Source: an uncultured Alphaproteobacteria bacterium | GTDB taxonomy: Bacteria > Pseudomonadota > Alphaproteobacteria > Rs-D84 | Length of the DNA stretch: 64,000 bases | NCBI GenBank assembly: GCA_944392595.1 | Contig: CALXXD010000001.1 | Span: forward strand, 3,008-67,007 | Direction: 5' to 3' | Shown: piece after piece, positions 1 to 64,000 of the stretch | How positions within the stretch are numbered: position 1 is the stretch's first letter | Layout of the letters: every line of letters begins with the position of its first letter | Made by a program: the position numbers and the translations under genes | Notes under the pieces: generated by a model | The model's input: only the letters and a program-made list of their open reading frames with translations | The model's database searches: none | What the model was told of the DNA's origin: nothing

Positions 1-1266
1 CAATCTGCGGCGTTGGCCGGTATATCGGCGGATTTGTTGGCGCGTGAACAAATTTCTGGCCAAATTTTGACCAAGGTTGAAAATGCAGAAAATGCGCTAA
101 AACGTGCCCAGGCCGCAATGAATACCGCGTTTGAATATGCGGGGTGCGATTCCACGGGCAGTAATTGCACCGGCCCAAAACGTGTTTCTGTATTTAAAGA
201 CAAGGCAATGGAATTTTTCGACCCATACAATGATGTGTTGGATGAATTGTATGACGGGTTAATTTTGGCACAATCGGTTGGTGTTGATATCACAGATATT
301 TATATGATGTTGAACGGCACATGCAATGCGTGGGGCCAATACCTGTGTGCCGAAGGCCAGGTTATGCACTATACATCTAAAAATTGTCAAAATGGAAAAT
401 CTGTTCCGGTTGAATCCGGCGGTGGCACGGTGTTTGGTGGCGCAGATTGCAAACCGGGCCAGGTTGTGCCCATGTCCGACGGTGGGTGCCAATTAATAAA
501 AATGTTAACCAGTGATGAAGAGGTTCAACGTAATTGGTTATACCCCGAAACGGGCACCGGTGGTGTTCAGGTTCGTGTTGGTTGTGCGTCCGAGGCCCTG
601 GATAATTCATTCCTGTTCCGTAACCGTAAAAAGCAGGCGGATATAGACATTGAAACACTGCAACGCATAATTGAACAGGACGCCCCCACATATTATGGCA
701 GTAATATATGGTCAAATTCGCAAACGACCCCAGAAAATGATGGTATTATATATTGTGCGGTTGGTGCCGAAACATATAACGATTTACGCACATTGGCCGG
801 ATTAAGGGAATTACCAGACAGGGTGTGTGTTGATAAAACGGAAATGGCAGATATAGCAACAAGCGGGGTGCCAATTTCAAGTACGATTGGTGAATCCACA
901 TATGGTGCCCAGGAAAGATGCCGTCCTGTACAGGGTACAGAATACAAGAAATGTTTATGCACTGATTCTACGTCTGACAGATTCGCTGAGTGGGACGATG
1001 CGGCCGGTGTGTGTAAATGCCTGAATGGTGACGATTTGTCATTTGATTATAATACATTGCAATGCGTTAAGGATTCTGAAAACACCGCCAGATCACCAAG
1101 CAATCGAACAAACGTATCTGGATTTAGGTATTCTGGTTTTGAGTGTGTGCAAACGGGTGGTACAACAGACTTTTTAAACGGTTTGTGTAAATGTGGTAAT
1201 GATATATACAATCCATTTTACCAACGGTGCAATAACAATAACATTCAATATACTTTTAAAATATGA
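1..1266 (+). CDS. Cysteine-rich secreted/surface protein, C-terminal part (ORF is open at the left window edge)
   Basis: Frame 1 is open from nt 1 (QSAALAGISADLL...), so the TTG at nt 13 is probably not the real start. The protein has many paired Cys residues and an EGF-like C-x-C spacing near the C-terminus (CLCTDST...CKCLNGDD...CKCGND). Its stop overlaps the next start (ATGA at 1263-1266). Confidence 0.55.
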   Translation, partial: QSAALAGISADLLAREQISGQILTKVENAENALKRAQAAMNTAFEYAGCDSTGSNCTGPKRVSVFKDKAMEFFDPYNDVLDELYDGLILAQSVGVDITDIYMMLNGTCNAWGQYLCAEGQVMHYTSKNCQNGKSVPVESGGGTVFGGADCKPGQVVPMSDGGCQLIKMLTSDEEVQRNWLYPETGTGGVQVRVGCASEALDNSFLFRNRKKQADIDIETLQRIIEQDAPTYYGSNIWSNSQTTPENDGIIYCAVGAETYNDLRTLAGLRELPDRVCVDKTEMADIATSGVPISSTIGESTYGAQERCRPVQGTEYKKCLCTDSTSDRFAEWDDAAGVCKCLNGDDLSFDYNTLQCVKDSENTARSPSNRTNVSGFRYSGFECVQTGGTTDFLNGLCKCGNDIYNPFYQRCNNNNIQYTFKI

Positions 1267-2045
1267 AATCAAAATGTGGCATTTTAACAGTTATTTTATT
1301 CGGCACAGCAATTCTGTCCAATGATGTTTTTGCTGCGTCCAGTAACGGTTGTGATAACGCGGACAATAATTATATCACACCTGAATTGGCATTATGCAGT
1401 ACGCATGTTTACAATATTGGCAAAACAACAAATCAGGACAGTGCATCTGTTAAACAGGCCATGCGTGACGTTGTTGCGTTAAAATCCACCATAATGATGC
1501 AACAGATGTATAAACAGTATCAATACCTGGACGCCACATTAAGCAGACTAAAAACCCAATTGGAGCGCGAAATTTTAACATCCAAGCTCGAGGCCGCCGG
1601 CGCAACTTCGTCATCTTCTGGTTCGTCTGGGGGGGCAATTTCCGGCAATAACGGCGTTGTTGGTGCGGAAAATTGTATGACGGCTGGATTGACCGAAGAT
1701 GTTATGAATTGTTTATCACGTAATTTGGAACGCATAGCGTCTGCGATTAATGGTTCGGATATTGGCGCGGCAAAACGTCAAATTGAAACAGATTTAATGG
1801 CGTTACAGATGTATGATAAGTTAGAGAAGACGGACAAATGCCACGTCACTGAAAATAATAAACAGGTAACCAAACAATTGTCTGCATCGCTGTGTAAGAC
1901 AACCCAGAGGTGTCAAAACGCGGCAAAAACGAATAACAGACAAACTATGACAGAATGTGTGAATTTAATGCGTGTTTGTATAACCCAGAATATCGAACAA
2001 TTACAAAATCAAAACCGCGGTATGTACAGTCCGTACATGCGTTAA
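1263..2045 (+). CDS. Hypothetical secreted protein with signal peptide, coiled-coil and Cys pairs
   Basis: The N-terminus MKSKCGILTVILFGTAILSNDVFA|ASS looks like a Sec signal peptide. The gene is translationally coupled to the upstream Cys-rich ORF and is followed by a terminator. Confidence 0.6.
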   Translation: MKSKCGILTVILFGTAILSNDVFAASSNGCDNADNNYITPELALCSTHVYNIGKTTNQDSASVKQAMRDVVALKSTIMMQQMYKQYQYLDATLSRLKTQLEREILTSKLEAAGATSSSSGSSGGAISGNNGVVGAENCMTAGLTEDVMNCLSRNLERIASAINGSDIGAAKRQIETDLMALQMYDKLEKTDKCHVTENNKQVTKQLSASLCKTTQRCQNAAKTNNRQTMTECVNLMRVCITQNIEQLQNQNRGMYSPYMR

Positions 2046-2080
2046 GTTTTGTTGTTTGCAAATTTTCGTAAAATGTAAAT

Positions 2081-2110
2081 AAAAAAACGCCCCGAATGGG
2101 GCGTTTGTTA
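2081..2110. terminator. Bidirectional intrinsic terminator between convergent genes
   Basis: Hairpin acgcccc-gaat-ggggcgt is flanked by an A-run and a T-rich run. It lies between the stop at 2045 (+) and the stop at 2108 (-). Confidence 0.7.
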
Positions 2111-3007
2111 AAACCGATACATAAATCCAATTTTTACCATCGGATAAAATGTCAGTTTGTTCAACTCTTCCTGGGCTTCGGCCAATGCTTGGTTTTTTGC
2201 ACTTTCCAATTCGTCGACATCAACATCTTGCCACGCGTTTCCTTCCCGTACCTGTAATCCGGTGGGCGGGATGTCCAATGCGATACTGGGCGCGCGATTG
2301 GTAAATACTACACCGGCATCAAAATAAATTTTGAATCCGGCAAATAAACCCAAATCAAACCCAGTCCCCAGGTATGGACCATGATAACTCCAATCCAGGC
2401 CGGCGGTTGCGTTCATTTCGCCACCTTTGTATTGGTAATCTTTACCGTCCAAACTGAATGAAAAATCACCAATTTCTTCGCCGGTTAATTTTGCAGAAAT
2501 ATCCATATTGCCGAAATAATAACCGCCGCTTATGCGCCATCCGCCCAAGAACCAAGTATCCCCAAACGGATAAAAATCAATCAAAGCGGCAACATGATAT
2601 GCGTCAATTGCGCCGTCTGTTATCATCATTCCGTCGCCCAATTCCATCCCGTCGCCCATTACGGCATCTATACCGGAATCAATCAGAGAATTTATCGGCG
2701 CAGTTGTTGCAAAATCCAACCGTACCCCAAACCGTTTCCACCAAAAAGAATCAAAGTTTTTATTGGCATATCCAACAAAGCCGTTCAGACCACTGGTGGC
2801 GGAAACGCCAACACCAATTTGCAGCCCGTGCGGAAATTTTATATCCGGATTCGTTGTATCAGTATTCAATGCGACCGGTTCAGCATCCGCAACTTCAACA
2901 ATTTCGGCATCGGTTGTTGAAATTTTTTCTTCGGCCAGTTCTGCATCAGTTGCGAATGCAGGCGTAACCAGCACCGACAATATTGCGATAACAGACAGTT
3001 TTTTCAT
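2108..3007 (-). CDS. Outer-membrane beta-barrel protein (OmpW/porin-like, unassigned family)
   Basis: Signal peptide MKKLSVIAILSVLVTPAFA|TD, alternating Gly/aromatic beta-strand pattern and C-terminal ...GFMYRF (terminal Phe, typical of BAM substrates). An AGGGGGA RBS precedes the ATG at 3007. The longer ORF start at 3028 has no RBS. Confidence 0.65.
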   Translation of the reverse strand: MKKLSVIAILSVLVTPAFATDAELAEEKISTTDAEIVEVADAEPVALNTDTTNPDIKFPHGLQIGVGVSATSGLNGFVGYANKNFDSFWWKRFGVRLDFATTAPINSLIDSGIDAVMGDGMELGDGMMITDGAIDAYHVAALIDFYPFGDTWFLGGWRISGGYYFGNMDISAKLTGEEIGDFSFSLDGKDYQYKGGEMNATAGLDWSYHGPYLGTGFDLGLFAGFKIYFDAGVVFTNRAPSIALDIPPTGLQVREGNAWQDVDVDELESAKNQALAEAQEELNKLTFYPMVKIGFMYRF

Positions 3008-3116
3008 GTGTCCCCCTTTGGTTTTCAAAATTATACCAAATTATGGAATACATTCATAATAAAAACTGAATAAATTTATATACAAAAACGCTTTATTTTG
3101 TGATATTATTCAAAAT

Positions 3117-4466
3117 ATGAAAACCAGAATCTTTATTTTTTCGTCTTTGCTGTGTTTATGCGGGACGAATATTGCGACTGCGTCCGAATGTATCGGGCCT
3201 GGTTGCTATGAAATTACCCCCGCGCCGGCGGCGGAATCGTTGGTGTTAAATGCGGGACCTGTGATGTCTGCGCCGGCCGATATGCGCGCGCAAATGCCTG
3301 GGTATATTTATCCTGCGCCAGAACCCATGCGTTCGGTAAAGTTGTTGTCGATAAAGCCTGTGCCGGATGATAATCGCGAACCTGTTTGGGACGGAACGGT
3401 TGGCAATTACGATCCGCGCGGATACGACAAAACGGTCGATTGGCGCGATGGCGTGCCGATTTGGGATGATTCTGTATCCAGTTACAAGTATAAAGATTAC
3501 ACAGATTGGTTTCTGCAACCGATGCCGGAATTATATATACGCAATCCAGATACCCCATACGAACCTGTGGCGACTGTGGTTGCGGAAAATCCCGTTAATC
3601 CAGACGAAATAAACGTTGTTGATTTGTATAAACAAAATATGGCTGATGCGGCCGCCACGCGCGCACGCGTCGAAGAATTATTGTCGCCGAAAAAGCCATC
3701 TGGGAATTTGTGGGCGGATAACGATACGGGCGTTTTAAGCATAACAAATGAACAAAATACCACGATTGTGGATAATGCGCCGTGCCAGAATATAGCATTG
3801 CCCGCGCCGCGCCCTGAATATGTTGCCCAAGATTTAACAGAATTGGTGACCGTGACATTTGGCCGTGCAGATGGTTGTCCGTTTGACAGCGATACAGAAT
3901 GCGAAATTTGGCGCAGAAAGCCCATTATTCGCGAAACTGTTTCCCCGCGCAGTCCGCGTATTCGCGCCGATAAGTTGGCTGGTTTCTTGGCCGCGGCCCA
4001 GTGTGATGAGGATATTACAGCCAATCATCCTTTGGCTGCGCCATTGCTGGAACGGTATAAAATGCTGATGGGGTCTGCGAATGCGTGCTGTACGGATGGA
4101 ATGGCGTATGCATTAAAGCGCGCGGGTGCATCAGACGGGCTGGTGTATAAATTTATGTCTGATGACGCGAATTTCTATGGTTTTGGGGCGCGCTGTTTAA
4201 TGATGACAGACAGCGAATTGGATAAAAAATATCCCAATACGGCCACCGCGGCCGTTGCGGCGGACGTTCGCAATGGTTGCCTGTGCCGTGGGCGTCAGTG
4301 GTTTTACGCCATGCTTGCCCCGTTCCAGCAGGCATACGCCGCGTTCCCAGAATTCCGGGATTACAAGTTTAATTATACATACGTCGATGGCCTGCAACGT
4401 GAAATAACTGTGTCGGTCAATAACGACGTACAAAATGTATTAAAACAATTGGCGTTATGCCCATAA
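3117..4466 (+). CDS. Cysteine-rich secreted protein (paralogous family member?)
   Basis: Signal peptide MKTRIFIFSSLLCLCGTNIATA|SE and multiple Cys pairs in the C-terminal half (ANACCTDG..., GCLCRG). A TATTAT -10 box lies 7 nt upstream of the ATG. Confidence 0.6.
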   Translation: MKTRIFIFSSLLCLCGTNIATASECIGPGCYEITPAPAAESLVLNAGPVMSAPADMRAQMPGYIYPAPEPMRSVKLLSIKPVPDDNREPVWDGTVGNYDPRGYDKTVDWRDGVPIWDDSVSSYKYKDYTDWFLQPMPELYIRNPDTPYEPVATVVAENPVNPDEINVVDLYKQNMADAAATRARVEELLSPKKPSGNLWADNDTGVLSITNEQNTTIVDNAPCQNIALPAPRPEYVAQDLTELVTVTFGRADGCPFDSDTECEIWRRKPIIRETVSPRSPRIRADKLAGFLAAAQCDEDITANHPLAAPLLERYKMLMGSANACCTDGMAYALKRAGASDGLVYKFMSDDANFYGFGARCLMMTDSELDKKYPNTATAAVAADVRNGCLCRGRQWFYAMLAPFQQAYAAFPEFRDYKFNYTYVDGLQREITVSVNNDVQNVLKQLALCP

Positions 4467-4468
4467 CA

Positions 4469-4492
4469 AACGCCCCGCTGGGGCGTTTTTTT
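4469..4492 (+). terminator. Intrinsic terminator
   Basis: Hairpin acgcccc-gct-ggggcgt followed by a T7 run, directly after the stop at 4466. Confidence 0.75.
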
Positions 4493-4535
4493 ATGTGATA
4501 AATTCTGTTTTTGTTGAAATTTTTATGCAAAAGGC

Positions 4536-4563
4536 TTGACTTTTGATAAAAAAATGATACTTT
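4536..4563 (+). promoter_or_regulatory. Candidate sigma70 promoter of rplU-rpmA
   Basis: TTGACT, 16 nt spacer, then TG-a-TACTTT (extended -10), about 50 nt upstream of rplU. Confidence 0.4.
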
Positions 4564-4614
4564 TGTAGAAAACTTTGAACAAAACGAACAAGAACAATAA
4601 CAAGAGAAAGAGAT

Positions 4615-4914
4615 ATGAGCAACATTGCAATCTTTCAAACCGGCGGCAAACAATATCGCGTGAAAACGGGTGACATTGTAAAGGTTGAACGCCTGAATGC
4701 CGACGGCACGGTCGAATTTGACCAGGTTTTAATGCTGGACGACAAAATCGGCACACCGTTTATCGACGGCGCGCGCGTAGTGGCCCAGGTTGTAGAACAA
4801 AAACGCGGTGACAAAGTTTTGGTGTTCAAGAAAAAACGCCGTCAAAACTATCGTCGTACTCGCGGCCATCGCCAGTATATCACTGTGTTAAAAATTACGG
4901 AAATCAAGGGATAA
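4615..4914 (+). CDS. rplU: 50S ribosomal protein L21
   Basis: [27 protein letters not shown]... is a typical L21 N-terminus. The GAGAAAGAG RBS and conserved rplU-rpmA pairing support the call. Confidence 0.95.
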
Positions 4915-4938
4915 TCCCCGGATATAAGGAGTTTAATT

Positions 4939-5205
4939 ATGGCACATAAGAAAGCAGGTTCGGCAACCACCAATGGACGCGATTCCGCGGGACGTCGTTT
5001 GGGCGTAAAAAAATCCGGTGGCAGCCGTGTTATCGCCGGCAACATCATTATTCGCCAACGTGGAACGGCGGTTCATCCCGGCCTGAACGTCGGTATGGGC
5101 AAAGACCACACACTGTTCGCGAAAATTGCGGGCGTTGTGAAATTCAAACGTGGTCTGGGCGATCGGAAAACAGTTTCCGTCATACCAGAAGACGAAGCGA
5201 AATAA
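4939..5205 (+). CDS. rpmA: 50S ribosomal protein L27
   Basis: [28 protein letters not shown]... is a canonical L27 N-terminus. An AAGGAG RBS is present. Confidence 0.95.
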
Positions 5206-5230
5206 AAAACGGGGCATCGCCCCGTTTTTT
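5205..5230 (+). terminator. Intrinsic terminator after rpmA
   Basis: aaaaaacggggc-atc-gccccgtttttt. Confidence 0.8.
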
Positions 5231-5599
5231 AGTTACTGGGTTACTCGTGACTCGTATCCCCACCCCCCGTCGCGCGGGGCGCGCCACCCCCCGCCCCCAC
5301 AAATAACCACCCACGCAAACTTTGTTTGCGCGGGGCCCGGTGTGGGGCGGTGGGCATTGGCGTGTTCTCGTCACGGGGATATGTTGCCCACGATATGGGC
5401 GATGGATAACAGACCACCCCGGCCCAAACACCCACGAAAATTGCATTTTCGCGGGGCCCGGTATCGTGCCACCCCTCCATAGAGGGGAACCTAGACCGTA
5501 CCGTCGCGGAAAAAAGTTCCCCTCTGCGGAGGGGTGCCCGATACCGCGCCCTGCGCGCGGGGGTGGTACGAGTAACTAGTAACGAGTCACGAGTAACTA
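5231..5599. repeat. Mosaic palindromic repeat cluster A (MITE/REP-like, bounded by inverted GTTACTCGT-type ends)
   Basis: The left end agttactgggttactcgtgactcgta and right end tacgagtaactagtaacgagtcacgagtaact are imperfect inverted repeats. The internal modules recur at 8.4-9.5 kb, 15.8-16.2 kb and 24.9-25.9 kb. These modules are ccccaccccccgtcgcgcggggcgcg..., gtgggcattggcgtgttctcgtcacgggg...tgcccac and cacccctcc-n4-ggaggggaac. Confidence 0.8.
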
Positions 5600-5627
5600 A
5601 AACGCCCCGGTGGGGCGTTTTTTTTAT
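5599..5627. terminator. Bidirectional terminator hairpin (serves the 870-aa gene on the minus strand)
   Basis: aaaacgcccc-ggt-ggggcgtttttttt overlaps the stop codon at 5624. Confidence 0.7.
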
Positions 5628-8236
5628 TCACCTGTACCTGGTTCTGGCTCGGGTTCTGGTTCTTGGACCAGGACACACGTGTTGCCCTGCAATTCATATC
5701 CGGTTCTGCATGCCGTTGGTGTGCAATCACCCCAAGACGATCCATTCCAAGTCTGTTCGGCCGCGGATGCATTTGTAACGTTACAATCACGTGTATTTGG
5801 CGTGCATTTGTTGGATTCAACATGTTCGTCAGCACCACATTTTACACACGTGCCATTTTGAACAATTGAATTTTTTTCTTCGCAAGACTGCAACACGCAC
5901 GGGCCCCATTTTTCATTAGAATAGGTTGAAGTGCCTGTACCGATAACTTTTCCATCTGCCGTGAAACTACACGTCTTTGTATTTGGTACGCACATACCAT
6001 CCTCGTTATGCGTTCCAGTCGGACATTCAGGAGAACCCCATTCGTTACGATTGCCGGTATCACCCGCGCGCCATGAACGGACGCCTTCGATATCGATGGA
6101 TTGCAGACATGCTTCGCGCATTGCAATCGAAGATCCAGACACTGCACCCGACGCATAGCCGCCATCCAAGATTTCAGACAGTGTGACGATATTACGGCAA
6201 GTATTCGTATCGATGTCGGTCGAATTATTGCACTGGCCATCGGAATCTTCTTTGTCGATAACAGCCTGTAATATATTGTTCGGTGCGCCGCAAATCATTT
6301 CTTCATAGCAATGCGGTACGTTGGACACCTGGGAACAATATGTTTTGATGCGGCTGGTGCTCCAATTCGTTTGAGACGATTCCTGGGTTGTATAACAATC
6401 GTACAATTCAGACAAACATTCGTTGAAATTGCTGCGTGCAGATGCATAGTCTGCCGCGATTGTATCTTGTTCTTCCTGGTAAAATTCCAAACGCTTTTGT
6501 TGCAGGGCCTGCTGTGCGGCAACCTTTTGATAACCGATGTTCTGGGCGGTTTCACTTAATTGTTCGCCATACGCATCACAGTCTGCATTCGCATCCAGCG
6601 CATATTGCTGCATAATGCTGCGACGTGCATCCGCCACCGGCCCACGCAAATCGGCATACGGGTCACCCGATGCAGATGTATATCCAAAACAGGTCGCAGA
6701 ATTCGACGAACTGTTTTCCTGGGGCGTAATGAATTCCAGACTATATTCGTCTGTATTATTTACAGTAATATAACTGTTGTAATTATACGGACAGTATGTG
6801 CGCCCATTTCCGCACTTGCGCTTATTGGCGGGTGTGCCGCAGGCCTCGTATATACCGTTAAAGCAAGAATCCAACACACGGTTACATACATTGTTATGTG
6901 CGTATTCGAACAATTCATATCCCCATGTTTCGGCCAAACGATCCGTCAATTTTTCGGAGTCTGATAAATAACCGCTGACGCCCGCCAAATTGCCGACGAT
7001 GTTTGTTAATTCGTCAAACGCGTTTATCACTGCATCATCATCAGTCACCAAAAGTGTCAGTGTTTCATTTTTGGCATCGGCCCAAGATTGCAATTGCGCC
7101 AAAATGTCACTGCCTGTACCATCCAGGTTACCTATGTCAAATCCGAAATTATTACCGCTTTCTTCGCAATAACTTGGCGGTGTTGAACGACTGCACGAAC
7201 CATCGAATATGGCATGTTCGGTACACCAATCACCAAATTCATCATCGGTTGCGGTGCCGTCTTTACTGGCCTCTTTCCACGATACGCAGTTCATAACCTT
7301 TTCAGCATCGGTTAATTGGAACGCCTGGCTTACATCTTTACCCTTGCTGGCGATTAACAATGCCAATTCACCGGACACAGTTATCAATTCTTCATTTGCC
7401 TTTTCCAGGGCGGCTTCGGCCTCGGCAAAGGCGCGAACACGACCTGCACACGCGCAACGACGCTGGGCTGCGTTACGTGCCGTGCAAATTTCGTCCATAC
7501 ATGCATAATATGATTCTTTGCAGTTATTATATGCCTCGGCAGAAATCAGGCCGGTTGAACTGTCGATAATATTCGAATAATTGCCGGTGTATAAAGCACT
7601 GGACAAATATGTGTATGTGTTGCTTGTTTTACTGCCGCGGATGGCACTGCCCTGTAATGATACACGGGATGGCGTTGTGGTTGTCGCACGCGAACGTACC
7701 GTACGCGACGTATTATTTGCCGCCACGCGGGAAACTGTATTCGTTGCCGTGCCACGCGATACCACGTTACGCGCGGTTGTTCCACGCGATGCAGACGTGG
7801 TTGGCGTGACACGCGACGCGGTTGCCGTCGCACGCCCAGACGCCGTCGGATTCGCACGCGATGTACCGGCCGTTGTACGCGATGCAGTTGTTGTCGCCAC
7901 ACGTGACGTGGTTGGCGTGGCAACCGTTCCACGCGATGTGGTCGTGCGCGACGCCACCCCACGTGAATTTACAACTGTATTACTTGTTGTGCCGCGCGAT
8001 ACAACGTTCGTTGAATTTCCACGCGACGTCACCGGCCGCGCCGATGCAGACCGCACATTCGTTCCATTACGCGGTGATTGAACGTTTGCCGTTGGCACAG
8101 TATAGGCGGGCGCAATCGGATCAGCCAACACCGCGCGCATCGACACCAATGTCGAACACACGAAAAATGCGCCGGCCAGCAAAAACACTGTCCCCATCGC
8201 ATTTTTGAAATTTTCTGCGAAATTATGGCGTTTCAT
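5624..8236 (-). CDS. Large secreted cysteine-rich protein with an N-terminal Arg/Ser/Thr-rich low-complexity tract
   Basis: GGGAGAG RBS and a signal/anchor segment (GTVFLLAGAFFVCSTLVSMRAVLA). About 150 aa consist of degenerate TSRG/VVSRG repeats. A long Cys-rich region follows (C-x6-8-C pairs), then C-terminal EGF-like repeats (C.PNT..C...W..WG.C....C) and an EPEPEPEP tail. Confidence 0.7.
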   Translation of the reverse strand: MKRHNFAENFKNAMGTVFLLAGAFFVCSTLVSMRAVLADPIAPAYTVPTANVQSPRNGTNVRSASARPVTSRGNSTNVVSRGTTSNTVVNSRGVASRTTTSRGTVATPTTSRVATTTASRTTAGTSRANPTASGRATATASRVTPTTSASRGTTARNVVSRGTATNTVSRVAANNTSRTVRSRATTTTPSRVSLQGSAIRGSKTSNTYTYLSSALYTGNYSNIIDSSTGLISAEAYNNCKESYYACMDEICTARNAAQRRCACAGRVRAFAEAEAALEKANEELITVSGELALLIASKGKDVSQAFQLTDAEKVMNCVSWKEASKDGTATDDEFGDWCTEHAIFDGSCSRSTPPSYCEESGNNFGFDIGNLDGTGSDILAQLQSWADAKNETLTLLVTDDDAVINAFDELTNIVGNLAGVSGYLSDSEKLTDRLAETWGYELFEYAHNNVCNRVLDSCFNGIYEACGTPANKRKCGNGRTYCPYNYNSYITVNNTDEYSLEFITPQENSSSNSATCFGYTSASGDPYADLRGPVADARRSIMQQYALDANADCDAYGEQLSETAQNIGYQKVAAQQALQQKRLEFYQEEQDTIAADYASARSNFNECLSELYDCYTTQESSQTNWSTSRIKTYCSQVSNVPHCYEEMICGAPNNILQAVIDKEDSDGQCNNSTDIDTNTCRNIVTLSEILDGGYASGAVSGSSIAMREACLQSIDIEGVRSWRAGDTGNRNEWGSPECPTGTHNEDGMCVPNTKTCSFTADGKVIGTGTSTYSNEKWGPCVLQSCEEKNSIVQNGTCVKCGADEHVESNKCTPNTRDCNVTNASAAEQTWNGSSWGDCTPTACRTGYELQGNTCVLVQEPEPEPEPGTGE

Positions 8237-8366
8237 TAAACTCTCCCTGTAATCCGGAAAAGCCCGGAAAACCCGATGTTTGGTGGCGTGACAGGCATGG
8301 ATTCACCCACCCATTTTATGTAATTATAGCATTTTTGCCGTGGTCTGTAAATAAGAAAACAGAGCG

Positions 8367-9473
8367 TTTACTGGTTACTCGTTACTCGTGACCACACCGC
8401 TGTCATTGCGAAGGAGCGCGAAACGTTGAAAACGTTGTCGTACGACTGTGGCAATCCAGTCATAATATGTCTGCGGGCATTCGCCCGCAGTGCTTTTTTA
8501 TTTACTGGATCGCCACGCTTCGCTCGCGATGACAATGGGGAGTAAGTAGATAATTACGCAGTCTCTTACCACCCCGGCGGCAAGCCGCCACCCCTCCAAT
8601 GGAGGGGAACTTGGTGCGTTCCCGTCGCGGTCTAAGTTACCCTTTACGACGGATGGGGGTGCTGACTCTCATACCGTTGCGGTCTAAGTTCCCCTCTGCG
8701 GAGGGGTGCCGCGAAGCGGCGGGGTGGTTTATCACCCGAAACTTCGGCGAAGGGCGAAAGACGAGTCACGAGTAACTTCCTTGTCATTGCGAAGGAGCGC
8801 GAAACGTTGAAAACGTTGTCGTACGACTGTGGCAATCCAGTCATAATATGTCTGCGGGCATTCGCCCGCAGTGCTTTTTTATTTACTGGATCGCCACGCT
8901 TCGCTCGCGATGACAATGGGGAGTAAGTAGATAATTACGCAGTCTCTTACCACCCCGGCGGCAAGCCGCCACCCCTCCAATGGAGGGGAACTTGGTGCGT
9001 TCCCGTCGCGGTCTAAGTTACCCTTTACGACGGATGGGGGTGCTGACTCTCATACCGTTGCGGTCTAAGTTCCCCTCTGCGGAGGGGTGCCGCGAAGCGG
9101 CGGGGTGGTTTATCACCCGAAACTTCGGCGAAGGGCGAAAGACGAGTCACGAGTAACTTCCTTGTCATTGCGAAGGAGCGCGAAACGTTGAAAACATTGG
9201 CGTACGACTGTGGCAATCAAGTCTTAATATGTCTGCGGGCGAATGCCCGCAGTGCTTTTTTATTTACTGGATCGCCACGCTTCGCTCGCGATGACAATGG
9301 GAAGTAAGTAGATAATTACGCAGTCTATTGCCACCCCACCCCCCGTCGCGCGGGGCGCGACACCCCCCGCCCCCACAGGGTGCGGTGGGCATTGGGGTGT
9401 TCCCATTGCAGGGTAAGTTACCCTATACGAAAGGACGAAATACGAGTAACGAGTTACGAGTAACAAGTAACAA
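8367..9473. repeat. Mosaic palindromic repeat cluster B
   Basis: Built from the same modules as clusters A, C and D. It starts with ttactggttactcgttactcgtgac and ends with acgagtaacgagttacgagtaacaagtaac. Confidence 0.85.
8401..9300. repeat. 381-bp tandem repeat: two apparently identical copies plus a diverged partial third copy
   Basis: tgtcattgcgaaggagcgcg starts at 8401, 8782 and 9163, giving a period of 381. The spurious ORFs 8644..8916 and 9025..9216 translate to the same 63 aa. Confidence 0.85.
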
Positions 9474-9498
9474 AAACGCCCCGATGGGGCGTTTTTTT
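9473..9498 (-). terminator. Intrinsic terminator of ppdK (hairpin usable on both strands)
   Basis: aaaaacgcccc-gat-ggggcgttttttt abuts the ppdK stop at 9497. Confidence 0.7.
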
Positions 9499-12157
9499 AT
9501 TTGTCGCGTGGGAATTTGACCGCCGCCTGGGCCGCCGCAAGGCGTGCAATTGGCACGCGGAACGGACTGCACGATACGGAATCAAATCCAATGCGATGGA
9601 AATATTCAACCGATGCGGGGTCGCCACCATGTTCGCCGCAAACGCCCAAGTGAATATTTGCGCCCTTGGTTTTGCGGGCTTTGGCAACCGCGTCTTCGAT
9701 TAAGATTCCAACGCCCTGTTGATCGACGGACGCAAATGGATCTGCGACATAGATACCACGCGCGCGGTATTCGTCCAAAATCTTGCCTGTGTCGTCACGC
9801 GACATACCCAATGTTGTTTGTGTCAAATCGTTTGTGCCGAATTCAAAGAATTCACAACTTTCTGCGATTTGATCCGCCAACACGGCCGCGCGTGGCAATT
9901 CAATCATCGAACCGACACTGTATTCAACACTGTCGCCTGTTTCAGCAAACAATGATGCAGCCGTTGCGTCGATTACTGATTTAACAATATCAACCTCTTT
10001 CTTGGAACCGACCAATGGAACCTCGATTTCAGGGAATACACGGATACCTGCGTTTTTGCATTCAATCGCAGCCGACAAAATCGCGCGCGTTTGCATTTCG
10101 CAGATTTCTGGGTATGTAATCGCCAAACGGCAACCACGATGTCCCAGCATCGGATTTTGTTCGTGTAAAGCCTCGGCACGAGCCTTGACAAATTCAACCG
10201 ATTTTCCAATGTGTGCGGCCAATTCGCCAATTTCAGCGTCTGTGTGCGGCAAGAATTCATGTAACGGCGGGTCAATCAAGCGGATTGTAACCGGCAGACC
10301 GTCCATAATCTTGAACAATTCCACAAAGTCAGCCTTTTGATACGGCAACAATTTCGCCAGCGCAGCACGACGACCGTCTTCGTCATCGGCCAAAATCATC
10401 TCTCTCATATCCTGGATACGTGCCGGATCAAAGAACATGTGTTCCGTACGCGCCAGTCCGATACCTTCGGCACCAAAATCGCGCGCCTGTTTGGCATCTT
10501 TTGGGGTTTCGGCGTTGGCTTTGACTTTCAATGTTTTGATTTCATCAACCCACTGCATCAACGTGCCAAAATTGCCGGTCAATTCAACCGATACGGTTGG
10601 AACCTGGCCCAGAATAATTTCGCCACGTGCGCCATCGATGGAAACCCAATCGCCTTCATTAACAACAACGCCAGACGTTGTTTTCATTGTTTTGGAATCA
10701 TAGTCAATCTTGATATCCGGCGAACCAGACACGCATGGTGTGCCCATACCACGTGCAACCACCGCCGCGTGCGATGTCATACCACCACGCGCAGTGATAA
10801 CACCCTGGGCCGCGTTCATACCTGCGATGTCTTCGGGTGATGTTTCAACGCGGATTAACATAACTTTTTTGCCTTCTTTGGCCCAGCGTTCTGCATCGTC
10901 TGCGCTGAACACAGCCTGGCCAACGGCGGCACCTGGGGATGCCGGCAAACCGGTTGCGATAACGTTCTTTTCTGCCTTGGGATCCAACATAGGATGCAAC
11001 AAGTGATCCAACTGATCCGCACCAACGCGCAGGATGGCCTCTTCTTTGGTCAGCAAGCCTTCATTCACCATTTCAACCGCCATGCGAACCGCAGCCGCAG
11101 CAGTACGTTTGCCGTTACGGCACTGTAACATCCACAGTTTGCCATGTTCGATGGTGAATTCCATGTCCTGCATATCTTTGTAATGCTTTTCCAATTTTTC
11201 GCGAACATCGCACAGTTCTTTATAAACGTCGGGCATGGCTTCTTCCAGTGACAGACGACCGGAATCGTCGCGGCTCATCGGTTGTGGGGTACGAATACCG
11301 GCAACAACGTCTTCGCCCTGGGCGTTAATCAGATATTCGCCGTAATATTTATTTTCACCGGTGGCCGGGTCGCGGCTGAAACACACACCAGTTGCGGAAT
11401 CATCGCCAGAATTGCCAAACACCATGGCCTGGACATTAACAGCGGTACCCCAATCGCCCGGGATGTTGTTCAATTTACGATATGTGATGGCTTTCTTGCT
11501 CATCCAACTGCCGAATACGGCGCCGATACCTAATTTCAGTTGTTCCCATGGATCTTGTGGGAATACTTTGCCGATTTTCACACCGATTTCTTTGAATTTT
11601 TCAACCAATTCTTTCAAATCGTCGGCGGTCAGTTCTGTATCGACTTTGTAACCTTTGTCTTCCTTCATGCGTTCCAGTGTGTGTTCGAACAAATCAATGT
11701 CCGCCCCCAAAACAACGTCACTGAACATCATAATAAAACGACGATATGAATCATACGCAAAACGTTCGTTACCGGAATGTTTCGCCAATGCTTTGACTGT
11801 TTCGTCATTTAATCCCAAATTCAAAACAGTATCCATCATGCCCGGCATGGAAACACGCGCACCTGAACGCACAGAAACCAATAATGGGTTTTCCATATCT
11901 GCAAATTTTTTGCCCATAATGTTTTCAATGTGGGCGATACCATCGCGAACCTGGTCCATTAAATCATCTGGATATTTTTGATTGTTGTCGTAATAGTATG
12001 TGCAAACCTCGGTCGTGACGGTAAAACCAGCCGGCACAGGCAGCCCAACCAAATTCATTTCAGCCAAATTGGCACCTTTGCCCCCCAACAGATTACGCAT
12101 GTCTGCGCGACCCTCGGCAGCACCGTTGCCAAATTTATAAACCCATTTTGTACTCAT
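9497..12157 (-). CDS. ppdK: Pyruvate, phosphate dikinase
   Basis: 886 aa. The N-terminus is MSTKWVYKFGNG...GRADMRNLLGGKGANLAEM. The phosphohistidine region is GGMTSHAAVVARGMG and the C-terminal PEP-utilising motif is GLCGEHGGDP-like (GVCGEHGGDP). An AAGGAG RBS is present. Confidence 0.95.
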   Translation of the reverse strand: MSTKWVYKFGNGAAEGRADMRNLLGGKGANLAEMNLVGLPVPAGFTVTTEVCTYYYDNNQKYPDDLMDQVRDGIAHIENIMGKKFADMENPLLVSVRSGARVSMPGMMDTVLNLGLNDETVKALAKHSGNERFAYDSYRRFIMMFSDVVLGADIDLFEHTLERMKEDKGYKVDTELTADDLKELVEKFKEIGVKIGKVFPQDPWEQLKLGIGAVFGSWMSKKAITYRKLNNIPGDWGTAVNVQAMVFGNSGDDSATGVCFSRDPATGENKYYGEYLINAQGEDVVAGIRTPQPMSRDDSGRLSLEEAMPDVYKELCDVREKLEKHYKDMQDMEFTIEHGKLWMLQCRNGKRTAAAAVRMAVEMVNEGLLTKEEAILRVGADQLDHLLHPMLDPKAEKNVIATGLPASPGAAVGQAVFSADDAERWAKEGKKVMLIRVETSPEDIAGMNAAQGVITARGGMTSHAAVVARGMGTPCVSGSPDIKIDYDSKTMKTTSGVVVNEGDWVSIDGARGEIILGQVPTVSVELTGNFGTLMQWVDEIKTLKVKANAETPKDAKQARDFGAEGIGLARTEHMFFDPARIQDMREMILADDEDGRRAALAKLLPYQKADFVELFKIMDGLPVTIRLIDPPLHEFLPHTDAEIGELAAHIGKSVEFVKARAEALHEQNPMLGHRGCRLAITYPEICEMQTRAILSAAIECKNAGIRVFPEIEVPLVGSKKEVDIVKSVIDATAASLFAETGDSVEYSVGSMIELPRAAVLADQIAESCEFFEFGTNDLTQTTLGMSRDDTGKILDEYRARGIYVADPFASVDQQGVGILIEDAVAKARKTKGANIHLGVCGEHGGDPASVEYFHRIGFDSVSCSPFRVPIARLAAAQAAVKFPRDK

Positions 12158-12293
12158 TATGGTTTCTCCTTGCTAGATTATTAAAACGCGCACAGATTTT
12201 GCGGGATATGGTGCCGAATTGCAAGAAAAAAAGCACTGCATTTTTTATTTTTTTAACTTTACAAATGCGAATTTCGCGGGTATTTTGGTCAAT

Positions 12294-12863
12294 ATGACAA
12301 ATTTGAAAGACTTGGCGTTTGTAGCCGAATTAAATAATCATCTGAAATCGGGCGGCGTGATTGCGTTCCCAACAGATACAGTATGGGGCCTGGGGGCGTT
12401 GCCGACACGCGCGGGCGCGGATGCGCTGTTTGAAATTAAACGTCGGCCTGCGAACAAGCATTTAATCATTATGTCCGACAGTTTTGAACACATTAAACCA
12501 TACATGGCGGAATATCCCGCGCGTGCGTTTGAGTTGGCACAGAAATATTGGCCGGGCGCACTGACCATTGGTGTGCCAGTGGCGGGGACTGATTCCATGG
12601 TGTTTGGTGGGGTGCGCGTACCGAATTACAAGCCATTTATGGAATTATGTGGCGTGATTGACGGGCATTGTTTGGCAACAACGTCGGCAAATATATCAGG
12701 CCAGCCAACACTGACATCCGCCGATGAAATCAGAAAAACATTTCCAAATATTATTGTTATTGATAATGCAACCGCCCCAATGGGCGGCGCACCCAGCACA
12801 GTCGCCATATTGGACGGCGACGATATAAACATCGTCCGCAATGGCGCGGTGGTGATTGAATAA
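12294..12863 (+). CDS. tsaC: L-threonylcarbamoyladenylate synthase (YrdC/TsaC domain protein)
   Basis: GGVIAFPTDTVWGLGA... and TSANISGQP are YrdC-domain motifs. The start was chosen at the ATG at 12294, which is preceded by TTTACA-N17-TATTTT-N7. The upstream extension to 12219 is low-complexity (FYFFNFTNANF). Confidence 0.8.
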   Translation: MTNLKDLAFVAELNNHLKSGGVIAFPTDTVWGLGALPTRAGADALFEIKRRPANKHLIIMSDSFEHIKPYMAEYPARAFELAQKYWPGALTIGVPVAGTDSMVFGGVRVPNYKPFMELCGVIDGHCLATTSANISGQPTLTSADEIRKTFPNIIVIDNATAPMGGAPSTVAILDGDDINIVRNGAVVIE

Positions 12864-12891
12864 AAAACAACCGCCACGTGGGCGGTTTTTT
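12863..12891. terminator. Bidirectional terminator between tsaC-like and the GmrSD-like gene
   Basis: aaaaaacaaccgcc-acgt-gggcggtttttt. Confidence 0.7.
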
Positions 12892-15013
12892 ATTTCAAAT
12901 TTATACTCAAATCGCTTTCATCTATTCCCAGATAATCAAACCAAATTTTAATGGCACCAAGCAAAGAATCCGCCGATTTGTTTACACGAAAATATATATT
13001 TTCATAGGGATACAATAATTGTTCCCAAAATCGTTCGCCATGCTGACCGATGTTTTCTTCTTTCTTGGATACAATATCTTTGAACCTTCCATCATTTCCA
13101 TGCGCAAATGCTTTACGCATTTTTATCTTGTATTGGTCATTTGCGTATAAAGTTTCTATAACTCTGGCATATAAATCTTTCCAAGATTTTACCTCTATAT
13201 CTGTATCCAATAATGAAAAATTAAAACTTTGCGGTTTACGATTTGTAATAATTTCTTTCAAAGAATCATTATCAAGTGCCACTGTTTCAATATCGCGCGC
13301 ATTTGCATATGAATGCATTGGTTTATATACAGGCCAAAGTTTCAAAATATCTGAGGATAATTTTTTACCACGTTCAATGATTTCATGCTCTGTCCAGGTG
13401 TCTATGTCGCGCATATAATGATTCAGGTATAAAGCAGAATCATTGAATCCGTTTTTCATAAGTTTTTTTTGCTGAAATGAACGATTACTGAATTCCGAAT
13501 TATACCCCGTAAGTGTCAAATTTCCTATTGTATTCAAATACGTCTTGTGTATATTTTCCCAATTTTCTCCCAAATCGTGTCGCCACTCATTCGTTAGTGT
13601 CTGGGGCATAATGTGTTCCAACGTCAATCTTATTGGGTCCACGTTTTCTTTGGGGTTATAAAACTGTTCTATTTTTAGCAAAATGTATTTACATGTCGCT
13701 TGATTACTTGTATAAACGTCATTCCTACGCAATGCGTCTATGAATTCGCCATCATCTGGGAACCTTTGTGGTGATGAATCTGAATATATCAAGAACTTAA
13801 ATACGTCTGCATACGATGCATTACAATCTGATTTCAATATAGAATCTATTTTTTTATTCATCAGAATCGATTTGTTTGCACCAGCAGTTGTTAATCGACA
13901 AAGTTTTCTGCGTATAAAATAACTCTCTATAACTTTCATTATTTCCATGACATCTTGCGCGCCCAATTTTTGATGTGAATATTTCATAAACACATCCAAC
14001 AATAATGGAATTACAGCACCAAACTCTATTCCATCCCGTAAATCTGTAAGCTTGTCATTTATCTCTTTATTATCTGTCTGTTTGGTTTTTATTTGAAAAT
14101 AAATTTCTGAATAATCATGCAGTTCTTTTAATATATCTTCTGGTTTATCGGTTGGTCGTTTATATTCCTTGAAACTTTTATATACATCTGGCAACGCACT
14201 TTTTTTGTTGGTTTTGCATGCCAAAAAATTCCAAATATAAGTAGTTGTATCATTAGAACTGGTGCCTGCGTTTTCTTCTATTGGTTCCCAATAACGCGAA
14301 TACAATCTTTCTTGTTCTTCATAATCCAAACCAATTAAAATAAAATTTCTTATTTTATCGGCATCACTTAAATCTAACCCCTTGGAGTTCAGTGATTCAA
14401 ATACTAACTGGGGGTTGTCATCATTATCGCCCAAGCCAATATCAACAATCTCTAACTGCTGAACTGCCTTATATATATCGCCAATATTTTCTGGTGTTAA
14501 TTGTGATTTGAAAAAATTATAGTTGATAATTATGTTATTCTTGTCATATTTGCTTGTGTTTGAACCATCTATCAAGGACTGATACGCTTCCATATCACCG
14601 CGAATAAGTTTTAATTTAATTTTGTTTTTATTCTTGTAATCCAAACACAGGCTCATTATCTCGTCAACGAGCGGAATGTTGTATGAATTATCAGCATCTT
14701 TATTCTTTTGAATAACATCATTAAATTCTTTTGCCTTATTGCCTATGGCCAATAATAATAATGAAACCGTTGTCAATCTTTGTTGACCGTCTATGACAAT
14801 CAAATCATCAGTATTTTTATCACGAACACTGACAATAGAACCAAAAAAGTGTGGCTTGTTATTGCCTTGTTTTATTATATATTCCAAATCATCCCATAAT
14901 GTCTGACATTGTTCTTTCTTTTTCCAATTATAATTTCTTTGATAAACCGGTATCATAAAACGTTTATCTTTGCCGTGCATAAACTCGGTGATTTTTTTTG
15001 ATTGTGCGCGCAT
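12890..15013 (-). CDS. GmrSD-family type IV (modification-dependent) restriction endonuclease, DUF262 + DUF1524 fusion
   Basis: The N-terminal DUF262 motifs are FMIPVYQRNYNW and VIDGQQRLTT. The C-terminal DUF1524 His-Me finger motifs are LEHIMPQTL ... NTIGNLTLTG. A CAGGAG RBS is present. The gene is conspicuously more AT-rich than its neighbours. Confidence 0.8.
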   Translation of the reverse strand: MRAQSKKITEFMHGKDKRFMIPVYQRNYNWKKKEQCQTLWDDLEYIIKQGNNKPHFFGSIVSVRDKNTDDLIVIDGQQRLTTVSLLLLAIGNKAKEFNDVIQKNKDADNSYNIPLVDEIMSLCLDYKNKNKIKLKLIRGDMEAYQSLIDGSNTSKYDKNNIIINYNFFKSQLTPENIGDIYKAVQQLEIVDIGLGDNDDNPQLVFESLNSKGLDLSDADKIRNFILIGLDYEEQERLYSRYWEPIEENAGTSSNDTTTYIWNFLACKTNKKSALPDVYKSFKEYKRPTDKPEDILKELHDYSEIYFQIKTKQTDNKEINDKLTDLRDGIEFGAVIPLLLDVFMKYSHQKLGAQDVMEIMKVIESYFIRRKLCRLTTAGANKSILMNKKIDSILKSDCNASYADVFKFLIYSDSSPQRFPDDGEFIDALRRNDVYTSNQATCKYILLKIEQFYNPKENVDPIRLTLEHIMPQTLTNEWRHDLGENWENIHKTYLNTIGNLTLTGYNSEFSNRSFQQKKLMKNGFNDSALYLNHYMRDIDTWTEHEIIERGKKLSSDILKLWPVYKPMHSYANARDIETVALDNDSLKEIITNRKPQSFNFSLLDTDIEVKSWKDLYARVIETLYANDQYKIKMRKAFAHGNDGRFKDIVSKKEENIGQHGERFWEQLLYPYENIYFRVNKSADSLLGAIKIWFDYLGIDESDLSINLK

Positions 15014-15313
15014 TGCAAACTCCTGTTATTTTTAATAAAAAACCACCGATTTTTATATTTCAGGTGGTTGGAGTTTGAACACTATATTCGTTGAAAAATA
15101 GCGTGTGTTATTCAATATATTCCACACACTCCAACCAGAAAGTTGGAGTTTTTCGTCATCACTTGGACGCAACGAATTTTGGGTGTTCAAGCCCATCGAT
15201 ACATATTCATACCGACGTGTGATATGCTATCATACTTCGTTTTATCTTGCAAAAGAATTTTTAAGAATCCATGCCTGGTGCGGGGCGGATGCATGGGTGA
15301 TATACTGGGGCGC

Positions 15314-15805
15314 ATGGAACAAAAAAATAACTTTCGTTCTGTTGGGGCAATTGTTTTGGGGATGCATGATGCGTTGGTTTCGCTGACTGGACTGATTGCA
15401 GGTTTGGCCGTCGCCATGGCAGACCGATATGTGATTATCCTGACCGCGGTTATCGCGTCCATCACGGCCAGTCTGTCCATGGGCGCGTCAAATTACCTGG
15501 CTGTGCGCGCAGGCGACAACGATGGGGGACATGCTTTCAAATACGCGCTTTATACAGGCGTGGCGTATATGGCGACATGCGCGGTGTTGATAGTCCCGTT
15601 TTTTGTATTTGAAAATCGCGCGGTGGAAATAGTACTGATGTTCGCAATCGCAGTGGCCGAGATTTTTGGATTTAATTATTACCTGGGGCGGATGCGGCGG
15701 CGGCCATATATGCGGAATTTTTTGGAAATGTTGGGCGTATGTATGGGCGTGTCAATTGTTGCATTCTTAATAGGCCTGTGTGCAAACAAGTGTTTTGGGA
15801 TATAG
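15314..15805 (+). CDS. VIT1/CCC1-family iron/manganese transporter (short, 5-TM form)
   Basis: GAIVLGMHDALVSLTGLIAGL... and ASITASLSMGASNYLAV are typical VIT-family TM1/TM2. The start was chosen at the ATG at 15314, which is preceded by TG-a-TATACT-N7. The alternatives at 15293 and 15143 lack support. Confidence 0.7.
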   Translation: MEQKNNFRSVGAIVLGMHDALVSLTGLIAGLAVAMADRYVIILTAVIASITASLSMGASNYLAVRAGDNDGGHAFKYALYTGVAYMATCAVLIVPFFVFENRAVEIVLMFAIAVAEIFGFNYYLGRMRRRPYMRNFLEMLGVCMGVSIVAFLIGLCANKCFGI

Positions 15806-15810
15806 GTTGC

Positions 15811-16158
15811 TAGTTACTCGTAACTACCTTGTCATTGCGAAGGAGTGCGATCAACGTTGAAAACGTTGTCGTACGACTGTGGCAATCCAGTGCAATATGT
15901 CTGCGGGCAAACGCCCGCAGTGCCTTTTTTATTTACTGGATCGCCACGCTTCGCTCGCGATGACAAAGGGGAGTAAGTACCTAATCCTGCACTCTCTAAC
16001 CACCCCGCCCTGCGGGCACCCCTCCAATGGAGGGGAACTTGGTACGTTCCCGTCGCGGAATAAAGTTCCCCTCTGCGGCAGAATATGGCTGCTAGCTCTC
16101 GCCTTGTTGCGGAATAAAGTTCCTCATCTAGCGGAGGGGTGGTCTATCACGAGTAACC
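15811..16158. repeat. Mosaic palindromic repeat cluster C
   Basis: Contains the 135-nt gtcattgcgaagga...cgctcgcgatgacaa module and cacccctccaatggaggggaac modules, bounded by tagttactcgtaact and cacgagtaacc. Confidence 0.8.
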
Positions 16159-16168
16159 GCGGGGTGTG

Positions 16169-16534
16169 TTATTTAACCCTGTTTATACATCCTTCGTGGA
16201 ACAGACGCCAAAACACAGTGCCACCCAATTCCTTTGGGCAATTTTCCGGGATACATTTGTGGCGCAATTTCGGATTTGCCGCGCACATACGCGCAGGCAC
16301 GCGGTTATGCAATTTATCTATGCACGCGCGATATTCATCAACCGCCACATCAAAATCATAAAATGTACGTTGCCAAATCTCGCTGTTGCCCAATGGGGAA
16401 AATTTTTCCATCCCCACAGTAAAAGTTTTTTCATCTGTCGGTTTGAACGTATTTGTGGCGCGATCATACATTTCTTTCGGTCGAAACAAATATACTTCAC
16501 CATTTTCATCAAAATATTTTGCAAAAATTTTCAT
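16169..16534 (-). CDS. Hypothetical protein (121 aa)
   Basis: An AAAGGACGG RBS is present. There is no recognisable domain. It is the last gene of the accessory cassette. Confidence 0.5.
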   Translation of the reverse strand: MKIFAKYFDENGEVYLFRPKEMYDRATNTFKPTDEKTFTVGMEKFSPLGNSEIWQRTFYDFDVAVDEYRACIDKLHNRVPARMCAANPKLRHKCIPENCPKELGGTVFWRLFHEGCINRVK

Positions 16535-16583
16535 ATTGCCGTCCTTTTACCCAACCAGAATAGCAATTCCCATAAATATAGCA

Positions 16584-16610
16584 ATAAAAAACCGCCACAA
16601 GGGCGGTTTA
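16584..16610 (-). terminator. Intrinsic terminator after the 192-aa gene
   Basis: On the minus strand: aaaccgccc-ttgt-ggcggttttttatt. Confidence 0.65.
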
Positions 16611-16672
16611 GTCGTTTTGTTTTATAAAATAATTTTGCAATTTTTCCCAAAAAGAGAGTGTGTTTTTCCCTT

Positions 16673-17251
16673 TTAAAAAATCTTGCTTTTTTTATCACCA
16701 CTTCCACAAATATACAAATCACGTAGTTTCTTATAAGTATTCACTTTTGCAAATTCTTGTGGAGCTAAAATTGCGGTAATAGTGTGGGGTATAATTTCCC
16801 CGCCAAAACGAAACTTGATTATATTACCAACTTGAATCTCTGATTTAATATATTTTAACTCTTTTAAACCTGGGTCAAAGGCACGCAATTTACCGTTTTC
16901 ATCATATACTGCGATGATTTGATGTCCGCTTATGATACGTTCTTTTTTACCGTCTTTACGGTCTTGCTCCGCACCGTTTAAATCGGCTATGCGTGCGGTG
17001 GTCAGAACAACATGTTTTAAACCAGCCTCCGTCATAAGTTTAGAAAAAACTTTTGCTTTTCCAGTGCATCCAGCAACAGCACGCGGAATCTTTTGATTTA
17101 TAATATCATCGGCCGATAAAGAAAAATGCCAATCTATACCACCGACATTATGTTGCTGCATATATTCGCTACGATTGTTGGGGCCAATTGCCTTATCAAA
17201 CATAGCGTGCATTTTATCCAGTAAAGATTGAATTTGATCGTCTTGTGTCAT
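16673..17251 (-). CDS. Hypothetical protein, possible transglutaminase-like/papain-fold cysteine peptidase
   Basis: The Cys...His...Asp spacing resembles a transglutaminase core: AGCTGKAKVFSKLMTEAGL ... SGHQIIAVYDENGKLRAFDPG. There is no signal peptide. A TATAAT box lies 8 nt upstream of the ATG. Confidence 0.5.
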   Translation of the reverse strand: MTQDDQIQSLLDKMHAMFDKAIGPNNRSEYMQQHNVGGIDWHFSLSADDIINQKIPRAVAGCTGKAKVFSKLMTEAGLKHVVLTTARIADLNGAEQDRKDGKKERIISGHQIIAVYDENGKLRAFDPGLKELKYIKSEIQVGNIIKFRFGGEIIPHTITAILAPQEFAKVNTYKKLRDLYICGSGDKKSKIF

Positions 17252-17259
17252 AATGACAG

Positions 17260-17307
17260 ATTATACCACAAAAATCGCAAAAAGCAAACCCACGCTGGGT
17301 GGCGGGG
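17260..17307 (-). promoter_or_regulatory. Terminator-promoter module, copy 1 (hairpin, TTTGCT-N17-TATAAT, ATG 8 nt downstream)
   Basis: On the minus strand: cccccgc-caccca-gcgtggg, T-rich tract, TTTGCT, 17 nt ending in ttttgtgg, TATAAT, ctgtcatt, ATG. A near-identical module is at 18018..18065. Confidence 0.55.
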
Positions 17308-17314
17308 GATTATA

Positions 17315-17458
17315 TTACAATTTAACTTCTATGATTTGGCCATTTATAGAATAATAAACCGGCACACCCGCACGACGGGCTTTTTCTTGAGCCTTGCGAG
17401 CACCGCGATTGGCCAAGCGTAATATTTTTGCCGATAATTCATAATCGCTTTTTTTCAT
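17315..17458 (-). CDS. Small 47-aa ORF overlapping the zeta-like ATPase stop (candidate antitoxin/partner). Not in the supplied ORF track
   Basis: Hand translation: MKKSDYELSAKILRLANRGARKAQEKARRAGVPVYYSINGQIIEVKL*. Its ATG (17458-17456) overlaps the TGA (17457-17455) of the upstream gene as ATGA. It is followed directly by a terminator hairpin. Confidence 0.45.
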   Translation of the reverse strand: MKKSDYELSAKILRLANRGARKAQEKARRAGVPVYYSINGQIIEVKL

Positions 17459-18009
17459 TTTTTGGTTTCCTTGTTAAACTTATTATAGGTACTCTCGTCC
17501 ATGATGTCAATAAATTCACCGCGACCTTGGGCGATTGGTTCAAAATTGTTTTCACCATTATAGTATAATTCCCAATGCGATGCCCGCAATGCCGTTGGCC
17601 AAAAATTAGACATGCTGCGTTCATATCTGCGCCGAACATCTGTTTCGGGCACATCATGACCGCCAACCGCCACCCGTTGTTTTATACGCAGCAAATTTTG
17701 TTCCACAGAATCCAAGAAAATATAAATGAATATTATTTCATACTTTAACCGCTTGGCTCGTTCCATAACACCGAAATGATACACGCCGGATATCGTTGAT
17801 TCCAAAACCACAGTCTGCCCTGTCGCCAATAGCTCGTCCAATTTTGTCAGCAAAATACGCCCAGATTTTATTCCAAACTTGTCCGAACGTTTTTTTGCAA
17901 TCTCGTCCGCATTCAAAAAGGCAATTTTATCCTCTTTTACAAGTTCCTTTGCCAAGGTTGTTTTACCACTGCCATTTGGACCTGCAATAATGTATAATTT
18001 CTTTATCAT
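17455..18009 (-). CDS. Zeta-toxin-like P-loop kinase/ATPase (COG4185-type)
   Basis: Walker A is IIAGPNGSGKTTLAKE. FLNADEIAK, VVLESTISG and RVAVGGHDVPETDVRRRYERS match the conserved blocks of zeta/COG4185 toxins. Confidence 0.8.
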   Translation of the reverse strand: MIKKLYIIAGPNGSGKTTLAKELVKEDKIAFLNADEIAKKRSDKFGIKSGRILLTKLDELLATGQTVVLESTISGVYHFGVMERAKRLKYEIIFIYIFLDSVEQNLLRIKQRVAVGGHDVPETDVRRRYERSMSNFWPTALRASHWELYYNGENNFEPIAQGRGEFIDIMDESTYNKFNKETKK

Positions 18010-18017
18010 AATGGTAA

Positions 18018-18065
18018 ATTATATCACAAAAAATCGTAAAAATAAAACCCCGCTGGGTGGCGGGG
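18018..18065 (-). promoter_or_regulatory. Terminator-promoter module, copy 2
   Basis: On the minus strand: ccccgc-caccca-gcgggg, ttttatttttacgattttttgtga, TATAAT, ttaccatt, ATG (18009). Confidence 0.55.
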
Positions 18066-18067
18066 GA

Positions 18068-18736
18068 TTATCGCGTGTTTTGAATCAAATTACGAACGCG
18101 ATTTTGTTCAGGTATTATGTGTCGTGTGTAAATTTTCCAAAATAAATTCTGGGCGCGGTTAAATAAATTGGGGTTATTATCGCGCTTGATAACCACTGTG
18201 CGGTTTTGCCCGGATATAACAAACCCAGATTCTGATTCAGGACTTGGGATATGCCCCAACATCATATTGCCCACAAAAATCTGATACATATCGGAAACGT
18301 GCAATATAACGACTTGATTGGTGGCGGTACGCAAAGTGCGCGCCAAATCCACATCATGCACCAGTAATACTTTTTTCGCACTGTGCAACGTGTCCGAAAT
18401 CCTGGTCAGCACCATTGTCGCGGTAAATTCATCATCTGTCATATTATCGGTGTGATGATTTTTTGTAATCTTGTCAGAAAATTTCTGAATCCGCGCACGG
18501 GTACGCATACGACGCGTATATATTTTATCAACACGACTGATTAACCTGTCGGTGGCGGCGGAAATATCGTCCGTCATTTTAACGGGCTGGTCAAAGAAAG
18601 ATAAATCCACCGGCAATCCATATTTACGCGTAATAACCAGGTCGTTTATATAAATCTTGTCATTGCGTACAATGGCATTGGCGGCATCGCGAGACCCATA
18701 CCGAATTGCTTGCAAAATATCAGCCACGTTTGACAT
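18068..18736 (-). CDS. Hypothetical protein (222 aa)
   Basis: Long ORF that starts 2 nt after the stop of the upstream ORF. No recognisable motif. Confidence 0.55.
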   Translation of the reverse strand: MSNVADILQAIRYGSRDAANAIVRNDKIYINDLVITRKYGLPVDLSFFDQPVKMTDDISAATDRLISRVDKIYTRRMRTRARIQKFSDKITKNHHTDNMTDDEFTATMVLTRISDTLHSAKKVLLVHDVDLARTLRTATNQVVILHVSDMYQIFVGNMMLGHIPSPESESGFVISGQNRTVVIKRDNNPNLFNRAQNLFWKIYTRHIIPEQNRVRNLIQNTR

Positions 18737-18738
18737 TA

Positions 18739-19206
18739 TTATTTAACCTTTTGATTCATTAACACACGGACACAGCGAATAACCTTTTGATCAGTATATA
18801 ATTGGTATGCGGTATCGGCCGCAATGTTGGACGCCGCATCAAACAAAGTCATATACATCCCGTTGCAAATCCAACCTGTTTCACCAACGTTAAATTTCAC
18901 GTTATACCATGCAACACGGTTTTTGCGACGATCTGCATCCGCAATCGGCGTGCGACGCACCTGGGATTCAAAATTATACGGCACCGAACTGTTCGCGGCG
19001 GTTTGGACACATATCTCGCGCAGTTCCAACGGACGGCCGTTGATCGTCTGATTTGCCCAGAATTGTTTTGCATGTTCAAAATAATATGAAATCATACTTA
19101 ATTTAGTTTGCGGATAACCGTAATAATAACGATTTCCACGCGCATCGTCGGAATGAACGCCATTTGAATTTATAATCACTTTCTGTTGCCTTGCACTGGG
19201 TACCAT
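18739..19206 (-). CDS. Hypothetical protein (155 aa)
   Basis: A CAGGAG RBS is present. It is the first gene after the rRNA terminator, in the same orientation. No recognisable motif. Confidence 0.55.
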   Translation of the reverse strand: MVPSARQQKVIINSNGVHSDDARGNRYYYGYPQTKLSMISYYFEHAKQFWANQTINGRPLELREICVQTAANSSVPYNFESQVRRTPIADADRRKNRVAWYNVKFNVGETGWICNGMYMTLFDAASNIAADTAYQLYTDQKVIRCVRVLMNQKVK

Positions 19207-19233
19207 GATGTAAAAAACTCCTGTATTTTGGGT

Positions 19234-19258
19234 TAAAAAAACCGCCCGTGGGCGGTTA
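19234..19258 (-). terminator. Intrinsic terminator of the rRNA operon
   Basis: On the minus strand: aaccgccc-acg-ggcggttttttt, about 30 nt downstream of 5S. Confidence 0.7.
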
Positions 19259-19290
19259 AACTCGGTTTTTATGTCGATAACTGGATTTAT

Positions 19291-19404
19291 TCTGGCGACG
19301 ACCTACTCTTCCGTGGCTTAAGCCAAAGTACCATCGGCGATACGGGGTTTCCCTGTCTGGTTCGGGATGGAACAGAGGGTGACTCCCGCTCTATAATCAC
19401 CAGA
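19291..19404 (-). rRNA. rrf: 5S ribosomal RNA
   Basis: The reverse complement reads tctggtgattatagagcgg...ccatcccgaaccag...gtactttgg...agtaggtcgtcgccaga. It is flanked by a complementary processing stem (ctggatttat / ataaatccag). Confidence 0.9.
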
Positions 19405-19504
19405 ATAAATCCAGCGAACAATCGTAAATTCAATCAACCTTGCTTTGAACTTACTCTTCAAGCATACGTTTGACTTCATAAAAAGTCAAACAAAAAGATA
19501 AAAA

Positions 19505-22240
<2,736 letters not shown>

Positions 22241-22543
22241 TTTTATCTTATGCTTGAAGAGAAAGTCCCCAAACACACAAATAACAAATTTAATGAGTTT
22301 TTAAGCATTAGTTGATTCTTGTCTTCTATTGAATTATCACTTTCGTGATTACTCTTCAGAAAGATTTTTGAGATTACGATGTTCAACAAATCAAAATCTT
22401 ATATTGCTATAAAATTCTAACTTGCGACATAAAAACCGATTAACAATGTATTGCTATAAAAGCAGATTCCGAGGATATTACGTTTGGAATATCTGGAATC
22501 AAAGATATTTCGTATCTTTGATTCCAACCTCATCAAAACTTCA

Positions 22544-22620
22544 TGGTGGGTCAGGAAGAACTCGAATCTTCGACCTCCGCTGTATCAGAGCGGCATTCTA
22601 ACCAACTGAACTACTGACCC
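22544..22620 (-). tRNA. tRNA-Ile (anticodon GAT), CCA encoded
   Basis: The reverse complement GGGTCAGTAGTTCAGTTGGTTAGAATGCCGCTCTGATACAGCGGAGGTCGAAGATTCGAGTTCTTCCTGACCCACCA folds as a 7/4/5/5 cloverleaf with anticodon loop CTGATAC. Confidence 0.95.
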
Positions 22621-22746
22621 AAGATTTATCCGGTGTACGAAATTATCCGTTATCAAATAGTTCCGCTGATACCAGAATCGTTTCAAAAAGAGATGTTCAG
22701 ACAGTCGTATTTGGATGACCGTTTTCGTGGAAACGGTATTCTCTAT

Positions 22747-24248
<1,502 letters not shown>

Positions 24249-24931
24249 TAAAAAACCTGTTAGTAAGCCCTGTGCATAAACAAACCTGACATTATAATCA
24301 GTTCGTCTTTACATAACAATAAATTCGCAAGACAAGTTTTAACGAGGTTTATACATAAACCTACTACCTGTCCAGGATATGCACATTGACTTAGTCAAAG
24401 TTTGGATATTTCCAAATTCAACTGTCTGCACATCCCTTCTTGAATTTTGATGAGCTGCTTTTATTAACAATGTTTGCGTGTTAAGCGGAACCCGATTTCA
24501 TTTGGTTGTTCCGTTAACCGCAGAATTTCAGGGGTTGAGATTTGTTTTTGAACTGTTCCCAACTTGAAAGCCCGCATAGTATGCGCACATTTAACGAAAA
24601 AGTCAAGCAATTTGTTGAAAATAATTTTGAAAAAATCATAAAAATCTTTTTTATCCAGGAAAAAATGCCAGATTTCCGGCGTTTTATCCCAAATCAGATT
24701 TTTTATTTTTTTCTTTTTTTTGCCAATTCGCATCGCCAACACGATTCGAAAACCGGCAAAAACCTGATTCGTTTGGACGTTTTTTATCCAATCAAATCCG
24801 ATTCGTTGATTTATTTTTAACAAAAATGCTGAAATGTGCGCCGTTGGTTGGGATTGCCCAACTCGGCGGGTCAATCACATATATAGCACACATTTTTCGT
24901 TTGTCAAGCACCGGATGACGAGTGGGCGTGG

Positions 24932-25852
24932 GAGTTACTGGTTACTCGTAACTCGTTACTCGTGTTTCACCCTTCGCCAGGGCTTCGGGTGGCAAGCCCC
25001 ACCCCCCGTCGCGCGGAGCGCGCCACCCCCCGCCCGGGATCCACCCACGTAAACTTTGTTTGCGCGGGGCCCGGTGTGGGGCGGTGGGCATTGGTCGTTC
25101 TCGTCACGGGGGTGTGTTGCCCACGATATGGGCGGTGGGTAACAGACCACCCCGCCCAAACCACCCACGAAAAATTGCATTTTCGTGGGGCCCGGTATCG
25201 CGGCACCCCTCCGCAGAGGGGAACTTTATTCCGCAACGATACGAGCCAAGTTCCCCTCCGTTGGAGGGGTGGCGGCTTGCCACCGGGGTGGTAAGAGAGT
25301 GCGGATTTATCCACTTACTCTCTTGTCATTCCCGCGCAGGCGGGAATAGGGCTTGGATTGTTATTAGTTATTTAATTTGGGAAGTTTATTCAGTGTTGTA
25401 TTTTCATCCACCCGCAATCCGCGGCACAATTTAATAGACCCTATTCCCCCCTTATCCACCCCACAAATACATTCGTATTTGCGGGGGCCCGGGTGCGGGA
25501 ATGACAAGAGTTGTGTGTGCTTGGGCACTTAGTCCCCTTTGTCATCGCGAGGGAGTGAAACGACCGTGGCGATCCAGTAAATAAAAAAGCATTGCGGGCA
25601 TTCGCCCGCAGACATATTGCACTGGATTGCCACAGTCGTACGACAACGTTTTCAACGTTTCGCGCTCCTTCGCAATGACAGTGGAGTTACTGGTTACTAG
25701 TTACTCGTAACTCGTATCCCCACCCCCCGTCGCGCGGAGCGCGACACCCCCCGCCGGAGGCGGTGGGCATTGGCGTGCTCTCGTCACGGGGATATCTTGC
25801 CCACGATATGGGCGATCTGTCACGAGTAACTAGTAACGAGTTACGAGTAACT
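24932..25852. repeat. Mosaic palindromic repeat cluster D (largest; includes a Neisseria dRS3-like attcccgcgcaggcgggaat unit)
   Basis: Built from the same modules as clusters A-C, some in inverted orientation. The 135-nt gtcattgcg... module appears as its reverse complement at about 25540-25680. The cluster is bounded by GTTACTCGT-type arrays. Confidence 0.85.
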
Positions 25853-25882
25853 AAAAAAACGGGGCGGGGCCCCGTTTTTTTT
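25853..25882 (-). terminator. Intrinsic terminator of the 1100-aa gene
   Basis: aaaaaaacggggc-gg-ggccccgtttttttt abuts the stop at 25881. Confidence 0.7.
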
Positions 25883-28800
25883 ACTGTAATGTTATGCTTA
25901 ATATATCACCATACTGTCCGGCTTCTTCTGCGCCGATGTAACACTTGATATGGCTGCCGACCTTGTTCATAAATTCTTCATAGGCGTCTTTTTCTGCTGC
26001 ATCCAGGTTAGACTGCTGGATATCGCGTGTGGCTTTATTCACCAACAATCCACCCGCAGTACCCAATACAACCGTGCCAAGCGCAGACCACACAGGTGTC
26101 AGGTCTTTCTTTTCTTTTTCTTCGCCATCAACCGCATTCAGAGCAACCTGCAAATCATCCAGTGCGGTAATTGCAGACTTCTTGGATGATTCAAGTGCCT
26201 TTTCAACATTTGTATTGTTGTAACCTTTCAAACCAGCGCATTTAGTACTACAGTAGGTATTACCTTTTATTCTGGTTGTGCCATACTCTATATTGCACTG
26301 ACACTCTTGGATATCTTCCGTAGAATCGATATGATCCTGCATGTCTCTGGTAAAGCTCTTTACTGCCCTTGATGCTGTATCTATAAATGCAATATTTGCA
26401 TTTGACTTTTTAGCATTGCTTTCTAAAGAACCCATATACACGTCGATGCTATCGATATCTGCCTCGTCAATATCTTCTACATCTTGCCCCAAATAGCCTT
26501 TTATTCTGGTAATGAACGTGGCGACATCTTTTGCGTCAAACGGTTCTGCTTCTTTCTTGTTATTCAGGCCGGTTAATTTACCGAACACTGAACCATCTGC
26601 GATGCCGGCACCCAAGTATGCACCACCCAGGCCGCCACCAACGGTGCCCAACAATGTTGTCCAGAATTCCGTTCTGCCCTGGCGTGCACGCATATCGGCG
26701 GTTGCGTCGTCCGCAACACTTTGGGCGATATCTTCCAAATCGTCGGCTGGTATCCAACTGCCGCAGGTGAATGAATCACCAACCGCAAAGTACGCATTTG
26801 TCCAAGACGCGTCACGCATGGCTTCCTGGATATCCACATCGTCGGATTGGACGGTCACGCGCATTGCACAGAATGAACCATACAATTCGTTACTGGGGTC
26901 AAAATTATTGCGCGACAAACCATTTACGTTGTAATCGTTTGGCACACGATTATTTCTTAATTTCGCCCACATAAATGTGCTGCCTGTGTCATGGCCAGAC
27001 ATAATGCCGCCATTGTTCTGGGCCAAGCACATATTCTGTTCCTGGGTTAATTTGCTGTTGTATATGGCCTGGGCTTCTTTTTCCAAATCATATACCAATT
27101 CGCTGAACAGATTTTCCGCCGCCAGATTTTGTTGGTAAGCACTGCTGGATATATATATAGGTTCGTCATATATCGTACCATCGGCCGCCACAGTGTCACA
27201 CACACCCTGGGCACCATTATCGGCACGGCACAGCGCGTTACCATTTGCATCAGTCGCACGAACCTGGGTTCCATCTTCGACTGTCCCCAATTTAACAGAC
27301 GAGCCCGCATCCAACCAGCCTTGGCGTACGCTGGACGTGCCTTCACCCCAAGAAGATGTTAAGTTGCCGGGTTGAGAGCTGTTTAACTTTGCAATCTCGA
27401 TATCCAGGTGTTCTTGGCACGCATCGGCGTTCTTGACCGTATCCAGACACAATCCCAATACAATCGTGTAATCCAACACACCGCCGACTTTGTTCATGCT
27501 GTTATCGAATGACGCAGTACCAGTTTGCGTTAATGACGAATAAATATCCGTACGATTGCGATAGCAATTTGTATATTCGTCACCGCACATGGATTTCACG
27601 CAACTTTTCGCGACATTTTCACAACGTGTGCGCAATTGAGCAATTGCGGCGTCGCTGTAACTGGTGGAAAGCGATGCATTCAGCGATGCAACCACACCAA
27701 TCGGATCGTCGGAATTTGCACCATATACTGTGCCGGTGCTGCTGAATCCACCACTGGTAAGCCGCGGGAACAAAACATCGAATGCGCCGGTTTGGTTATA
27801 AGTATATACGTATCCACCAACATCGTCTGGGTTGGCCGCCGCATATTGACAATTCAGGTCTGTATTAACAATAGCCTCGCACCCTGTTTTGATTTGGTCA
27901 TAGGTTGCGCCGCCATTAATTGAATTATTGCCGTCTTGACTGAACACCAAAGCATAGCAAGACGCGCCGGAACCGCCACCACAAACACGCATCACACAGG
28001 ATGAAATCGTATCAGAGCAAGACGATTTTGCCGCAGAATCAAATTGCTGCATAGCATCGCTTATCTTGGCACGCATGGATGAATTCATACGGGCAGCATA
28101 GGCGTCGTCAAAAATCATTTCTTGGTTATCTGGGTCAGCCAACTGGGACGACGACGGCATTGCACCATTGCCCAAGAATGTCGCATAACAATATTTATTT
28201 GCACCAATTGTATCCAAACACGCATTTCTGATGTAACCTTGGGTCTCGGAATTGCTGAATGTATCGGACAATTCCAATAAATCGTTTGCTGATAAATTCA
28301 AATCGCCCGAATTAATTGCGTCCGCCAGATATGCAACGTATCTGGATGAACCACTGATACATTTATATGGATTGGCCGCACATGCGTTCAAGATACACTG
28401 ATCCGCAACCTTGTAACATGTGGAAACGGCATTCACCGCCGCCAAGGCCGCGCCTTCGTCAATCATAACGCCAACACGGCTGTCCGATGTGGGGTTATTT
28501 GCGTTCATAGCAGAACCGAACAGTTCAATTTTGCCCTCGGCCGCGCAACGCGCCAATGTGGAATCGCAATAAACACGCTGTTTTCTGAATTCATTGGTTG
28601 TTGTGCATAATTCAAATTCAGCACCGCAAACATTATCACGCTGCAAACATGTTGTATAACGACGCACACAGTCACCGGTGCTGTACATATTCGCAATTGC
28701 GGCACCAGTAATCATTTGCCCCATAACACTGCCCGCGGTGGGGTATGTGTATTCTGTAACCTCGCCATGTTCGTTCTGAGTTTTGATATTGGACAAAGCG

Positions 28801-29183
28801 GTCGTCGAAGAAGTACCGAACAAATCATTTATGCCCGATGCAGTACATTGCGCCAATACACTTAAACATTTTGGCATTTGCGCATGGAATAAAACGTTGT
28901 TTGTGCATTCTTCGAAATTCGGCCCGCACGCATCAGATGAACTGATACAATCCGTATATGCATCGATACATTCGGCATTATCCAACAAACTGGACGATGT
29001 TGTGGTTGTGCCAACCACACTGGTCGTGCCGGTTAAATACGATGTCATTGTCGGCAAACGACGCGACGCAGTCGTCGCGGGATTCACAACGCCCGGACGC
29101 GCAGTCAATGCATAGGCCGCAGGCACAACACTGCAAACAGCCAGAAATCCAACGATTTTGTTCAGAATTTTCATTCGACTCAC
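25881..29183 (-). CDS. Very large cysteine-rich secreted/membrane-anchored protein (1100 aa)
   Basis: A GGAG RBS and signal peptide MSRMKILNKIVGFLAVCSVVPAAYA|LT are present. A duplicated about 55-aa Cys motif occurs (C..Y..C.....CG..FE.CT...C...LA.C...G...LFG). Two Gly-rich hydrophobic segments lie near the C-terminus (FWTTLLGTVGGGLGGAYLGAGIA and PVWSALGTVVLGTAGGLLV). Confidence 0.7.
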   Translation of the reverse strand: MSRMKILNKIVGFLAVCSVVPAAYALTARPGVVNPATTASRRLPTMTSYLTGTTSVVGTTTTSSSLLDNAECIDAYTDCISSSDACGPNFEECTNNVLFHAQMPKCLSVLAQCTASGINDLFGTSSTTALSNIKTQNEHGEVTEYTYPTAGSVMGQMITGAAIANMYSTGDCVRRYTTCLQRDNVCGAEFELCTTTNEFRKQRVYCDSTLARCAAEGKIELFGSAMNANNPTSDSRVGVMIDEGAALAAVNAVSTCYKVADQCILNACAANPYKCISGSSRYVAYLADAINSGDLNLSANDLLELSDTFSNSETQGYIRNACLDTIGANKYCYATFLGNGAMPSSSQLADPDNQEMIFDDAYAARMNSSMRAKISDAMQQFDSAAKSSCSDTISSCVMRVCGGGSGASCYALVFSQDGNNSINGGATYDQIKTGCEAIVNTDLNCQYAAANPDDVGGYVYTYNQTGAFDVLFPRLTSGGFSSTGTVYGANSDDPIGVVASLNASLSTSYSDAAIAQLRTRCENVAKSCVKSMCGDEYTNCYRNRTDIYSSLTQTGTASFDNSMNKVGGVLDYTIVLGLCLDTVKNADACQEHLDIEIAKLNSSQPGNLTSSWGEGTSSVRQGWLDAGSSVKLGTVEDGTQVRATDANGNALCRADNGAQGVCDTVAADGTIYDEPIYISSSAYQQNLAAENLFSELVYDLEKEAQAIYNSKLTQEQNMCLAQNNGGIMSGHDTGSTFMWAKLRNNRVPNDYNVNGLSRNNFDPSNELYGSFCAMRVTVQSDDVDIQEAMRDASWTNAYFAVGDSFTCGSWIPADDLEDIAQSVADDATADMRARQGRTEFWTTLLGTVGGGLGGAYLGAGIADGSVFGKLTGLNNKKEAEPFDAKDVATFITRIKGYLGQDVEDIDEADIDSIDVYMGSLESNAKKSNANIAFIDTASRAVKSFTRDMQDHIDSTEDIQECQCNIEYGTTRIKGNTYCSTKCAGLKGYNNTNVEKALESSKKSAITALDDLQVALNAVDGEEKEKKDLTPVWSALGTVVLGTAGGLLVNKATRDIQQSNLDAAEKDAYEEFMNKVGSHIKCYIGAEEAGQYGDILSITLQ

Positions 29184-29267
29184 TCCATACTTATTGCTTT
29201 AAGTATAACATAAAATCATATTCTGACAAAGGAAAAATGTATGATTTTTTATGAAATTTGAAACAGT

Positions 29268-30227
29268 TTATCCAATTTCGTCCAATATGGATTTTAATTC
29301 ATACATATCGGCGGGTAATTTTGCCTTGAAATGCAAATTTTCGCCCGTGACCGGATGCGTAAAATCCAAAATTTCTGCATGCAGCATTTGCCCATCGTGA
29401 TTTTTCAAAAATTCCAGTAAATCAGCATCCCGGACGGTCGCCAACCGATTTGATGTGCGTCCGTATAACGGGTCACACAGCACTGGAAAACCATGCGCAG
29501 ATAAATGCACACGTATCTGATGTGTGCGGCCGGTCATCAGGGTGCATCTGAATTCAGAAACCCCCGCACGCGGCCACACGGTTGATACATTTACAATCGT
29601 ATGCGCGGGCTTGCCACCCGATTTAACCAAACTCATTTTTTGCCGATTTCGCGAAGACCGCGCCAAATTTCCCGTTATATCCGCACCGTCCCAATTCGGA
29701 ACACCCCATACAAAGGCAATATATTTACGTGTTAAATCGTGGGATGAAAATATTTTTACCAATCCGCGAAATGCCGCGTCTGATTTCGCGAACACCATAA
29801 CGCCACTGGTATCTTTGTCCAAACGATGAACAACGCCCGGCCGTGTTACCCCGCCCAAAGACGACAGATGTGTATGCGCCAATATATTTTGAACCAATGT
29901 CCCCGTTTTATTGCCTGCCGACGGATACATCACCACGCCACGCGGTTTGTTGATTACAATAATGTCGTCGTCTTCGAATAAAATATCCAAATCAAAATCG
30001 CGGGATATATTATCCGCGGCAACATCCGACGTTTTTTCAGGTATAACCACAGATACCACATCGCCCACGCGCAGGCGCGCCCCCAATTTGGTCGGCGCGT
30101 TATTTAATGTAATTTCCATACGCTGGATTTCAGAACGCGAAAATTCAGGCATCTGGTTGGATAAAAATTTATCCAGGCGCAAATTTGCGTCTGTATCGGT
30201 CACGGAAAATTTACGAATATCGGTCAT
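29268..30227 (-). CDS. rluD: RluA-family 23S rRNA pseudouridine synthase (RluD/RluC-like)
   Basis: An S4-like N-terminus (RLDKFLS...) is followed by the catalytic motif HRLDKDTSGVMVFAKSD. The assignment to D rather than C is uncertain. Confidence 0.8.
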   Translation of the reverse strand: MTDIRKFSVTDTDANLRLDKFLSNQMPEFSRSEIQRMEITLNNAPTKLGARLRVGDVVSVVIPEKTSDVAADNISRDFDLDILFEDDDIIVINKPRGVVMYPSAGNKTGTLVQNILAHTHLSSLGGVTRPGVVHRLDKDTSGVMVFAKSDAAFRGLVKIFSSHDLTRKYIAFVWGVPNWDGADITGNLARSSRNRQKMSLVKSGGKPAHTIVNVSTVWPRAGVSEFRCTLMTGRTHQIRVHLSAHGFPVLCDPLYGRTSNRLATVRDADLLEFLKNHDGQMLHAEILDFTHPVTGENLHFKAKLPADMYELKSILDEIG

Positions 30228-30229
30228 GA

Positions 30230-30712
30230 TTATCTATATTCGTCCCAATCGGGGCCCTTTTCACAATCAGCCAAATCAATTGTTAATTCACGGCCGTTTG
30301 ATTCAACCGGGCATGTCAAGATACCTGTACTTTGTTCGTCATCTGCATCGCGCGTGGCGTTAAGCCACGTGAATTTTATTTCTGTCGGCGCATACAGGCA
30401 CGCAAGGCGCAATTCGCCACTGTGCGTGTTGCGCGGACCAATCCATACACGTACGCCTTCGCCCAGGCCATAGCATGGAAACCCATCCAAATAATACAGC
30501 ACCAATCCACGCCCCACCAAATTCGATGATGGAATGAATTCACCGCGATATTCAGAATAACGCAAACCTGTTAAAGCCTGCCAATCTGTGCTGGTGGAAA
30601 AAATACTGATGCGCGGGGCGGGCGCGGGCGTATTCCCAGATCCTGAATCAGCCGCGAACGCCATATTTATCGTTACCGCACATAATGCAAATATCATCAG
30701 TATGCGTTTCAT
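30230..30712 (-). CDS. Hypothetical secreted protein (160 aa)
   Basis: Signal peptide MKRILMIFALCAVTINMAFA|AD. The gene is tightly packed (0-2 nt gaps) between the zinc-ribbon gene and rluD. Confidence 0.55.
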   Translation of the reverse strand: MKRILMIFALCAVTINMAFAADSGSGNTPAPAPRISIFSTSTDWQALTGLRYSEYRGEFIPSSNLVGRGLVLYYLDGFPCYGLGEGVRVWIGPRNTHSGELRLACLYAPTEIKFTWLNATRDADDEQSTGILTCPVESNGRELTIDLADCEKGPDWDEYR

Positions 30713-31225
30713 TTAATCCCCCTGGGTTTCCAATTCCACAGATATTTTATCAACGTTATCAATCGGTACGGACAATGTATGCCGAAAATTCGCCGACGCA
30801 CCCGCATCCAATAATGTCGCAGGCGGTAAAAAACGTTGGCGTGCGACAATGTTGCCGGCCGCATCATACGAAATCACAACCAACCCCGGCACGCCATAAA
30901 TCTGGGACGAACGATTAACCACACGGCCATCAACAACAAATTGCGATGTGCCGTTTTCTTCGTCTGATTCAATGGATATATCGTCCAATTGAGCCACCAA
31001 TGGATGATTCTGGATTTCAGTCACGCGATGCTGATACATAACCGCAAACGCAAACACCGCCGCCGCCAACAACGCACACAGTGCCGCAATGAATACCAAA
31101 ATCGGGCTGCGACGTGTCTGGCGCGGGATGGTCCATGTATGCCCGCATACCGCACATTTCACAGGCCCCGTCGGCGCGGCGTCCAACGAATATTCTGTTT
31201 TACAAAAATCACATACTGTCTTCAT
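30713..31225 (-). CDS. Zinc-ribbon (MJ0042-type) + TM + DUF3426-like membrane protein, ZitP-like architecture
   Basis: MKTVCDFCKTEYSLD...VKCAVCGHTWTI has two CxxC pairs. A TM helix follows (ILVFIAALCALLAAAVFAFAVMY), then a beta-rich C-terminal domain. The start at M7 (31225) is preferred over 31243. Confidence 0.55.
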   Translation of the reverse strand: MKTVCDFCKTEYSLDAAPTGPVKCAVCGHTWTIPRQTRRSPILVFIAALCALLAAAVFAFAVMYQHRVTEIQNHPLVAQLDDISIESDEENGTSQFVVDGRVVNRSSQIYGVPGLVVISYDAAGNIVARQRFLPPATLLDAGASANFRHTLSVPIDNVDKISVELETQGD

Positions 31226-31244
31226 ACCCCGTTTATACCACAAT

Positions 31245-32567
31245 TTATTCCAAATTCAACATTCGATATTTTGCACGCACCACGGATTGAATTTCCAAAA
31301 TAGCGTTCATGTAATCAGATACTGTCGCATTTTTATTCGCAACCACTGCGCCAAATATACGCCCCGCGTCCGTATCAGATGCGTTTTCGTTATACACCGC
31401 CAATTCCGCCATATCCGTCAATTCACGCAATGACACGTCAAAAAAGTTCGCAACATTGGCATTCAAATCCCAAAAATACGACGGGTTGGTGGAATCTTCG
31501 ATTCTGTCGCTGACATATAAACTGGGGGTAATAGATCCCGCAAATCCAACAGTCACAAACATGGCGGTTATCGTGCCTGCCGTCATATCCAGCGATCTGT
31601 TTATATCCAATATCGCGGGACCGGTTGAATTTGAATTAACCGACAGACCAGACAAAGTCATATTCGATACCCATAAATCCCCAGTTGTTACACTGGTAAA
31701 TTTTCCTGTGTCGGCCAAATTAAAATTTTTCATAACCTCGATTGTTCTGGAATCAGACGACAATATGCCCGACACGGTCGCACTTTTAACCGTCAGCGCA
31801 TCGTCCAATGTGGTGCGATTTTGAAATATCACATCGTCCGCAATCGTTGCACCCGCAATCAAAGTGTCCGACAACTGAACCGTTGATGCGTCGAAAAACG
31901 TGGCGTTTGTTATATCATGACCGCCCAAATTAAGTCCTGATAACATCATCGCATCGGACGCGTTGTCCGTTGGAACACGATACAAATATAATGCATTATC
32001 ACGATTAACGGATGTTGTTTCAACTATGCCGTCTGTGACGTTTATTCCCAAATCAATTGTGTCTGCGCGCCATGCGCCAAATGTTCCATACGCGCGATTG
32101 CCCTGGATAAATCCCATATTATCACCACCCAGCGCCACAATTTCACGCGTGCGCATGGGCGTGATTTCATCAGACGAAAAAACTATTATCCCCTGTAACG
32201 TGGCGCGATCTTCGATATCATTTGATTTCAAAATGCGCAATTGGTATTTATCGCCGGCCGCCGCCAAATCAGGCGACAATCCATATTCCGCCAAATCTGA
32301 TATATTCACGCGCGTTATATTGCGACCAACTGTGTTTAATAATTTTTCACGATTATCAAAAATATATCTTTCCAGTGTCTCGTTTATATCCGACATCTCA
32401 TGCGTGATGGCGATATTTTCAGCGCGCTGGACAACACTTTGTTGATACCGAAAAATAAACGGCATAATGATGGCGGCCAAAGCGACACTCATTAATAATT
32501 CGACCAACATAGAACCACGTTGATTGAATTTTTCGTCTGTAAAGATTTTCGTTCCAAATCGTTTCAT
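31245..32567 (-). CDS. Giant prepilin-like protein 3 (PilV/tail-fibre-like motif)
   Basis: Leader MKRFGTKIFTDEKFNQRG|SMLVELLMSVALAAII has Gly at -1 and Glu at +5. The internal motif is LYLYRVPTDNASDAMMLSGLNLGGHDITNA. The start at 32567 gives an ATGA overlap with the upstream stop. Confidence 0.55.
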   Translation of the reverse strand: MKRFGTKIFTDEKFNQRGSMLVELLMSVALAAIIMPFIFRYQQSVVQRAENIAITHEMSDINETLERYIFDNREKLLNTVGRNITRVNISDLAEYGLSPDLAAAGDKYQLRILKSNDIEDRATLQGIIVFSSDEITPMRTREIVALGGDNMGFIQGNRAYGTFGAWRADTIDLGINVTDGIVETTSVNRDNALYLYRVPTDNASDAMMLSGLNLGGHDITNATFFDASTVQLSDTLIAGATIADDVIFQNRTTLDDALTVKSATVSGILSSDSRTIEVMKNFNLADTGKFTSVTTGDLWVSNMTLSGLSVNSNSTGPAILDINRSLDMTAGTITAMFVTVGFAGSITPSLYVSDRIEDSTNPSYFWDLNANVANFFDVSLRELTDMAELAVYNENASDTDAGRIFGAVVANKNATVSDYMNAILEIQSVVRAKYRMLNLE

Positions 32568-33769
32568 TGTTGTGTTTCCACAGGCATCGCATTTTGCCAA
32601 TCAGCCGACATAATAACCCCAAATTCCCCCGCATCAACCGATGGCGGTACATCCGCCCTTTGCAGGTTTAATTCCGAAAATCGCGGTGGCGTGTATGATG
32701 GAAAAGTCCAATTGCCGATACGAATGGGGATTTCTGATGACATTAATAATTCGCCCGATACAGTCAAACCAAAATTTTCATAGAAAATAATTTCTTCGGT
32801 CGAAATATAAGACGTTAAAACAGTGTGCGCGTTTATACCTGTAAAACCGCTGATTGTGCGGGTTGAATCTGTTTTTAATGTTAAATTATTTCCAACATTG
32901 ACAGAATATAATACATCCGCGCGATCCGCAATTATACGACCAGATGTCGAATATCCGCGCCCATTCATTGTATCTGCGTAAATATTTCGAAAGCCCGACA
33001 CATCGCCAGTAACACGCATTTTTTCAAATGCAGCCGCCTCGCCATCCAAATTCGCACCCGATGAAAAATACAATGTTTGCGCAGTCAAATACGGCGTTTC
33101 AATAAATGGTGCAGACATATTTCTGATTTCTGCGGACGTGGCATTAATACCGCCAACATCATATACACGATTATTATTCATATCCAAATCACGCATCATC
33201 GTGTTCAGATTTTCCTCGCCCATTTCTGTGCGATGCAGATATTTTGATTTATCTTCGCCATCTGCGTCACGCGAAATGCGATATATTAAATCACCGGGTT
33301 TGAAATCAGGCGCCGCCACCGCAAACATCCGACCATACGCAATGCCATCGTTACCAACAACTGCGGCATCAACACCAATGTGGCGCGCAATCTGGGCAAC
33401 ACGCAAATCAGTATCATTCAAATCAAACGCCAAATATACATCGGTTATGGTTGCGCCATTTACCGTATATTTATCAATAAATCCAGACGTTGGCATATCG
33501 GATATTTCATCCAATTCTTCGTCTGATAATCTGATTTGCGCCACATCAGGCCAAGCATCTTGATTTAATCGCACAAAATTCATAACAGGCCCGCGCAATT
33601 CAATAATCTTGTTCGCGGTTGCAATATCGCGCAATGTGTTATTGGTATCTGAAATCTGGCTGTATAAAAAAGGTGCAGCCATGGCAACAATCGCCAACGC
33701 CAATAATACTTCCAACATACTGGCGCCGGATTCAGAATGCATAAAAAACTTTGTTTTACATGCAACCAC
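32564..33769 (-). CDS. Giant prepilin-like protein 2 (PilV/tail-fibre-like motif)
   Basis: ...MHSESG|ASMLEVLLALAIVAMAAPF has Glu at +5. The internal motif is KYLHRTEMGEENLNTMMRDLDMNNNRVYDVGGINA. The true start may be M10 (33742). Confidence 0.55.
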   Translation of the reverse strand: MVACKTKFFMHSESGASMLEVLLALAIVAMAAPFLYSQISDTNNTLRDIATANKIIELRGPVMNFVRLNQDAWPDVAQIRLSDEELDEISDMPTSGFIDKYTVNGATITDVYLAFDLNDTDLRVAQIARHIGVDAAVVGNDGIAYGRMFAVAAPDFKPGDLIYRISRDADGEDKSKYLHRTEMGEENLNTMMRDLDMNNNRVYDVGGINATSAEIRNMSAPFIETPYLTAQTLYFSSGANLDGEAAAFEKMRVTGDVSGFRNIYADTMNGRGYSTSGRIIADRADVLYSVNVGNNLTLKTDSTRTISGFTGINAHTVLTSYISTEEIIFYENFGLTVSGELLMSSEIPIRIGNWTFPSYTPPRFSELNLQRADVPPSVDAGEFGVIMSADWQNAMPVETQQ

Positions 33770-35126
33770 TGCGGCCCTCCAACAAACATTGCTTTATATC
33801 AATTCTTTTTTCCAAACGCTGCCAAAATACATATTGGCATATTATGTATTGAGATAAAGATTTTGCGTTATAACGAACGATGTTGTTGAATCCGTTAATT
33901 ATGTCGCGGCAATTTAATACCTTGTCACCATCATCCGACGGTCGATTTATGATTTTGAACCCGTCATTGTTTATCGTTTCCAATAATACGTCCGGCAACA
34001 CAGATGTCCCAGCCGGTCGAATATCAAATATAACCTGGCCTGTTTCGCCATTATTTAACGCATCGGATGTTTGGTCGCGCATTGTGATATTCGACGCGAT
34101 AACAGTCCCCGCATTAATACCACTGCGCGTTGAAACACTGTCGTCATCATCTGGGTCAAGATAAACATCTTGCCCGCGGGACGCATCAATATAAGATTGC
34201 ACATCCAAACGTTCGACACTGAAATTAATATTTTCGCTGATTAGGTCACCACCGACATTCCATTCCAGTGGGCCAGTAAAACTGTTACGGCCGGCGGTCA
34301 TGGCGAAATCATATACAGATACTGTATTCGATGTAAAATTGCCCGTATCACCAAACATAGATACTGTGCGCGCAGAAATATCACCAACATACAACGACCC
34401 ACGCGTGACAGACAAAGCCGCTTCGCCCAGATTACTTTGAAACACGGCCAAATCCGCCCCCATCGCATCAATTGTACTGCGTACGCGACGCCCGTCTTCA
34501 ACCCCATACAAAGACAAAGTTTTAAACTGTGCAGTGTCAAAATCTGCATTGTTTGCGAATATATCACCGCCATTTCTGAATGAAAAATCACCCATATCCA
34601 AATCAGTTAAAAACGCGTTGCCGTCCAAATCATACTCGTTTCTGCGCACAACGTCTGAATATTCAGAATCCAGCGCAAGCCCAACCAAAATCTCATCACC
34701 CGACACTGTCGCATAAAATCCAATCCGACGCGCCAGTTCGGCCAACTGGACCATTGATAAATCACCACCTGATAATCTTAAATGCGCGCTGACCGCGACG
34801 GGTGTTTTATTGACGACCAACGATATATCTTGCCCCAATGCAGTACGCGGAACAAAACCCAATGGCAAACCATACGATTCCAGCACATCAGAAAACGCAT
34901 CCCCAGACACAACCGTTGTATTATAAGGCAAACTGTTCGCGTTCGTGCGAATAAAAATACGCGCGGCGGTTTGCGCTGTTTCTATTTTTTGTGTTGTGGC
35001 ATACATTTGGGAATCCATATCGCGCGCAGCCAACCGCCCCGCAAAAAACGGGATAAATGAAAATATCAGCGTCAAAGCCAATAACGCCTGTAATAAAAAA
35101 TTTCCATATTGATGTTGGTGTGGCAA
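33756..35126 (-). CDS. Giant prepilin-like protein 1
   Basis: AGGAGGGGG RBS, 9 nt, then a TTG start give the short leader MPHQHQYG|NFLLQALLALTLIF, with Gln at +5. The internal motif is FLTDLDMGDFSFRNGGDIFANNA. The ATG at 35183 in the ORF track has no RBS. Confidence 0.5.
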   Translation of the reverse strand: MPHQHQYGNFLLQALLALTLIFSFIPFFAGRLAARDMDSQMYATTQKIETAQTAARIFIRTNANSLPYNTTVVSGDAFSDVLESYGLPLGFVPRTALGQDISLVVNKTPVAVSAHLRLSGGDLSMVQLAELARRIGFYATVSGDEILVGLALDSEYSDVVRRNEYDLDGNAFLTDLDMGDFSFRNGGDIFANNADFDTAQFKTLSLYGVEDGRRVRSTIDAMGADLAVFQSNLGEAALSVTRGSLYVGDISARTVSMFGDTGNFTSNTVSVYDFAMTAGRNSFTGPLEWNVGGDLISENINFSVERLDVQSYIDASRGQDVYLDPDDDDSVSTRSGINAGTVIASNITMRDQTSDALNNGETGQVIFDIRPAGTSVLPDVLLETINNDGFKIINRPSDDGDKVLNCRDIINGFNNIVRYNAKSLSQYIICQYVFWQRLEKRIDIKQCLLEGRSGCM

Positions 35127-35284
35127 TTCAGGATTCCCCCTCCTACACCACGAAATGATAGCAATTGAAAAAAGATATTGCAATCGATTTTAAGATACGT
35201 TAATATCCGTTACGTGTAAGCGCAACAGTTAAAATTGTTGCAGAATATTTCCTGTATAAAAATAACAAAATAAAAAAAACGAAT

Positions 35285-35602
35285 ATGCAAAACAAAAAAA
35301 ATCAATCGTCTGTTGGGCTGATGATTCAGCGTTGCCACAAGTGGCGTCAAAAAAGAAAACAATATATGGATCAGGCACGGCAAACATCCGATGAAATCGA
35401 ACGCGAACGCTTGATGCAGGCGGCCGAACATTACGGACGTATCGTTAATGCAGAACAGGGTAAAATTGATTCAACACGTACCCCTGGTGAAAAAGCAATT
35501 GTTGCCGATGAAGCAAACGACGCGACTGACACAACCGATGTCAATGATACCGCGGACGAAGACGAAGTCGCATTGCCCGATTTTATTACGGCCGATAAAT
35601 AA
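35285..35602 (+). CDS. DUF4167-like small protein
   Basis: A basic N-terminus is followed by ...LMQAAEHYGRIVNAEQ, which resembles the QHAEHYxRI signature of alphaproteobacterial DUF4167 proteins. The tail is acidic. Confidence 0.4.
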   Translation: MQNKKNQSSVGLMIQRCHKWRQKRKQYMDQARQTSDEIERERLMQAAEHYGRIVNAEQGKIDSTRTPGEKAIVADEANDATDTTDVNDTADEDEVALPDFITADK

Positions 35603-35682
35603 TTTTTATGTGCGGACACGCACTTTAATCCTTGAATTTTTACTGTGTTTTGCTATGCTTGCCCCAAAAGGAAGTTTGACAC

Positions 35683-37215
35683 ATGGACAGCAATTACACA
35701 GTTTTGGCGCGGAAATATCGCAGTCAGGATTTCAAATCTTTAATCGGCCAAGATGTTTTGGTTAAAACTTTGACCACTGCAATCAACACAGGCCGCATTG
35801 CGCACGCATATATTTTTACTGGAATTCGCGGGACTGGGAAAACCAGTACTGCGCGTATTTTGGCCAAGGCTTTGAATTGTTTATCATCCGATGGGCCAAC
35901 CGCAAATCCATGCGGTGTGTGCGAAAATTGTCGCGCAATTGCCGCGGGACAACATATCGACGTTATGGAAATCGACGCCGCTTCACACACGGGTGTTGAT
36001 AATATGCGCGATATATTGGACGCCGCGCAATATCGCCCAACAAATGGCCGGTACAAGGTTTATATCATCGACGAAGTTCATATGTTATCCACCAGCGCAT
36101 TTAATGCGTTGCTGAAAACGTTGGAAGAACCACCAGAACACGTTATATTCATTTTGGCAACAACTGAAATTCGTAAAGTGCCCGTCACAATATTGTCACG
36201 TTGCCAACGCTTTGATTTGGTGCGCGTGCCGGTCGAAACATTAAAAAAACATTTTGCATGGATTGCATCCCAGGAAAACATCGAATTATCCGATGGCGCG
36301 AACGAGTTGCTGGCCCGTGCGGCCGACGGTTCTGTGCGCGATGGGTTATCTTTGTTGGACCAAGCAATCGCGCAAACGGGCGGACATGTTGATGAAAAAT
36401 CCGTTTTGGAAATGTTAAAGCGTGCCGACCGCGGTGTTGTTGTTGGATTTATGGAAACTTTGCTGTCTGGTGATGTATCGACCGCGTTGGCAAAATCGGA
36501 CGAGATTTATAATAATGGTGCTGATTTATCAATGTTACTGACCGATATGATGGAATGGACGCATTGGGCAACACGTATGCATCCTGCGATTCGTGCGGGC
36601 AATATTGATACTGTGCCATACACCGCGGACCAGCGCGAACAAATTCAAAAAATAAATTCGCGCGTGTCGTTAAATACCCTGTCCCGTATATGGCAGGTTA
36701 TGGTCGCCGCAGTACCTGAAATGCAGGCGTCCGCCAATCAAAAGCAATGTTTTGATATGTTAATTGTGCGACTGATGCATATTGCAGAAATGCCGTCTGT
36801 GCCGGAAATATTGGAAAAACAAAAATCAACCACACCCCAAACCGCGCCCCAAAAAACGCCCGAGCCCACCGTTGCGCAAAAATTATCAATCACAAGCGCA
36901 AATGATTTGGCAAATGCGTTGCAATCGTCCAAGGAAATTTTACTTTACTCTTATTACACAAGTAACCTGGAGGTTACAGAAATATCCGACGGCGTGATAA
37001 AATATTTTGACCGGCGTGGGGATGCAGACTTTGCGCATAAATTGGCAACGTGGCTGGAAAATAAAACGGGGCACGCATGGCAATTACAGCGCGAAACAGA
37101 ATCGCCGCACAAGCAAACCGTTACGGAACAAAAGAAAGAAGAACTGGAATCAGACCCGTTGGTCGCAAGTGCAATGGATTTGTTTGCCGATGCGGAAATC
37201 GTTGGCGTTAAATAA
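35683..37215 (+). CDS. dnaX: DNA polymerase III subunit gamma/tau
   Basis: YRSQDFKSLIGQD..., Walker A GIRGTGKTSTARILAK, zinc module CGVCENCRAI, IIDEVHMLS and SRCQRFDL. Confidence 0.95.
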   Translation: MDSNYTVLARKYRSQDFKSLIGQDVLVKTLTTAINTGRIAHAYIFTGIRGTGKTSTARILAKALNCLSSDGPTANPCGVCENCRAIAAGQHIDVMEIDAASHTGVDNMRDILDAAQYRPTNGRYKVYIIDEVHMLSTSAFNALLKTLEEPPEHVIFILATTEIRKVPVTILSRCQRFDLVRVPVETLKKHFAWIASQENIELSDGANELLARAADGSVRDGLSLLDQAIAQTGGHVDEKSVLEMLKRADRGVVVGFMETLLSGDVSTALAKSDEIYNNGADLSMLLTDMMEWTHWATRMHPAIRAGNIDTVPYTADQREQIQKINSRVSLNTLSRIWQVMVAAVPEMQASANQKQCFDMLIVRLMHIAEMPSVPEILEKQKSTTPQTAPQKTPEPTVAQKLSITSANDLANALQSSKEILLYSYYTSNLEVTEISDGVIKYFDRRGDADFAHKLATWLENKTGHAWQLQRETESPHKQTVTEQKKEELESDPLVASAMDLFADAEIVGVK

Positions 37216-37230
37216 ACAGGGGGATATAAA

Positions 37231-37692
37231 ATGATTACTGAACGCGGTGCATCCATGATTGAAATTATCGGCGTGTTGGCAATTGCTGGATTGATGAGTG
37301 CGGCCGCCATTGGCATGTACAATACGATTCGCAATAACCAGGCGCGCAAAATCGCATCCACGCAAATGGACGAAATTGTGCGTAATACAAAAATGCTGAT
37401 GGATATGCAGGGCGATTACAGTGGCGTGTCGGTTGGTTATTTAATATCTGCGGGCGCGTTGGATAATGCAAATCCACCAATTGGTGGTGACGCGTGGTCT
37501 GTTACGCCGAACTTTGACGGGACGGGGTTTGCCATTAATTTGACTGAATTAAGCAGCGGCGAATGCGAATATTTTGCGACCACACGTCCCGATTGGGCAA
37601 CACGTGTTGTGATTAATGGTTCTGATTATACGGGCAAAAATCCAAATTGTTTTTCGTCTGATATTAACCAGATTTCTTTCTTTGTGGAATAA
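37231..37692 (+). CDS. Type IV pilin (prepilin-type N-terminus, C-terminal disulfide loop)
   Basis: MITERG|ASMIEIIGVLAIAGLMSAAAIGMY has Gly at -1 and Glu at +5. Two Cys residues near the C-terminus (SGECEY...NPNCFSS) are typical of the pilin D-region. The GGGGGA RBS lies 16 nt after the dnaX stop. Confidence 0.7.
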   Translation: MITERGASMIEIIGVLAIAGLMSAAAIGMYNTIRNNQARKIASTQMDEIVRNTKMLMDMQGDYSGVSVGYLISAGALDNANPPIGGDAWSVTPNFDGTGFAINLTELSSGECEYFATTRPDWATRVVINGSDYTGKNPNCFSSDINQISFFVE

Positions 37693-37701
37693 TGGGGTCA
37701 A

Positions 37702-38376
37702 ATGAAAATCAGTAAGTATATTTTTTTACCATTACTGATTTGTTGCGCGGGATGTATGCAATATCACAGTCCTGCGCGTAATACTTGGTCACAATATCTG
37801 CGCGGGGCAAGTTTTACAGATATGACCGAAACCGCACGCATCGCAAAACGCCCCGTATTTTTGGGTGCAGGCGGAAAATTAATCTGTCAAATTGACACGC
37901 CCGCCACATTGGATTATGGCGACAAAGTGCAAAATGACAATGCGGTCAGCGTTAATTATATGGCAAATCTGGAATATGAATTGTATGACGCTTTGCGCAA
38001 ACCTGGGATTTCTGTACAGCGGGCGGGGACTGATGTTGTTGTGATTTTGGTGCGCGATGCAATTATGGAATTAAATGTTGGCGACATTTCCGCGGACGGC
38101 GCAGATACATTAAAAACTATTTCCAAAATATTAAAAAAATACGATGCCACTTTCCTGGAAATTGCGGGATATACAGATGCAATGGCAACATCGGCGGCGG
38201 ACGCGCTGTCGTTTGATATGGCGCAACGTGTGGCTGTATATTTGTCACAAAGCGGGATAAATACCGCCCGTATGTTCATTGTCGGTCGCGGTGCGTCGCG
38301 CCCAATCGCCGCCCAGGACGATATTGGACGTCTGACCAACCGACGCGTGGAAATTCGGTTGGTGCCGGCACGATAA
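37702..38376 (+). CDS. OmpA/MotB-domain lipoprotein
   Basis: The lipobox is LLICCAGC. The C-terminal OmpA-like motif is GYTD...A..LS...A..V..YL...G......GRGASRPIA......GRLTNRRVEI. Confidence 0.8.
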   Translation: MKISKYIFLPLLICCAGCMQYHSPARNTWSQYLRGASFTDMTETARIAKRPVFLGAGGKLICQIDTPATLDYGDKVQNDNAVSVNYMANLEYELYDALRKPGISVQRAGTDVVVILVRDAIMELNVGDISADGADTLKTISKILKKYDATFLEIAGYTDAMATSAADALSFDMAQRVAVYLSQSGINTARMFIVGRGASRPIAAQDDIGRLTNRRVEIRLVPAR

Positions 38377-38458
38377 AAGATAGAATAACTTTCTGTTTTA
38401 CTTTCATGATTTTGCTGTTATACTGCAACCATAACAATACAAACAAAGGATGGAAATT

Positions 38459-39124
38459 ATGGCAAATAAAACTGTGGCCAATCCGGCTGTCAAAAAATAT
38501 ATGAAAACGGGCATCATTGCTGCAATCGTGATTGTTGTTGCTGCTTTGGGTATCTGGGGCATCAGCGCAATGCGCGGCGAAAAAACTGTATCCACCGAAG
38601 AAGCATTACAGGTTGTTACAACCGATGCTGCGAACGCGGCTGATTTGCGTATCGCTGTTATCCGTATGGATGCAATTCAAACAGATGCCGCCGTTCTGAA
38701 AGATTTGGCCAACCAGCGCGTAAAATACGAAGACGAACTGCGCGACGAATTGGAATCCAGACAGAAAGAATTAGAGGCTGAAAAGAAAGAAATCGAAGAA
38801 TCCCAAGACGTTTTGTCGCGTGATGCGCTGCAACGTCGTATCGTTGATTATCAAAATCGTGTGACTGAACTGCAACGCGATTTGACAGAACGCGCACAAA
38901 GCGTAGAAGTTTCTTTCCAAAAGGCACTGAACGAAGTCCAAGAAAAGCACTTGAACCCGATTATCGAAGGCATCATTGCGAAAAAAGATTTGTCATTGGT
39001 AATCGATGGCCGTTTTACACGCATTGGTAAAAATGCCGCGAATTTGGACATTACAAATGAAGTGATTTCTGCGTTGGATAAAAAAGTGTCCAAAGTAAAA
39101 ATGGAAACACCCCAGGGTTTTTAA
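38459..39124 (+). CDS. skp: OmpH/Skp-family periplasmic chaperone
   Basis: It occupies the conserved position immediately upstream of lpxD-fabZ. An N-terminal hydrophobic segment is followed by a long charged coiled-coil (KYEDELRDELESRQKELEAEKKEIEE). The AAGGA RBS favours the ATG at 38459. Confidence 0.6.
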   Translation: MANKTVANPAVKKYMKTGIIAAIVIVVAALGIWGISAMRGEKTVSTEEALQVVTTDAANAADLRIAVIRMDAIQTDAAVLKDLANQRVKYEDELRDELESRQKELEAEKKEIEESQDVLSRDALQRRIVDYQNRVTELQRDLTERAQSVEVSFQKALNEVQEKHLNPIIEGIIAKKDLSLVIDGRFTRIGKNAANLDITNEVISALDKKVSKVKMETPQGF

Positions 39125-39142
39125 TATAAAACCCAAAATCAG

Positions 39143-39167
39143 CACCGCCCGACTGGGCGGTGTTTTT
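39143..39167 (+). terminator. Intrinsic terminator after skp
   Basis: caccgccc-gact-gggcggtgttttt. Confidence 0.7.
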
Positions 39168-39205
39168 ATGCTTTTATTTTCAAAAAAAACGGATATAATC
39201 GCGGT

Positions 39206-40261
39206 ATGTTAAACAAAATTAAGTCTTGGTTTTTGCCGGCGGCCACACAAACAACAGCCGGCGCGTTGGCCGAAAAATTCGGCTTGGAATTACGTGGAAA
39301 TGCGGATACACCCGTGCGCGGCGTTGCACCAATTGCGGATGCACGCCCCGGCCAGTTGGCGTTTTATTCGACCGAACAAAACAGTGCTGCGTTCAAGATT
39401 TTGCCAATATCGGTGTTGGAAAATACGCGCGCGTCTGTTATTTTGGTTCAACCTGAACAGGCATCGCATGCACCACGCGGCGCAACATTGTTAATAACGG
39501 ACACACCACGTGGTAATATTGTGAAAATACTGGGTGAAATTTATCGCGAGCCACCACGCTTTGGCATCAGTCGCCGTGCAACAATCGAACGCGGTGTGTT
39601 TTTCCGTCGGCGTGCAAGCGTCTATGTCGGACAATACGCAACCATTGAACGCGGCGCGGTTATCGAAGAAAACGTCAAAATATACCCTGGTGCGTACATC
39701 GGGCGCAATGTCACAATCGGCGCAAATACGATTATTCAAACCGGCGCGCATATTGAAAATGCCACCATCGGCGCAGATTGCGTTATAAACCCAGGCGCAG
39801 TTATCGGTAAAGACGGATTTGGTTACACCCGGCAAGATGGCCATAACGTATTTATCCCACATGTCGGGCGCGTTGTGATTGGTAATCGTGTGTCAATTGG
39901 TGCAAATACGTGCATTGACCGTGGCGCTATGACCGACACGCGCATTGGCGACGGGACCAAGATAGACAACCTGTGTCAAATTGCACACGGTGTTGTTGTG
40001 GGGGCTGAATGTTTCTTGGCGTCTGGTGTTGGATTGGCGGGCGGCGTTGTTGTTGGCGACCGCGCACTGTTGGCCGGCCAGGTCGGAATTGCGAACGGCG
40101 TGCATATCGGCAACGATGCCGAGGTTGGCGCCCACAGCGGTGTTTTCAGAAATGTTCCCGACGGCGCACGTCACATGGGGTATCCTGCGGGTCCGGGAAT
40201 CGAATTTATGCGCCACTATGCATGGTTGCGCAAAAATGCAAATAATAAAACAGGAGAGTAA
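39206..40261 (+). CDS. lpxD: UDP-3-O-acylglucosamine N-acyltransferase
   Basis: Left-handed beta-helix hexapeptide repeats (IGANT.I..GA.I...TIGADCVI...) and the conserved lpxD-fabZ order. A TATAAT box lies 6 nt upstream of the ATG. Confidence 0.9.
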
Positions 40262-40264
40262 AAA

Positions 40265-40717
40265 ATGGTTGATGCAAAAGGTATTGAAAAAGTCATTCCA
40301 CATCGTGGCGCAATGCGATTGGTTGATGAAATTCGCGAATACAACGAAACCAGTGGTGTTGGAATTAAATACGTTCGCGACGATGAGTTTTGGTGTGCGG
40401 GACATTTCCCGGGCAATCCGATTATGCCGGGCGTTTTGACTATCGAAGCACTGGCCCAAACGGCGTGCTTTATCGCGTTGGCGCGCATGGGTGTTAATGA
40501 CGGCAAAACGTTGGGATATTTTACAACGATGGAAAAAATCAAGTTTTCCCACTTTGTAAAACCAGGCGACGTTTTGGAATTACATGTTGAATTAATAATG
40601 TCCAAAATGCGCCTGTATAAATTCCACGGCATTGCGATGGTAAGTGGTAAAAAAGTATCCGAGGCCACATTTACCGCAATCATGGATTCACACAACCCGT
40701 TGGAAAAAAACATATAA
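40265..40717 (+). CDS. fabZ: 3-hydroxyacyl-ACP dehydratase FabZ
   Basis: IPHRGAMRLVDEI... and FWCAGHFPGNPIMPGVLTIEALAQT form the canonical FabZ active-site block. Confidence 0.95.
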   Translation: MVDAKGIEKVIPHRGAMRLVDEIREYNETSGVGIKYVRDDEFWCAGHFPGNPIMPGVLTIEALAQTACFIALARMGVNDGKTLGYFTTMEKIKFSHFVKPGDVLELHVELIMSKMRLYKFHGIAMVSGKKVSEATFTAIMDSHNPLEKNI

Positions 40718-40746
40718 AAAAATCCCGCAGATGCGGGATTTTTTTG
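40716..40746. terminator. Bidirectional terminator (fabZ / TPR gene)
   Basis: aaaaaaatcccgc-agat-gcgggattttttt. Confidence 0.75.
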
Positions 40747-40756
40747 TTTTATTTTT

Positions 40757-41746
40757 TTACTGCAATTCCATCATCAAATTTTGAATTCTGGTCATGCTGT
40801 CATTATCAACCAGCGCGGCCGCGATGGTATATGCAGAATTCAAATCGCTGCGTGCAGAATTAACATCACCCAATGCCAAATTCAATGCAGCGGACTTTTC
40901 GAAATATCCCATTGCATCACTGGACAGGCTTTCACGTGCTTCATTTGTTGTTGCACCCTGGATCTGTTCAGAAATAATGCGAATCGCAGACGCATAATCA
41001 TTTATCGCGTCGGCATAACTGCCCAGTTGGGTGTAAGCCTCGGCCCGGTCGGCATAAACAGTTGGATTAACCGTGCCTTCGGGACGCGCCAAAGAATTGG
41101 TAAAGTCCGCAACCGCGCCCTGCCAATTTTTCAGCCACAAATTTAACTGACCACGTTTGGCATACAAATCGCGCATCTGTAACAACGAACTGGGTTTCGC
41201 AGTTTGTGCCGCCAATGCGTTGTTAATGTCTGATAATGCGGTATTGTAATCTTCCAGACGAATATTCAGCAACGCACGGTCATAATATGCAACCGCATTA
41301 ACCGTATCCATTTCAATTGCTGTATTAAAATCGGCCAACGCATTTCTGAAATCAGATGTTTGCATATAAGCCTCGCCCCGCAGGACATACATGTCGGTTG
41401 TTGCGTTACCCGCGTCAATCGCAGTTGTTAAATCTGCAATCGCACCGGCAACATCACCAGACACCAATTTATCGCGTGCGGCGGCGTAATAATCAGATTG
41501 CTGTAATAATGGTTCTTCCACGATTTCAACGTTTTCAGTCGTTGCAGCGGGCGTATCAACACATGTGCCATGGCTGCGCCCCAGGATATAAAACGTTGCC
41601 GCGATAAAGAATAAAATTATGAACCAATAAACATAAATCGACAACGACCAAGTGTTTGACTTTGTCGTGGCCGCGCGTGGTGCAGTACGCGTCGCGTTGC
41701 GCGATGCCTTTGGGTTTGTAACTTTTTTGGTGGTATTTTTTTTCAT
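40757..41746 (-). CDS. Membrane-anchored TPR-repeat protein
   Basis: A basic N-terminus and one TM helix (SIYVYWFIILFFIAATFYIL) are followed by repeated A..Y..RG/A......A..D...A TPR-like units. Confidence 0.6.
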   Translation of the reverse strand: MKKNTTKKVTNPKASRNATRTAPRAATTKSNTWSLSIYVYWFIILFFIAATFYILGRSHGTCVDTPAATTENVEIVEEPLLQQSDYYAAARDKLVSGDVAGAIADLTTAIDAGNATTDMYVLRGEAYMQTSDFRNALADFNTAIEMDTVNAVAYYDRALLNIRLEDYNTALSDINNALAAQTAKPSSLLQMRDLYAKRGQLNLWLKNWQGAVADFTNSLARPEGTVNPTVYADRAEAYTQLGSYADAINDYASAIRIISEQIQGATTNEARESLSSDAMGYFEKSAALNLALGDVNSARSDLNSAYTIAAALVDNDSMTRIQNLMMELQ

Positions 41747-41777
41747 ACAAATCTCCCTTCCTGTTCTTAATTGGATT

Positions 41778-42476
41778 TTAGAGAGTTTTTAACAGCGCGT
41801 CAATTGTTTTCTGTTCTATTTTTCGTATTTTTCCCACGGACAGATTTCCCAAACGCACCGGCCCAAACGATACGCGATGCAGGCCAATCACGGGGCATCC
41901 GCACGCACGTAAAACTATACGGATTTCATTTTTTTTGCCTTCGGTAACTGTCACGCGCAAAATATTTTTTTCCATTACTTCGATTTTCATCGGACGATAT
42001 TTTATTCCATCAACCGTCACCCCACCACGCGCACGATTCAATCCTTTTTCATCCATGCGCGATACATGCGCGATATAAGTCCGCGCAATGTTCGACGACG
42101 GCAAAGTCAATTTTCGCGCCAACGCGCCATCGTTCGTCATTAACAACAGCCCCGATGTTTTATAATCCAAACGACCGATGTATTTCAGATTTTTGTATTG
42201 TGCATCCAAAACGTCATATATTGTTTTTCTGTGCGCCGGGTCGTGCGTTGTTGTCATTGTGTTTATTGGTTTATGAAATGCGTACAGTTGTGTATCTTCA
42301 CGCGCATGCAGCACCGCCCCATCCACAGCAATTTCATCACCGGCCGATACAAATGTGACGGGCGTGTCAATTTTTATTCCATTTACAGTCACACGCCCAG
42401 ACGCAATTAAATCTTCGGCCGCACGACGCGATGCGAATCCAGTGTCTGCGATAAATTTGGCAATTCGTGTTGTCAT
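41778..42476 (-). CDS. rluB: RsuA/RluB-family pseudouridine synthase
   Basis: An S4 domain (RIAKFIADTGFASRRAAEDLI..GRVTVNG) is followed by the catalytic GRLDYKTSGLLLMTNDG. The B/E/F subfamily is not resolved. Confidence 0.8.
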   Translation of the reverse strand: MTTRIAKFIADTGFASRRAAEDLIASGRVTVNGIKIDTPVTFVSAGDEIAVDGAVLHAREDTQLYAFHKPINTMTTTHDPAHRKTIYDVLDAQYKNLKYIGRLDYKTSGLLLMTNDGALARKLTLPSSNIARTYIAHVSRMDEKGLNRARGGVTVDGIKYRPMKIEVMEKNILRVTVTEGKKNEIRIVLRACGCPVIGLHRVSFGPVRLGNLSVGKIRKIEQKTIDALLKTL

Positions 42477-43129
42477 TTTAACACCCGACTGATTGCAATT
42501 GCGGCCGCCAATTCCGCGCGCAATATTGTTTTGCCCAGCGATATACCAATCGCGCCGGCCGCATCAAATGCCGCGAATTCAGCGTCTGAAAATCCGCCTT
42601 CGGGTCCGACGAACACATATTTCGCGCCACGTGCATCATTGGGCAAATTTGCGCCATACGCCGCACGTTCGTCTGCGAATACAACACGTGATAAATCGAT
42701 TTCTGAAAAATTTTTTATCGGTAAAATTTTCGGCACACTGTTGCGGTTGGATTGTTCGGCGGCCTCGGTTACTATTTTTTCCATACGCGACCAATTTATG
42801 TGTTGCGCAACCGTACGCGCAGTTATCACAGGTTGAAACGCCATCGCCCCCATTTGCGTCGCCATATTCAGCAAATCGTCGGTTCGCTTAATCGGCGAAA
42901 ACAGCAATGTAATATCGCTTGATGGGTCAGCATGCAGGGTTTTATCACCGATAATAATAAATTTATCATCATCGGTCAGTTGCGCCACGAATTCCGCCCC
43001 ACCGCCAAACGCCAAAAAATCGCGCCGGCGCATCACACGCCCAACATAGTGCGCAACGTCACGTGGCGCGGGGATTGTTAAACCCTGGCTGATTTCATCG
43101 CCCAAAAATACGCGCGGGATATTTTTCAT
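42473..43129 (-). CDS. rsmE: 16S rRNA (uracil1498-N3)-methyltransferase
   Basis: The RsmE pattern includes PRVFL..., EAAEQSNRNSVPKI and the C-terminal FVGPEGGFSDAEF...LGKTILRAE. An ATGA overlap links it to the downstream gene. Confidence 0.85.
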   Translation of the reverse strand: MKNIPRVFLGDEISQGLTIPAPRDVAHYVGRVMRRRDFLAFGGGAEFVAQLTDDDKFIIIGDKTLHADPSSDITLLFSPIKRTDDLLNMATQMGAMAFQPVITARTVAQHINWSRMEKIVTEAAEQSNRNSVPKILPIKNFSEIDLSRVVFADERAAYGANLPNDARGAKYVFVGPEGGFSDAEFAAFDAAGAIGISLGKTILRAELAAAIAISRVLK

Positions 43130-43186
43130 AAAGTTTTTTCAATTCTGATTTATAATCTTTTAATTTTCTGATATAATCATAACACA

Positions 43187-45409
43187 ATGGTCGAAAAGTT
43201 CAAGATTTTATCCGCCGGTGGCAAAGGCAAAGGACTGAATATATTCAAATCGTCCGCGTATAAAGAAAGCCTGCGCACGCCAATGGCGTCGTTGTTTTGG
43301 TCACTGCGATGGGCGGTGGGGATTTGGTTGGTATGCGCAATCGCGTTTGGATTATCGTTTTGGATTGAACATATTTGGCGATACGGTTGGTCGCCCGCCA
43401 CGGTGCAATGGACCACGCTGTATTTTCAAAATATGCTGACCAGTGGTGGGATGTCCATTTTGGCCGAGGTTCCGGCCTGGTTCATGCGCAGTTTGTTGCG
43501 GACTGATATTATGTGCATAACGCCGCTGTTGCCGATTATCGCATATTATTTTATGGCGGACAGTACTTTGATAAAAGAATTCAACCCATACGGCAACGAT
43601 AAATTTGATGATAAATCGTCCAACAAAGCATCCAAAGAAGACATCGAAAAAATGGGGCTGTTAAAGGGCTTTATGATGGTGTTGGGATATTTCAAGAAAA
43701 AACCACTGATGATGAACGAATGTTTGTCCGCACTGTGCGTTGCGCCCCCGGGGACTGGTAAATCCCAAGGTGTTGTGTTTCCGACAATTTTTGAGTGCAA
43801 TACCGTGTCGATGATTATTAACGACCCAAAACCTGAATTGTATCAACAATCGTCCGCATATCGTGCGACAATCGGACCTGTGTTTATCATGAACTGGGCG
43901 GGTCAGGATGACCCAGAACGCGGCATATATTATCCATCGTGGAATCCGCTGTCGCCCGAACACGTGCCATCCAACCAAGAACAACGCGATTTGTATATCG
44001 ATTCTATGTGCAATGTGTTGATTTCGGATAAAGAGGCTTCATCCGCTGACCCGCACTGGACAATATCTGGGCGCGCGGCTTTGTCTGGGTTGATTCAATT
44101 TATGGTGTCCAAGGTTGAACGTGCCAAGGCCGACGATTATTTTTATTCACGCATAACGTCTGGGGCTTTTGATGCCGAAGATGCGGCCGTGTTGGGGGAT
44201 TATTATCTGTCTATGATGAGTGACCCGAACGCATACGCCGCATACGCAATGTTACAGCGCAATGAATTAAACGCCATGAATTATGTACATGTCGGTACGT
44301 GGGATAAAATCCCAGACGCATGGCGCGGACGTGAAGCGTCTTTGTCCATGATTTTGGACTGGATTAACAGCAGTCAAATTTCCCAGGCGCAACAAATCGA
44401 CGAACGTCGGCGGGCGGGCGATCAAATGGCTGCTTTGGCCGACCCGATGTATGATTTGTTTATGGGGGCGGTGGATGAAGCACGTCAATATGCGTATGCT
44501 CACCGCGCCATTTTGGAATTAACACAATTGGCAAACACACCCGATAAAGAACGTGGTTCAATCTTATCCACCGTGATGGAGGGATTGTCCATATTCCGTA
44601 ATGCCGCCGTGCGTAATCGCACAAGTCATTCTGATTTCCACTTTGCGGATTTGCGCGGAATGACCGATCCACGCGATGGCAAAGTAAAGCCGGTTACGGT
44701 ATATCTGTCGATTAACATGGTTGATGCCCAGGCGTTAAATCCAATTACGGGAATATTTATCGAACTGATGACTAATTTCTTGCTGTCCAATCCGCCGGAA
44801 TCCAAGAACGGCAATGTACGCATGGGGCCATGTCCTGTGTTGTTTGTGTTGGACGAAATGCCCAAAATGCAGAAGTTACAGGCCGTGATCCAGGGACCCG
44901 ATTTGGGGCGTGGGCAAAAGATTTCATACCTGATTATTGGCCAGGATATTCACCAGATTCAGGAAAAATACGGTGCAGATGCCGCTGCCACGATTATTTC
45001 CACAACCGCCGCAAAAATTGTTATGCGTCAAAATGATCCTGATACCGCACAGCGATTTTCCGATATGATGGGCAAAAAAATAAAAATTAAAACCGTCAAA
45101 GGCCCCGATGGGAAAGAAGTCGAAGAAAAATCCGAAGAACCACTGTTCAGCCCGATGGACATTATGAAATTGGATCACAAAAAACAATTGGTTATATTCC
45201 AGGGTTGGTACCACCGCCCAATCGAGGCTGATAAACAATTTGCGTTTGAAGACCCGCGGTTATCCAAATTTATGGCCATGGGGGCGTGCAGCCCATTGCC
45301 TGAATTTTTAATCCCGTCGCACCATGCGGCGTTGGGGTACAGTGGCAACCCACGGATATATATCCCCCAAACACAAGAAACCAAGGAATTAGAGCCTGTG
45401 AAAAAATAG
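43187..45409 (+). CDS. virD4: Type IV secretion coupling protein, VirD4/TraG family
   Basis: N-terminal TM helices, Walker A VAPPGTGKSQGVVFPT, Walker B VLFVLDEMPKM and the conserved IIGQDIHQIQEKYG block. Confidence 0.85.
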   Translation: MVEKFKILSAGGKGKGLNIFKSSAYKESLRTPMASLFWSLRWAVGIWLVCAIAFGLSFWIEHIWRYGWSPATVQWTTLYFQNMLTSGGMSILAEVPAWFMRSLLRTDIMCITPLLPIIAYYFMADSTLIKEFNPYGNDKFDDKSSNKASKEDIEKMGLLKGFMMVLGYFKKKPLMMNECLSALCVAPPGTGKSQGVVFPTIFECNTVSMIINDPKPELYQQSSAYRATIGPVFIMNWAGQDDPERGIYYPSWNPLSPEHVPSNQEQRDLYIDSMCNVLISDKEASSADPHWTISGRAALSGLIQFMVSKVERAKADDYFYSRITSGAFDAEDAAVLGDYYLSMMSDPNAYAAYAMLQRNELNAMNYVHVGTWDKIPDAWRGREASLSMILDWINSSQISQAQQIDERRRAGDQMAALADPMYDLFMGAVDEARQYAYAHRAILELTQLANTPDKERGSILSTVMEGLSIFRNAAVRNRTSHSDFHFADLRGMTDPRDGKVKPVTVYLSINMVDAQALNPITGIFIELMTNFLLSNPPESKNGNVRMGPCPVLFVLDEMPKMQKLQAVIQGPDLGRGQKISYLIIGQDIHQIQEKYGADAAATIISTTAAKIVMRQNDPDTAQRFSDMMGKKIKIKTVKGPDGKEVEEKSEEPLFSPMDIMKLDHKKQLVIFQGWYHRPIEADKQFAFEDPRLSKFMAMGACSPLPEFLIPSHHAALGYSGNPRIYIPQTQETKELEPVKK

Positions 45410-45413
45410 TCAT

Positions 45414-45440
45414 AAAAAATCGCCCATGCGGGCGATTTTT
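45414..45440. terminator. Bidirectional terminator (virD4 / rpsO)
   Basis: aaaaaatcgccc-atgc-gggcgattttt. Confidence 0.75.
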
Positions 45441-45711
45441 ATTTACGCAGACCGAGTTTTTTAATCAGTTCTTCGTATTCGGTCACATTGCGACGTTTGA
45501 TGTACGCCAACAATTTCTTGCGACGATTTACCATCTGGGTCAGACCGCGACGCGAATGCAAATCTTTGTGATTATTTTTCATGTGTTCGGTCAAATTGCG
45601 AATGCGTTCAGTTAAAACCGCAACCTGGGACGCAGCAGAACCGCCGTTATCCTGATCGGTTGTTTTGTACGCTTTGATTATTTCGCTTTTCTTTTCTTTT
45701 GTAATGGACAT
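45439..45711 (-). CDS. rpsO: 30S ribosomal protein S15
   Basis: [15 protein letters not shown]...[37 protein letters not shown] is canonical S15. Confidence 0.95.
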
Positions 45712-45723
45712 TGTTATTTTCCT

Positions 45724-46602
45724 TTATTTAATTGTTCGTTTTGGGCGCAGTGTGTTGGACGCAACGTATCCAATTCCGATAAATTCAGAACCGCAATATA
45801 CGCGACGCAATCCGTCCGCACCCGATGTCACGATAAACCCGCCGTTTTTGTACAATTCGGCCGATTTACCGTCCAGATTCTGAACCGGAATGTCCCCCAG
45901 TCCAAAATCAACCGATTTCAGGTATTCCCCAAAATCCCCACCATTATTAACCAGTTTTTCCAAAAAATCAAGTTTTACAGCGTCTTTTATTGTAAAACCA
46001 ATGCTTTCTGTGCGGCGAATCATGGTGACAGTGGCGACAGAATTACACTTTTTTGCAATATCACGTGCGATTGCGCGAACGTATGTGCCGCGCCCGCAAC
46101 GTGTGCGAAAAGTCCATTCATCGCCATTTGTATCCAATAATTCCAACGTTTCAATATGCACGCATCGCGCCGGCAAATCCACAGCCCCGCCCCGTCGCGC
46201 CACGTCGTATGCACGGTGGCCGTCAATATGCACGGCACTGTACGCGGGCGGCGTTTGCATGACATCGCCCGTCAGGGTCGGTAATATACCCGTAACCACA
46301 TCGCGCGATGGAATAACGTCTGAACGCACCAAAGTGCGACCATACGCATCCAAAGTATCTGTTTCAAATCCGAATTTTAATGAAAAAGTATATTCTTTGA
46401 TTGTGGGACGAATTTCTTCGACAAATGGAATCATCTTGGTCGCATTCCCCAGCGCAACAGGCAGCACCCCAGACGCCATTTCATCCAATGTACCAATGTG
46501 CCCAAACGTACGCGCGCCAAACATACGCGCCACTATCCCCGCCGCGCGGCGTGAAAACATCCCAGACGGCTTGTCCAAAATAATCCATCCGTCGTGCATC
46601 AT
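45724..46602 (-). CDS. truB: tRNA pseudouridine(55) synthase
   Basis: GWIILDKPSGMFS...GHIGTLDEMASGVLPVALGNATK is the TruB catalytic Asp motif. The truB-rpsO order is conserved. Confidence 0.9.
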   Translation of the reverse strand: MMHDGWIILDKPSGMFSRRAAGIVARMFGARTFGHIGTLDEMASGVLPVALGNATKMIPFVEEIRPTIKEYTFSLKFGFETDTLDAYGRTLVRSDVIPSRDVVTGILPTLTGDVMQTPPAYSAVHIDGHRAYDVARRGGAVDLPARCVHIETLELLDTNGDEWTFRTRCGRGTYVRAIARDIAKKCNSVATVTMIRRTESIGFTIKDAVKLDFLEKLVNNGGDFGEYLKSVDFGLGDIPVQNLDGKSAELYKNGGFIVTSGADGLRRVYCGSEFIGIGYVASNTLRPKRTIK

Positions 46603-47105
46603 TACCGCACCCGTACAGATAATCTTTCACGCGACATACGTGATAAAAATTTGTTTAATTCAGAACGCGATTCTTCACATTTTGGCCATAATTGCCGCAA
46701 ATTATATAAATCTATGACCGCATCAGCCATACCATGATGAAATGGCATCCATTGCCAAACACGCGGAACATCAACACCATCAGCATCAGACACAGACGCA
46801 TCCATCGGCACGTTAATAAATATTCGCTTTCCATCAAATCGTATATCGCGCGCAAATAAAAATTTTGGTCCCCATTTAACAGACGATCTGAAATCGTATC
46901 CGTTAATTGTGAAATCATATTTGGTTCCCAAACGAAATTCTGGTAAAACGCCGCTGTAACCATGGATTACAGACGGCGCAGAAAAATCATATCGGGATAA
47001 ATATTTTTTCAAATCTTTGGCATTGTGGCATTCATGATAACTGTCATAAAAACTGCTGCGCCACGGCGTATTAAAAACAAACATTGGATGTAAAGAATTT
47101 TTCAT
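46602..47105 (-). CDS. Hypothetical protein (167 aa) translationally coupled to truB
   Basis: An AAGGGG RBS is present. Its stop TAA overlaps the truB ATG by 1 nt (TAATG). No recognisable motif, and it is not RbfA-like. Confidence 0.5.
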   Translation of the reverse strand: MKNSLHPMFVFNTPWRSSFYDSYHECHNAKDLKKYLSRYDFSAPSVIHGYSGVLPEFRLGTKYDFTINGYDFRSSVKWGPKFLFARDIRFDGKRIFINVPMDASVSDADGVDVPRVWQWMPFHHGMADAVIDLYNLRQLWPKCEESRSELNKFLSRMSRERLSVRVR

Positions 47106-47124
47106 TTTTACCCCTTTTTATATT

Positions 47125-49665
47125 TCATCCAAACAAATTTAATTGAACCTTGTTCGATTTAGGCTGCTGGACGCGCACTTGTTGCGATGTTGGCGTGTTT
47201 TGTGGCGGCGTATTCTGCGATGATTGCATTGGCGCGCCACGCGATTCCAATTCAGCCAAGACGGTTTCCGCCCGCGCCACAACAGACGCCGGCATGCCCG
47301 CCATCTTTGCCACCCCAATTCCATACGAACGATTGGCAACGCCTGCGATTATTTTGTGCATAAATATGATTTCATTGTTATGTTCGCGCACGTCAATTGT
47401 TAAACATGTTACATTCTGTAACTGACCCGCGTTTTCCCCAACCAGTGCGGTTAATTCATGGTAATGCGTCGCGAATAATGTGCGCGCGTGCAACGCATCG
47501 ACGTATTCCAATACAGCCTGGGCTATGGCCATACCATCGTATGTTGATGTGCCGCGACCGATTTCATCGAAAATTATAAAAGACTGCTTTGTGGCGCGAT
47601 TTAATATGTTTGCGGTCTCGGTCATTTCAACCATAAATGTCGATTGCCCCGCCGCCAAATTATCAGACGCACCAACACGGCTGAATAACTGGTCGCATAC
47701 GCCAATTGTCGCGGACACAGCCGGCACAAACGACCCCAATTGGGCCAACACCACCAACAGCGCGTTTTGACGCAAATATGTCGATTTACCCGCCATATTC
47801 GGCCCCGTTAATAAAGCGACTGATTTCGCATTCAGATTACAATCGTTTTTAACAAAACTGTCGCCGCGGGCACGCAGGACGTAATCTATGACCGGGTGAC
47901 GGCCGCCCGCCACATCGAATGCCGTGTCGTCTGAGACATTTGGGCGCACCCAAGAATACTTATCGGCCACGTCCGCCAAAGCATACCATACGTCCAATTC
48001 AGCCAATAATTCCGCAATCTGTAAAATATCATCCGCAACTGCACGAATTTTCTCGATTAAACGCGATATAATTTCAGCCTCGATAGCGGCGGATTTTTCT
48101 GCGGATGCGCGAACATCGTTATCCAAATCGATTAACCGCGCTGTGGTAAAACGCATATTGCCCGCCATTGTTTGACGATGAATAAATCCTGACTCGGGCG
48201 CCATCAGTGCATCTGCGCGGGCGGATGGAACCTCGATAAAATAGCCCAAAATATTATTGTATTTTATTTTCAGATTATGAACGCCGGTTGCCGTGGCATA
48301 TTCAGACTGCATGCCTGCGATTGTTTCCTGGGCGCCGTGCGCCAATTTGCGCATATTGTCCAACCCCGCATCAAAGCCCGTGCGAATTACACCACCATCA
48401 CGGAAAAACGTGGGCAATTCATCGTTTAATGCAGAATTTAACTCGGTCGCCAAATCGCCATGAGTGTTTATATCTTCAAATCGCGCCGCCAGTTCGGCAT
48501 CCAAACGTGTGGCCTGGATTTTCGCGTTTGGTAATTCAATCAAAAAATCCGTTATGTGACGCATATCACGCGGCGTGCCACGTCCCGACAACAGGCGCGA
48601 TAAACTGCGCCCCACATCCGGCACAACCGACAACATATCCGCCACAGCCGCGCGAACATCGTTATTTAACACCAAATGCCCAATATGAGTTTGCCGGCAA
48701 CGAATTTCGTTTGTGTCTGCGGATAAAGTACGCAAGAACGCACGTAATTTTCGCGCACCAGCCGCCGTTTTCGTATTATCCAAAACATCCACCAGGCACA
48801 CACCACCGTCGTTAATTGGCGCGTCTATTTCCAAACTTTTCCATGTTGCAGAATCTATTAACAATTGGCGGCCTGATTTATACAAATACGGCGCACGAAA
48901 AGTTATCGCCGCGCCACGTTGTGTATTAAACAAATATCCAGCCAATAATTTAATCGCACTGTCGTAATTCGAAGTCGTTACATCATTTGGCGCAACCGCA
49001 CCCGCAAATACAGACGTTACGATTTTTTCTATGTCCGCGCGCATATACAGTTTTTCATACACCGGCGTTGTTTTGAACATATCGCGCAACTGCATCACGA
49101 TTTCATTTTCAGCCGTGGCGTCGGGGTAAATAACCTCGGCCGGGCAAATACGCACCATATCGTCGATTATGTCCGATGTGCGACCCACAAAAAACTCGCC
49201 CGTTGAAATATCACAACCTGCGATTTCAAACTGATTTTTTTCAACCGGGACAATCGCAATTAAAAAATTAGAATTTTTCGGCGTTAATAAATTTTCATCC
49301 GTCAATGTGCCGGGGGTTAAAACACGAACAACGCGCCTGTCGATAAATTTGTGACCACGTGCCTTGGCCTGGGCGGGCGTTTCCATTTGTTCGACCAATG
49401 CGACACGATACCCCGCACGCACCAGACGACCGAAATAATTATCCGCCGCATGCCACGGAATCCCGCACATAGGAATATTTTCACCATCACCATCTGTGCC
49501 ACGCTGGGTTAAAACCAGTCCCAATGCCGCGCTGATTGTTTTGGCATCTTCAAAGAAAGCCTCGTAAAAATCGCCCAAACGAAACATCAACAATGCGTCG
49601 GGATTTTCAGCCCGCATATCGACGTATTGCTGCATAACTGGGGTTAATTTACTTTTTTCCGCCAC
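47125..49665 (-). CDS. mutS: DNA mismatch repair protein MutS
   Basis: TPVMQQY...FYEAFFEDA is the mismatch-binding N-terminus. Walker A is GPNMAGKSTYLRQ. FIIFDEIGRGTSTYDG is also present. A GTG start is inferred. Confidence 0.95.
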   Translation of the reverse strand: MAEKSKLTPVMQQYVDMRAENPDALLMFRLGDFYEAFFEDAKTISAALGLVLTQRGTDGDGENIPMCGIPWHAADNYFGRLVRAGYRVALVEQMETPAQAKARGHKFIDRRVVRVLTPGTLTDENLLTPKNSNFLIAIVPVEKNQFEIAGCDISTGEFFVGRTSDIIDDMVRICPAEVIYPDATAENEIVMQLRDMFKTTPVYEKLYMRADIEKIVTSVFAGAVAPNDVTTSNYDSAIKLLAGYLFNTQRGAAITFRAPYLYKSGRQLLIDSATWKSLEIDAPINDGGVCLVDVLDNTKTAAGARKLRAFLRTLSADTNEIRCRQTHIGHLVLNNDVRAAVADMLSVVPDVGRSLSRLLSGRGTPRDMRHITDFLIELPNAKIQATRLDAELAARFEDINTHGDLATELNSALNDELPTFFRDGGVIRTGFDAGLDNMRKLAHGAQETIAGMQSEYATATGVHNLKIKYNNILGYFIEVPSARADALMAPESGFIHRQTMAGNMRFTTARLIDLDNDVRASAEKSAAIEAEIISRLIEKIRAVADDILQIAELLAELDVWYALADVADKYSWVRPNVSDDTAFDVAGGRHPVIDYVLRARGDSFVKNDCNLNAKSVALLTGPNMAGKSTYLRQNALLVVLAQLGSFVPAVSATIGVCDQLFSRVGASDNLAAGQSTFMVEMTETANILNRATKQSFIIFDEIGRGTSTYDGMAIAQAVLEYVDALHARTLFATHYHELTALVGENAGQLQNVTCLTIDVREHNNEIIFMHKIIAGVANRSYGIGVAKMAGMPASVVARAETVLAELESRGAPMQSSQNTPPQNTPTSQQVRVQQPKSNKVQLNLFG

Positions 49666-49675
49666 GATAAATCCA

Positions 49676-49879
49676 TTATGCTTGCGCCGGGGTAACCTTT
49701 AACGTTTCGATTTTTAATTCGGCTTCTTTTAACAATTGTTCGCAGTACGCTTTCAGTTTAATGCCCTGCTCGTACGCGGCAACAGAATCCGCCAGCGGTA
49801 ATTCGCCCGATTCCATTTTTTTTACCAATTCAGTTAATTGTTTGTATGCTTCTTCAAAAGACAATTTTTTTTCGTCCAT
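49676..49879 (-). CDS. xseB: Exodeoxyribonuclease VII small subunit
   Basis: LSFEEAYKQLTELVKKMESGELPLADSVAAYEQGIKL is the typical XseB helix-hairpin. Confidence 0.85.
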   Translation of the reverse strand: MDEKKLSFEEAYKQLTELVKKMESGELPLADSVAAYEQGIKLKAYCEQLLKEAELKIETLKVTPAQA

Positions 49880-49941
49880 AAAAACACCCTTTTGTCACAC
49901 GACAAACATACAAAAACCTTTGCAAAAACGCAATTAAAATT

Positions 49942-50970
49942 TTACAGAGTTAAACGTAATCCAACCGCAATAAACGGCGTTTTTGTGGTAAGCCCGCCCG
50001 ACATCCAAATATCCACATTTTCGCTGTATTTATATCGGAAAGAAGCAATCGCCGTATGATCCATATAATCATCCACGTCGCGATTCCATACGCCTGTGTC
50101 GGAAAATATGTATGTTAATGATATGCTGTAATTCAAAATATCGTAACTGACGCCGGTGCCAACCGCCAATCCGTCAGATATTGGGCCAACGGGATTTTCA
50201 TCATAAATCAGTCGTGCTGTTGTGCCGAACATCCAACTGTTGTATTGAATGTTTATACCGCCCGATACCTGGGCGCGCCAATCTGCATAAACGCGCGGGG
50301 TATATGCGTCCGTACGATATCCATCGGGGCGCGACATAAATGATGCGCCAAACGTATATGCAGTTTTAACCTTGCCCGATGGTTGGCGGATTTTTACCGC
50401 GCCGTCAATTGCGTAATCATAATGATCGGTCAGACCCGCAACCGACAATCCATATTGTGCCATACCAATCGGCATGGTTGCGTAATTTAACCGCAGCGCA
50501 CCACGCCCGGTTGTTAATGTTGTATCCGAAATAACAGGGCCGTTTGGTGTGATTTTTTTATAAAACAGCGGTTTATCATTTACGCGCAACCCGCCAACAT
50601 CCGGCAATCCAACCCCCAGTTTTCGCGCAATTGAATCTGTAAAACCGAATTCAAAACGTCCCACATCCCTGTTTTGCCAATATGTAAATCCTTCGCGCAG
50701 AAATTTATCTTCATCCACGGCGGCGGCATCGATTGCATACACAAATCCCAATTTGTTCGAATCGTTTGCCCGCCAATCCACTTCGCCACGCACGCGCCAA
50801 TCGCCAACAAAATCAGGGTTATCAAAATCGTAATCCAACGCGCCACCAGTTGCATATCCAGATAATTTGAATCCGAAATCGCCCGCATTATATTCCAACG
50901 CATGCGACGCCGCCCCAGAAAACAACACAATAATGCCCGCGGCAAAAATATTTTTGCAAATGTATTTCAT
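49942..50970 (-). CDS. Putative outer-membrane beta-barrel/porin
   Basis: Signal peptide MKYICKNIFAAGIIVLFSGAASHA|LE. The Gly/Tyr-rich alternating strands run throughout. Confidence 0.55.
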   Translation of the reverse strand: MKYICKNIFAAGIIVLFSGAASHALEYNAGDFGFKLSGYATGGALDYDFDNPDFVGDWRVRGEVDWRANDSNKLGFVYAIDAAAVDEDKFLREGFTYWQNRDVGRFEFGFTDSIARKLGVGLPDVGGLRVNDKPLFYKKITPNGPVISDTTLTTGRGALRLNYATMPIGMAQYGLSVAGLTDHYDYAIDGAVKIRQPSGKVKTAYTFGASFMSRPDGYRTDAYTPRVYADWRAQVSGGINIQYNSWMFGTTARLIYDENPVGPISDGLAVGTGVSYDILNYSISLTYIFSDTGVWNRDVDDYMDHTAIASFRYKYSENVDIWMSGGLTTKTPFIAVGLRLTL

Positions 50971-50973
50971 AAC

Positions 50974-51882
50974 TTAATCCTGGGTTTCTTTTAATATCGC
51001 ATCGCGCAGTTTGTTGTATGCGCGTTCTTCTATTTGTCGTACGCGTTCGCGTGATATACCGTATTTTTGGGACAAAGATTCCAATGTTACAACCGGGTCA
51101 GACAACCGACGTGCGCGTAAAATTTCGCGATCACGCGCGGGCAATTCGTCCAAATGTTTTTTTAATAATTCGTATCCACGGCGACGAAACTCGACTTGCT
51201 CCATATCCGATTCGATATTATTTTTTTCGTCCGGCATATTGGATAAAACATCGCGCGAATCTTCGTCCGAATGCACGGGCGTATTTAATGATACATCACG
51301 TGCAGACATACGCATAGACATACGTTTAACATCGTTTTCAGGCACATTTAAATAATCCGCGATTTGTTTTGCCTGGTCATCGGATAAATTTCCATCCATT
51401 ATCCCCAGCGCACGCCGCGCCCGATTTAACCCAAAAAACACACGCTTTTGATTTGCAGATGTGCCAATTTTCACAATCGACCAATTTTGTAAAATGGTTT
51501 CATATATTTCTGCGCGAATCCAAAACATCGCATAGGTAGAAAATCGAAAACCCTTATCCGGGTCGAATTTTTGTAAAGCCTGCATCAGGCCCATGTTACC
51601 ACTGGCAATCAAATCGGCAAATGGCACACCGTAATTTTTGAAATCATACGCAACCGACACAACCATGCGCAAATGACTGGCCACCAGTTTTTCGGCCGCA
51701 TCTGAATCGTGATTTTCAGTCCATTTTTTTGCGTATTCATATTCTTGTTCGGCCGACAAAATCGGGAATTTTTGTATATTTTGTATGTATTGAGACAGAC
51801 TGGTTTCGTCGTTTGAACCACGTACCGCAACCAGACTGGGATTTTGTACAACCGGCAAAGCGTTCTTGATTTGCTTTTTCAT
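50974..51882 (-). CDS. rpoH: RNA polymerase sigma-32 factor
   Basis: Region 2 reads LVASHLRMVVSVAYDFKNYGVPFADLIASGNMGLMQALQKFDPDKGFRFSTYAMFWIRAEI. An RpoH-box-like QKRVFFGLNRARR and a region 4 HTH are present. Confidence 0.9.
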   Translation of the reverse strand: MKKQIKNALPVVQNPSLVAVRGSNDETSLSQYIQNIQKFPILSAEQEYEYAKKWTENHDSDAAEKLVASHLRMVVSVAYDFKNYGVPFADLIASGNMGLMQALQKFDPDKGFRFSTYAMFWIRAEIYETILQNWSIVKIGTSANQKRVFFGLNRARRALGIMDGNLSDDQAKQIADYLNVPENDVKRMSMRMSARDVSLNTPVHSDEDSRDVLSNMPDEKNNIESDMEQVEFRRRGYELLKKHLDELPARDREILRARRLSDPVVTLESLSQKYGISRERVRQIEERAYNKLRDAILKETQD

Positions 51883-51891
51883 ATCTTTTAT

Positions 51892-51919
51892 AGTATAGCA
51901 ACAAAATAAGATTTATCAA
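51892..51919 (-). promoter_or_regulatory. Candidate sigma70 promoter of rpoH, 9 nt from the start codon
   Basis: On the minus strand: TTGATA-N16-TATACT-ataaaagat-ATG. Confidence 0.5.
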
Positions 51920-51947
51920 GCCACCATAATACAGGAGTGTTATCACC

Positions 51948-52601
51948 ATGGCATCTATATTGGAAAGAAATAATAAAGTCGCAAAGACCCAGAAAAAAAC
52001 ACGTGCAGATTACGCCGAAGACGCCCTGTACCGCGAGGTATGGGAGGAAGTTAATAACGAAAAAACAACCGCTTTTATTAAAAAATATTCGCGCTATATT
52101 ATCGCCGGCGCGTTGGCAATTTTAATCGTTGCGACGGCTGTGGTGATTGGCGTTCGGACACATCGCGCACATAAATTGGCAATCGCAGAAAATTATGAAT
52201 TGGCCATACAAAACGTTGATGCAAATATGCTGAATGCAGTCGCAGAAAGCGCGGGTGGCGCAACGGCCGACCTGGCGTTGTTCCAAGCGTATTTGTTGGA
52301 TGGAAATATTGAACATCTGGAAAAATTGGCAAATGATGGCCATGCGCGCGATTTTCGCGATTTGGCACGCTTGCACATTGTGGGGCTGCGTGGCGATGAT
52401 ATGACCGCCACCGCGATGGAAGATTATTTGCATCCGTTGGACACAAAAAATTCGCCTTATTATTACACATCGCGTTTGATGGTCGCACAAAAATATCTGG
52501 CGGATGGGGATCGGGAAAACGCAAATAAATGGCTGGATGTGATCATTAATGATGCGGACGCGCCGGCCATGATTTCGGCATCTGCCCAGGCATTAAGATA
52601 A
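51948..52601 (+). CDS. YfgM-like membrane-anchored TPR-like protein
   Basis: A cytoplasmic N-terminus, a single TM helix (YIIAGALAILIVATAVVIGV) and a helical periplasmic domain. It sits immediately upstream of a bamB-like gene, as in the yfgM-bamB-der synteny. Confidence 0.45.
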   Translation: MASILERNNKVAKTQKKTRADYAEDALYREVWEEVNNEKTTAFIKKYSRYIIAGALAILIVATAVVIGVRTHRAHKLAIAENYELAIQNVDANMLNAVAESAGGATADLALFQAYLLDGNIEHLEKLANDGHARDFRDLARLHIVGLRGDDMTATAMEDYLHPLDTKNSPYYYTSRLMVAQKYLADGDRENANKWLDVIINDADAPAMISASAQALR

Positions 52602-52604
52602 AAA

Positions 52605-53345
52605 ATGAGACACGCGTACAGATTTTTCATCGCTGCATTATGTGCCGTAGTGTTGTCGGGATGTGCGGAACACGACCCGATTTTGCCGGGTGTGCGCACG
52701 CCTGTATTTAATACAAATGACATTCGCGTGATGGACGCAACTGTTGAAAATCTGCCGGATACAATTGATTCGACCGACGCGCCTGAATGCCCATACACCC
52801 AAGATTCATCCAATGTAATCTGGGATGGGGACAGAAAAATTTTCAGCGGATTTCCAACGAATAATTCTGTACAAAGCAATCAATCGCCAATCTGTGCAAA
52901 TGGATATGTGTATGCGGGTTTAACCACGGGCGAGGTTGTAAAAATCGCGCCAAAATCACGCAAAATAATCTGGATTGCCGATGTGTTCCGTCACAGCAAT
53001 ATGACCGGCGGTGCGTCAATTGTTGATATTATTGCGCCACTGGTTATACATAAAGGTGCGCTGTATGTCGGCGGATTGGGTGATGCATTTTGTCGTATTA
53101 ATACATCGTCTGGGGATAAAAAGTGGTGTGTTAATATCGGGGTTGCCGTACCATTTATTGTGATGGATAACGTCGCGTTTGTGGTGGCAACGGATAATAA
53201 CCTGTATGCGATTCGCACAACCGACGGCGCGGTATATTGGCGGACACCGGTAAAGAACCAGGTCGCACCAATATACAGCAACAAAATCATATCTGTTGGG
53301 GATATGAAAATAAACGCCGAAAATGGCGAAATTATTTCAGATTAA
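52605..53345 (+). CDS. bamB: PQQ-like beta-propeller lipoprotein, BamB-like but short (246 aa)
   Basis: The lipobox is VVLSGC|AE. Repeated G.vY.g...g.l.ai....G...W blades are present, for example NNLYAIRTTDGAVYWRTPV. It is much shorter than typical BamB. Confidence 0.5.
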   Translation: MRHAYRFFIAALCAVVLSGCAEHDPILPGVRTPVFNTNDIRVMDATVENLPDTIDSTDAPECPYTQDSSNVIWDGDRKIFSGFPTNNSVQSNQSPICANGYVYAGLTTGEVVKIAPKSRKIIWIADVFRHSNMTGGASIVDIIAPLVIHKGALYVGGLGDAFCRINTSSGDKKWCVNIGVAVPFIVMDNVAFVVATDNNLYAIRTTDGAVYWRTPVKNQVAPIYSNKIISVGDMKINAENGEIISD

Positions 53346-53352
53346 TTATAAT

Positions 53353-54294
53353 TTATGACTGTGTTTGGATAGATGGGCCCTGGATAAACCATGCGAACCC
53401 CAATAAATTTGATGAAATTGATGCTATACGGAACTGATTTTGGCTTTTGGCATAAATAACCGTCATGCCATAATGCCCAGAATGCGTCGATTCAGGTGTC
53501 ATATTGGTCACCAAAACGCCGTACGTGGAATTTTGCATTGCAACCGGGATTGTCACCGTTACCAATTCAAGATCTTGGGATGCGGGCGCGATACCACCCT
53601 GCTCTACCCAGCCTGATTTGTACAGTCGATACCATGTATAATTATTTGCAGCCGTTGGCAATTGAGTTTTTACCACGACATCTGGTTCATCGTCTTCGTC
53701 AAATTGCAATGTGCTTTCAGATATTTCAGAAATTGTCTGCTCGAACTCGGAATTCGTTACATAATTTTCATGCGTATGGGTTACTGGCGCAAAATTTGCA
53801 GCATTTGGAACTTCGTTAAGTTTGGCATATTCTGTTAAATCCGGCAAATCAGATTTACGCGCCAATTCACTTAAATCCCCGATTTCTGTGATTTGGGCTT
53901 GGACAGAATCCAAAAATTGCATGCCGTTTTCAATATTTGCTGCGTGTCCGTCAATATCATAGATGTCACGCAGATATTCCATCAAAAAATTAAAATCTGC
54001 ATTCAAACTGGCTGTGCTGATTGGCAAAGTTGGTTGATAATCAACCGTGCGCGTCAGTTCGATTTTACGCCAGATACTGATAACCGCCCCAATGTTTGGC
54101 GTATCGGTTAATACAATGCGGCCACCTGCGTATCTGCCGTCCATTGTGGAATCCGGTGTTGGCACGATGGTATAATGCCCCGAATCCAACAATTGGGAAT
54201 TTACAGAAATTTTTATATCTGCGTCTTGGAAATAAGGAAATGTAAATGGGTATTCATGCGTAGATCCGTCACCCGTGTATGTTATTTTATACAT
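53353..54294 (-). CDS. Phage-type tail-fibre protein (T7 gp17-like N-terminal domain, HTH..Y motif, C-terminal knob)
   Basis: MYKITYTGDGSTHEYPFTFPYFQDADIKISVN... and ISIWRKIELTRTVDYQP...LNADFNFLMEYLRD parallel the T7 tail-fibre N-terminal domain. VTHTHENY and the C-terminal YTWYRLYKSGWVEQGG block are common in tail-fibre receptor-binding tips. The start was chosen at the ATG at 54294, which is preceded by AAGGA. Confidence 0.65.
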   Translation of the reverse strand: MYKITYTGDGSTHEYPFTFPYFQDADIKISVNSQLLDSGHYTIVPTPDSTMDGRYAGGRIVLTDTPNIGAVISIWRKIELTRTVDYQPTLPISTASLNADFNFLMEYLRDIYDIDGHAANIENGMQFLDSVQAQITEIGDLSELARKSDLPDLTEYAKLNEVPNAANFAPVTHTHENYVTNSEFEQTISEISESTLQFDEDDEPDVVVKTQLPTAANNYTWYRLYKSGWVEQGGIAPASQDLELVTVTIPVAMQNSTYGVLVTNMTPESTHSGHYGMTVIYAKSQNQFRIASISSNLLGFAWFIQGPSIQTQS

Positions 54295-54320
54295 CAAAAA
54301 ATCCTTTTGTTTTTTATGTA

Positions 54321-54379
54321 AAAAAAAGTGGCAAAAGCCACGACTGTTAAAAAAATCGGGCGCACGGATGTGTGCGCCC
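54321..54379 (-). terminator. Two consecutive terminator-like hairpins in the leader of the tail-fibre gene
   Basis: On the minus strand: gggcgcaca-catc-cgtgcgccc + gattttttt, then gtggc-tttt-gccac + tttttttt. Confidence 0.6.
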
Positions 54380-54402
54380 AATTCCAATATGTTTGTGACC
54401 CG

Positions 54403-54431
54403 ATTATATCACAAAACGCGATAAAAATCAA
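54403..54431 (-). promoter_or_regulatory. Near-consensus sigma70 promoter with extended -10
   Basis: On the minus strand: TTGATT-N17 (ending ttttgTGa)-TATAAT. It lies between the Yip1-gene stop and the two hairpins. Confidence 0.55.
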
Positions 54432-54439
54432 GCCAACAG

Positions 54440-55036
54440 TTACAGCATGCACGATAAAGTCGCGCTGGTATTTTTCAACATAAACCATCCAATACGGTAA
54501 TCTGTCGCATAAACCGTGATTAAAAATAACGCAAATATCGCAATTACAATTAATACGTTACTGCGTTTGCCGCGCATGCAATACAGCGCAATGTTATAAA
54601 ACAAGAACAATACATACGCATCTACAATCAAACTGATTATCCACATTGATATGCAATTAAACGCCAAAGCATTCAAAACCAACACAACTGGATAAACAAA
54701 AAATACAGACGCCAAACCCTTTATCGCAATTTCCCAATCACGTTCGCCACCGGTAATTTCAGATACCAACATCATCAATCCGCCCAGCACAAACAATAAT
54801 GCGACCGCCAAAACCGGGACAATGATTAACGCGGTGAATACAGAACCAATCGTGATTGTTGCACCGCCAATTAACCGCAGTAACAATACCAAGCATCCGC
54901 CCAAAAGACCGTATATAAACGCCTTTAACATCGCTTCTTCCATATTGCCGTCGGCGACAATTTTGGTAAAATAGCGTTTTGGATTAATTATCAAATCACG
55001 GATTTTCTTTAAACCATTTTTGATTTTTTTCATCAT
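54440..55036 (-). CDS. Yip1-family (DUF1282-like) integral membrane protein
   Basis: The N-terminal ...INPKRYFTKIVADGNMEEAMLKAFIYGLLGG is followed by 5 TM helices. A GGGGGT RBS is present. Confidence 0.5.
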   Translation of the reverse strand: MMKKIKNGLKKIRDLIINPKRYFTKIVADGNMEEAMLKAFIYGLLGGCLVLLLRLIGGATITIGSVFTALIIVPVLAVALLFVLGGLMMLVSEITGGERDWEIAIKGLASVFFVYPVVLVLNALAFNCISMWIISLIVDAYVLFLFYNIALYCMRGKRSNVLIVIAIFALFLITVYATDYRIGWFMLKNTSATLSCML

Positions 55037-55089
55037 TTCATACCCCCATTTGATTATTTATATTTTTGCTTTATAATTAAAAAAAATCA

Positions 55090-56439
55090 ATGGAAAAAGT
55101 TATGCCAAAACTGATAATAGCAGGCCGGCCAAATACCGGCAAATCGACTTTGTTTAATGCCCTGACGGGGACACGCGATGCGTTGGTGCATGATCGCCCA
55201 GGCGTCACACGCGACACAATATCAGGCAACATGCGTGACCGTGCGTGGGAAATTGTTGATACAGCCGGGCTGGAAAATGCCAAATCCGGGATTGCGGCGG
55301 ATTCCACCACGATGGCAATGGATGCCATTGCCGGGGCGGACGCTGTGTTGTTCGTGGTTGATGGACGCGTGGGATTAATGCCGGGCGATATGGATTGGGC
55401 ACGTGCGGTACGTCGTAAAACCCGGGCGCCTGTGATGTTAATCTCGAACAAGGCTGAATCAGGACGCCGTATGGCGGATTTGAATGATTTTTACAAATTG
55501 GGTTTTGGCGCACCGCACCCTGTTTCCGCAGAACATAAAATCGGATTTGATGCGATATATGATTTTATCGATAAAATTAATCCAGTTGAGTCAAAAATTA
55601 CGAATGCAACCGATGCGCCACAAAAACTGAAAATCGCCATTATGGGCCAACCAAACGTCGGAAAATCCACTTTGGTAAATCAGGTATTGGGGCAAAAGCG
55701 TCAAATTGTTATTGATGCGCCGGGAATTACACGCGATACTGTAAAAATTCCAACCAATTTTTATGGGCGTAACATCGTGCTTATGGATACGGCCGGGCTG
55801 CGCCGCAAGGCGGGCGTGACAGATGACGTGGAAACTTTGTCTGCGTTAAAATCGTTGGATGCGATTGAAAAATCTGATGTTGTGATTTTGGTTGTTGATG
55901 CCACGCGTAACATTGAAAACCAGGCGTTGGGAATTGCTGCACGTGTATATGACGCAGGCAAAATTTTATGTGTCGCATTAAACAAATGGGATTTGGTTGC
56001 GCCAGAGTTACGCGATGAAAAGTTGCTGAAATTAAAACATCAATTTACAAATTCTTTTCATCAAATAATCAAACCGCTGATATTGGCAATATCCGCCGAA
56101 ACCGGCAGCGGGGTTAAAAATATGTTCCGTCGGATATACGAACAATGGGATATATCAAATACTGATGCACCAACAAGTTTGATTAATCGCATTGTTGAAA
56201 AACTGGTCGCAGATCGGCAACCGCCTATGTCACGGTTAAAGCGTCCGATGAAAATTAAATTCGCACGCCAAACGGGGCGGCATCCGATGAAAATCACGAT
56301 AAATGTTGGCGGGGCGTCTGACATTCCAGAATCATATACGCGATATCTGCGTCGTGGAATCGCGTCTGCTTTGAAATGGGAACATTTACCAATTGTGATT
56401 GAATATAAAAAAGATGAAAATCCGTTTGACGACAAATAA
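55090..56439 (+). CDS. der: Ribosome-associated GTPase Der/EngA
   Basis: Two G-domains (GRPNTGKSTLFN ... DTAG; GQPNVGKSTLVN ... DTAG ... NKWD) and a KH-like C-terminus. The start may be the ATG at 55102. Confidence 0.95.
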   Translation: MEKVMPKLIIAGRPNTGKSTLFNALTGTRDALVHDRPGVTRDTISGNMRDRAWEIVDTAGLENAKSGIAADSTTMAMDAIAGADAVLFVVDGRVGLMPGDMDWARAVRRKTRAPVMLISNKAESGRRMADLNDFYKLGFGAPHPVSAEHKIGFDAIYDFIDKINPVESKITNATDAPQKLKIAIMGQPNVGKSTLVNQVLGQKRQIVIDAPGITRDTVKIPTNFYGRNIVLMDTAGLRRKAGVTDDVETLSALKSLDAIEKSDVVILVVDATRNIENQALGIAARVYDAGKILCVALNKWDLVAPELRDEKLLKLKHQFTNSFHQIIKPLILAISAETGSGVKNMFRRIYEQWDISNTDAPTSLINRIVEKLVADRQPPMSRLKRPMKIKFARQTGRHPMKITINVGGASDIPESYTRYLRRGIASALKWEHLPIVIEYKKDENPFDDK

Positions 56440-56465
56440 AAATACCGCCAATTGGCGGTATTTTT
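56438..56465. terminator. Bidirectional terminator (der / infB)
   Basis: aaaataccgcc-aatt-ggcggtattttt. Confidence 0.75.
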
Positions 56466-56467
56466 AA

Positions 56468-58867
56468 TTACAATTGGGCACGAATTTCTTCAACCTCGTA
56501 ACATTCGACACGGTCGCCTTCTTTCAGGTCATTGTATTTGTCGAATGACATACCGAATTCAACGCCGGCCCCGGATACTTCACGAACTTCATTCTTTTCA
56601 CGACGCAGTTCGCCAATTTTTCCATCGTAAATAACCACGTTATCACGCAGCAAGCGCACAAATGCGTCTTTTTTAATCACGCCTTCGGTCACACGACAAC
56701 CCGCAACGCGGACGCCTTTGCCAACCGTAAATAACGCGATAACATCGGCATATCCGATAAAGTTTTCTTTGCGTTCAGGCGCCAATTTACCAGACAAGAT
56801 TTCTTTGATTTCGTCCGTGATGCGATACACAACACTGTGATAACGAATATCAACGCCGGAATTACGCGCCATATCACGCACGGCTGAATCCGCACGAACA
56901 TTAAACGCGATTATAACCGCACCCGATGCAGACGCCAAACGGATGTCGCCTTCTGTAATCTGACCGACGCCCGCAGATAAAATTTCGACTGATGCTTTGT
57001 CGGTATGAATGTCTTTTAACATATCGGTGATGGCCTCTACACTGCCCTGGACATCGGCGCGCAGAACAATCGGCAATACCAATTTTTTCGTTTCATCGCG
57101 TTTGGCAAACAATTCTTGCAACGAAGAACGTTTGACCGCGTTCGCACGATCTTTGGCCTTTTGCGCACGATATGCGGCAACCTCGCGCGTTTGAGCCTCG
57201 GTTTCCATAACATGCAATTCATCGCCCGCACGTGCAACCGAATTCAGCCCCAGAACAACAGCCGGCTGGCCGGGTTTGACAGATTTCACACGTTCGCCAG
57301 ATGAATTAATTAATCCACGCACACGACCATACGTTTCACCAACAACGAATACATCGCCGATGCTTAATGTACCTTGGCGCATTAAAATGGTTGCTGTTGC
57401 CCCCAGGCCACGTTCCATTTTCGCCTCGACCACGTATGCGACCGCGGGCATATCTGGATCGGCGCGCAAATCCATGATACCGGCCTGTAATAAAATGGCA
57501 TCTTCCAATTTATCCAATCCAATATGTTTGGTGGCGGAAATTTCCACGCACTGGACGTCGCCACCCAATTCTTCGACTTGAACCTCTTGCTGTAACAGGT
57601 CTGTTTTAACGCGCGTTGGATCGGCATCGGGTAAATCGATTTTATTAATAGCAACGATAAATGGTACTTTCGCGGCACGAATATGGTTAATGGCCTCGAT
57701 TGTTTGGGGCATAATTGAATCATTTGCCGCGACAACCAAAACAACTATGTCCGCCATCTGGGCACCACGCGCGCGCATAGCAGTAAATGTTTCGTGGCCC
57801 GGTGTATCCAAAAACGTAATCATTGCGCCTGAATTTGTTTTGACTTCATACGCAGAAATATGCTGGGTAATACCGCCCGCCTCGCGCGCGGCAACATTTG
57901 CATTACGAAACGCATCCAACAAAGACGTTTTTCCGTGATCAACGTGTCCCACCACGGTAACAACCGGCGAACGCGGTTGCATATTTTCTGGATTTGGTTG
58001 GCGTTCCAATTGATCTGCGTACGGTTTGACATCAACACGTTTAACACGCGCACCAAACTCGGTTGCGATTAACTCGGCCGTATCCGCATCAATCGTTTGA
58101 TTTTGTGATGCCATCATACCCATTTCCATCAATTTTTTGATAACATTGCCAACCTTTTCAGCCATGGCGGCCGCCAAATCTTTGACGGTTATCGTATCGC
58201 CCAGGGTCACAACATGTTCAACCTTTTGCGGGGCAGAAAACACCGCACGCGCTTTTTCACGGAAACGTTTTAATGACGCTTCGGACCGACGGCGATTTGC
58301 ACCGCGCAGACCAATTTCGTCATCGTCATCTTCGCCCCCGATTACAATATCGTGCAATGATATTTTGCCCGTTTTTTTGAATTCTTTTTTGCCATTGCCG
58401 AATTTAGACGTACGCGTCGCAGTCATATCATCATCGTCATCATGATTTTGACGATTACGTTGCGATTGCACGTGTTGTTTTTTTGCCTGCTGGGCGGGTG
58501 CGCGCGTCACAACTTCTTCGGCGGATGCGGTATTGGCGACATTATTTTCACGCGCGGCCAATTGTTCTTTGACCTGCTCGTACTCGCGATTTTCACGTTC
58601 TATTTCTGCCTCGCGCGCGGCGGTTGCGGCGGCTTCGGCCGCGGCCTTTTGCCGGCGTTCTTCTTCGCGGGCACGCGCCGCTTCCAACACAGCACGCAAT
58701 TTTTCATCAGCCGCATTGTGCGACTGGGCGGGCGCGACGGGTTCTTCGCGTAATTCTTTGCTGCCCGGCGCAACAACGCGACGGCGGCGTTCTACGAATA
58801 CAGAATCACCCTTTTTGCTTTGTACCGCGTCAATAGTAACAGATTTTCCAAGTGTTAATGTCGCCAT
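56468..58867 (-). CDS. infB: Translation initiation factor IF-2
   Basis: The G-domain reads [17 protein letters not shown]...DTPGHETF...NKIDL. The N-terminal region is charged, and the order follows nusA. Confidence 0.95.
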
Positions 58868-58885
58868 AAATATACTCCGTTAAAA

Positions 58886-60424
58886 TTATTCGTCACCTTG
58901 GGTTATGCCGTATGCCAATTCACGTGCCTTCATAATCACGCGACCGGCCAAACGGGGACTCATGGTATCTTCGCCCAAGATTTCGATTAATTCGTCTGTG
59001 TCCAAATCAGCCAAATCGGACAAAGATTTAATTCCTGCGTTACCCAACTGCATTATAATCGGACGTTTGATAAAATCAAAGTTTAACAAATCATCCGACA
59101 TGCCCAGTTTGTGACCTTCTTCTTTATATTGTTCTTGCTGTTTTTGCAGGTATGCTTTGGCACGATTCTGCAATTCAGTTGCCAATTCTGTATTGAATCC
59201 CTGGATTGTTTCCAATTCAGAAATATCCACAAATGCGATTTCTTCGATTGTACGGAAACCTTCGGTCACCAACAGATGCGCCAACATTTCATCAACGTCC
59301 AGCGCAGAAATAAATAATTCTGTTTTTTCTTTGACTTCGCGGGCGCGGCGTTCTTGTTCGGTTTGTTCGTTCATAACGTCGATATTCCAACCCGTTAATT
59401 GAGACGCCAAACGCACATTTTGACCGCGGCGACCAATGGCCAAAGATTGCTGGTCTTCATTAACCACAACGGCGGCCGTGCGCGTATCTTCATCAACGAT
59501 GATTTTTGCGACTTTGGCCGGTTGCATCGCATTGACGATGAATACAGCCGGGTCTTCGGAATACAAAATAACGTCGATTTTTTCGCCGTGACATTCGTTA
59601 ATCACAGGCTGGATACGTGTTCCTTTGATACCGACGGTCATACCAACCGCGTCAATGGATGGATCCTGGGTTTCAACCGCGATTTTAGCGTGACTGCCGG
59701 GGGCGCGTGCAACAGATTTAATTTTGATGATGCCTTCGTAAATTTCAGGCACTTCTTGGACAAACAATTTTTCCATAAACATCGGATGGGTACGTGTCAG
59801 GAAAATCTGGGGACCGGTATTGGAACGCGCAACATCCATAATCAATGCGCGGACACGATCACCGACCGCCAAACGTTCGCCTGGGATTAATTCGCTGCTT
59901 TTGATATAACCTTCGGCTTTGCCATTGATATCAACGAATACGTTGCCAAACTCGATGCGTTTTACAACGCCACTTACGATGTCACCGATATTATCTTTGA
60001 ATTCTTCGTATTGGCGACCCTTTTCAGCATCGCGAACACGCGCAGTCATAATCTGGCGTGCGGTTTGAAACGCCATACGACCAAATTCAGGTTCAGGCAA
60101 AGTATCTTCGACGATGTCGCCAACCTGGGGATTTTTGGCGTATTTTTTTGCCGCATCCACCGTCAGCATTGTATTCGCGTCGTATTCTTCGCCCCGTGAT
60201 TCTGGGGATTCGATAACCTCGAACAAACGTTTTACGTGAATCGCGCCATTTTTACGGTCAATTTCCGCAGTGATATTAAATTCTTCACCGTATTTATGTT
60301 TCGCGATTTTGGCAATAGCAGCCTCGAGCGATTCAATAACGATTTCGCGGTCAATTTGTTTTTCTTGGGCCAAAGAATCAATGGCCAATAACAAATCCTG
60401 GCGGGGCATAGAAACAAAAGACAT
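58886..60424 (-). CDS. nusA: Transcription termination/antitermination factor NusA
   Basis: S1 and KH domains are present (GDIVSGVVKRIEFGNVFVDI..., AIGRRGQNVRLASQLTGWNIDV), with C-terminal AR repeats. A GAAGGAG RBS is present. Confidence 0.95.
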   Translation of the reverse strand: MSFVSMPRQDLLLAIDSLAQEKQIDREIVIESLEAAIAKIAKHKYGEEFNITAEIDRKNGAIHVKRLFEVIESPESRGEEYDANTMLTVDAAKKYAKNPQVGDIVEDTLPEPEFGRMAFQTARQIMTARVRDAEKGRQYEEFKDNIGDIVSGVVKRIEFGNVFVDINGKAEGYIKSSELIPGERLAVGDRVRALIMDVARSNTGPQIFLTRTHPMFMEKLFVQEVPEIYEGIIKIKSVARAPGSHAKIAVETQDPSIDAVGMTVGIKGTRIQPVINECHGEKIDVILYSEDPAVFIVNAMQPAKVAKIIVDEDTRTAAVVVNEDQQSLAIGRRGQNVRLASQLTGWNIDVMNEQTEQERRAREVKEKTELFISALDVDEMLAHLLVTEGFRTIEEIAFVDISELETIQGFNTELATELQNRAKAYLQKQQEQYKEEGHKLGMSDDLLNFDFIKRPIIMQLGNAGIKSLSDLADLDTDELIEILGEDTMSPRLAGRVIMKARELAYGITQGDE

Positions 60425-60639
60425 TTTGCTTTTCTCCTTCTGATTTTGTTTTGTATGTCGCTTTTACTCAAAGGGCGGGGTTTTTCAACCCCGCCCCTAA
60501 AAAAACTTTTAAGAACATCTGTATTATTTAATCCGAATCGAATAAATGCAAGAAAAATCTGCAATTTTTCATATTTTTAGTTGGAATTTTTCATAAATAT
60601 AATTTGACGGTGTGTGTTTTGGGCTTTATACTGCGAAAT

Positions 60640-61698
60640 ATGAGAATACTGAACAGATATTTTACGCGTCAATTGATCGCGATTTTTATAATGCTGTTGT
60701 TGGTTCTGACGGGTTTGGCATGGATGATGCAGATTATGTCCATGATGAAATTCTTGCTGAACTATGGCGTGGAATTAACCAGTTTTTTGGGATTAACCAT
60801 GTTGATGGTGCCGTTTATTATGTCCATCATAATCCCGTTCGTAACATTTATCGCGGTGATTTTCGTTTATAATAAAATGATTTCAGACAATGAAGTTACA
60901 GTTATGGCGGCGTCTGGATTATCACCACGACAAATTGCACGCCCGGCCATCGTATTGGCGGGGGTGCTGACCGCGCTGCATTTGGTGTTAAATTTGTGGA
61001 TTGTGCCACAGACCCAGTCTATGTTTTATTCAACACAATGGAATTTACGTTACGGTTTGGCGCATATGAAATTACAAGAATCCGCATTCACCCAGATTAC
61101 GCGCGGGCTGGTGGTGTATGTGGATAAGGTATCGGGGCATGATTTAAGTCAAGTGATGTTATCTGATATGCGTGACGAAAGCGCACCTGTGACCATATTT
61201 GCCGAAAAAGGCAAATTAATATCCACGGCGCGGGGGCTGTCGATTGTTATGACAAATGGTTCTTTGCAGGCGGCGGGCGACACGCTGACAACGGGCACGT
61301 TTGACAGTTTTGATATGGATTTGAATGTCGCGGACAAAGGTGGTGAATCTTCTTTCCGTGTGCGGCGTGTGCCAACAAATGATTTAATAGATTATGTATT
61401 GAACTCCCCAACCAAAGATCAACATAAAATGGTGTTGGCGGAATTAAGCAGTCGGTTTTTGGGGCCTGTTATGAATTTGGTGTTGGCGGTGTTATGTGCG
61501 TTAATTTTGTTGCGTTCTTCATTGTTGCGGCGTCGCGCAAGTTTTGCGCCTGCGGTGGCTGTGGCCGCAATGGCGGTGGTAATGTCGATGTATATGTCGC
61601 TGTCCAATATGATTGAAAGTGTATCACAATTCGCAATTTTGGCCTTTGGTGTGTTTGCAGTGTTGGGCGTTTTGGTGTTTATATTGTGTAAAAAATGA
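60640..61698 (+). CDS. LPS export ABC permease, LptF/LptG family
   Basis: MRILNRYFTRQL... is the typical YjgP/YjgQ N-terminus. The gene has 6 TM helices with a periplasmic beta-jellyroll insert and overlaps lptD (ATGA). The start at 60640 is preceded by TATACT-N7. Confidence 0.8.
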   Translation: MRILNRYFTRQLIAIFIMLLLVLTGLAWMMQIMSMMKFLLNYGVELTSFLGLTMLMVPFIMSIIIPFVTFIAVIFVYNKMISDNEVTVMAASGLSPRQIARPAIVLAGVLTALHLVLNLWIVPQTQSMFYSTQWNLRYGLAHMKLQESAFTQITRGLVVYVDKVSGHDLSQVMLSDMRDESAPVTIFAEKGKLISTARGLSIVMTNGSLQAAGDTLTTGTFDSFDMDLNVADKGGESSFRVRRVPTNDLIDYVLNSPTKDQHKMVLAELSSRFLGPVMNLVLAVLCALILLRSSLLRRRASFAPAVAVAAMAVVMSMYMSLSNMIESVSQFAILAFGVFAVLGVLVFILCKK

Positions 61699-63707
61699 AG
61701 AAATTGATTCCATTTTTAATGTCTGTATTCGCACCGATTGTCGCAAACGCTATGTCGGTTGATACCGATACACCAAAAACAATCACCGCAGATAAAATTG
61801 AATACGATGTAAAATCTGAAACCATCAAAACATCTGGCGATACAGAAATCGTAAATCAATCCGGCCAAAGAATGACTTTGACCGATTCGTATCTGTCCAA
61901 AAATGGCGAAAATTTATCCGGCAGCGATATAAAACTGTGGCTGGGCGACCATGTATATGTCGAATCTGATAACATAGTCCGCAGCGGTATCGACACAATC
62001 GCATACGATGCCACATTTACCGCATGCGATAACTGTGACGCTTTTGGGGACGCATGGACAATCACTACAAAAAAAATTACGCATGATATGGAAAGTCGTA
62101 TGTTGCGTTTTTACAGCCCTGTGTTGCGAACATACGATATTCCTGTGTTTTGGTTGCCGTTTTTCGAAATGCCCGACCCAGGTATTAAACATAAAAGTGG
62201 TTTTTTAATGCCTGATTTTGGTTCAACGAATAATATGGGAACTCAGATTAATATCCCGCTGTACATCAGTTTTTCTGATACCCATGATTTGACCTTTACA
62301 TCATCGATTTTAACCAAAGAAAATCCTTTATTCCAAATCGAACACAGATTAAATTTGAATCATTCGCAATATCGCACCCAGGGCGCATATACGCACAATC
62401 GCGATGGCGAAGATCGTTGGTATATTTTTAACAACGATGTAATTGAATTGGGCGATTATGCACGTGCAACCGTATATTTGGAACGCGCGTCTGATAAAAC
62501 TTTTCTGCAAAAATACGGATTTTACGAAGATCAACCATATTTGGATTCAGGCGCAACAATTGAATTGTTTGGCGAATCAGGCTATGTCGTTGCGGACGCA
62601 CACATATTCCAAGAATTGCGTGCCACAACCGGGCAATATTCTGTGCCGTCTGGGAACATTTTGCCAAACGTGCGTGCGACATACCAAACCGCACCTTTGT
62701 TCAAAGAAACATACGTAAAATTAAATGCGGACGTATTGGGAATATCGGGCGATGGGACCGCGTCCCAGCGTTTGGTTGGCGATGCGCGAATTGTTTCACC
62801 TTGGACTTTGTGGGGCGGCAACAGAATAACCGCAAGCGTATCTGCACGATACGACGTTTATAATTTTTATCACACAGACATTGTTGATGTTGCGGATTTT
62901 TCCGGATTAAAAGACAGATTTTTACCCAGCGGATATGTCGAATGGGGATTGCCTTTGTTCCGCCCGTCTGATAATTGGACCCATGTTATCGAGCCACGCG
63001 CACGCTTTACCGCAATGCGCCGCACTGGGGAAGACCAATTTACATTTAACAATGATTCAGCCGGTACATTTTTATCCGACACGACTTTGTTTTCTGACAA
63101 CAGATTTTCTGGGCTGGATTTGTGGGAAAATGGAACGTATGCCGATTATGGTATGCGGTATTCCGCGTTCAATCAATCTGGTCAAATGATTGAAGTGTTC
63201 TTGGGGCAGACGTACGATTTTTCAGAACGCGCAGATACCGATCCCAACAGTGGATTTCACAATGGTGCATCTGATTTTGTTGGCCGCATAGAGTATGACA
63301 ATTCAAAATGGATTGATTTGGCAACACGTTTCAGATTATCCCGCGAAGATTTATCGCCACGTCACGTGGAAACATCGGCCATTATCGGAACATCGCGCAA
63401 TTTTATTAATATCGGTCACATCTGGTCACAACAATTTATTGATTCCCATACCCAAGACGACAGTATAAATGAATTAATGGCGGGGATTGGTATCCAATTG
63501 ACTGACCGTTGGTCATTGCGATTTAATGCGCTGTATAATATGACAAATGGGCAATTCCAGCGTCATGGTGGCGGGATATTCTATACGCATCCTTGCTATT
63601 ATTTGTCGGTGGAATATCGTCGTGATAATGCTGTAAAATACGACTATGTTGGTACGACGTCGTTCCAATTCAGATTCGGCATGAGTATCGATGGCCAACA
63701 ATATTAA
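61695..63707 (+). CDS. lptD: LPS assembly outer-membrane protein LptD
   Basis: A signal peptide and an OstA-like N-terminal domain (ITADKIEYD...TIKTSGDTEI) precede a large beta-barrel. The synteny is lptF/G-lptD-surA. Confidence 0.85.
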   Translation: MKKLIPFLMSVFAPIVANAMSVDTDTPKTITADKIEYDVKSETIKTSGDTEIVNQSGQRMTLTDSYLSKNGENLSGSDIKLWLGDHVYVESDNIVRSGIDTIAYDATFTACDNCDAFGDAWTITTKKITHDMESRMLRFYSPVLRTYDIPVFWLPFFEMPDPGIKHKSGFLMPDFGSTNNMGTQINIPLYISFSDTHDLTFTSSILTKENPLFQIEHRLNLNHSQYRTQGAYTHNRDGEDRWYIFNNDVIELGDYARATVYLERASDKTFLQKYGFYEDQPYLDSGATIELFGESGYVVADAHIFQELRATTGQYSVPSGNILPNVRATYQTAPLFKETYVKLNADVLGISGDGTASQRLVGDARIVSPWTLWGGNRITASVSARYDVYNFYHTDIVDVADFSGLKDRFLPSGYVEWGLPLFRPSDNWTHVIEPRARFTAMRRTGEDQFTFNNDSAGTFLSDTTLFSDNRFSGLDLWENGTYADYGMRYSAFNQSGQMIEVFLGQTYDFSERADTDPNSGFHNGASDFVGRIEYDNSKWIDLATRFRLSREDLSPRHVETSAIIGTSRNFINIGHIWSQQFIDSHTQDDSINELMAGIGIQLTDRWSLRFNALYNMTNGQFQRHGGGIFYTHPCYYLSVEYRRDNAVKYDYVGTTSFQFRFGMSIDGQQY

Positions 63708-63726
63708 AAAAGGAAAGGATTTTTAT

Positions 63727-64000
63727 ATGAAAAAATTACTTGTTGGATTGTTGGGGATAATATTTTGTATGCCTGGGTATGCCGCATCCGTTGTGGCGTC
63801 TGTTAATGGCGCGCCCATTACCGATGCAGATGTAACCGCGCGTGTGTCACTGATGAACAAACAAGGCCAAACATCCACAGATAATCGCCGCATTGCGTTG
63901 CAAAATATAATCGACGACAGTGTTAAAATTGCATACGCACAAAATTTTGGTGCGGTGCCCGATGATGAAACTGTGGATACAGAATTAAAAAAAATGAACC
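63727..64000 (+). CDS. surA: SurA-like periplasmic chaperone/PPIase, N-terminal fragment (runs off the window)
   Basis: Hand translation: MKKLLVGLLGIIFCMPGYA|ASVVASVNGAPITDADVTARV... is the typical SurA N-domain start. A GGAAAGGA RBS is present. The gene is not in the ORF track because no stop codon falls inside the window. Confidence 0.6.
   Translation, partial: MKKLLVGLLGIIFCMPGYAASVVASVNGAPITDADVTARVSLMNKQGQTSTDNRRIALQNIIDDSVKIAYAQNFGAVPDDETVDTELKKMN

What the first reader, a model, noticed from the sequence alone, without database searches (positions are those of the whole stretch)
30230..35183. Operon of three tandem giant prepilin-like proteins carrying a PilV / tail-fibre-like motif
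Three consecutive, overlapping minus-strand ORFs of about 456, 401 and 440 aa each start with a short leader. The leader ends in Gly and is followed by a hydrophobic helix with Glu or Gln at +5: MPHQHQYG|NFLLQ, MHSESG|ASMLE and ...NQRG|SMLVE. This is the signature of prepilin-peptidase substrates, yet the proteins are about three times the size of ordinary pilins. They are paralogous. All share a block of the form (L/M)R..(Q/E)IA...G..A.V, and two of the three share Y-L-x-R...N-x-M...L-(D/N)-(M/L)-x-x-(N/H)-x-(I/V)-x-(N/D). The first paralog keeps only the L-D-M core of the second block. As far as I recall, the second block matches the end of the constant region of IncI1/R64 PilV thin-pilus tip adhesins (LYRF..[22 protein letters not shown]). 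It also resembles the GGxMxGxLxMxxNxIxN motif of phage tail fibres. Downstream sequence is repetitive and looks beta-helix-like. In R64, tip diversity comes from a shufflon. Here it may be hard-wired as three full-length alternative genes. No assembly ATPase, platform protein, secretin, prepilin peptidase or Rci-type recombinase is present in the window.
Basis: partly seen in the sequence, partly recalled or inferred. Interest (0 to 1): 0.78.

Follow-up and report, generated by a model that had tools for sequence, protein, structure and literature searches.

The report
Tandem trio of PilV-like prepilins
Three adjacent genes in a tiny-genome gut bacterium (Candidatus Enterousia) encode large pilus proteins distantly related to the PilV tip adhesin of conjugative plasmids, and they are kept as a fixed trio across many species, so they more likely form a three-part pilus tip than three interchangeable ones.

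Summary
The core observation is real. Three translationally coupled minus-strand genes, A (33756-35126, 456 aa), B (32564-33769, 401 aa) and C (31245-32567, 440 aa), each begin with a prepilin-type leader. Across about 83 related genomes, Gly at -1 is invariant; +5 is Glu in B and C and Gln in A. Their N-terminal ~220 residues are homologous to the constant region of PilV (Pfam Shufflon_N). Profile-profile E-values are 3e-16 (C), 6e-15 (B) and 1.8e-8 (A). tblastn of C against plasmids returns 174 records, almost all annotated pilV. The recalled YL(Y/H)R...LNxM...LDMxxNxI motif is genuine. The tail-fibre link, the "repetitive" C-termini and a shufflon are not supported. The host is Ca. Enterousia (order Rs-D84, genomes under 1 Mb). 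The trio is core, ordered A-B-C in 83/83 loci, and similar trios recur in other lineages. The C-terminal halves are mutually unrelated but nearly as conserved as the N-terminal domains. A PilS-like 153-aa pilin lies 2 kb away. I favour a hetero-oligomeric tip or initiation complex over alternative tips. No ATPase, platform, secretin or prepilin peptidase was found in the window plus 10 kb on each side. The rest of the genome could not be searched. Verdict: new variant of a known kind.

The parts
33756..35126 (-). Gene A, 456 aa: PilV-like prepilin. Leader MPHQHQYG|NFLLQ with invariant Gln at +5. Four conserved C-terminal Cys (406, 430, 447, 455).
   Evidence: (hhalign vs PilV 95.4%, E 1.8e-8)
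32564..33769 (-). Gene B, 401 aa: PilV-like prepilin. Leader ...SESG|ASMLEVLL with Glu at +5.
   Evidence: (hhalign vs PilV 98.4%, E 6e-15)
31245..32567 (-). Gene C, 440 aa: PilV-like prepilin. Leader ...NQRG|SMLVELL with Glu at +5.
   Evidence: BLASTP vs Ralstonia PilV E 8e-8; hhalign 98.7%, E 3e-16; 174 plasmid records, best E 3e-6
34569..34652 (-). PilV-type motif in A (degenerate): VVRRNEYDLDGNAFLTDLDMGDFSFRNG
33158..33241 (-). PilV-type motif in B: YLHRTEMGEENLNTMMRDLDMNNNRVYD
31905..31991 (-). PilV-type motif in C: LYLYRVPTDNASDAMMLSGLNLGGHDITN
30713..31243 (-). Gene D, 176 aa at most: zinc ribbon, one transmembrane helix, DUF3426. This is the ZitP-like architecture. Same strand, 1 nt after C. 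Membership of the system is uncertain.
   Evidence: (TIGR02098 23.2 bits, above its 20.9 cutoff; DUF3426 E 2.7e-4, below cutoff). In L094 it is separated from the trio.
30230..30712 (-). Gene E, 160 aa: secreted protein with a Sec-type signal peptide and no family hit. It abuts D here (stop-start overlap seen in L001) and is always paired with D. Membership of the system is uncertain.
37231..37692 (+). 153-aa PilS-like type IV pilin and candidate major subunit. Leader MITERG|ASMIE; invariant Gly6 and Glu11; conserved Cys112 and Cys140.
   Evidence: PilS_N E 0.015; TcpA E 0.022; profile hits a PF08805 PilS protein, E 1.5e-10
35155..35183 (-). Promoter-like hexamer pair just upstream of A. Consensus match only; such matches are no more frequent here than in shuffled sequence.

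Best explanation
A, B and C are three anciently diverged paralogues of the PilV (Shufflon_N) family of large type IVb minor pilins.

Shown:
- Each has a conserved prepilin-type N-terminus and a PilV-like N-terminal domain of about 220 residues.
- Each carries its own conserved C-terminal domain of 190-260 residues, unrelated to the other two.
- The three genes are translationally coupled and form a core, syntenic trio in the gut alphaproteobacterial order Rs-D84. Similar trios recur in other lineages.
- A PilS-like pilin gene lies 2 kb away.

Inferred:
- A prepilin peptidase cleaves all three after the invariant Gly.
- They assemble together, probably 1:1:1, as a hetero-oligomeric initiation and adhesion complex at the tip of a thin pilus built from the 153-aa pilin.
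- This would be analogous to the homotrimeric CofB tip of type IVb pili and to the heterotrimeric GspI-J-K / PilI-J-K tips of other type IV filaments.
- Subunit A, which has Gln instead of Glu at +5, would be the top-most subunit, like GspK/PilX.
- The three different C-terminal domains would together form the binding surface for partner or host cells. That would suit an organism with a genome under 1 Mb and a presumed partner-dependent lifestyle.
For: Homology to PilV:
- hhalign of each family against a bona fide PilV alignment: C 98.7%, E 3e-16; B 98.4%, E 6e-15; A 95.4%, E 1.8e-8. Each match spans 208-240 columns, from the N-terminal helix to the YLYR...LDM..N.I motif.
- BLASTP of C against Ralstonia PilV: E 8e-8 over 244 aa.
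- tblastn of C residues 1-246 against 7.3 Gb of plasmids: 174 records, nearly all annotated pilV, best database-wide E 3e-6.
- Of 44 distant hits to the B profile in 1.84 billion proteins, 9 carry Shufflon_N (best E 2.5e-35), 4 carry N_methyl, and no other family recurs.

Prepilin signature:
- Gly(-1) and the +5 residue are invariant and the leaders are variable.
- Only 4 ORFs in the window carry the signature.
- The regex recovers E. coli PilS and PilV as positive controls.

Obligate set rather than alternatives:
- A-B-C in the same order and strand in 83/83 loci.
- 14-nt and ATGA gene overlaps.
- Collinear orthologous trios in L097, L091 and L094, and a giant trio in L098.
- C-terminal halves conserved (majority fraction 0.67-0.71, against 0.71-0.745 for the N-terminal domains) but mutually unrelated.

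Major pilin candidate. It is linked to the trio in most loci, even after an inversion.

Trimeric tip complexes as a general feature of type IV filaments: PMC13533445. PilV as adhesin through its C-terminal domain: PMC9045228. Host lifestyle: PMC12306168.
Against: - No pilus ATPase, platform protein, secretin or A24 peptidase was found in the 64-kb window or in 10 kb on either side. None was found in 83 genome loci or 80 metagenome loci around the trio or pilin.
- A published survey reports type IV pili for another lineage in the same paper but not for Rs-D84.
- Single-sequence Pfam and NCBIfam give nothing above threshold for A, B or C.
- AlphaFold models are poor (pLDDT 52 and 46) and Foldseek returns nothing. 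A pilin fold is therefore only suggested: a long N-terminal helix plus a beta sheet at pLDDT 65-85 in B.
- The hetero-oligomer is inferred, not tested.
- Gln at +5 in the first subunit is not universal. It is Glu in L091 and L098.
- One relative has a single 1146-aa gene rather than a trio (L093).
- In L172 the pilin has no trio within 10 kb.
Confidence: 0.5

Rival explanations
1. A, B and C are three alternative full-length tip adhesins. Each caps its own pili, for example as a homotrimer, and this gives three receptor specificities without a shufflon.
For: - The architecture mimics the shufflon outcome: a shared PilV-like N-terminal domain with unrelated C-terminal domains.
- PilV C-termini determine recipient specificity in R64 and TP114.
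- In L098 the three giant paralogues all keep Glu at +5 and look equivalent.
- L093 manages with one gene.
Against: - Tight translational coupling argues for joint expression.
- Strict 1:1:1 retention and order in 83/83 loci, and collinear orthology in distant lineages.
- The N-terminal domains have themselves diverged deeply (A-C E 0.0046). That is not expected if only the binding domain needs to differ.
- The C-terminal domains show no elevated variability.
- A has an invariant non-Glu +5, typical of a specialised position in a complex.
Confidence: 0.2
2. They are not subunits of an extended pilus. Either the N-termini act as uncleaved signal anchors holding large surface or periplasmic proteins in the inner membrane, or the proteins form a short pseudopilus (endopilus) of a secretion-type machine.
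For: - No assembly machinery or prepilin peptidase was found anywhere in the sequence that could be reached.
- Rs-D84 genomes are drastically reduced, and type IV pili were not reported for them.
- B has a weak GspI-like N-terminus (E 0.0032).
Against: - Invariant Gly(-1) and Glu(+5) with variable leaders is the pattern expected when cleavage and filament packing are under selection.
- A conserved PilS-like pilin with the pilin disulfide pair is present.
- Only about 9% of the genome was examined, so absence of machinery is not established.
Confidence: 0.2
3. The genes are a decaying remnant of an integrated conjugative element's thin-pilus (pil) operon.
For: PilV is otherwise typical of conjugative plasmids and ICEs. 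A VirD4-type coupling protein gene lies 8 kb away.
Against: - The ORFs are intact, conserved and syntenic in 83 genomes spanning 53-87% identity.
- They sit among housekeeping genes (dnaX, rluD, an rRNA operon) with no integrase or repeats.
- There is no compositional anomaly.
- The coupling protein is itself a core gene.
Confidence: 0.03

Closest known systems
PilV of IncI1/IncI2/IncK plasmids and ICEs (R64, TP114, PAPI-1); Pfam Shufflon_N PF04917
   Same: - Size of 400-490 aa and a prepilin leader.
- Homologous N-terminal ~220 residues, including AYG.FG.W and YL(Y/W/H)R-x7/8-LNxM-x3-(L/I)DM-xxNxIxN.
- An N-terminal pilin-like domain followed by a distinct C-terminal domain.
- A PilS-family pilin encoded nearby.
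   Different: - Three full-length paralogues instead of one gene with shuffled 3' ends.
- No Rci and no sfx repeats.
- Chromosomal core genes, not on a mobile element.
- Not in a pil operon: no adjacent PilQ/R/N/U.
- Too divergent for the Pfam or NCBIfam models to detect.
- Homology stops after the motif; the rest of the Shufflon_N constant region is not matched.
CofB / TcpB, the large type IVb minor pilins of CFA/III and TCP
   Same: Large minor pilins with a pilin domain plus extra C-terminal domains. CofB is located at the pilus tip (cited) and is reported as a trimer that suggests the pilus-assembly mechanism (reference cited). This is the proposed working analogy.
   Different: Those are single genes forming homotrimers. 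No sequence similarity was detected: profiles of B and C against all PDB sequences return only N-terminal pilin helices.
GspI-GspJ-GspK / PilI-J-K (PilV-W-X) / CpaK-J-L core tip complexes
   Same: Three different minor (pseudo)pilins encoded in tandem that form a heterotrimeric tip. One member (GspK/PilX class) lacks Glu5, as A does in Rs-D84. The Glu5 point is established knowledge.
   Different: Those subunits are mostly much smaller and belong to different pilin families. Only a weak GspI-like hit was found for the N-terminus of B (E 0.0032). Here all three subunits derive from one PilV-like ancestor.
ZitP of Caulobacter crescentus (relevant to gene D only)
   Same: Zinc ribbon, one transmembrane helix and a periplasmic DUF3426. 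In Caulobacter the DUF3426 part is required for polar pilus biogenesis.
   Different: D is much shorter (176 aa against 311 aa). Its Pfam hits are below the gathering thresholds. In L094 the D-E-rluD block sits apart from the trio, so the functional link is only suggestive.

Membership tests
PilV / Shufflon_N (PF04917) type IVb minor pilin | Sequence homology to the PilV N-terminal constant region | tested here: met
   hhalign E 3e-16 (C), 6e-15 (B) and 1.8e-8 (A) against a PilV alignment. tblastn of C gives 174 pilV-bearing plasmids, best E 3e-6. BLASTP E 8e-8. The Pfam HMM itself does not detect A, B or C at E<=1. The match covers only about the first 200 of 324 model positions.
PilV / Shufflon_N (PF04917) type IVb minor pilin | Prepilin (class III) leader: Gly at -1, hydrophobic helix, Glu at +5 | tested here: met
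   Gly(-1) is invariant. Glu +5 in B (81/82) and C (84/84). A has Gln +5 (74/74). Pfam N_methyl is only sub-threshold for B (13.7 bits against a 21.2 cutoff).
PilV / Shufflon_N (PF04917) type IVb minor pilin | 3' end rearranged by an Rci shufflon (sfx repeats, tyrosine recombinase) | tested here: not met
   No recombinase in the window by Pfam. No repeated or inverted 19-bp-type sites in 29000-36000. Compare pDV45, where the integrase and shufflon segments follow pilV.
PilV / Shufflon_N (PF04917) type IVb minor pilin | Encoded in a pil operon with PilS pilin, A24 peptidase, ATPase, platform and secretin on a conjugative element | tested here: not met
   Only a PilS-like pilin lies nearby. No machinery in the window plus 10 kb each side or in about 160 related loci. 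The context is housekeeping chromosome.
PilV / Shufflon_N (PF04917) type IVb minor pilin | Cleaved by prepilin peptidase and incorporated into a thin pilus as adhesin | not testable with these tools
   Needs proteomics, microscopy or genetics.
Type IV pilin fold | Long N-terminal alpha-helix packed on an antiparallel beta-sheet | tested here: inconclusive
   AF2 of B: helices 18-56 and 59-72, then strands, at pLDDT 65-85 for residues ~20-165. The whole models are poor (pLDDT 52.5 and 46.2) and Foldseek finds nothing with E<0.2. Profile searches against PDB give only marginal pilin hits (E 0.008-0.04).
GspIJK / PilIJK-type heterotrimeric tip complex | Three distinct tandem minor pilins, one lacking Glu5, forming a 1:1:1 complex | tested here: inconclusive
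   The tandem trio and Gln5 in A are met. Complex formation was not testable because no multimer prediction was available. There is no homology to GspJ or GspK. The first subunit has Glu5 in L091 and L098.
Phage tail fibre | Profile or sequence similarity to tail-fibre families | tested here: not met
   PHROGs gives no tail hit for A, B or C at E<=0.1. tblastn of B against 50,697 phage records gives one irrelevant hit at E 9. The PilV motif hits only two 'UNVERIFIED Bacteriophage sp.' contigs. The one inspected (MT835540) encodes a bona fide PilV next to a pilus ATPase.
ZitP (gene D) | N-terminal zinc ribbon, single transmembrane helix, periplasmic DUF3426 | tested here: inconclusive
   TIGR02098 scores 23.2 bits, above its 20.9 cutoff. 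Zn_ribbon_4 (E 1.2e-5) and DUF3426 (E 2.7e-4) are both below the Pfam cutoffs.

The most novel reading that the evidence does not exclude
A PilV-derived heterotrimer (A-B-C) is the initiation and adhesion tip of a chromosomally scattered type IVb-like pilus. This pilus serves as the partner- or host-attachment organelle of an entire order of genome-reduced gut Alphaproteobacteria. It would be an evolutionary intermediate between homotrimeric type IVb minor pilins (CofB/TcpB) and heterotrimeric GspIJK/PilIJK tips. It may work together with the lineage's core VirD4-type type IV secretion system. A more extreme version is that these genomes have no canonical prepilin peptidase or pilus motor at all, and the proteins are handled by another machine.
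Probability: 0.3. Interest if true: 0.75.

Novelty: new variant of a known kind. Interest (0 to 1): 0.6.

Why it matters
- PilV adhesins are known almost only as shufflon-diversified, plasmid-borne mating-pair stabilisers. Here the same protein family is a triplicated, vertically inherited core module in an uncultured, abundant gut lineage (Rs-D84 / Ca. Enterousia). This lineage lacks most biosynthesis and is thought to depend on partner cells. All of these proteins are currently annotated as hypothetical.
- If the trio forms a heteromeric tip, it links the single large minor pilin of type IVb pili to the three-subunit tips of other type IV filaments.
- It also gives a concrete candidate for how these bacteria attach to partners.
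- The recurrence of trios, up to 1236-1083-1188 aa, in several lineages suggests a wider unrecognised family of giant minor pilins.

Tried and rejected
- Pfam, NCBIfam and PHROGs on A, B and C: nothing above threshold.
- Two AlphaFold2 runs (B, C) with about 26 homologues each: pLDDT 52.5 and 46.2, with the C-terminal halves below 50. Foldseek against PDB had no hit with E<0.2 for either, so structure gave no answer.
- Profile searches against PDB sequences: none for B. For C and for PilV itself, only N-terminal helices of pilins. No PilV-family structure is solved.
- Tail-fibre hypothesis: rejected.
- Repetitive or beta-helix C-termini: self-BLAST finds no repeats. hhalign between the three C-terminal halves gives E>0.1.
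- Shufflon: no repeats and no recombinase.
- Search for machinery: Pfam of all window ORFs of at least 130 aa that look like genes; NCBIfam of the unassigned large proteins; motif scans for the GspE Walker A and A24 GGGDxK motifs in 83 plus 80 related loci, with positive controls found on plasmids; and 10-kb extensions at both window ends. Nothing was found.
- The one paper on Enterousia genomics that might list pilus genes is not held. The mSphere paper has no supplements held.
- Mobile-element remnant: rejected on conservation and synteny.

Full report
**What is there.**
- The region holds five tightly packed minus-strand genes:
  - A, 33756-35126, 456 aa.
  - B, 32564-33769, 401 aa.
  - C, 31245-32567, 440 aa.
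  - D, 30713-31243, 176 aa.
  - E, 30230-30712, 160 aa.
- rluD follows, then a 1100-aa Cys-rich secreted protein.
- A starts at a TTG ten bases after AGGAGG. A and B overlap by 14 nt. B's stop and C's start form ATGA.
- Upstream and divergent lie a DUF4167 gene, dnaX and a 153-aa pilin-like gene (37231-37692), then an OmpA-like lipoprotein, ompH, lpxD and fabZ.
- The window is ordinary chromosome. It carries an rRNA operon, infB, nusA, mutS, lptD/F and a bamB-like gene.

**Organism.**
- Each of A, B and C has roughly 900-1100 detectable homologues. None has a precomputed Pfam domain, and the few that carry a source name are called hypothetical or uncharacterized proteins.
- In a one-genome-per-species collection, 195 stretches encode a relative of B. 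The record titles read Candidatus Enterousia, uncultured Alphaproteobacteria or "Rickettsiales". One is a closed 958,618-bp MAG.
- Enterousia belongs to order Rs-D84. These are gut bacteria with genomes under about 1 Mb and no respiration or most biosynthesis. They are proposed to depend on partner organisms (PMC12306168).

**Check of the observation.**
- The prepilin-like N-termini are real and under selection. In 82-84 orthologues the Gly before the hydrophobic helix is invariant. Position +5 is Gln in A (74/74), Glu in B (81/82) and Glu in C (84/84). The leader before the Gly is the most variable part of each protein.
- A regex for G-x4-[EQ] plus an uncharged hydrophobic stretch hits only A, B, C and the 153-aa pilin among all six-frame ORFs of the window. 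It also recovers E. coli PilS and PilV as controls.
- Paralogy is supported for the N-terminal ~220 residues only:
  - B-C: hhalign 97%, E 5.6e-11.
  - A-B: 74%, E 2.8e-5.
  - A-C: E 0.0046.
- The C-terminal halves show no mutual similarity (hhalign E>0.1) and no internal repeats.

**What they are.**
- Curated single-sequence models fail. For B, Pfam N_methyl gives E 0.048 and NCBIfam GspI gives E 0.0032. A and C give nothing.
- A tblastn of B residues 1-240 against all PLSDB plasmids gave seven weak hits, and five lay in annotated pilV genes.
- Following that lead:
  - BLASTP of C against Ralstonia PilV gives E 8e-8 over 244 residues.
  - tblastn of C residues 1-246 gives 174 plasmid records, almost all pilV, with database-wide E down to 3e-6.
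  - hhalign against seven bona fide Shufflon_N proteins gives E 3e-16 (C), 6e-15 (B) and 1.8e-8 (A).
- Independently, an exhaustive hmmsearch with the B profile against 1.84 billion representatives found only 176 proteins. Among 44 distant ones, 9 carry Shufflon_N and 4 carry N_methyl, and no other family recurs. Nearly all begin with G|xxxxE leaders.
- The shared motif is the PilV motif:
  - E. coli pDV45: [29 protein letters not shown].
  - B: YLHRTEMGEENLNTMMRDLDMNNNRVYD.
  - C: LYLYRVPTDNASDAMMLSGLNLGGHDITN.
- The motif lies mid-protein in PilV, not at the end of the constant region.
- The tail-fibre analogy fails. There are no PHROG hits and no phage tblastn hits. The only "phage" matches to the motif are two unverified fecal contigs. 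The one inspected encodes a bona fide PilV beside a pilus ATPase.
- No shufflon is present.

**The candidate major pilin.**
- The 153-aa protein has a 6-residue leader, invariant Gly6 and Glu11, and a conserved Cys112/Cys140 pair.
- Its profile matches a PF08805 (PilS) protein from a related MAG at E 1.5e-10, and TcpA marginally.
- It lies about 2 kb from the trio in most genomes. In L126 and L146 the two blocks are re-joined in a different orientation but remain adjacent. In L172 no trio lies within 10 kb of the pilin.

**Alternative tips or one complex?**
- A, B and C are present in the same order and strand in 83/83 loci, at 53-87% identity.
- Their C-terminal halves are almost as conserved as their N-terminal domains.
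- The genes are translationally coupled.
- Tandem trios recur elsewhere:
  - 485-429-426 aa in L097.
  - 469-455-489 aa in L091 (GC 35%).
  - 464-435-469 aa in L094 (GC 60%).
  - 1236-1083-1188 aa in L098.
- In L097 each gene pairs with A, B and C in order. In L091 the first, second and third genes are best matched by the A, B and C profiles respectively. In L094 only B and C pair clearly, because the A profile is too weak to place the first gene.
- This is the signature of an obligate set of distinct subunits, not of interchangeable variants.
- Type IV filaments in general are initiated by a trimeric tip: GspIJK/PilIJK heterotrimers, or the CofB homotrimer in type IVb pili (PMC13533445).
- The tip-most GspK/PilX class lacks Glu5 (established knowledge).
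- I therefore propose a PilV-derived hetero-oligomeric tip with A on top. Its three unrelated C-terminal domains would together bind the target. PilV C-termini are known to set target specificity (PMC9045228).
- These last steps are inference.

**D and E.**
- D has the ZitP architecture: zinc ribbon, one transmembrane helix and DUF3426.
- In Caulobacter the DUF3426 part of ZitP is needed for polar pilus biogenesis (PMC5182063).
- In L094 the D-E-rluD block is separated from the trio. The link is therefore suggestive only.

**The main gap.**
- No pilus ATPase, platform, secretin or prepilin peptidase was found. This covers the window, 10 kb on each side, and about 160 related loci.
- That is about 9% of a 0.9-Mb genome. 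In every lineage examined the trio sits away from any machinery, so pilus genes may simply be scattered.
- Absence across the whole genome remains possible and would overturn the pilus model.
- Structure prediction was uninformative.

**Verdict.**
- The "hard-wired alternative tips", tail-fibre and repeat ideas are not supported.
- This is a new variant of a known kind: a chromosomal, triplicated, shufflon-free PilV family module in genome-reduced gut Alphaproteobacteria.

Noticed in passing
window 53353-54294 (-): A 313-aa protein with a phage T7 tail-fibre N-terminal domain (Pfam PF03906 E 2.6e-5; phrog_1640 E 2.4e-13). It sits between a bamB-like gene and der in the core chromosome, with no other phage genes nearby. 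The same arrangement occurs in L087 and L088.
   Followed up: partly
window 43187-45409 (+): A VirD4/TraG-type type IV coupling protein, 740 aa. Where the whole gene is covered it is about 79-84% identical, and it is found in at least 29 Rs-D84 loci. It is therefore a core gene, which implies a type IV secretion system encoded elsewhere.
   Followed up: partly
window 25881-29183 (-): A 1100-aa Cys-rich secreted protein with C-terminal hydrophobic segments and no Pfam or NCBIfam hit. It is conserved in 71 loci and usually lies downstream of rluD. The only strong terminator-like hairpin on this strand lies just after it (25593-25610), so it may be co-transcribed with genes A-E.
   Followed up: partly
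window 13-8236 and L089 3580-10004: A run of large conserved proteins (799, 541, 663, 260, 299, 449 and 870 aa) with no Pfam or NCBIfam family at all.
   Followed up: partly
window 12890-15013 (-): A GmrSD-type (type IV) restriction endonuclease in a low-GC stretch (about 39-40% GC, against about 46% for the window).
   Followed up: no
L079 (CAVGNU010000002.1): A contig titled 'Bacteroides fragilis' carries the Enterousia-type A-B-C operon (56% identity to B). The bin is probably mislabelled or contaminated.
   Followed up: no
L096 (GenBank MT835540, 'UNVERIFIED Bacteriophage sp.'): It encodes a bona fide PilV (454-aa ORF with the YLYR...LNTM...N.INN motif) right after a T2SS/T4P-type ATPase. 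It is probably a plasmid or ICE fragment rather than a phage.
   Followed up: yes
L098 3551-14143; L093 10001-13441: Giant PilV-like prepilins of 1083-1236 aa occur in other uncultured bacteria. In L098 they form a tandem trio. In L093 there is a single gene, 3 kb from a PF08805 PilS pilin.
   Followed up: partly
window 22544-22620 (-): The 16S-23S spacer carries only tRNA-Ile(GAT). No tRNA-Ala was detected.
   Followed up: no

Follow-up and report, generated by a model that had tools for sequence, protein, structure and literature searches.

A 64-kb stretch of DNA (hereafter the window) from chicken-gut 'Candidatus Enterousia', a member of the order Rs-D84 with genomes below 1 Mb, carries a gene for a phage-type tail fibre on the chromosome. 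What could such a fibre serve in a bacterial cell, and where would the rest of its particle come from? The answer that we favour, with a probability of roughly 0.55, is that it provides receptor binding, from a remote locus, for a GTA-like particle of podovirus type, with particle production and DNA transfer both inferred.

An intact tail-fibre gene in a housekeeping neighbourhood

The open reading frame that had been proposed from the sequence alone was confirmed (Table 1). Its start was placed by alignment with 27 homologues, and the ATG was preferred over a TTG-extended version of 344 aa, which was rejected because every homologue begins with MYKITYTGDG. All of the motifs quoted for the product (ITYTGDGST, FTFPYF, IKISVN, ISIWRKIELTRTVDYQP, LNADFNFL, HTHENY and YTWYRLYKSGWVEQGG) were found in it, and the window ORFs bear out the claimed 7 nt between its stop codon and that of a convergent gene for a 246-aa BamB-like protein, which ends at 53345. 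In public data, protein P0001 is 99% identical to the fibre. Transcript fragments of the gene were present in three metatranscriptomes, which is thin evidence of expression, as DNA carry-over cannot be excluded. Across four runs no frameshifted or truncated alleles were seen, and neither was knob replacement at the strain level in the window's species: the runs share one allele with ~1% SNPs.

The gene is surrounded by DnaX, LpxD, a TPR protein, pseudouridine synthases, VirD4/TraG, MutS and a sigma factor, together with the BamB-like gene, Der, IF2, NusA, LptFG and LptD. The description of an orphan in a housekeeping neighbourhood is accurate: no phage, GTA or integrase gene was found within 20 kb of it, and the only repeat pairs in an att-like or inversion arrangement around it are short and at chance level. 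An integrated prophage at this position, which would have overturned that description, was rejected; there is no integrase, no att repeat and no adjacent phage gene, and the relatives are syntenic.

The locus is conserved, the fibre gene occupying the same position in at least eight related species. Across these species the flanking proteins are 63–96% identical (mostly 75–96%, with the BamB-like protein lowest at 63–75%), compared with 54–68% for the fibre N-domain and 27–48% for the knob among the syntenic orthologues; the fibre is the fastest-evolving gene at the locus. All of the fibre copies seen in the species examined are intact, and the docking domain has invariant residues. Genomes of the lineage are smaller than 1 Mb and do not accumulate pseudogenes (PMC12306168). 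An upstream gene for a 198-aa membrane protein was considered as a conserved partner and rejected, since it lies beside the fibre only in the der–bamB synteny group and is replaced by unrelated genes elsewhere.

The product has three parts. Its N-domain matched PHROG 1640 'tail protein' (1.6e-13) and Pfam PF03906 Phage_T7_tail (E = 2.3e-5), the latter at 24.5 bits, 0.7 bit short of the gathering score of 25.2. Foldseek aligned it with LME-1 (5e-6), Carin-1 (2e-5), T7 gp17 and the N-domains of the Kp7/Kp9 fibres (range 5e-6 to 3e-2), and BFVD returned 238 matches to the fibre at E ≤ 1e-3, with podovirus fibres and adaptors predominating. A PDB sequence search with the fibre gave no significant match, and the INPHARED cultured-phage genomes gave four weak N-domain matches only. 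By inspection, the N-terminus has no signal peptide, anchor or export signal; with MYKITYTGDG the docking fold already begins.

The AF2 model, built for the monomer only, features a long helix (residues 94–139), a low-confidence region (residues 138–199) and a confident C-terminal beta-sandwich. The stalk differs in length among homologues, and relatives have expanded 12-aa ATKDEIPDxSNx repeats. The knob opens with the conserved entry motif QLPTAxNNYTWYRxYKSGWVEQGG and continues as a hypervariable beta-sandwich. In Foldseek its fold matched the foot of the R2/R1 pyocin fibre (6ct8, 6cl6, 6cxb) and AP22 gp53 (4mtm); the match to Pfam Gp53-like_C (PF21882) was weak (E = 0.069). No second knob or T7-type domain was found elsewhere in the window. 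The sequence-only reading, which had likened the N-terminus to the T7 gp17 fibre domain and the C-terminus to a receptor-binding knob, would have failed without any profile or structural match to tail-fibre domains. It stands on both counts, with PF03906 just below its cutoff and the Pfam support for the knob slight. The tail-fibre gene of the window is genuine, intact and of phage type.

Table 1. Features of the fibre gene and its leader (window coordinates).
Feature	Position	Strand	Basis
Fibre coding sequence	53353..54294	(-)	313 aa + stop codon; ORF list
T7 gp17-type N-terminal tail-docking domain, aa 1-115	53950..54294	(-)	PF03906, PHROG 1640, Foldseek, paralogy with cluster fibre
Helical stalk, aa 116-205, with conserved HTH[EDN] motif	53680..53949	(-)	AF2 model; repeats of relatives
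C-terminal knob, aa 206-313	53353..53679	(-)	pLDDT 83-91; fold matches
Knob segment, phage-exchanged	53389..53634		DNA identity to phage contig L009
Conserved promoter: TTGATT, 17-nt spacer, extended -10 TGTGATATAAT	54403..54431	(-)	Near-invariant in 8 syntenic species
Leader hairpin 1 (GGGCGCAC / GTGCGCCC) then T-run, terminator-like	54349..54385	(-)	Sequence, folding, conservation
Leader hairpin 2 (GTGGC / GCCAC) then T8, terminator-like	54320..54341	(-)	Sequence, folding, conservation
Ribosome-binding site AAGGA, 7 nt upstream of ATG	54302..54306	(-)	Sequence

Knob exchange and the link to glycan genes

Over 246 nt, the knob shares 87% DNA identity with the fibre-tip gene of phage contig L009. 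Homology to the DNA of the sister genome L015 is absent over window positions 53348–53590, yet that genome is 83–88% identical on both sides, and in another pair the P0008 knob shares 81% identity with a knob of the phage-contig protein P0050. As judged from these alignments, the window knob is a swapped-in one, exchanged with phages. In the phages seen with matching knobs, the knobs belong to baseplate tips of Mtd_N type and not to T7-type docking proteins. Knob proteins with this different, Mtd_N-type N-terminus were also found in many genomes, and the two N-terminal types carry the same knob and the same leader.

Chromosomal knob genes of the lineage are closely linked to glycan synthesis. 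A convergent gene or operon lies downstream of 59 of 63 such genes, and glycan-synthesis genes lie downstream of 50 of the 63. Glycan genes were counted at 116 of 307 downstream positions versus 6 of 300 upstream (p = 1.6e-32). Of six knob pairs with an identity of 55% or more, five had downstream glycan genes in common, against a background of 1–2% (p = 7e-9). In L068 and L091 the same knob is attached to unrelated N-termini, and homology between the two at the DNA level begins at the knob entry and extends into the cassette. By this comparative evidence, cassette and knob are swapped as one unit in the lineage. No glycan cassette adjoins the fibre gene in the window itself, which leaves the receptor of the window fibre unidentified.

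The fibre leader and a chromosomal T7-like cluster

The fibre gene is preceded by a promoter and two terminator-like hairpins. Of 74 chromosomal knob genes, 62 are preceded by the promoter motif, versus 37 of 1247 other ORFs, and the promoter with at least one hairpin–T-run precedes 60 of the 74 (~81%) versus 7 of the 1247 (p = 7e-82); within the window, the fibre leader was the sole promoter-plus-hairpin match. The folding energy of the leader is -32.5 kcal/mol (z = -4.05), hairpin 1 is retained across species despite differing paired sequences, and AAAGGA(G) is kept in the fibre leaders of relatives. Since promoter and terminator consensus counts at the locus did not exceed the shuffled expectation, the case for the leader is built on conservation and not on the scan. 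No Rfam family matched it.

This arrangement resembles lambda late-gene control (pR', tR', Q), in which a conserved strong promoter and then intrinsic terminators likewise precede a late structural gene. The fibre leader differs in having two terminators, no Q-like protein was identified, and the motif sits on scattered chromosomal fibre genes, not on a structural cluster; the resemblance is architectural only. The fibre-specific leader would gate expression, and we infer that antitermination is probably required.

A phage-type structural cluster, which the sequence-only reading had envisaged away from the fibre gene, does exist in the lineage, and in L043 it is linked to a knobbed fibre. This T7-like head–tail cluster comprises a scaffold, a capsid, a gp11-like adaptor, a gp12-like nozzle, a split large terminase and a portal (PHROG and Pfam assignments, including Phage_T7_Capsid, Head-tail_con, Terminase-T7_RNaseH-like, phrog_394 and phrog_376). 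The two terminase halves enclose a cellular-type dnaB, the product of which passes the cellular equivalog cutoffs (609 > 540; 509 > 385) and fails the phage_DnaB cutoff (413 < 499). The cluster also contains an HTH repressor-like gene. No integrase or polymerase was seen in ~20 kb around it, where an HTH regulator and a number of small ORFs have no assignment, and no recognisable lysis gene was found in it. A 214-aa protein and a 335-aa HTH protein of the cluster are conceivable antiterminators. The capsid gene has its own pair of tandem terminators. The promoter–terminator motif of the fibre and the TTGTTATAACAA palindrome are both absent from the cluster loci, so a common regulon of fibre and cluster is not shown.

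The cluster is syntenic in L175–L179 and L043. Two of these, L175 and L178, have the same cluster flanks, and their cluster genes (67–92%) and flanking genes (53–93%) diverge in step. The nozzle protein has 1073 relatives, some on contigs of up to 320 kb; the best 120 of these are nearly all 568–570 aa long and 65–100% identical to the query. Taken on this comparative footing, the cluster is chromosomally fixed and vertically inherited in the lineage.

In most of the clusters there is a gene for a short fibre that has no knob but has a docking domain like that of the window fibre; this 182-aa protein is a paralogue of that domain (39–50% identity) and has a conserved C-terminal peptide. The L043 cluster is without the short fibre; 3.3 kb beyond its portal, on the same contig, there is a knobbed fibre. 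No cluster protein was found in the window. Collinear cluster contigs occur at a depth of 48–57 against 51.8 for the window contig in X1, at 17.5 against 19.6 in X9 and also at matching depth in X2, all in mixed communities and without a physical link; the size of the depth-matched contigs is consistent with the arrangement lacking the short fibre. These contigs suggest that the organism of the window also carries the cluster.

Might the cluster instead be an active or recent minimal temperate podovirus, with the window gene as its alternative host-range fibre parked in the chromosome? IMG/VR, scanned with an N-domain alignment of 6 sequences, lists ~10.5-kb versions of the cluster as viral genomes. 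The HTH repressor-like gene and a DnaB-family helicase are what small temperate phages have, and the knobs are exchanged with bona fide phages. However, the capsid gene marks the exact start of the IMG/VR entries, as expected of trimmed provirus calls, the helicase scores as cellular, and neither an integrase, a polymerase nor a recognisable lysis gene was seen. Different species share the cluster flanks and the two diverge in step, and a fibre gene elsewhere in the chromosome cannot travel with the phage. We consider this explanation unlikely.

Possible roles of the fibre and relation to known systems

The GTA-like reading would work as follows. The fibre would be a trimeric receptor-binding tail fibre (the trimer was not modelled) made for a chromosome-resident, phage-derived particle, with head and tail genes supplied by the separate, vertically inherited T7-like cluster. 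Its docking domain would attach at the adaptor–nozzle junction in the fashion of T7 gp17, which is inferred, and the stalk would be a spacer for the lectin-like knob. The knob may bind a surface polysaccharide of target cells, an inference without binding data. In most relatives the fibre gene stands tail-to-tail with a glycan-synthesis cassette, so that knob and glycan would be co-inherited and co-exchanged and the particles would match cells with the same glycan; the phages of these bacteria trade the same knobs.

The cluster provides head, portal and terminase and has no visible replication or integration module; a podovirus-type, GTA-like DNA-delivery particle is therefore its most likely product, although GTA activity remains inferred. 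For the same genes it is GTA-like and not a tailocin. The proposal of an accessory fibre encoded away from its GTA or tailocin is thus favoured in its first half, supported by the cluster, the paralogue, the L043 arrangement and contig depth, and was rejected in its second, as the cluster includes capsid, portal and terminase but neither sheath nor tube genes. Against the GTA-like reading, neither a particle nor any packaging or transfer has been seen, and it leaves unexplained how knob proteins of the Mtd_N type dock and how stoichiometry or competition with the short knobless fibre at the tail is settled.

A fibre used by the cell itself for host or prey recognition, the other role suggested from the sequence alone, is not excluded. 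In Bdellovibrio, mosaic adhesive trimer (MAT) fibres are phage-fibre-like trimers with swappable tips, encoded on the chromosome and displayed by the predator cell. The window fibre differs from these in having a tail-docking N-domain with a paralogue in a head–tail cluster and no evident export signal, and is less likely to be such a fibre for these reasons. A related explanation is a particle-free, cell-associated lectin or adhesin whose ligand is either a partner-cell glycan or, for capsule anchoring or kin aggregation, the polysaccharide of the producing cell. It would suit the tight linkage of knob and glycan cassette, the sharing of knob and leader by two N-terminal types, and the predicted life of Rs-D84 as obligate symbionts or parasites dependent on contact with other cells (PMC12306168). 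It sits poorly with an N-terminus that has no signal peptide or anchor by inspection and is specifically a podovirus tail-docking fold paralogous to the cluster fibre, with the L043 fibre adjoining a cluster that lacks its own, and with a terminator-gated leader closer to late-gene control than to a constitutive surface protein. We hold this role, too, to be improbable.

Still harder to sustain, and in our judgement very unlikely, is an anti-phage decoy, in which a host-made fibre would mask the glycan receptor or spoil the tails of infecting T7-type phages. The knobs are near-identical to those of phages presumably using the same receptor, the rapid evolution of the fibre is what an arms race predicts, and the leader could permit infection-inducible expression. 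Yet the phages with matching knobs have baseplate tips of the other type, no known defence gene is adjacent (the PADLOC library was outside the search), and a decoy explains neither the conserved capsid–portal–terminase cluster nor the L043 arrangement. A decaying prophage remnant without current function, already disfavoured, is scarcely tenable: the fibre is locally isolated from other phage genes, but it is intact in every species examined with invariant docking-domain residues, keeps a dedicated conserved promoter and leader in a streamlined genome below 1 Mb, and holds the same locus in species whose flanking proteins differ by 4–37%.

The closest likenesses are to parts of known systems. 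T7 gp17 and the SP6/K1-5-type adaptors share with the window fibre an N-domain of the kind that docks a trimeric fibre at the gp11–gp12 junction and, as far as the monomer model shows, a helical shaft and a putative C-terminal receptor-binding domain, and the knobless paralogue of the cluster resembles the adaptor-only, gp17-like versions of SP6/K1-5-type podoviruses. The window fibre differs from T7 gp17 in being chromosomal and far from any tail gene instead of inside a phage structural module, in being much shorter (T7 gp17 has 553 aa) and in having a knob of a different fold family (pyocin foot/gp53-like). With the R-type pyocin foot (PA0620), a fold that binds LPS sugars, and the C-domain of Acinetobacter phage AP22 gp53, it shares a small lectin-like beta-sandwich knob; sequence similarity is marginal, and the Enterousia particle would be non-contractile and headed.

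To our knowledge, every well-studied GTA has a long tail, and none of podovirus type turned up in a search of the literature. RcGTA is under GafA/CtrA-type control, whereas the Enterousia fibre has a dedicated terminator-gated leader. The RcGTA 'genome' is made up of five loci, the two for cell recognition being remote and subject to virus-mediated transfer (PMC5026251), and capsular polysaccharide is the ligand of its tail fibre and head spike (PMC10218006). The remote loci of Rhodobacter capsulatus (rcc00171; ghsA/ghsB) are alike in placing receptor-binding genes away from the head–tail cluster, in evolving by virus-mediated transfer and, by inference for Enterousia, in having the surface polysaccharide of the producing species as their target (PMC5026251, PMC10218006). 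RcGTA is siphovirus-like, whereas the Enterousia cluster is T7/podovirus-like and showed no homology to RcGTA genes; because its matches are T7-type and not HK97/siphovirus GTA genes, it is not of the RcGTA family and only analogous in organisation. The fibre of the Enterousia lineage differs further in adjoining glycan cassettes, with which it is co-transferred.

We propose only tentatively, and at odds somewhat unfavourable to it, the fuller claim that Rs-D84/Enterousia keep an undescribed T7-type GTA with fibres co-transferred with glycan cassettes, switched by antitermination and re-tipped by phages, delivering DNA to cells with the same glycan. The conserved promoter–terminator leader is a testable new regulatory element, and the listing of chromosomal clusters as viral genomes is misleading for virome surveys. 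Knob exchange offers phages a route to gain ready-made keys from their hosts. Linkage of the knob to the cassette for its presumed glycan would be a simple genetic means of matching donor and recipient as surface antigens diversify under phage pressure. A T7-type GTA in a genome below 1 Mb, if true, would broaden the known range of phage domestication, and even extremely streamlined symbionts would then pay to retain a gene-exchange device.

The fibre gene and its chromosomal setting

The window belongs to a member of 'Candidatus Enterousia' (order Rs-D84) from the chicken gut. Genomes of this lineage are smaller than 1 Mb, with a high coding density, no respiration and many missing biosynthetic pathways, and an obligate partner-dependent lifestyle has been predicted for it (PMC12306168). 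The fibre ORF is intact; homologue alignment places its start at the ATG at 54294, because all homologues begin at MYKITYTGDG, which rules out a longer TTG-initiated reading. Every motif quoted in the sequence-only reading was found in the product, and ORF coordinates confirm that only 7 nt separate its stop from that of the convergent 246-aa BamB-like gene. The housekeeping-only neighbourhood described there also held: no integrase, flanking repeat pair or second fibre-like gene was found within 20 kb on either side, and the genes in this range include DnaX, LpxD, pseudouridine synthases, MutS, a sigma factor, Der, IF2, NusA, LptFG, LptD and a stand-alone VirD4/TraG.

Features of the fibre gene, its surroundings and the chromosomal T7-like cluster
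Feature	Position	Strand	Remarks
Fibre ORF	53353..54294	-	Intact, 313 aa
T7 gp17-type tail-docking domain	residues 1-115		Profile and structure matches
Stalk	residues ~95-200		Helical or poorly predicted; length differs among relatives
Knob	residues ~206-313		Confidently predicted beta-sandwich
Promoter	54431-54403		TTGATT, 17-nt spacer, extended -10 TGTGATATAAT; upstream of ATG
Two hairpin and T-run elements	54385-54349 and 54341-54320		Upstream of ATG
Ribosome-binding site			AAGGA; upstream of ATG
198-aa multi-pass membrane protein	54440-55036	-	Directly upstream of fibre; no family match
BamB-like protein	52605-53345	+	246 aa
VirD4/TraG	43187-45409		Stand-alone
rRNA operon	19290-24248	-	16S, tRNA-Ile, 23S, 5S
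Cluster, first part			Scaffold, major capsid, gp11-like and gp12-like tail proteins, 115-aa protein
Cluster, next			182-aa fibre (same docking domain, 39-50% identity, no knob), then ATPase half of large terminase
Cluster, opposite strand			214-aa protein, HTH regulator, DnaB
Cluster, end			Nuclease half of terminase, then portal

The proposed phage-type N-terminus is supported by Foldseek matches to the fibre N-domains of LME-1, Carin-1, T7, Kp7 and Kp9. The docking domain matches PHROG 1640 (1.6e-13) and lies 0.7 bit below the cutoff of Pfam PF03906 (E = 2.3e-5), and podovirus fibres and adaptors dominate the 238 hits of a BFVD search. Structurally, the knob is closest to the foot with which R1/R2 pyocin fibres bind LPS and to AP22 gp53, in line with the receptor-binding type suggested from sequence. 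Fibre length polymorphism in relatives stems from tandem 12-aa ATKDEIPDxSNx repeats, expanded in the stalks of P0008, P0022 and P0024, and from long stalk insertions between docking domain and knob; the fibre of locus L023 reaches 596 aa. In some chromosomal loci (L022, L023, L077) the fibre is followed by a 113-126-aa gene of the same sequence cluster as L014:4718-5059, which follows a phage fibre and is annotated Phage_tail_APC. This gene may encode a fibre-assembly chaperone; the window has none.

Conservation of the locus was confirmed, the order der, 198-aa membrane protein, fibre, ..., bamB-like recurring in at least eight species. Flanking proteins there are 63-96% (mostly 75-96%) identical to those of the window, the fibre N-domain only 54-68% and the knob 27-48%. 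The 198-aa membrane protein, which accompanies the fibre in this synteny group only, is 94% identical in L001 and far better conserved than the fibre. L020 has the fibre in the opposite orientation to that of the usual der-bamB synteny. Of the PQQ_2/BamB profile, the BamB-like protein covers the C-terminal portion alone (positions 89-233 of 233) and, because its length is also kept in relatives, represents a shortened beta-propeller. The spacer of the rRNA operon yielded no tRNA other than tRNA-Ile, and the match to the 2,925-position 23S model covers 2,749 nt; 23S_rRNA_IVP genes are present near the rRNA region in relatives.

A T7-like chromosomal cluster

Searching IMG/VR with the fibre N-domain returned 38 'viral' contigs, most of ~10.5 kb, with one fixed gene order. 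The gp12-like nozzle protein of this cluster has 1073 relatives; almost all of the best 120 listed are 568-570 aa long and share 65-100% identity with the query, and contigs of 150-320 kb labelled Alphaproteobacteria carry many of them. The same housekeeping genes flank the cluster in different species (UPF0102 at one end; LpxI, a tRNA methyltransferase and BirA at the other), and its proteins (capsid 92%, portal 88% and nozzle 67% identical) diverge in step with the flanking ones (53-93%). Its DnaB scores above curated cutoffs for the cellular replicative helicase and below the phage DnaB cutoff. No integrase, polymerase or recognisable lysis gene was found in the ~20 kb examined around the cluster.

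Taken together, these features fit a domesticated, GTA-like element. Although catalogued as 'viral', the cluster contigs were rejected as free phages on account of the long Alphaproteobacteria contigs, the shared housekeeping flanks and the divergence in step with them, and an infectious mini-podovirus instead of a GTA is unlikely. The IMG/VR entries (L095-L132) have the capsid gene as their precise starting point and match the syntenic chromosomal cluster of Rs-D84 bacteria, so that trimmed provirus calls are their probable origin.

The large terminase is split (L175:12603-17354; also L178, L043 and L096) into an ATPase ORF and a T7 RNaseH-like nuclease ORF ~3.4 kb apart, with genes for the 214-aa protein, a double-HTH regulator and a cellular-type dnaB on the opposite strand between them, an arrangement kept in all loci seen. 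Upstream of the cluster, a long intergenic region (L175:4541-4913, L178:4534-4877) holds a ~200-nt stretch almost identical in two species and including a GGGCCC...GGGCCC pairing; it had no Rfam match at gathering score and could be a structured RNA or regulatory region.

The long knobbed fibres and the short fibre of the cluster are evidently paralogues over the docking domain, judging by their common motifs MYKI[ST]YTGDG..F.FP[FY]FQ, RVIDYQPT and LN.DFNF and their divergence after residue ~115. On L043, a 166-kb MAG contig, the 115-aa gene directly adjoins the terminase, so that this cluster lacks the short fibre; a knobbed T7-type fibre with a glycan cassette lies 3.3 kb past the portal, after ppiD-like, tpiA and grpE genes. 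Sequencing runs that contain the window also contain contigs collinear with the whole cluster at matching depths, with 48-57 against 51.8 for the window in run X1. In run X9, a single cluster-collinear contig of 10.7 kb (depth 17.5 against 19.6) fits the L043-type arrangement within ~54 nt and is 557 nt short of the short-fibre arrangement, which hints indirectly that this organism may have no T7-type fibre other than the window gene.

Knob exchange, glycan genes and the leader

Compared with the sister genome L015, window DNA is 83-88% identical on both sides of the variable knob part, across which (53348-53590) no alignment with L015 was obtained. Positions 53389-53634 are 87% identical to the fibre-tip gene of phage contig L009, which also has Dit-like and baseplate genes. 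A similar case is the homologue P0008, whose knob shares 81% identity with one of the knobs of a fibre encoded on a phage contig with a portal gene. In the window species itself, four independent runs contain a stable allele with ~1% SNPs.

We extended the analysis to 63 non-redundant chromosomal knob genes, with either a T7-type or an unrelated Mtd_N-type N-terminus. The next downstream gene is convergent in 59 of the 63, and glycan-synthesis genes occur among the next five genes downstream in 50/63 and upstream in 4/63 (116/307 vs 6/300 at the gene level, p = 1.6e-32). The downstream types include GT2, GT4, DegT aminotransferase, epimerases, hexapeptide acetyltransferases, UDP-galactopyranose mutase, RgpF, LicD and PIG-L; upstream contexts vary widely from locus to locus. 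Downstream glycan genes are shared by 5/6 knob pairs at least 55% identical vs 1-2% of other pairs (p = 7e-9), and the result holds for pairs that differ in upstream context (4/5 vs 0.9%). The clearest case is L068 and L091, two loci with identical knobs and unrelated N-termini, whose DNA homology starts exactly at the knob-entry motif and runs on into DegT and GT2 genes. Because of this sharing and homology, knob and glycan cassette behave as a single unit of exchange. A minority, formed by the window and its closest relatives (L015, L018, L020-L023), has no cassette next to the fibre.

In another Rs-D84 genome (L012:6851-20394), one glycan cluster is bracketed by two Mtd_N-type knob genes convergent on it, one directly after virB4 and a gene for a secreted protein of 204 aa. 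In these small genomes T4SS genes are dispersed as single genes, as with VirD4/TraG in the window. Serine recombinase/resolvase genes (~200 aa, some in divergent pairs) recur near knob-glycan loci (L045, L069, L071, L083, L084, L068:13482-14054) and, with the L020 orientation, may be a sign that these loci undergo inversion or phase variation.

The fibre leader folds at -32.5 kcal/mol (z = -4.05). Across the eight syntenic species the promoter is nearly invariant, and the hairpins change in sequence and keep their pairing. A promoter with at least one terminator-like hairpin precedes 60/74 chromosomal knob genes vs 7/1247 other ORFs (p = 7e-82), with both N-terminal types, and is missing from phage-borne knob genes. 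In lambdoid late-gene control, transcription from the promoter has to pass intrinsic terminators, and from this shared layout we infer, by analogy, antitermination-type gating. The leader has no matching Rfam family. As its motif was not found in the cluster loci, where the capsid gene has its own pair of conserved tandem terminators, co-regulation of fibre and cluster is not shown. Many rumen-type leaders (L025-L072, e.g. L029:9883-10000) contain a perfect palindrome, TTGTTATAACAA, placed after the second terminator and ahead of the ribosome-binding site. Of its 35 occurrences in 2.7 Mb, 33 are no more than 200 nt away from the start of a knob gene, and it is a candidate operator.

Contigs from three metatranscriptome runs cover parts of the fibre gene at depths similar to those of neighbouring housekeeping genes, weak evidence of transcription, since DNA carry-over is not excluded. 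One of run X32 (53110-53601) spans the convergent junction, reflecting either read-through over the 7-nt gap or DNA carry-over.

The role of the fibre

The most economical reading, to which we give a probability of roughly 0.55, is that the window gene supplies, from a remote locus, the receptor-binding fibre of a T7-like particle that is fixed in the chromosome. The fibre would dock on the particle through its gp17-type N-domain, and the knob would bind a surface polysaccharide. An accessory fibre encoded away from its main GTA or tailocin cluster had been the first interpretation, and comparative evidence favours its GTA-like form. The RcGTA 'genome' is spread over five loci, two remote ones being cell-recognition loci with virus-mediated transfer (PMC5026251), and its fibre and spike bind the capsule (PMC10218006), a direct organisational precedent. 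Three features set the present system apart from RcGTA: a proposed particle of podovirus type, physical coupling of the fibre to glycan cassettes, and a fibre-specific leader; a literature search found no GTA of podovirus type.

A particle-independent lectin or adhesin is improbable, to the same degree as the mini-podovirus. An anti-phage decoy is more doubtful still, and a dead remnant can hardly be entertained. The remote-fibre reading leaves unexplained what the knobless short fibre does, how Mtd_N-type knob proteins would attach (possibly, and speculatively, to the conserved C-terminal peptide of the short fibre) and, because no cassette adjoins the window gene, the receptor of its knob.

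Overall, the window gene does not by homology belong to any characterised GTA family; it seems, on balance, to behave like the remote fibre of a GTA, a functional role inferred from comparative evidence.
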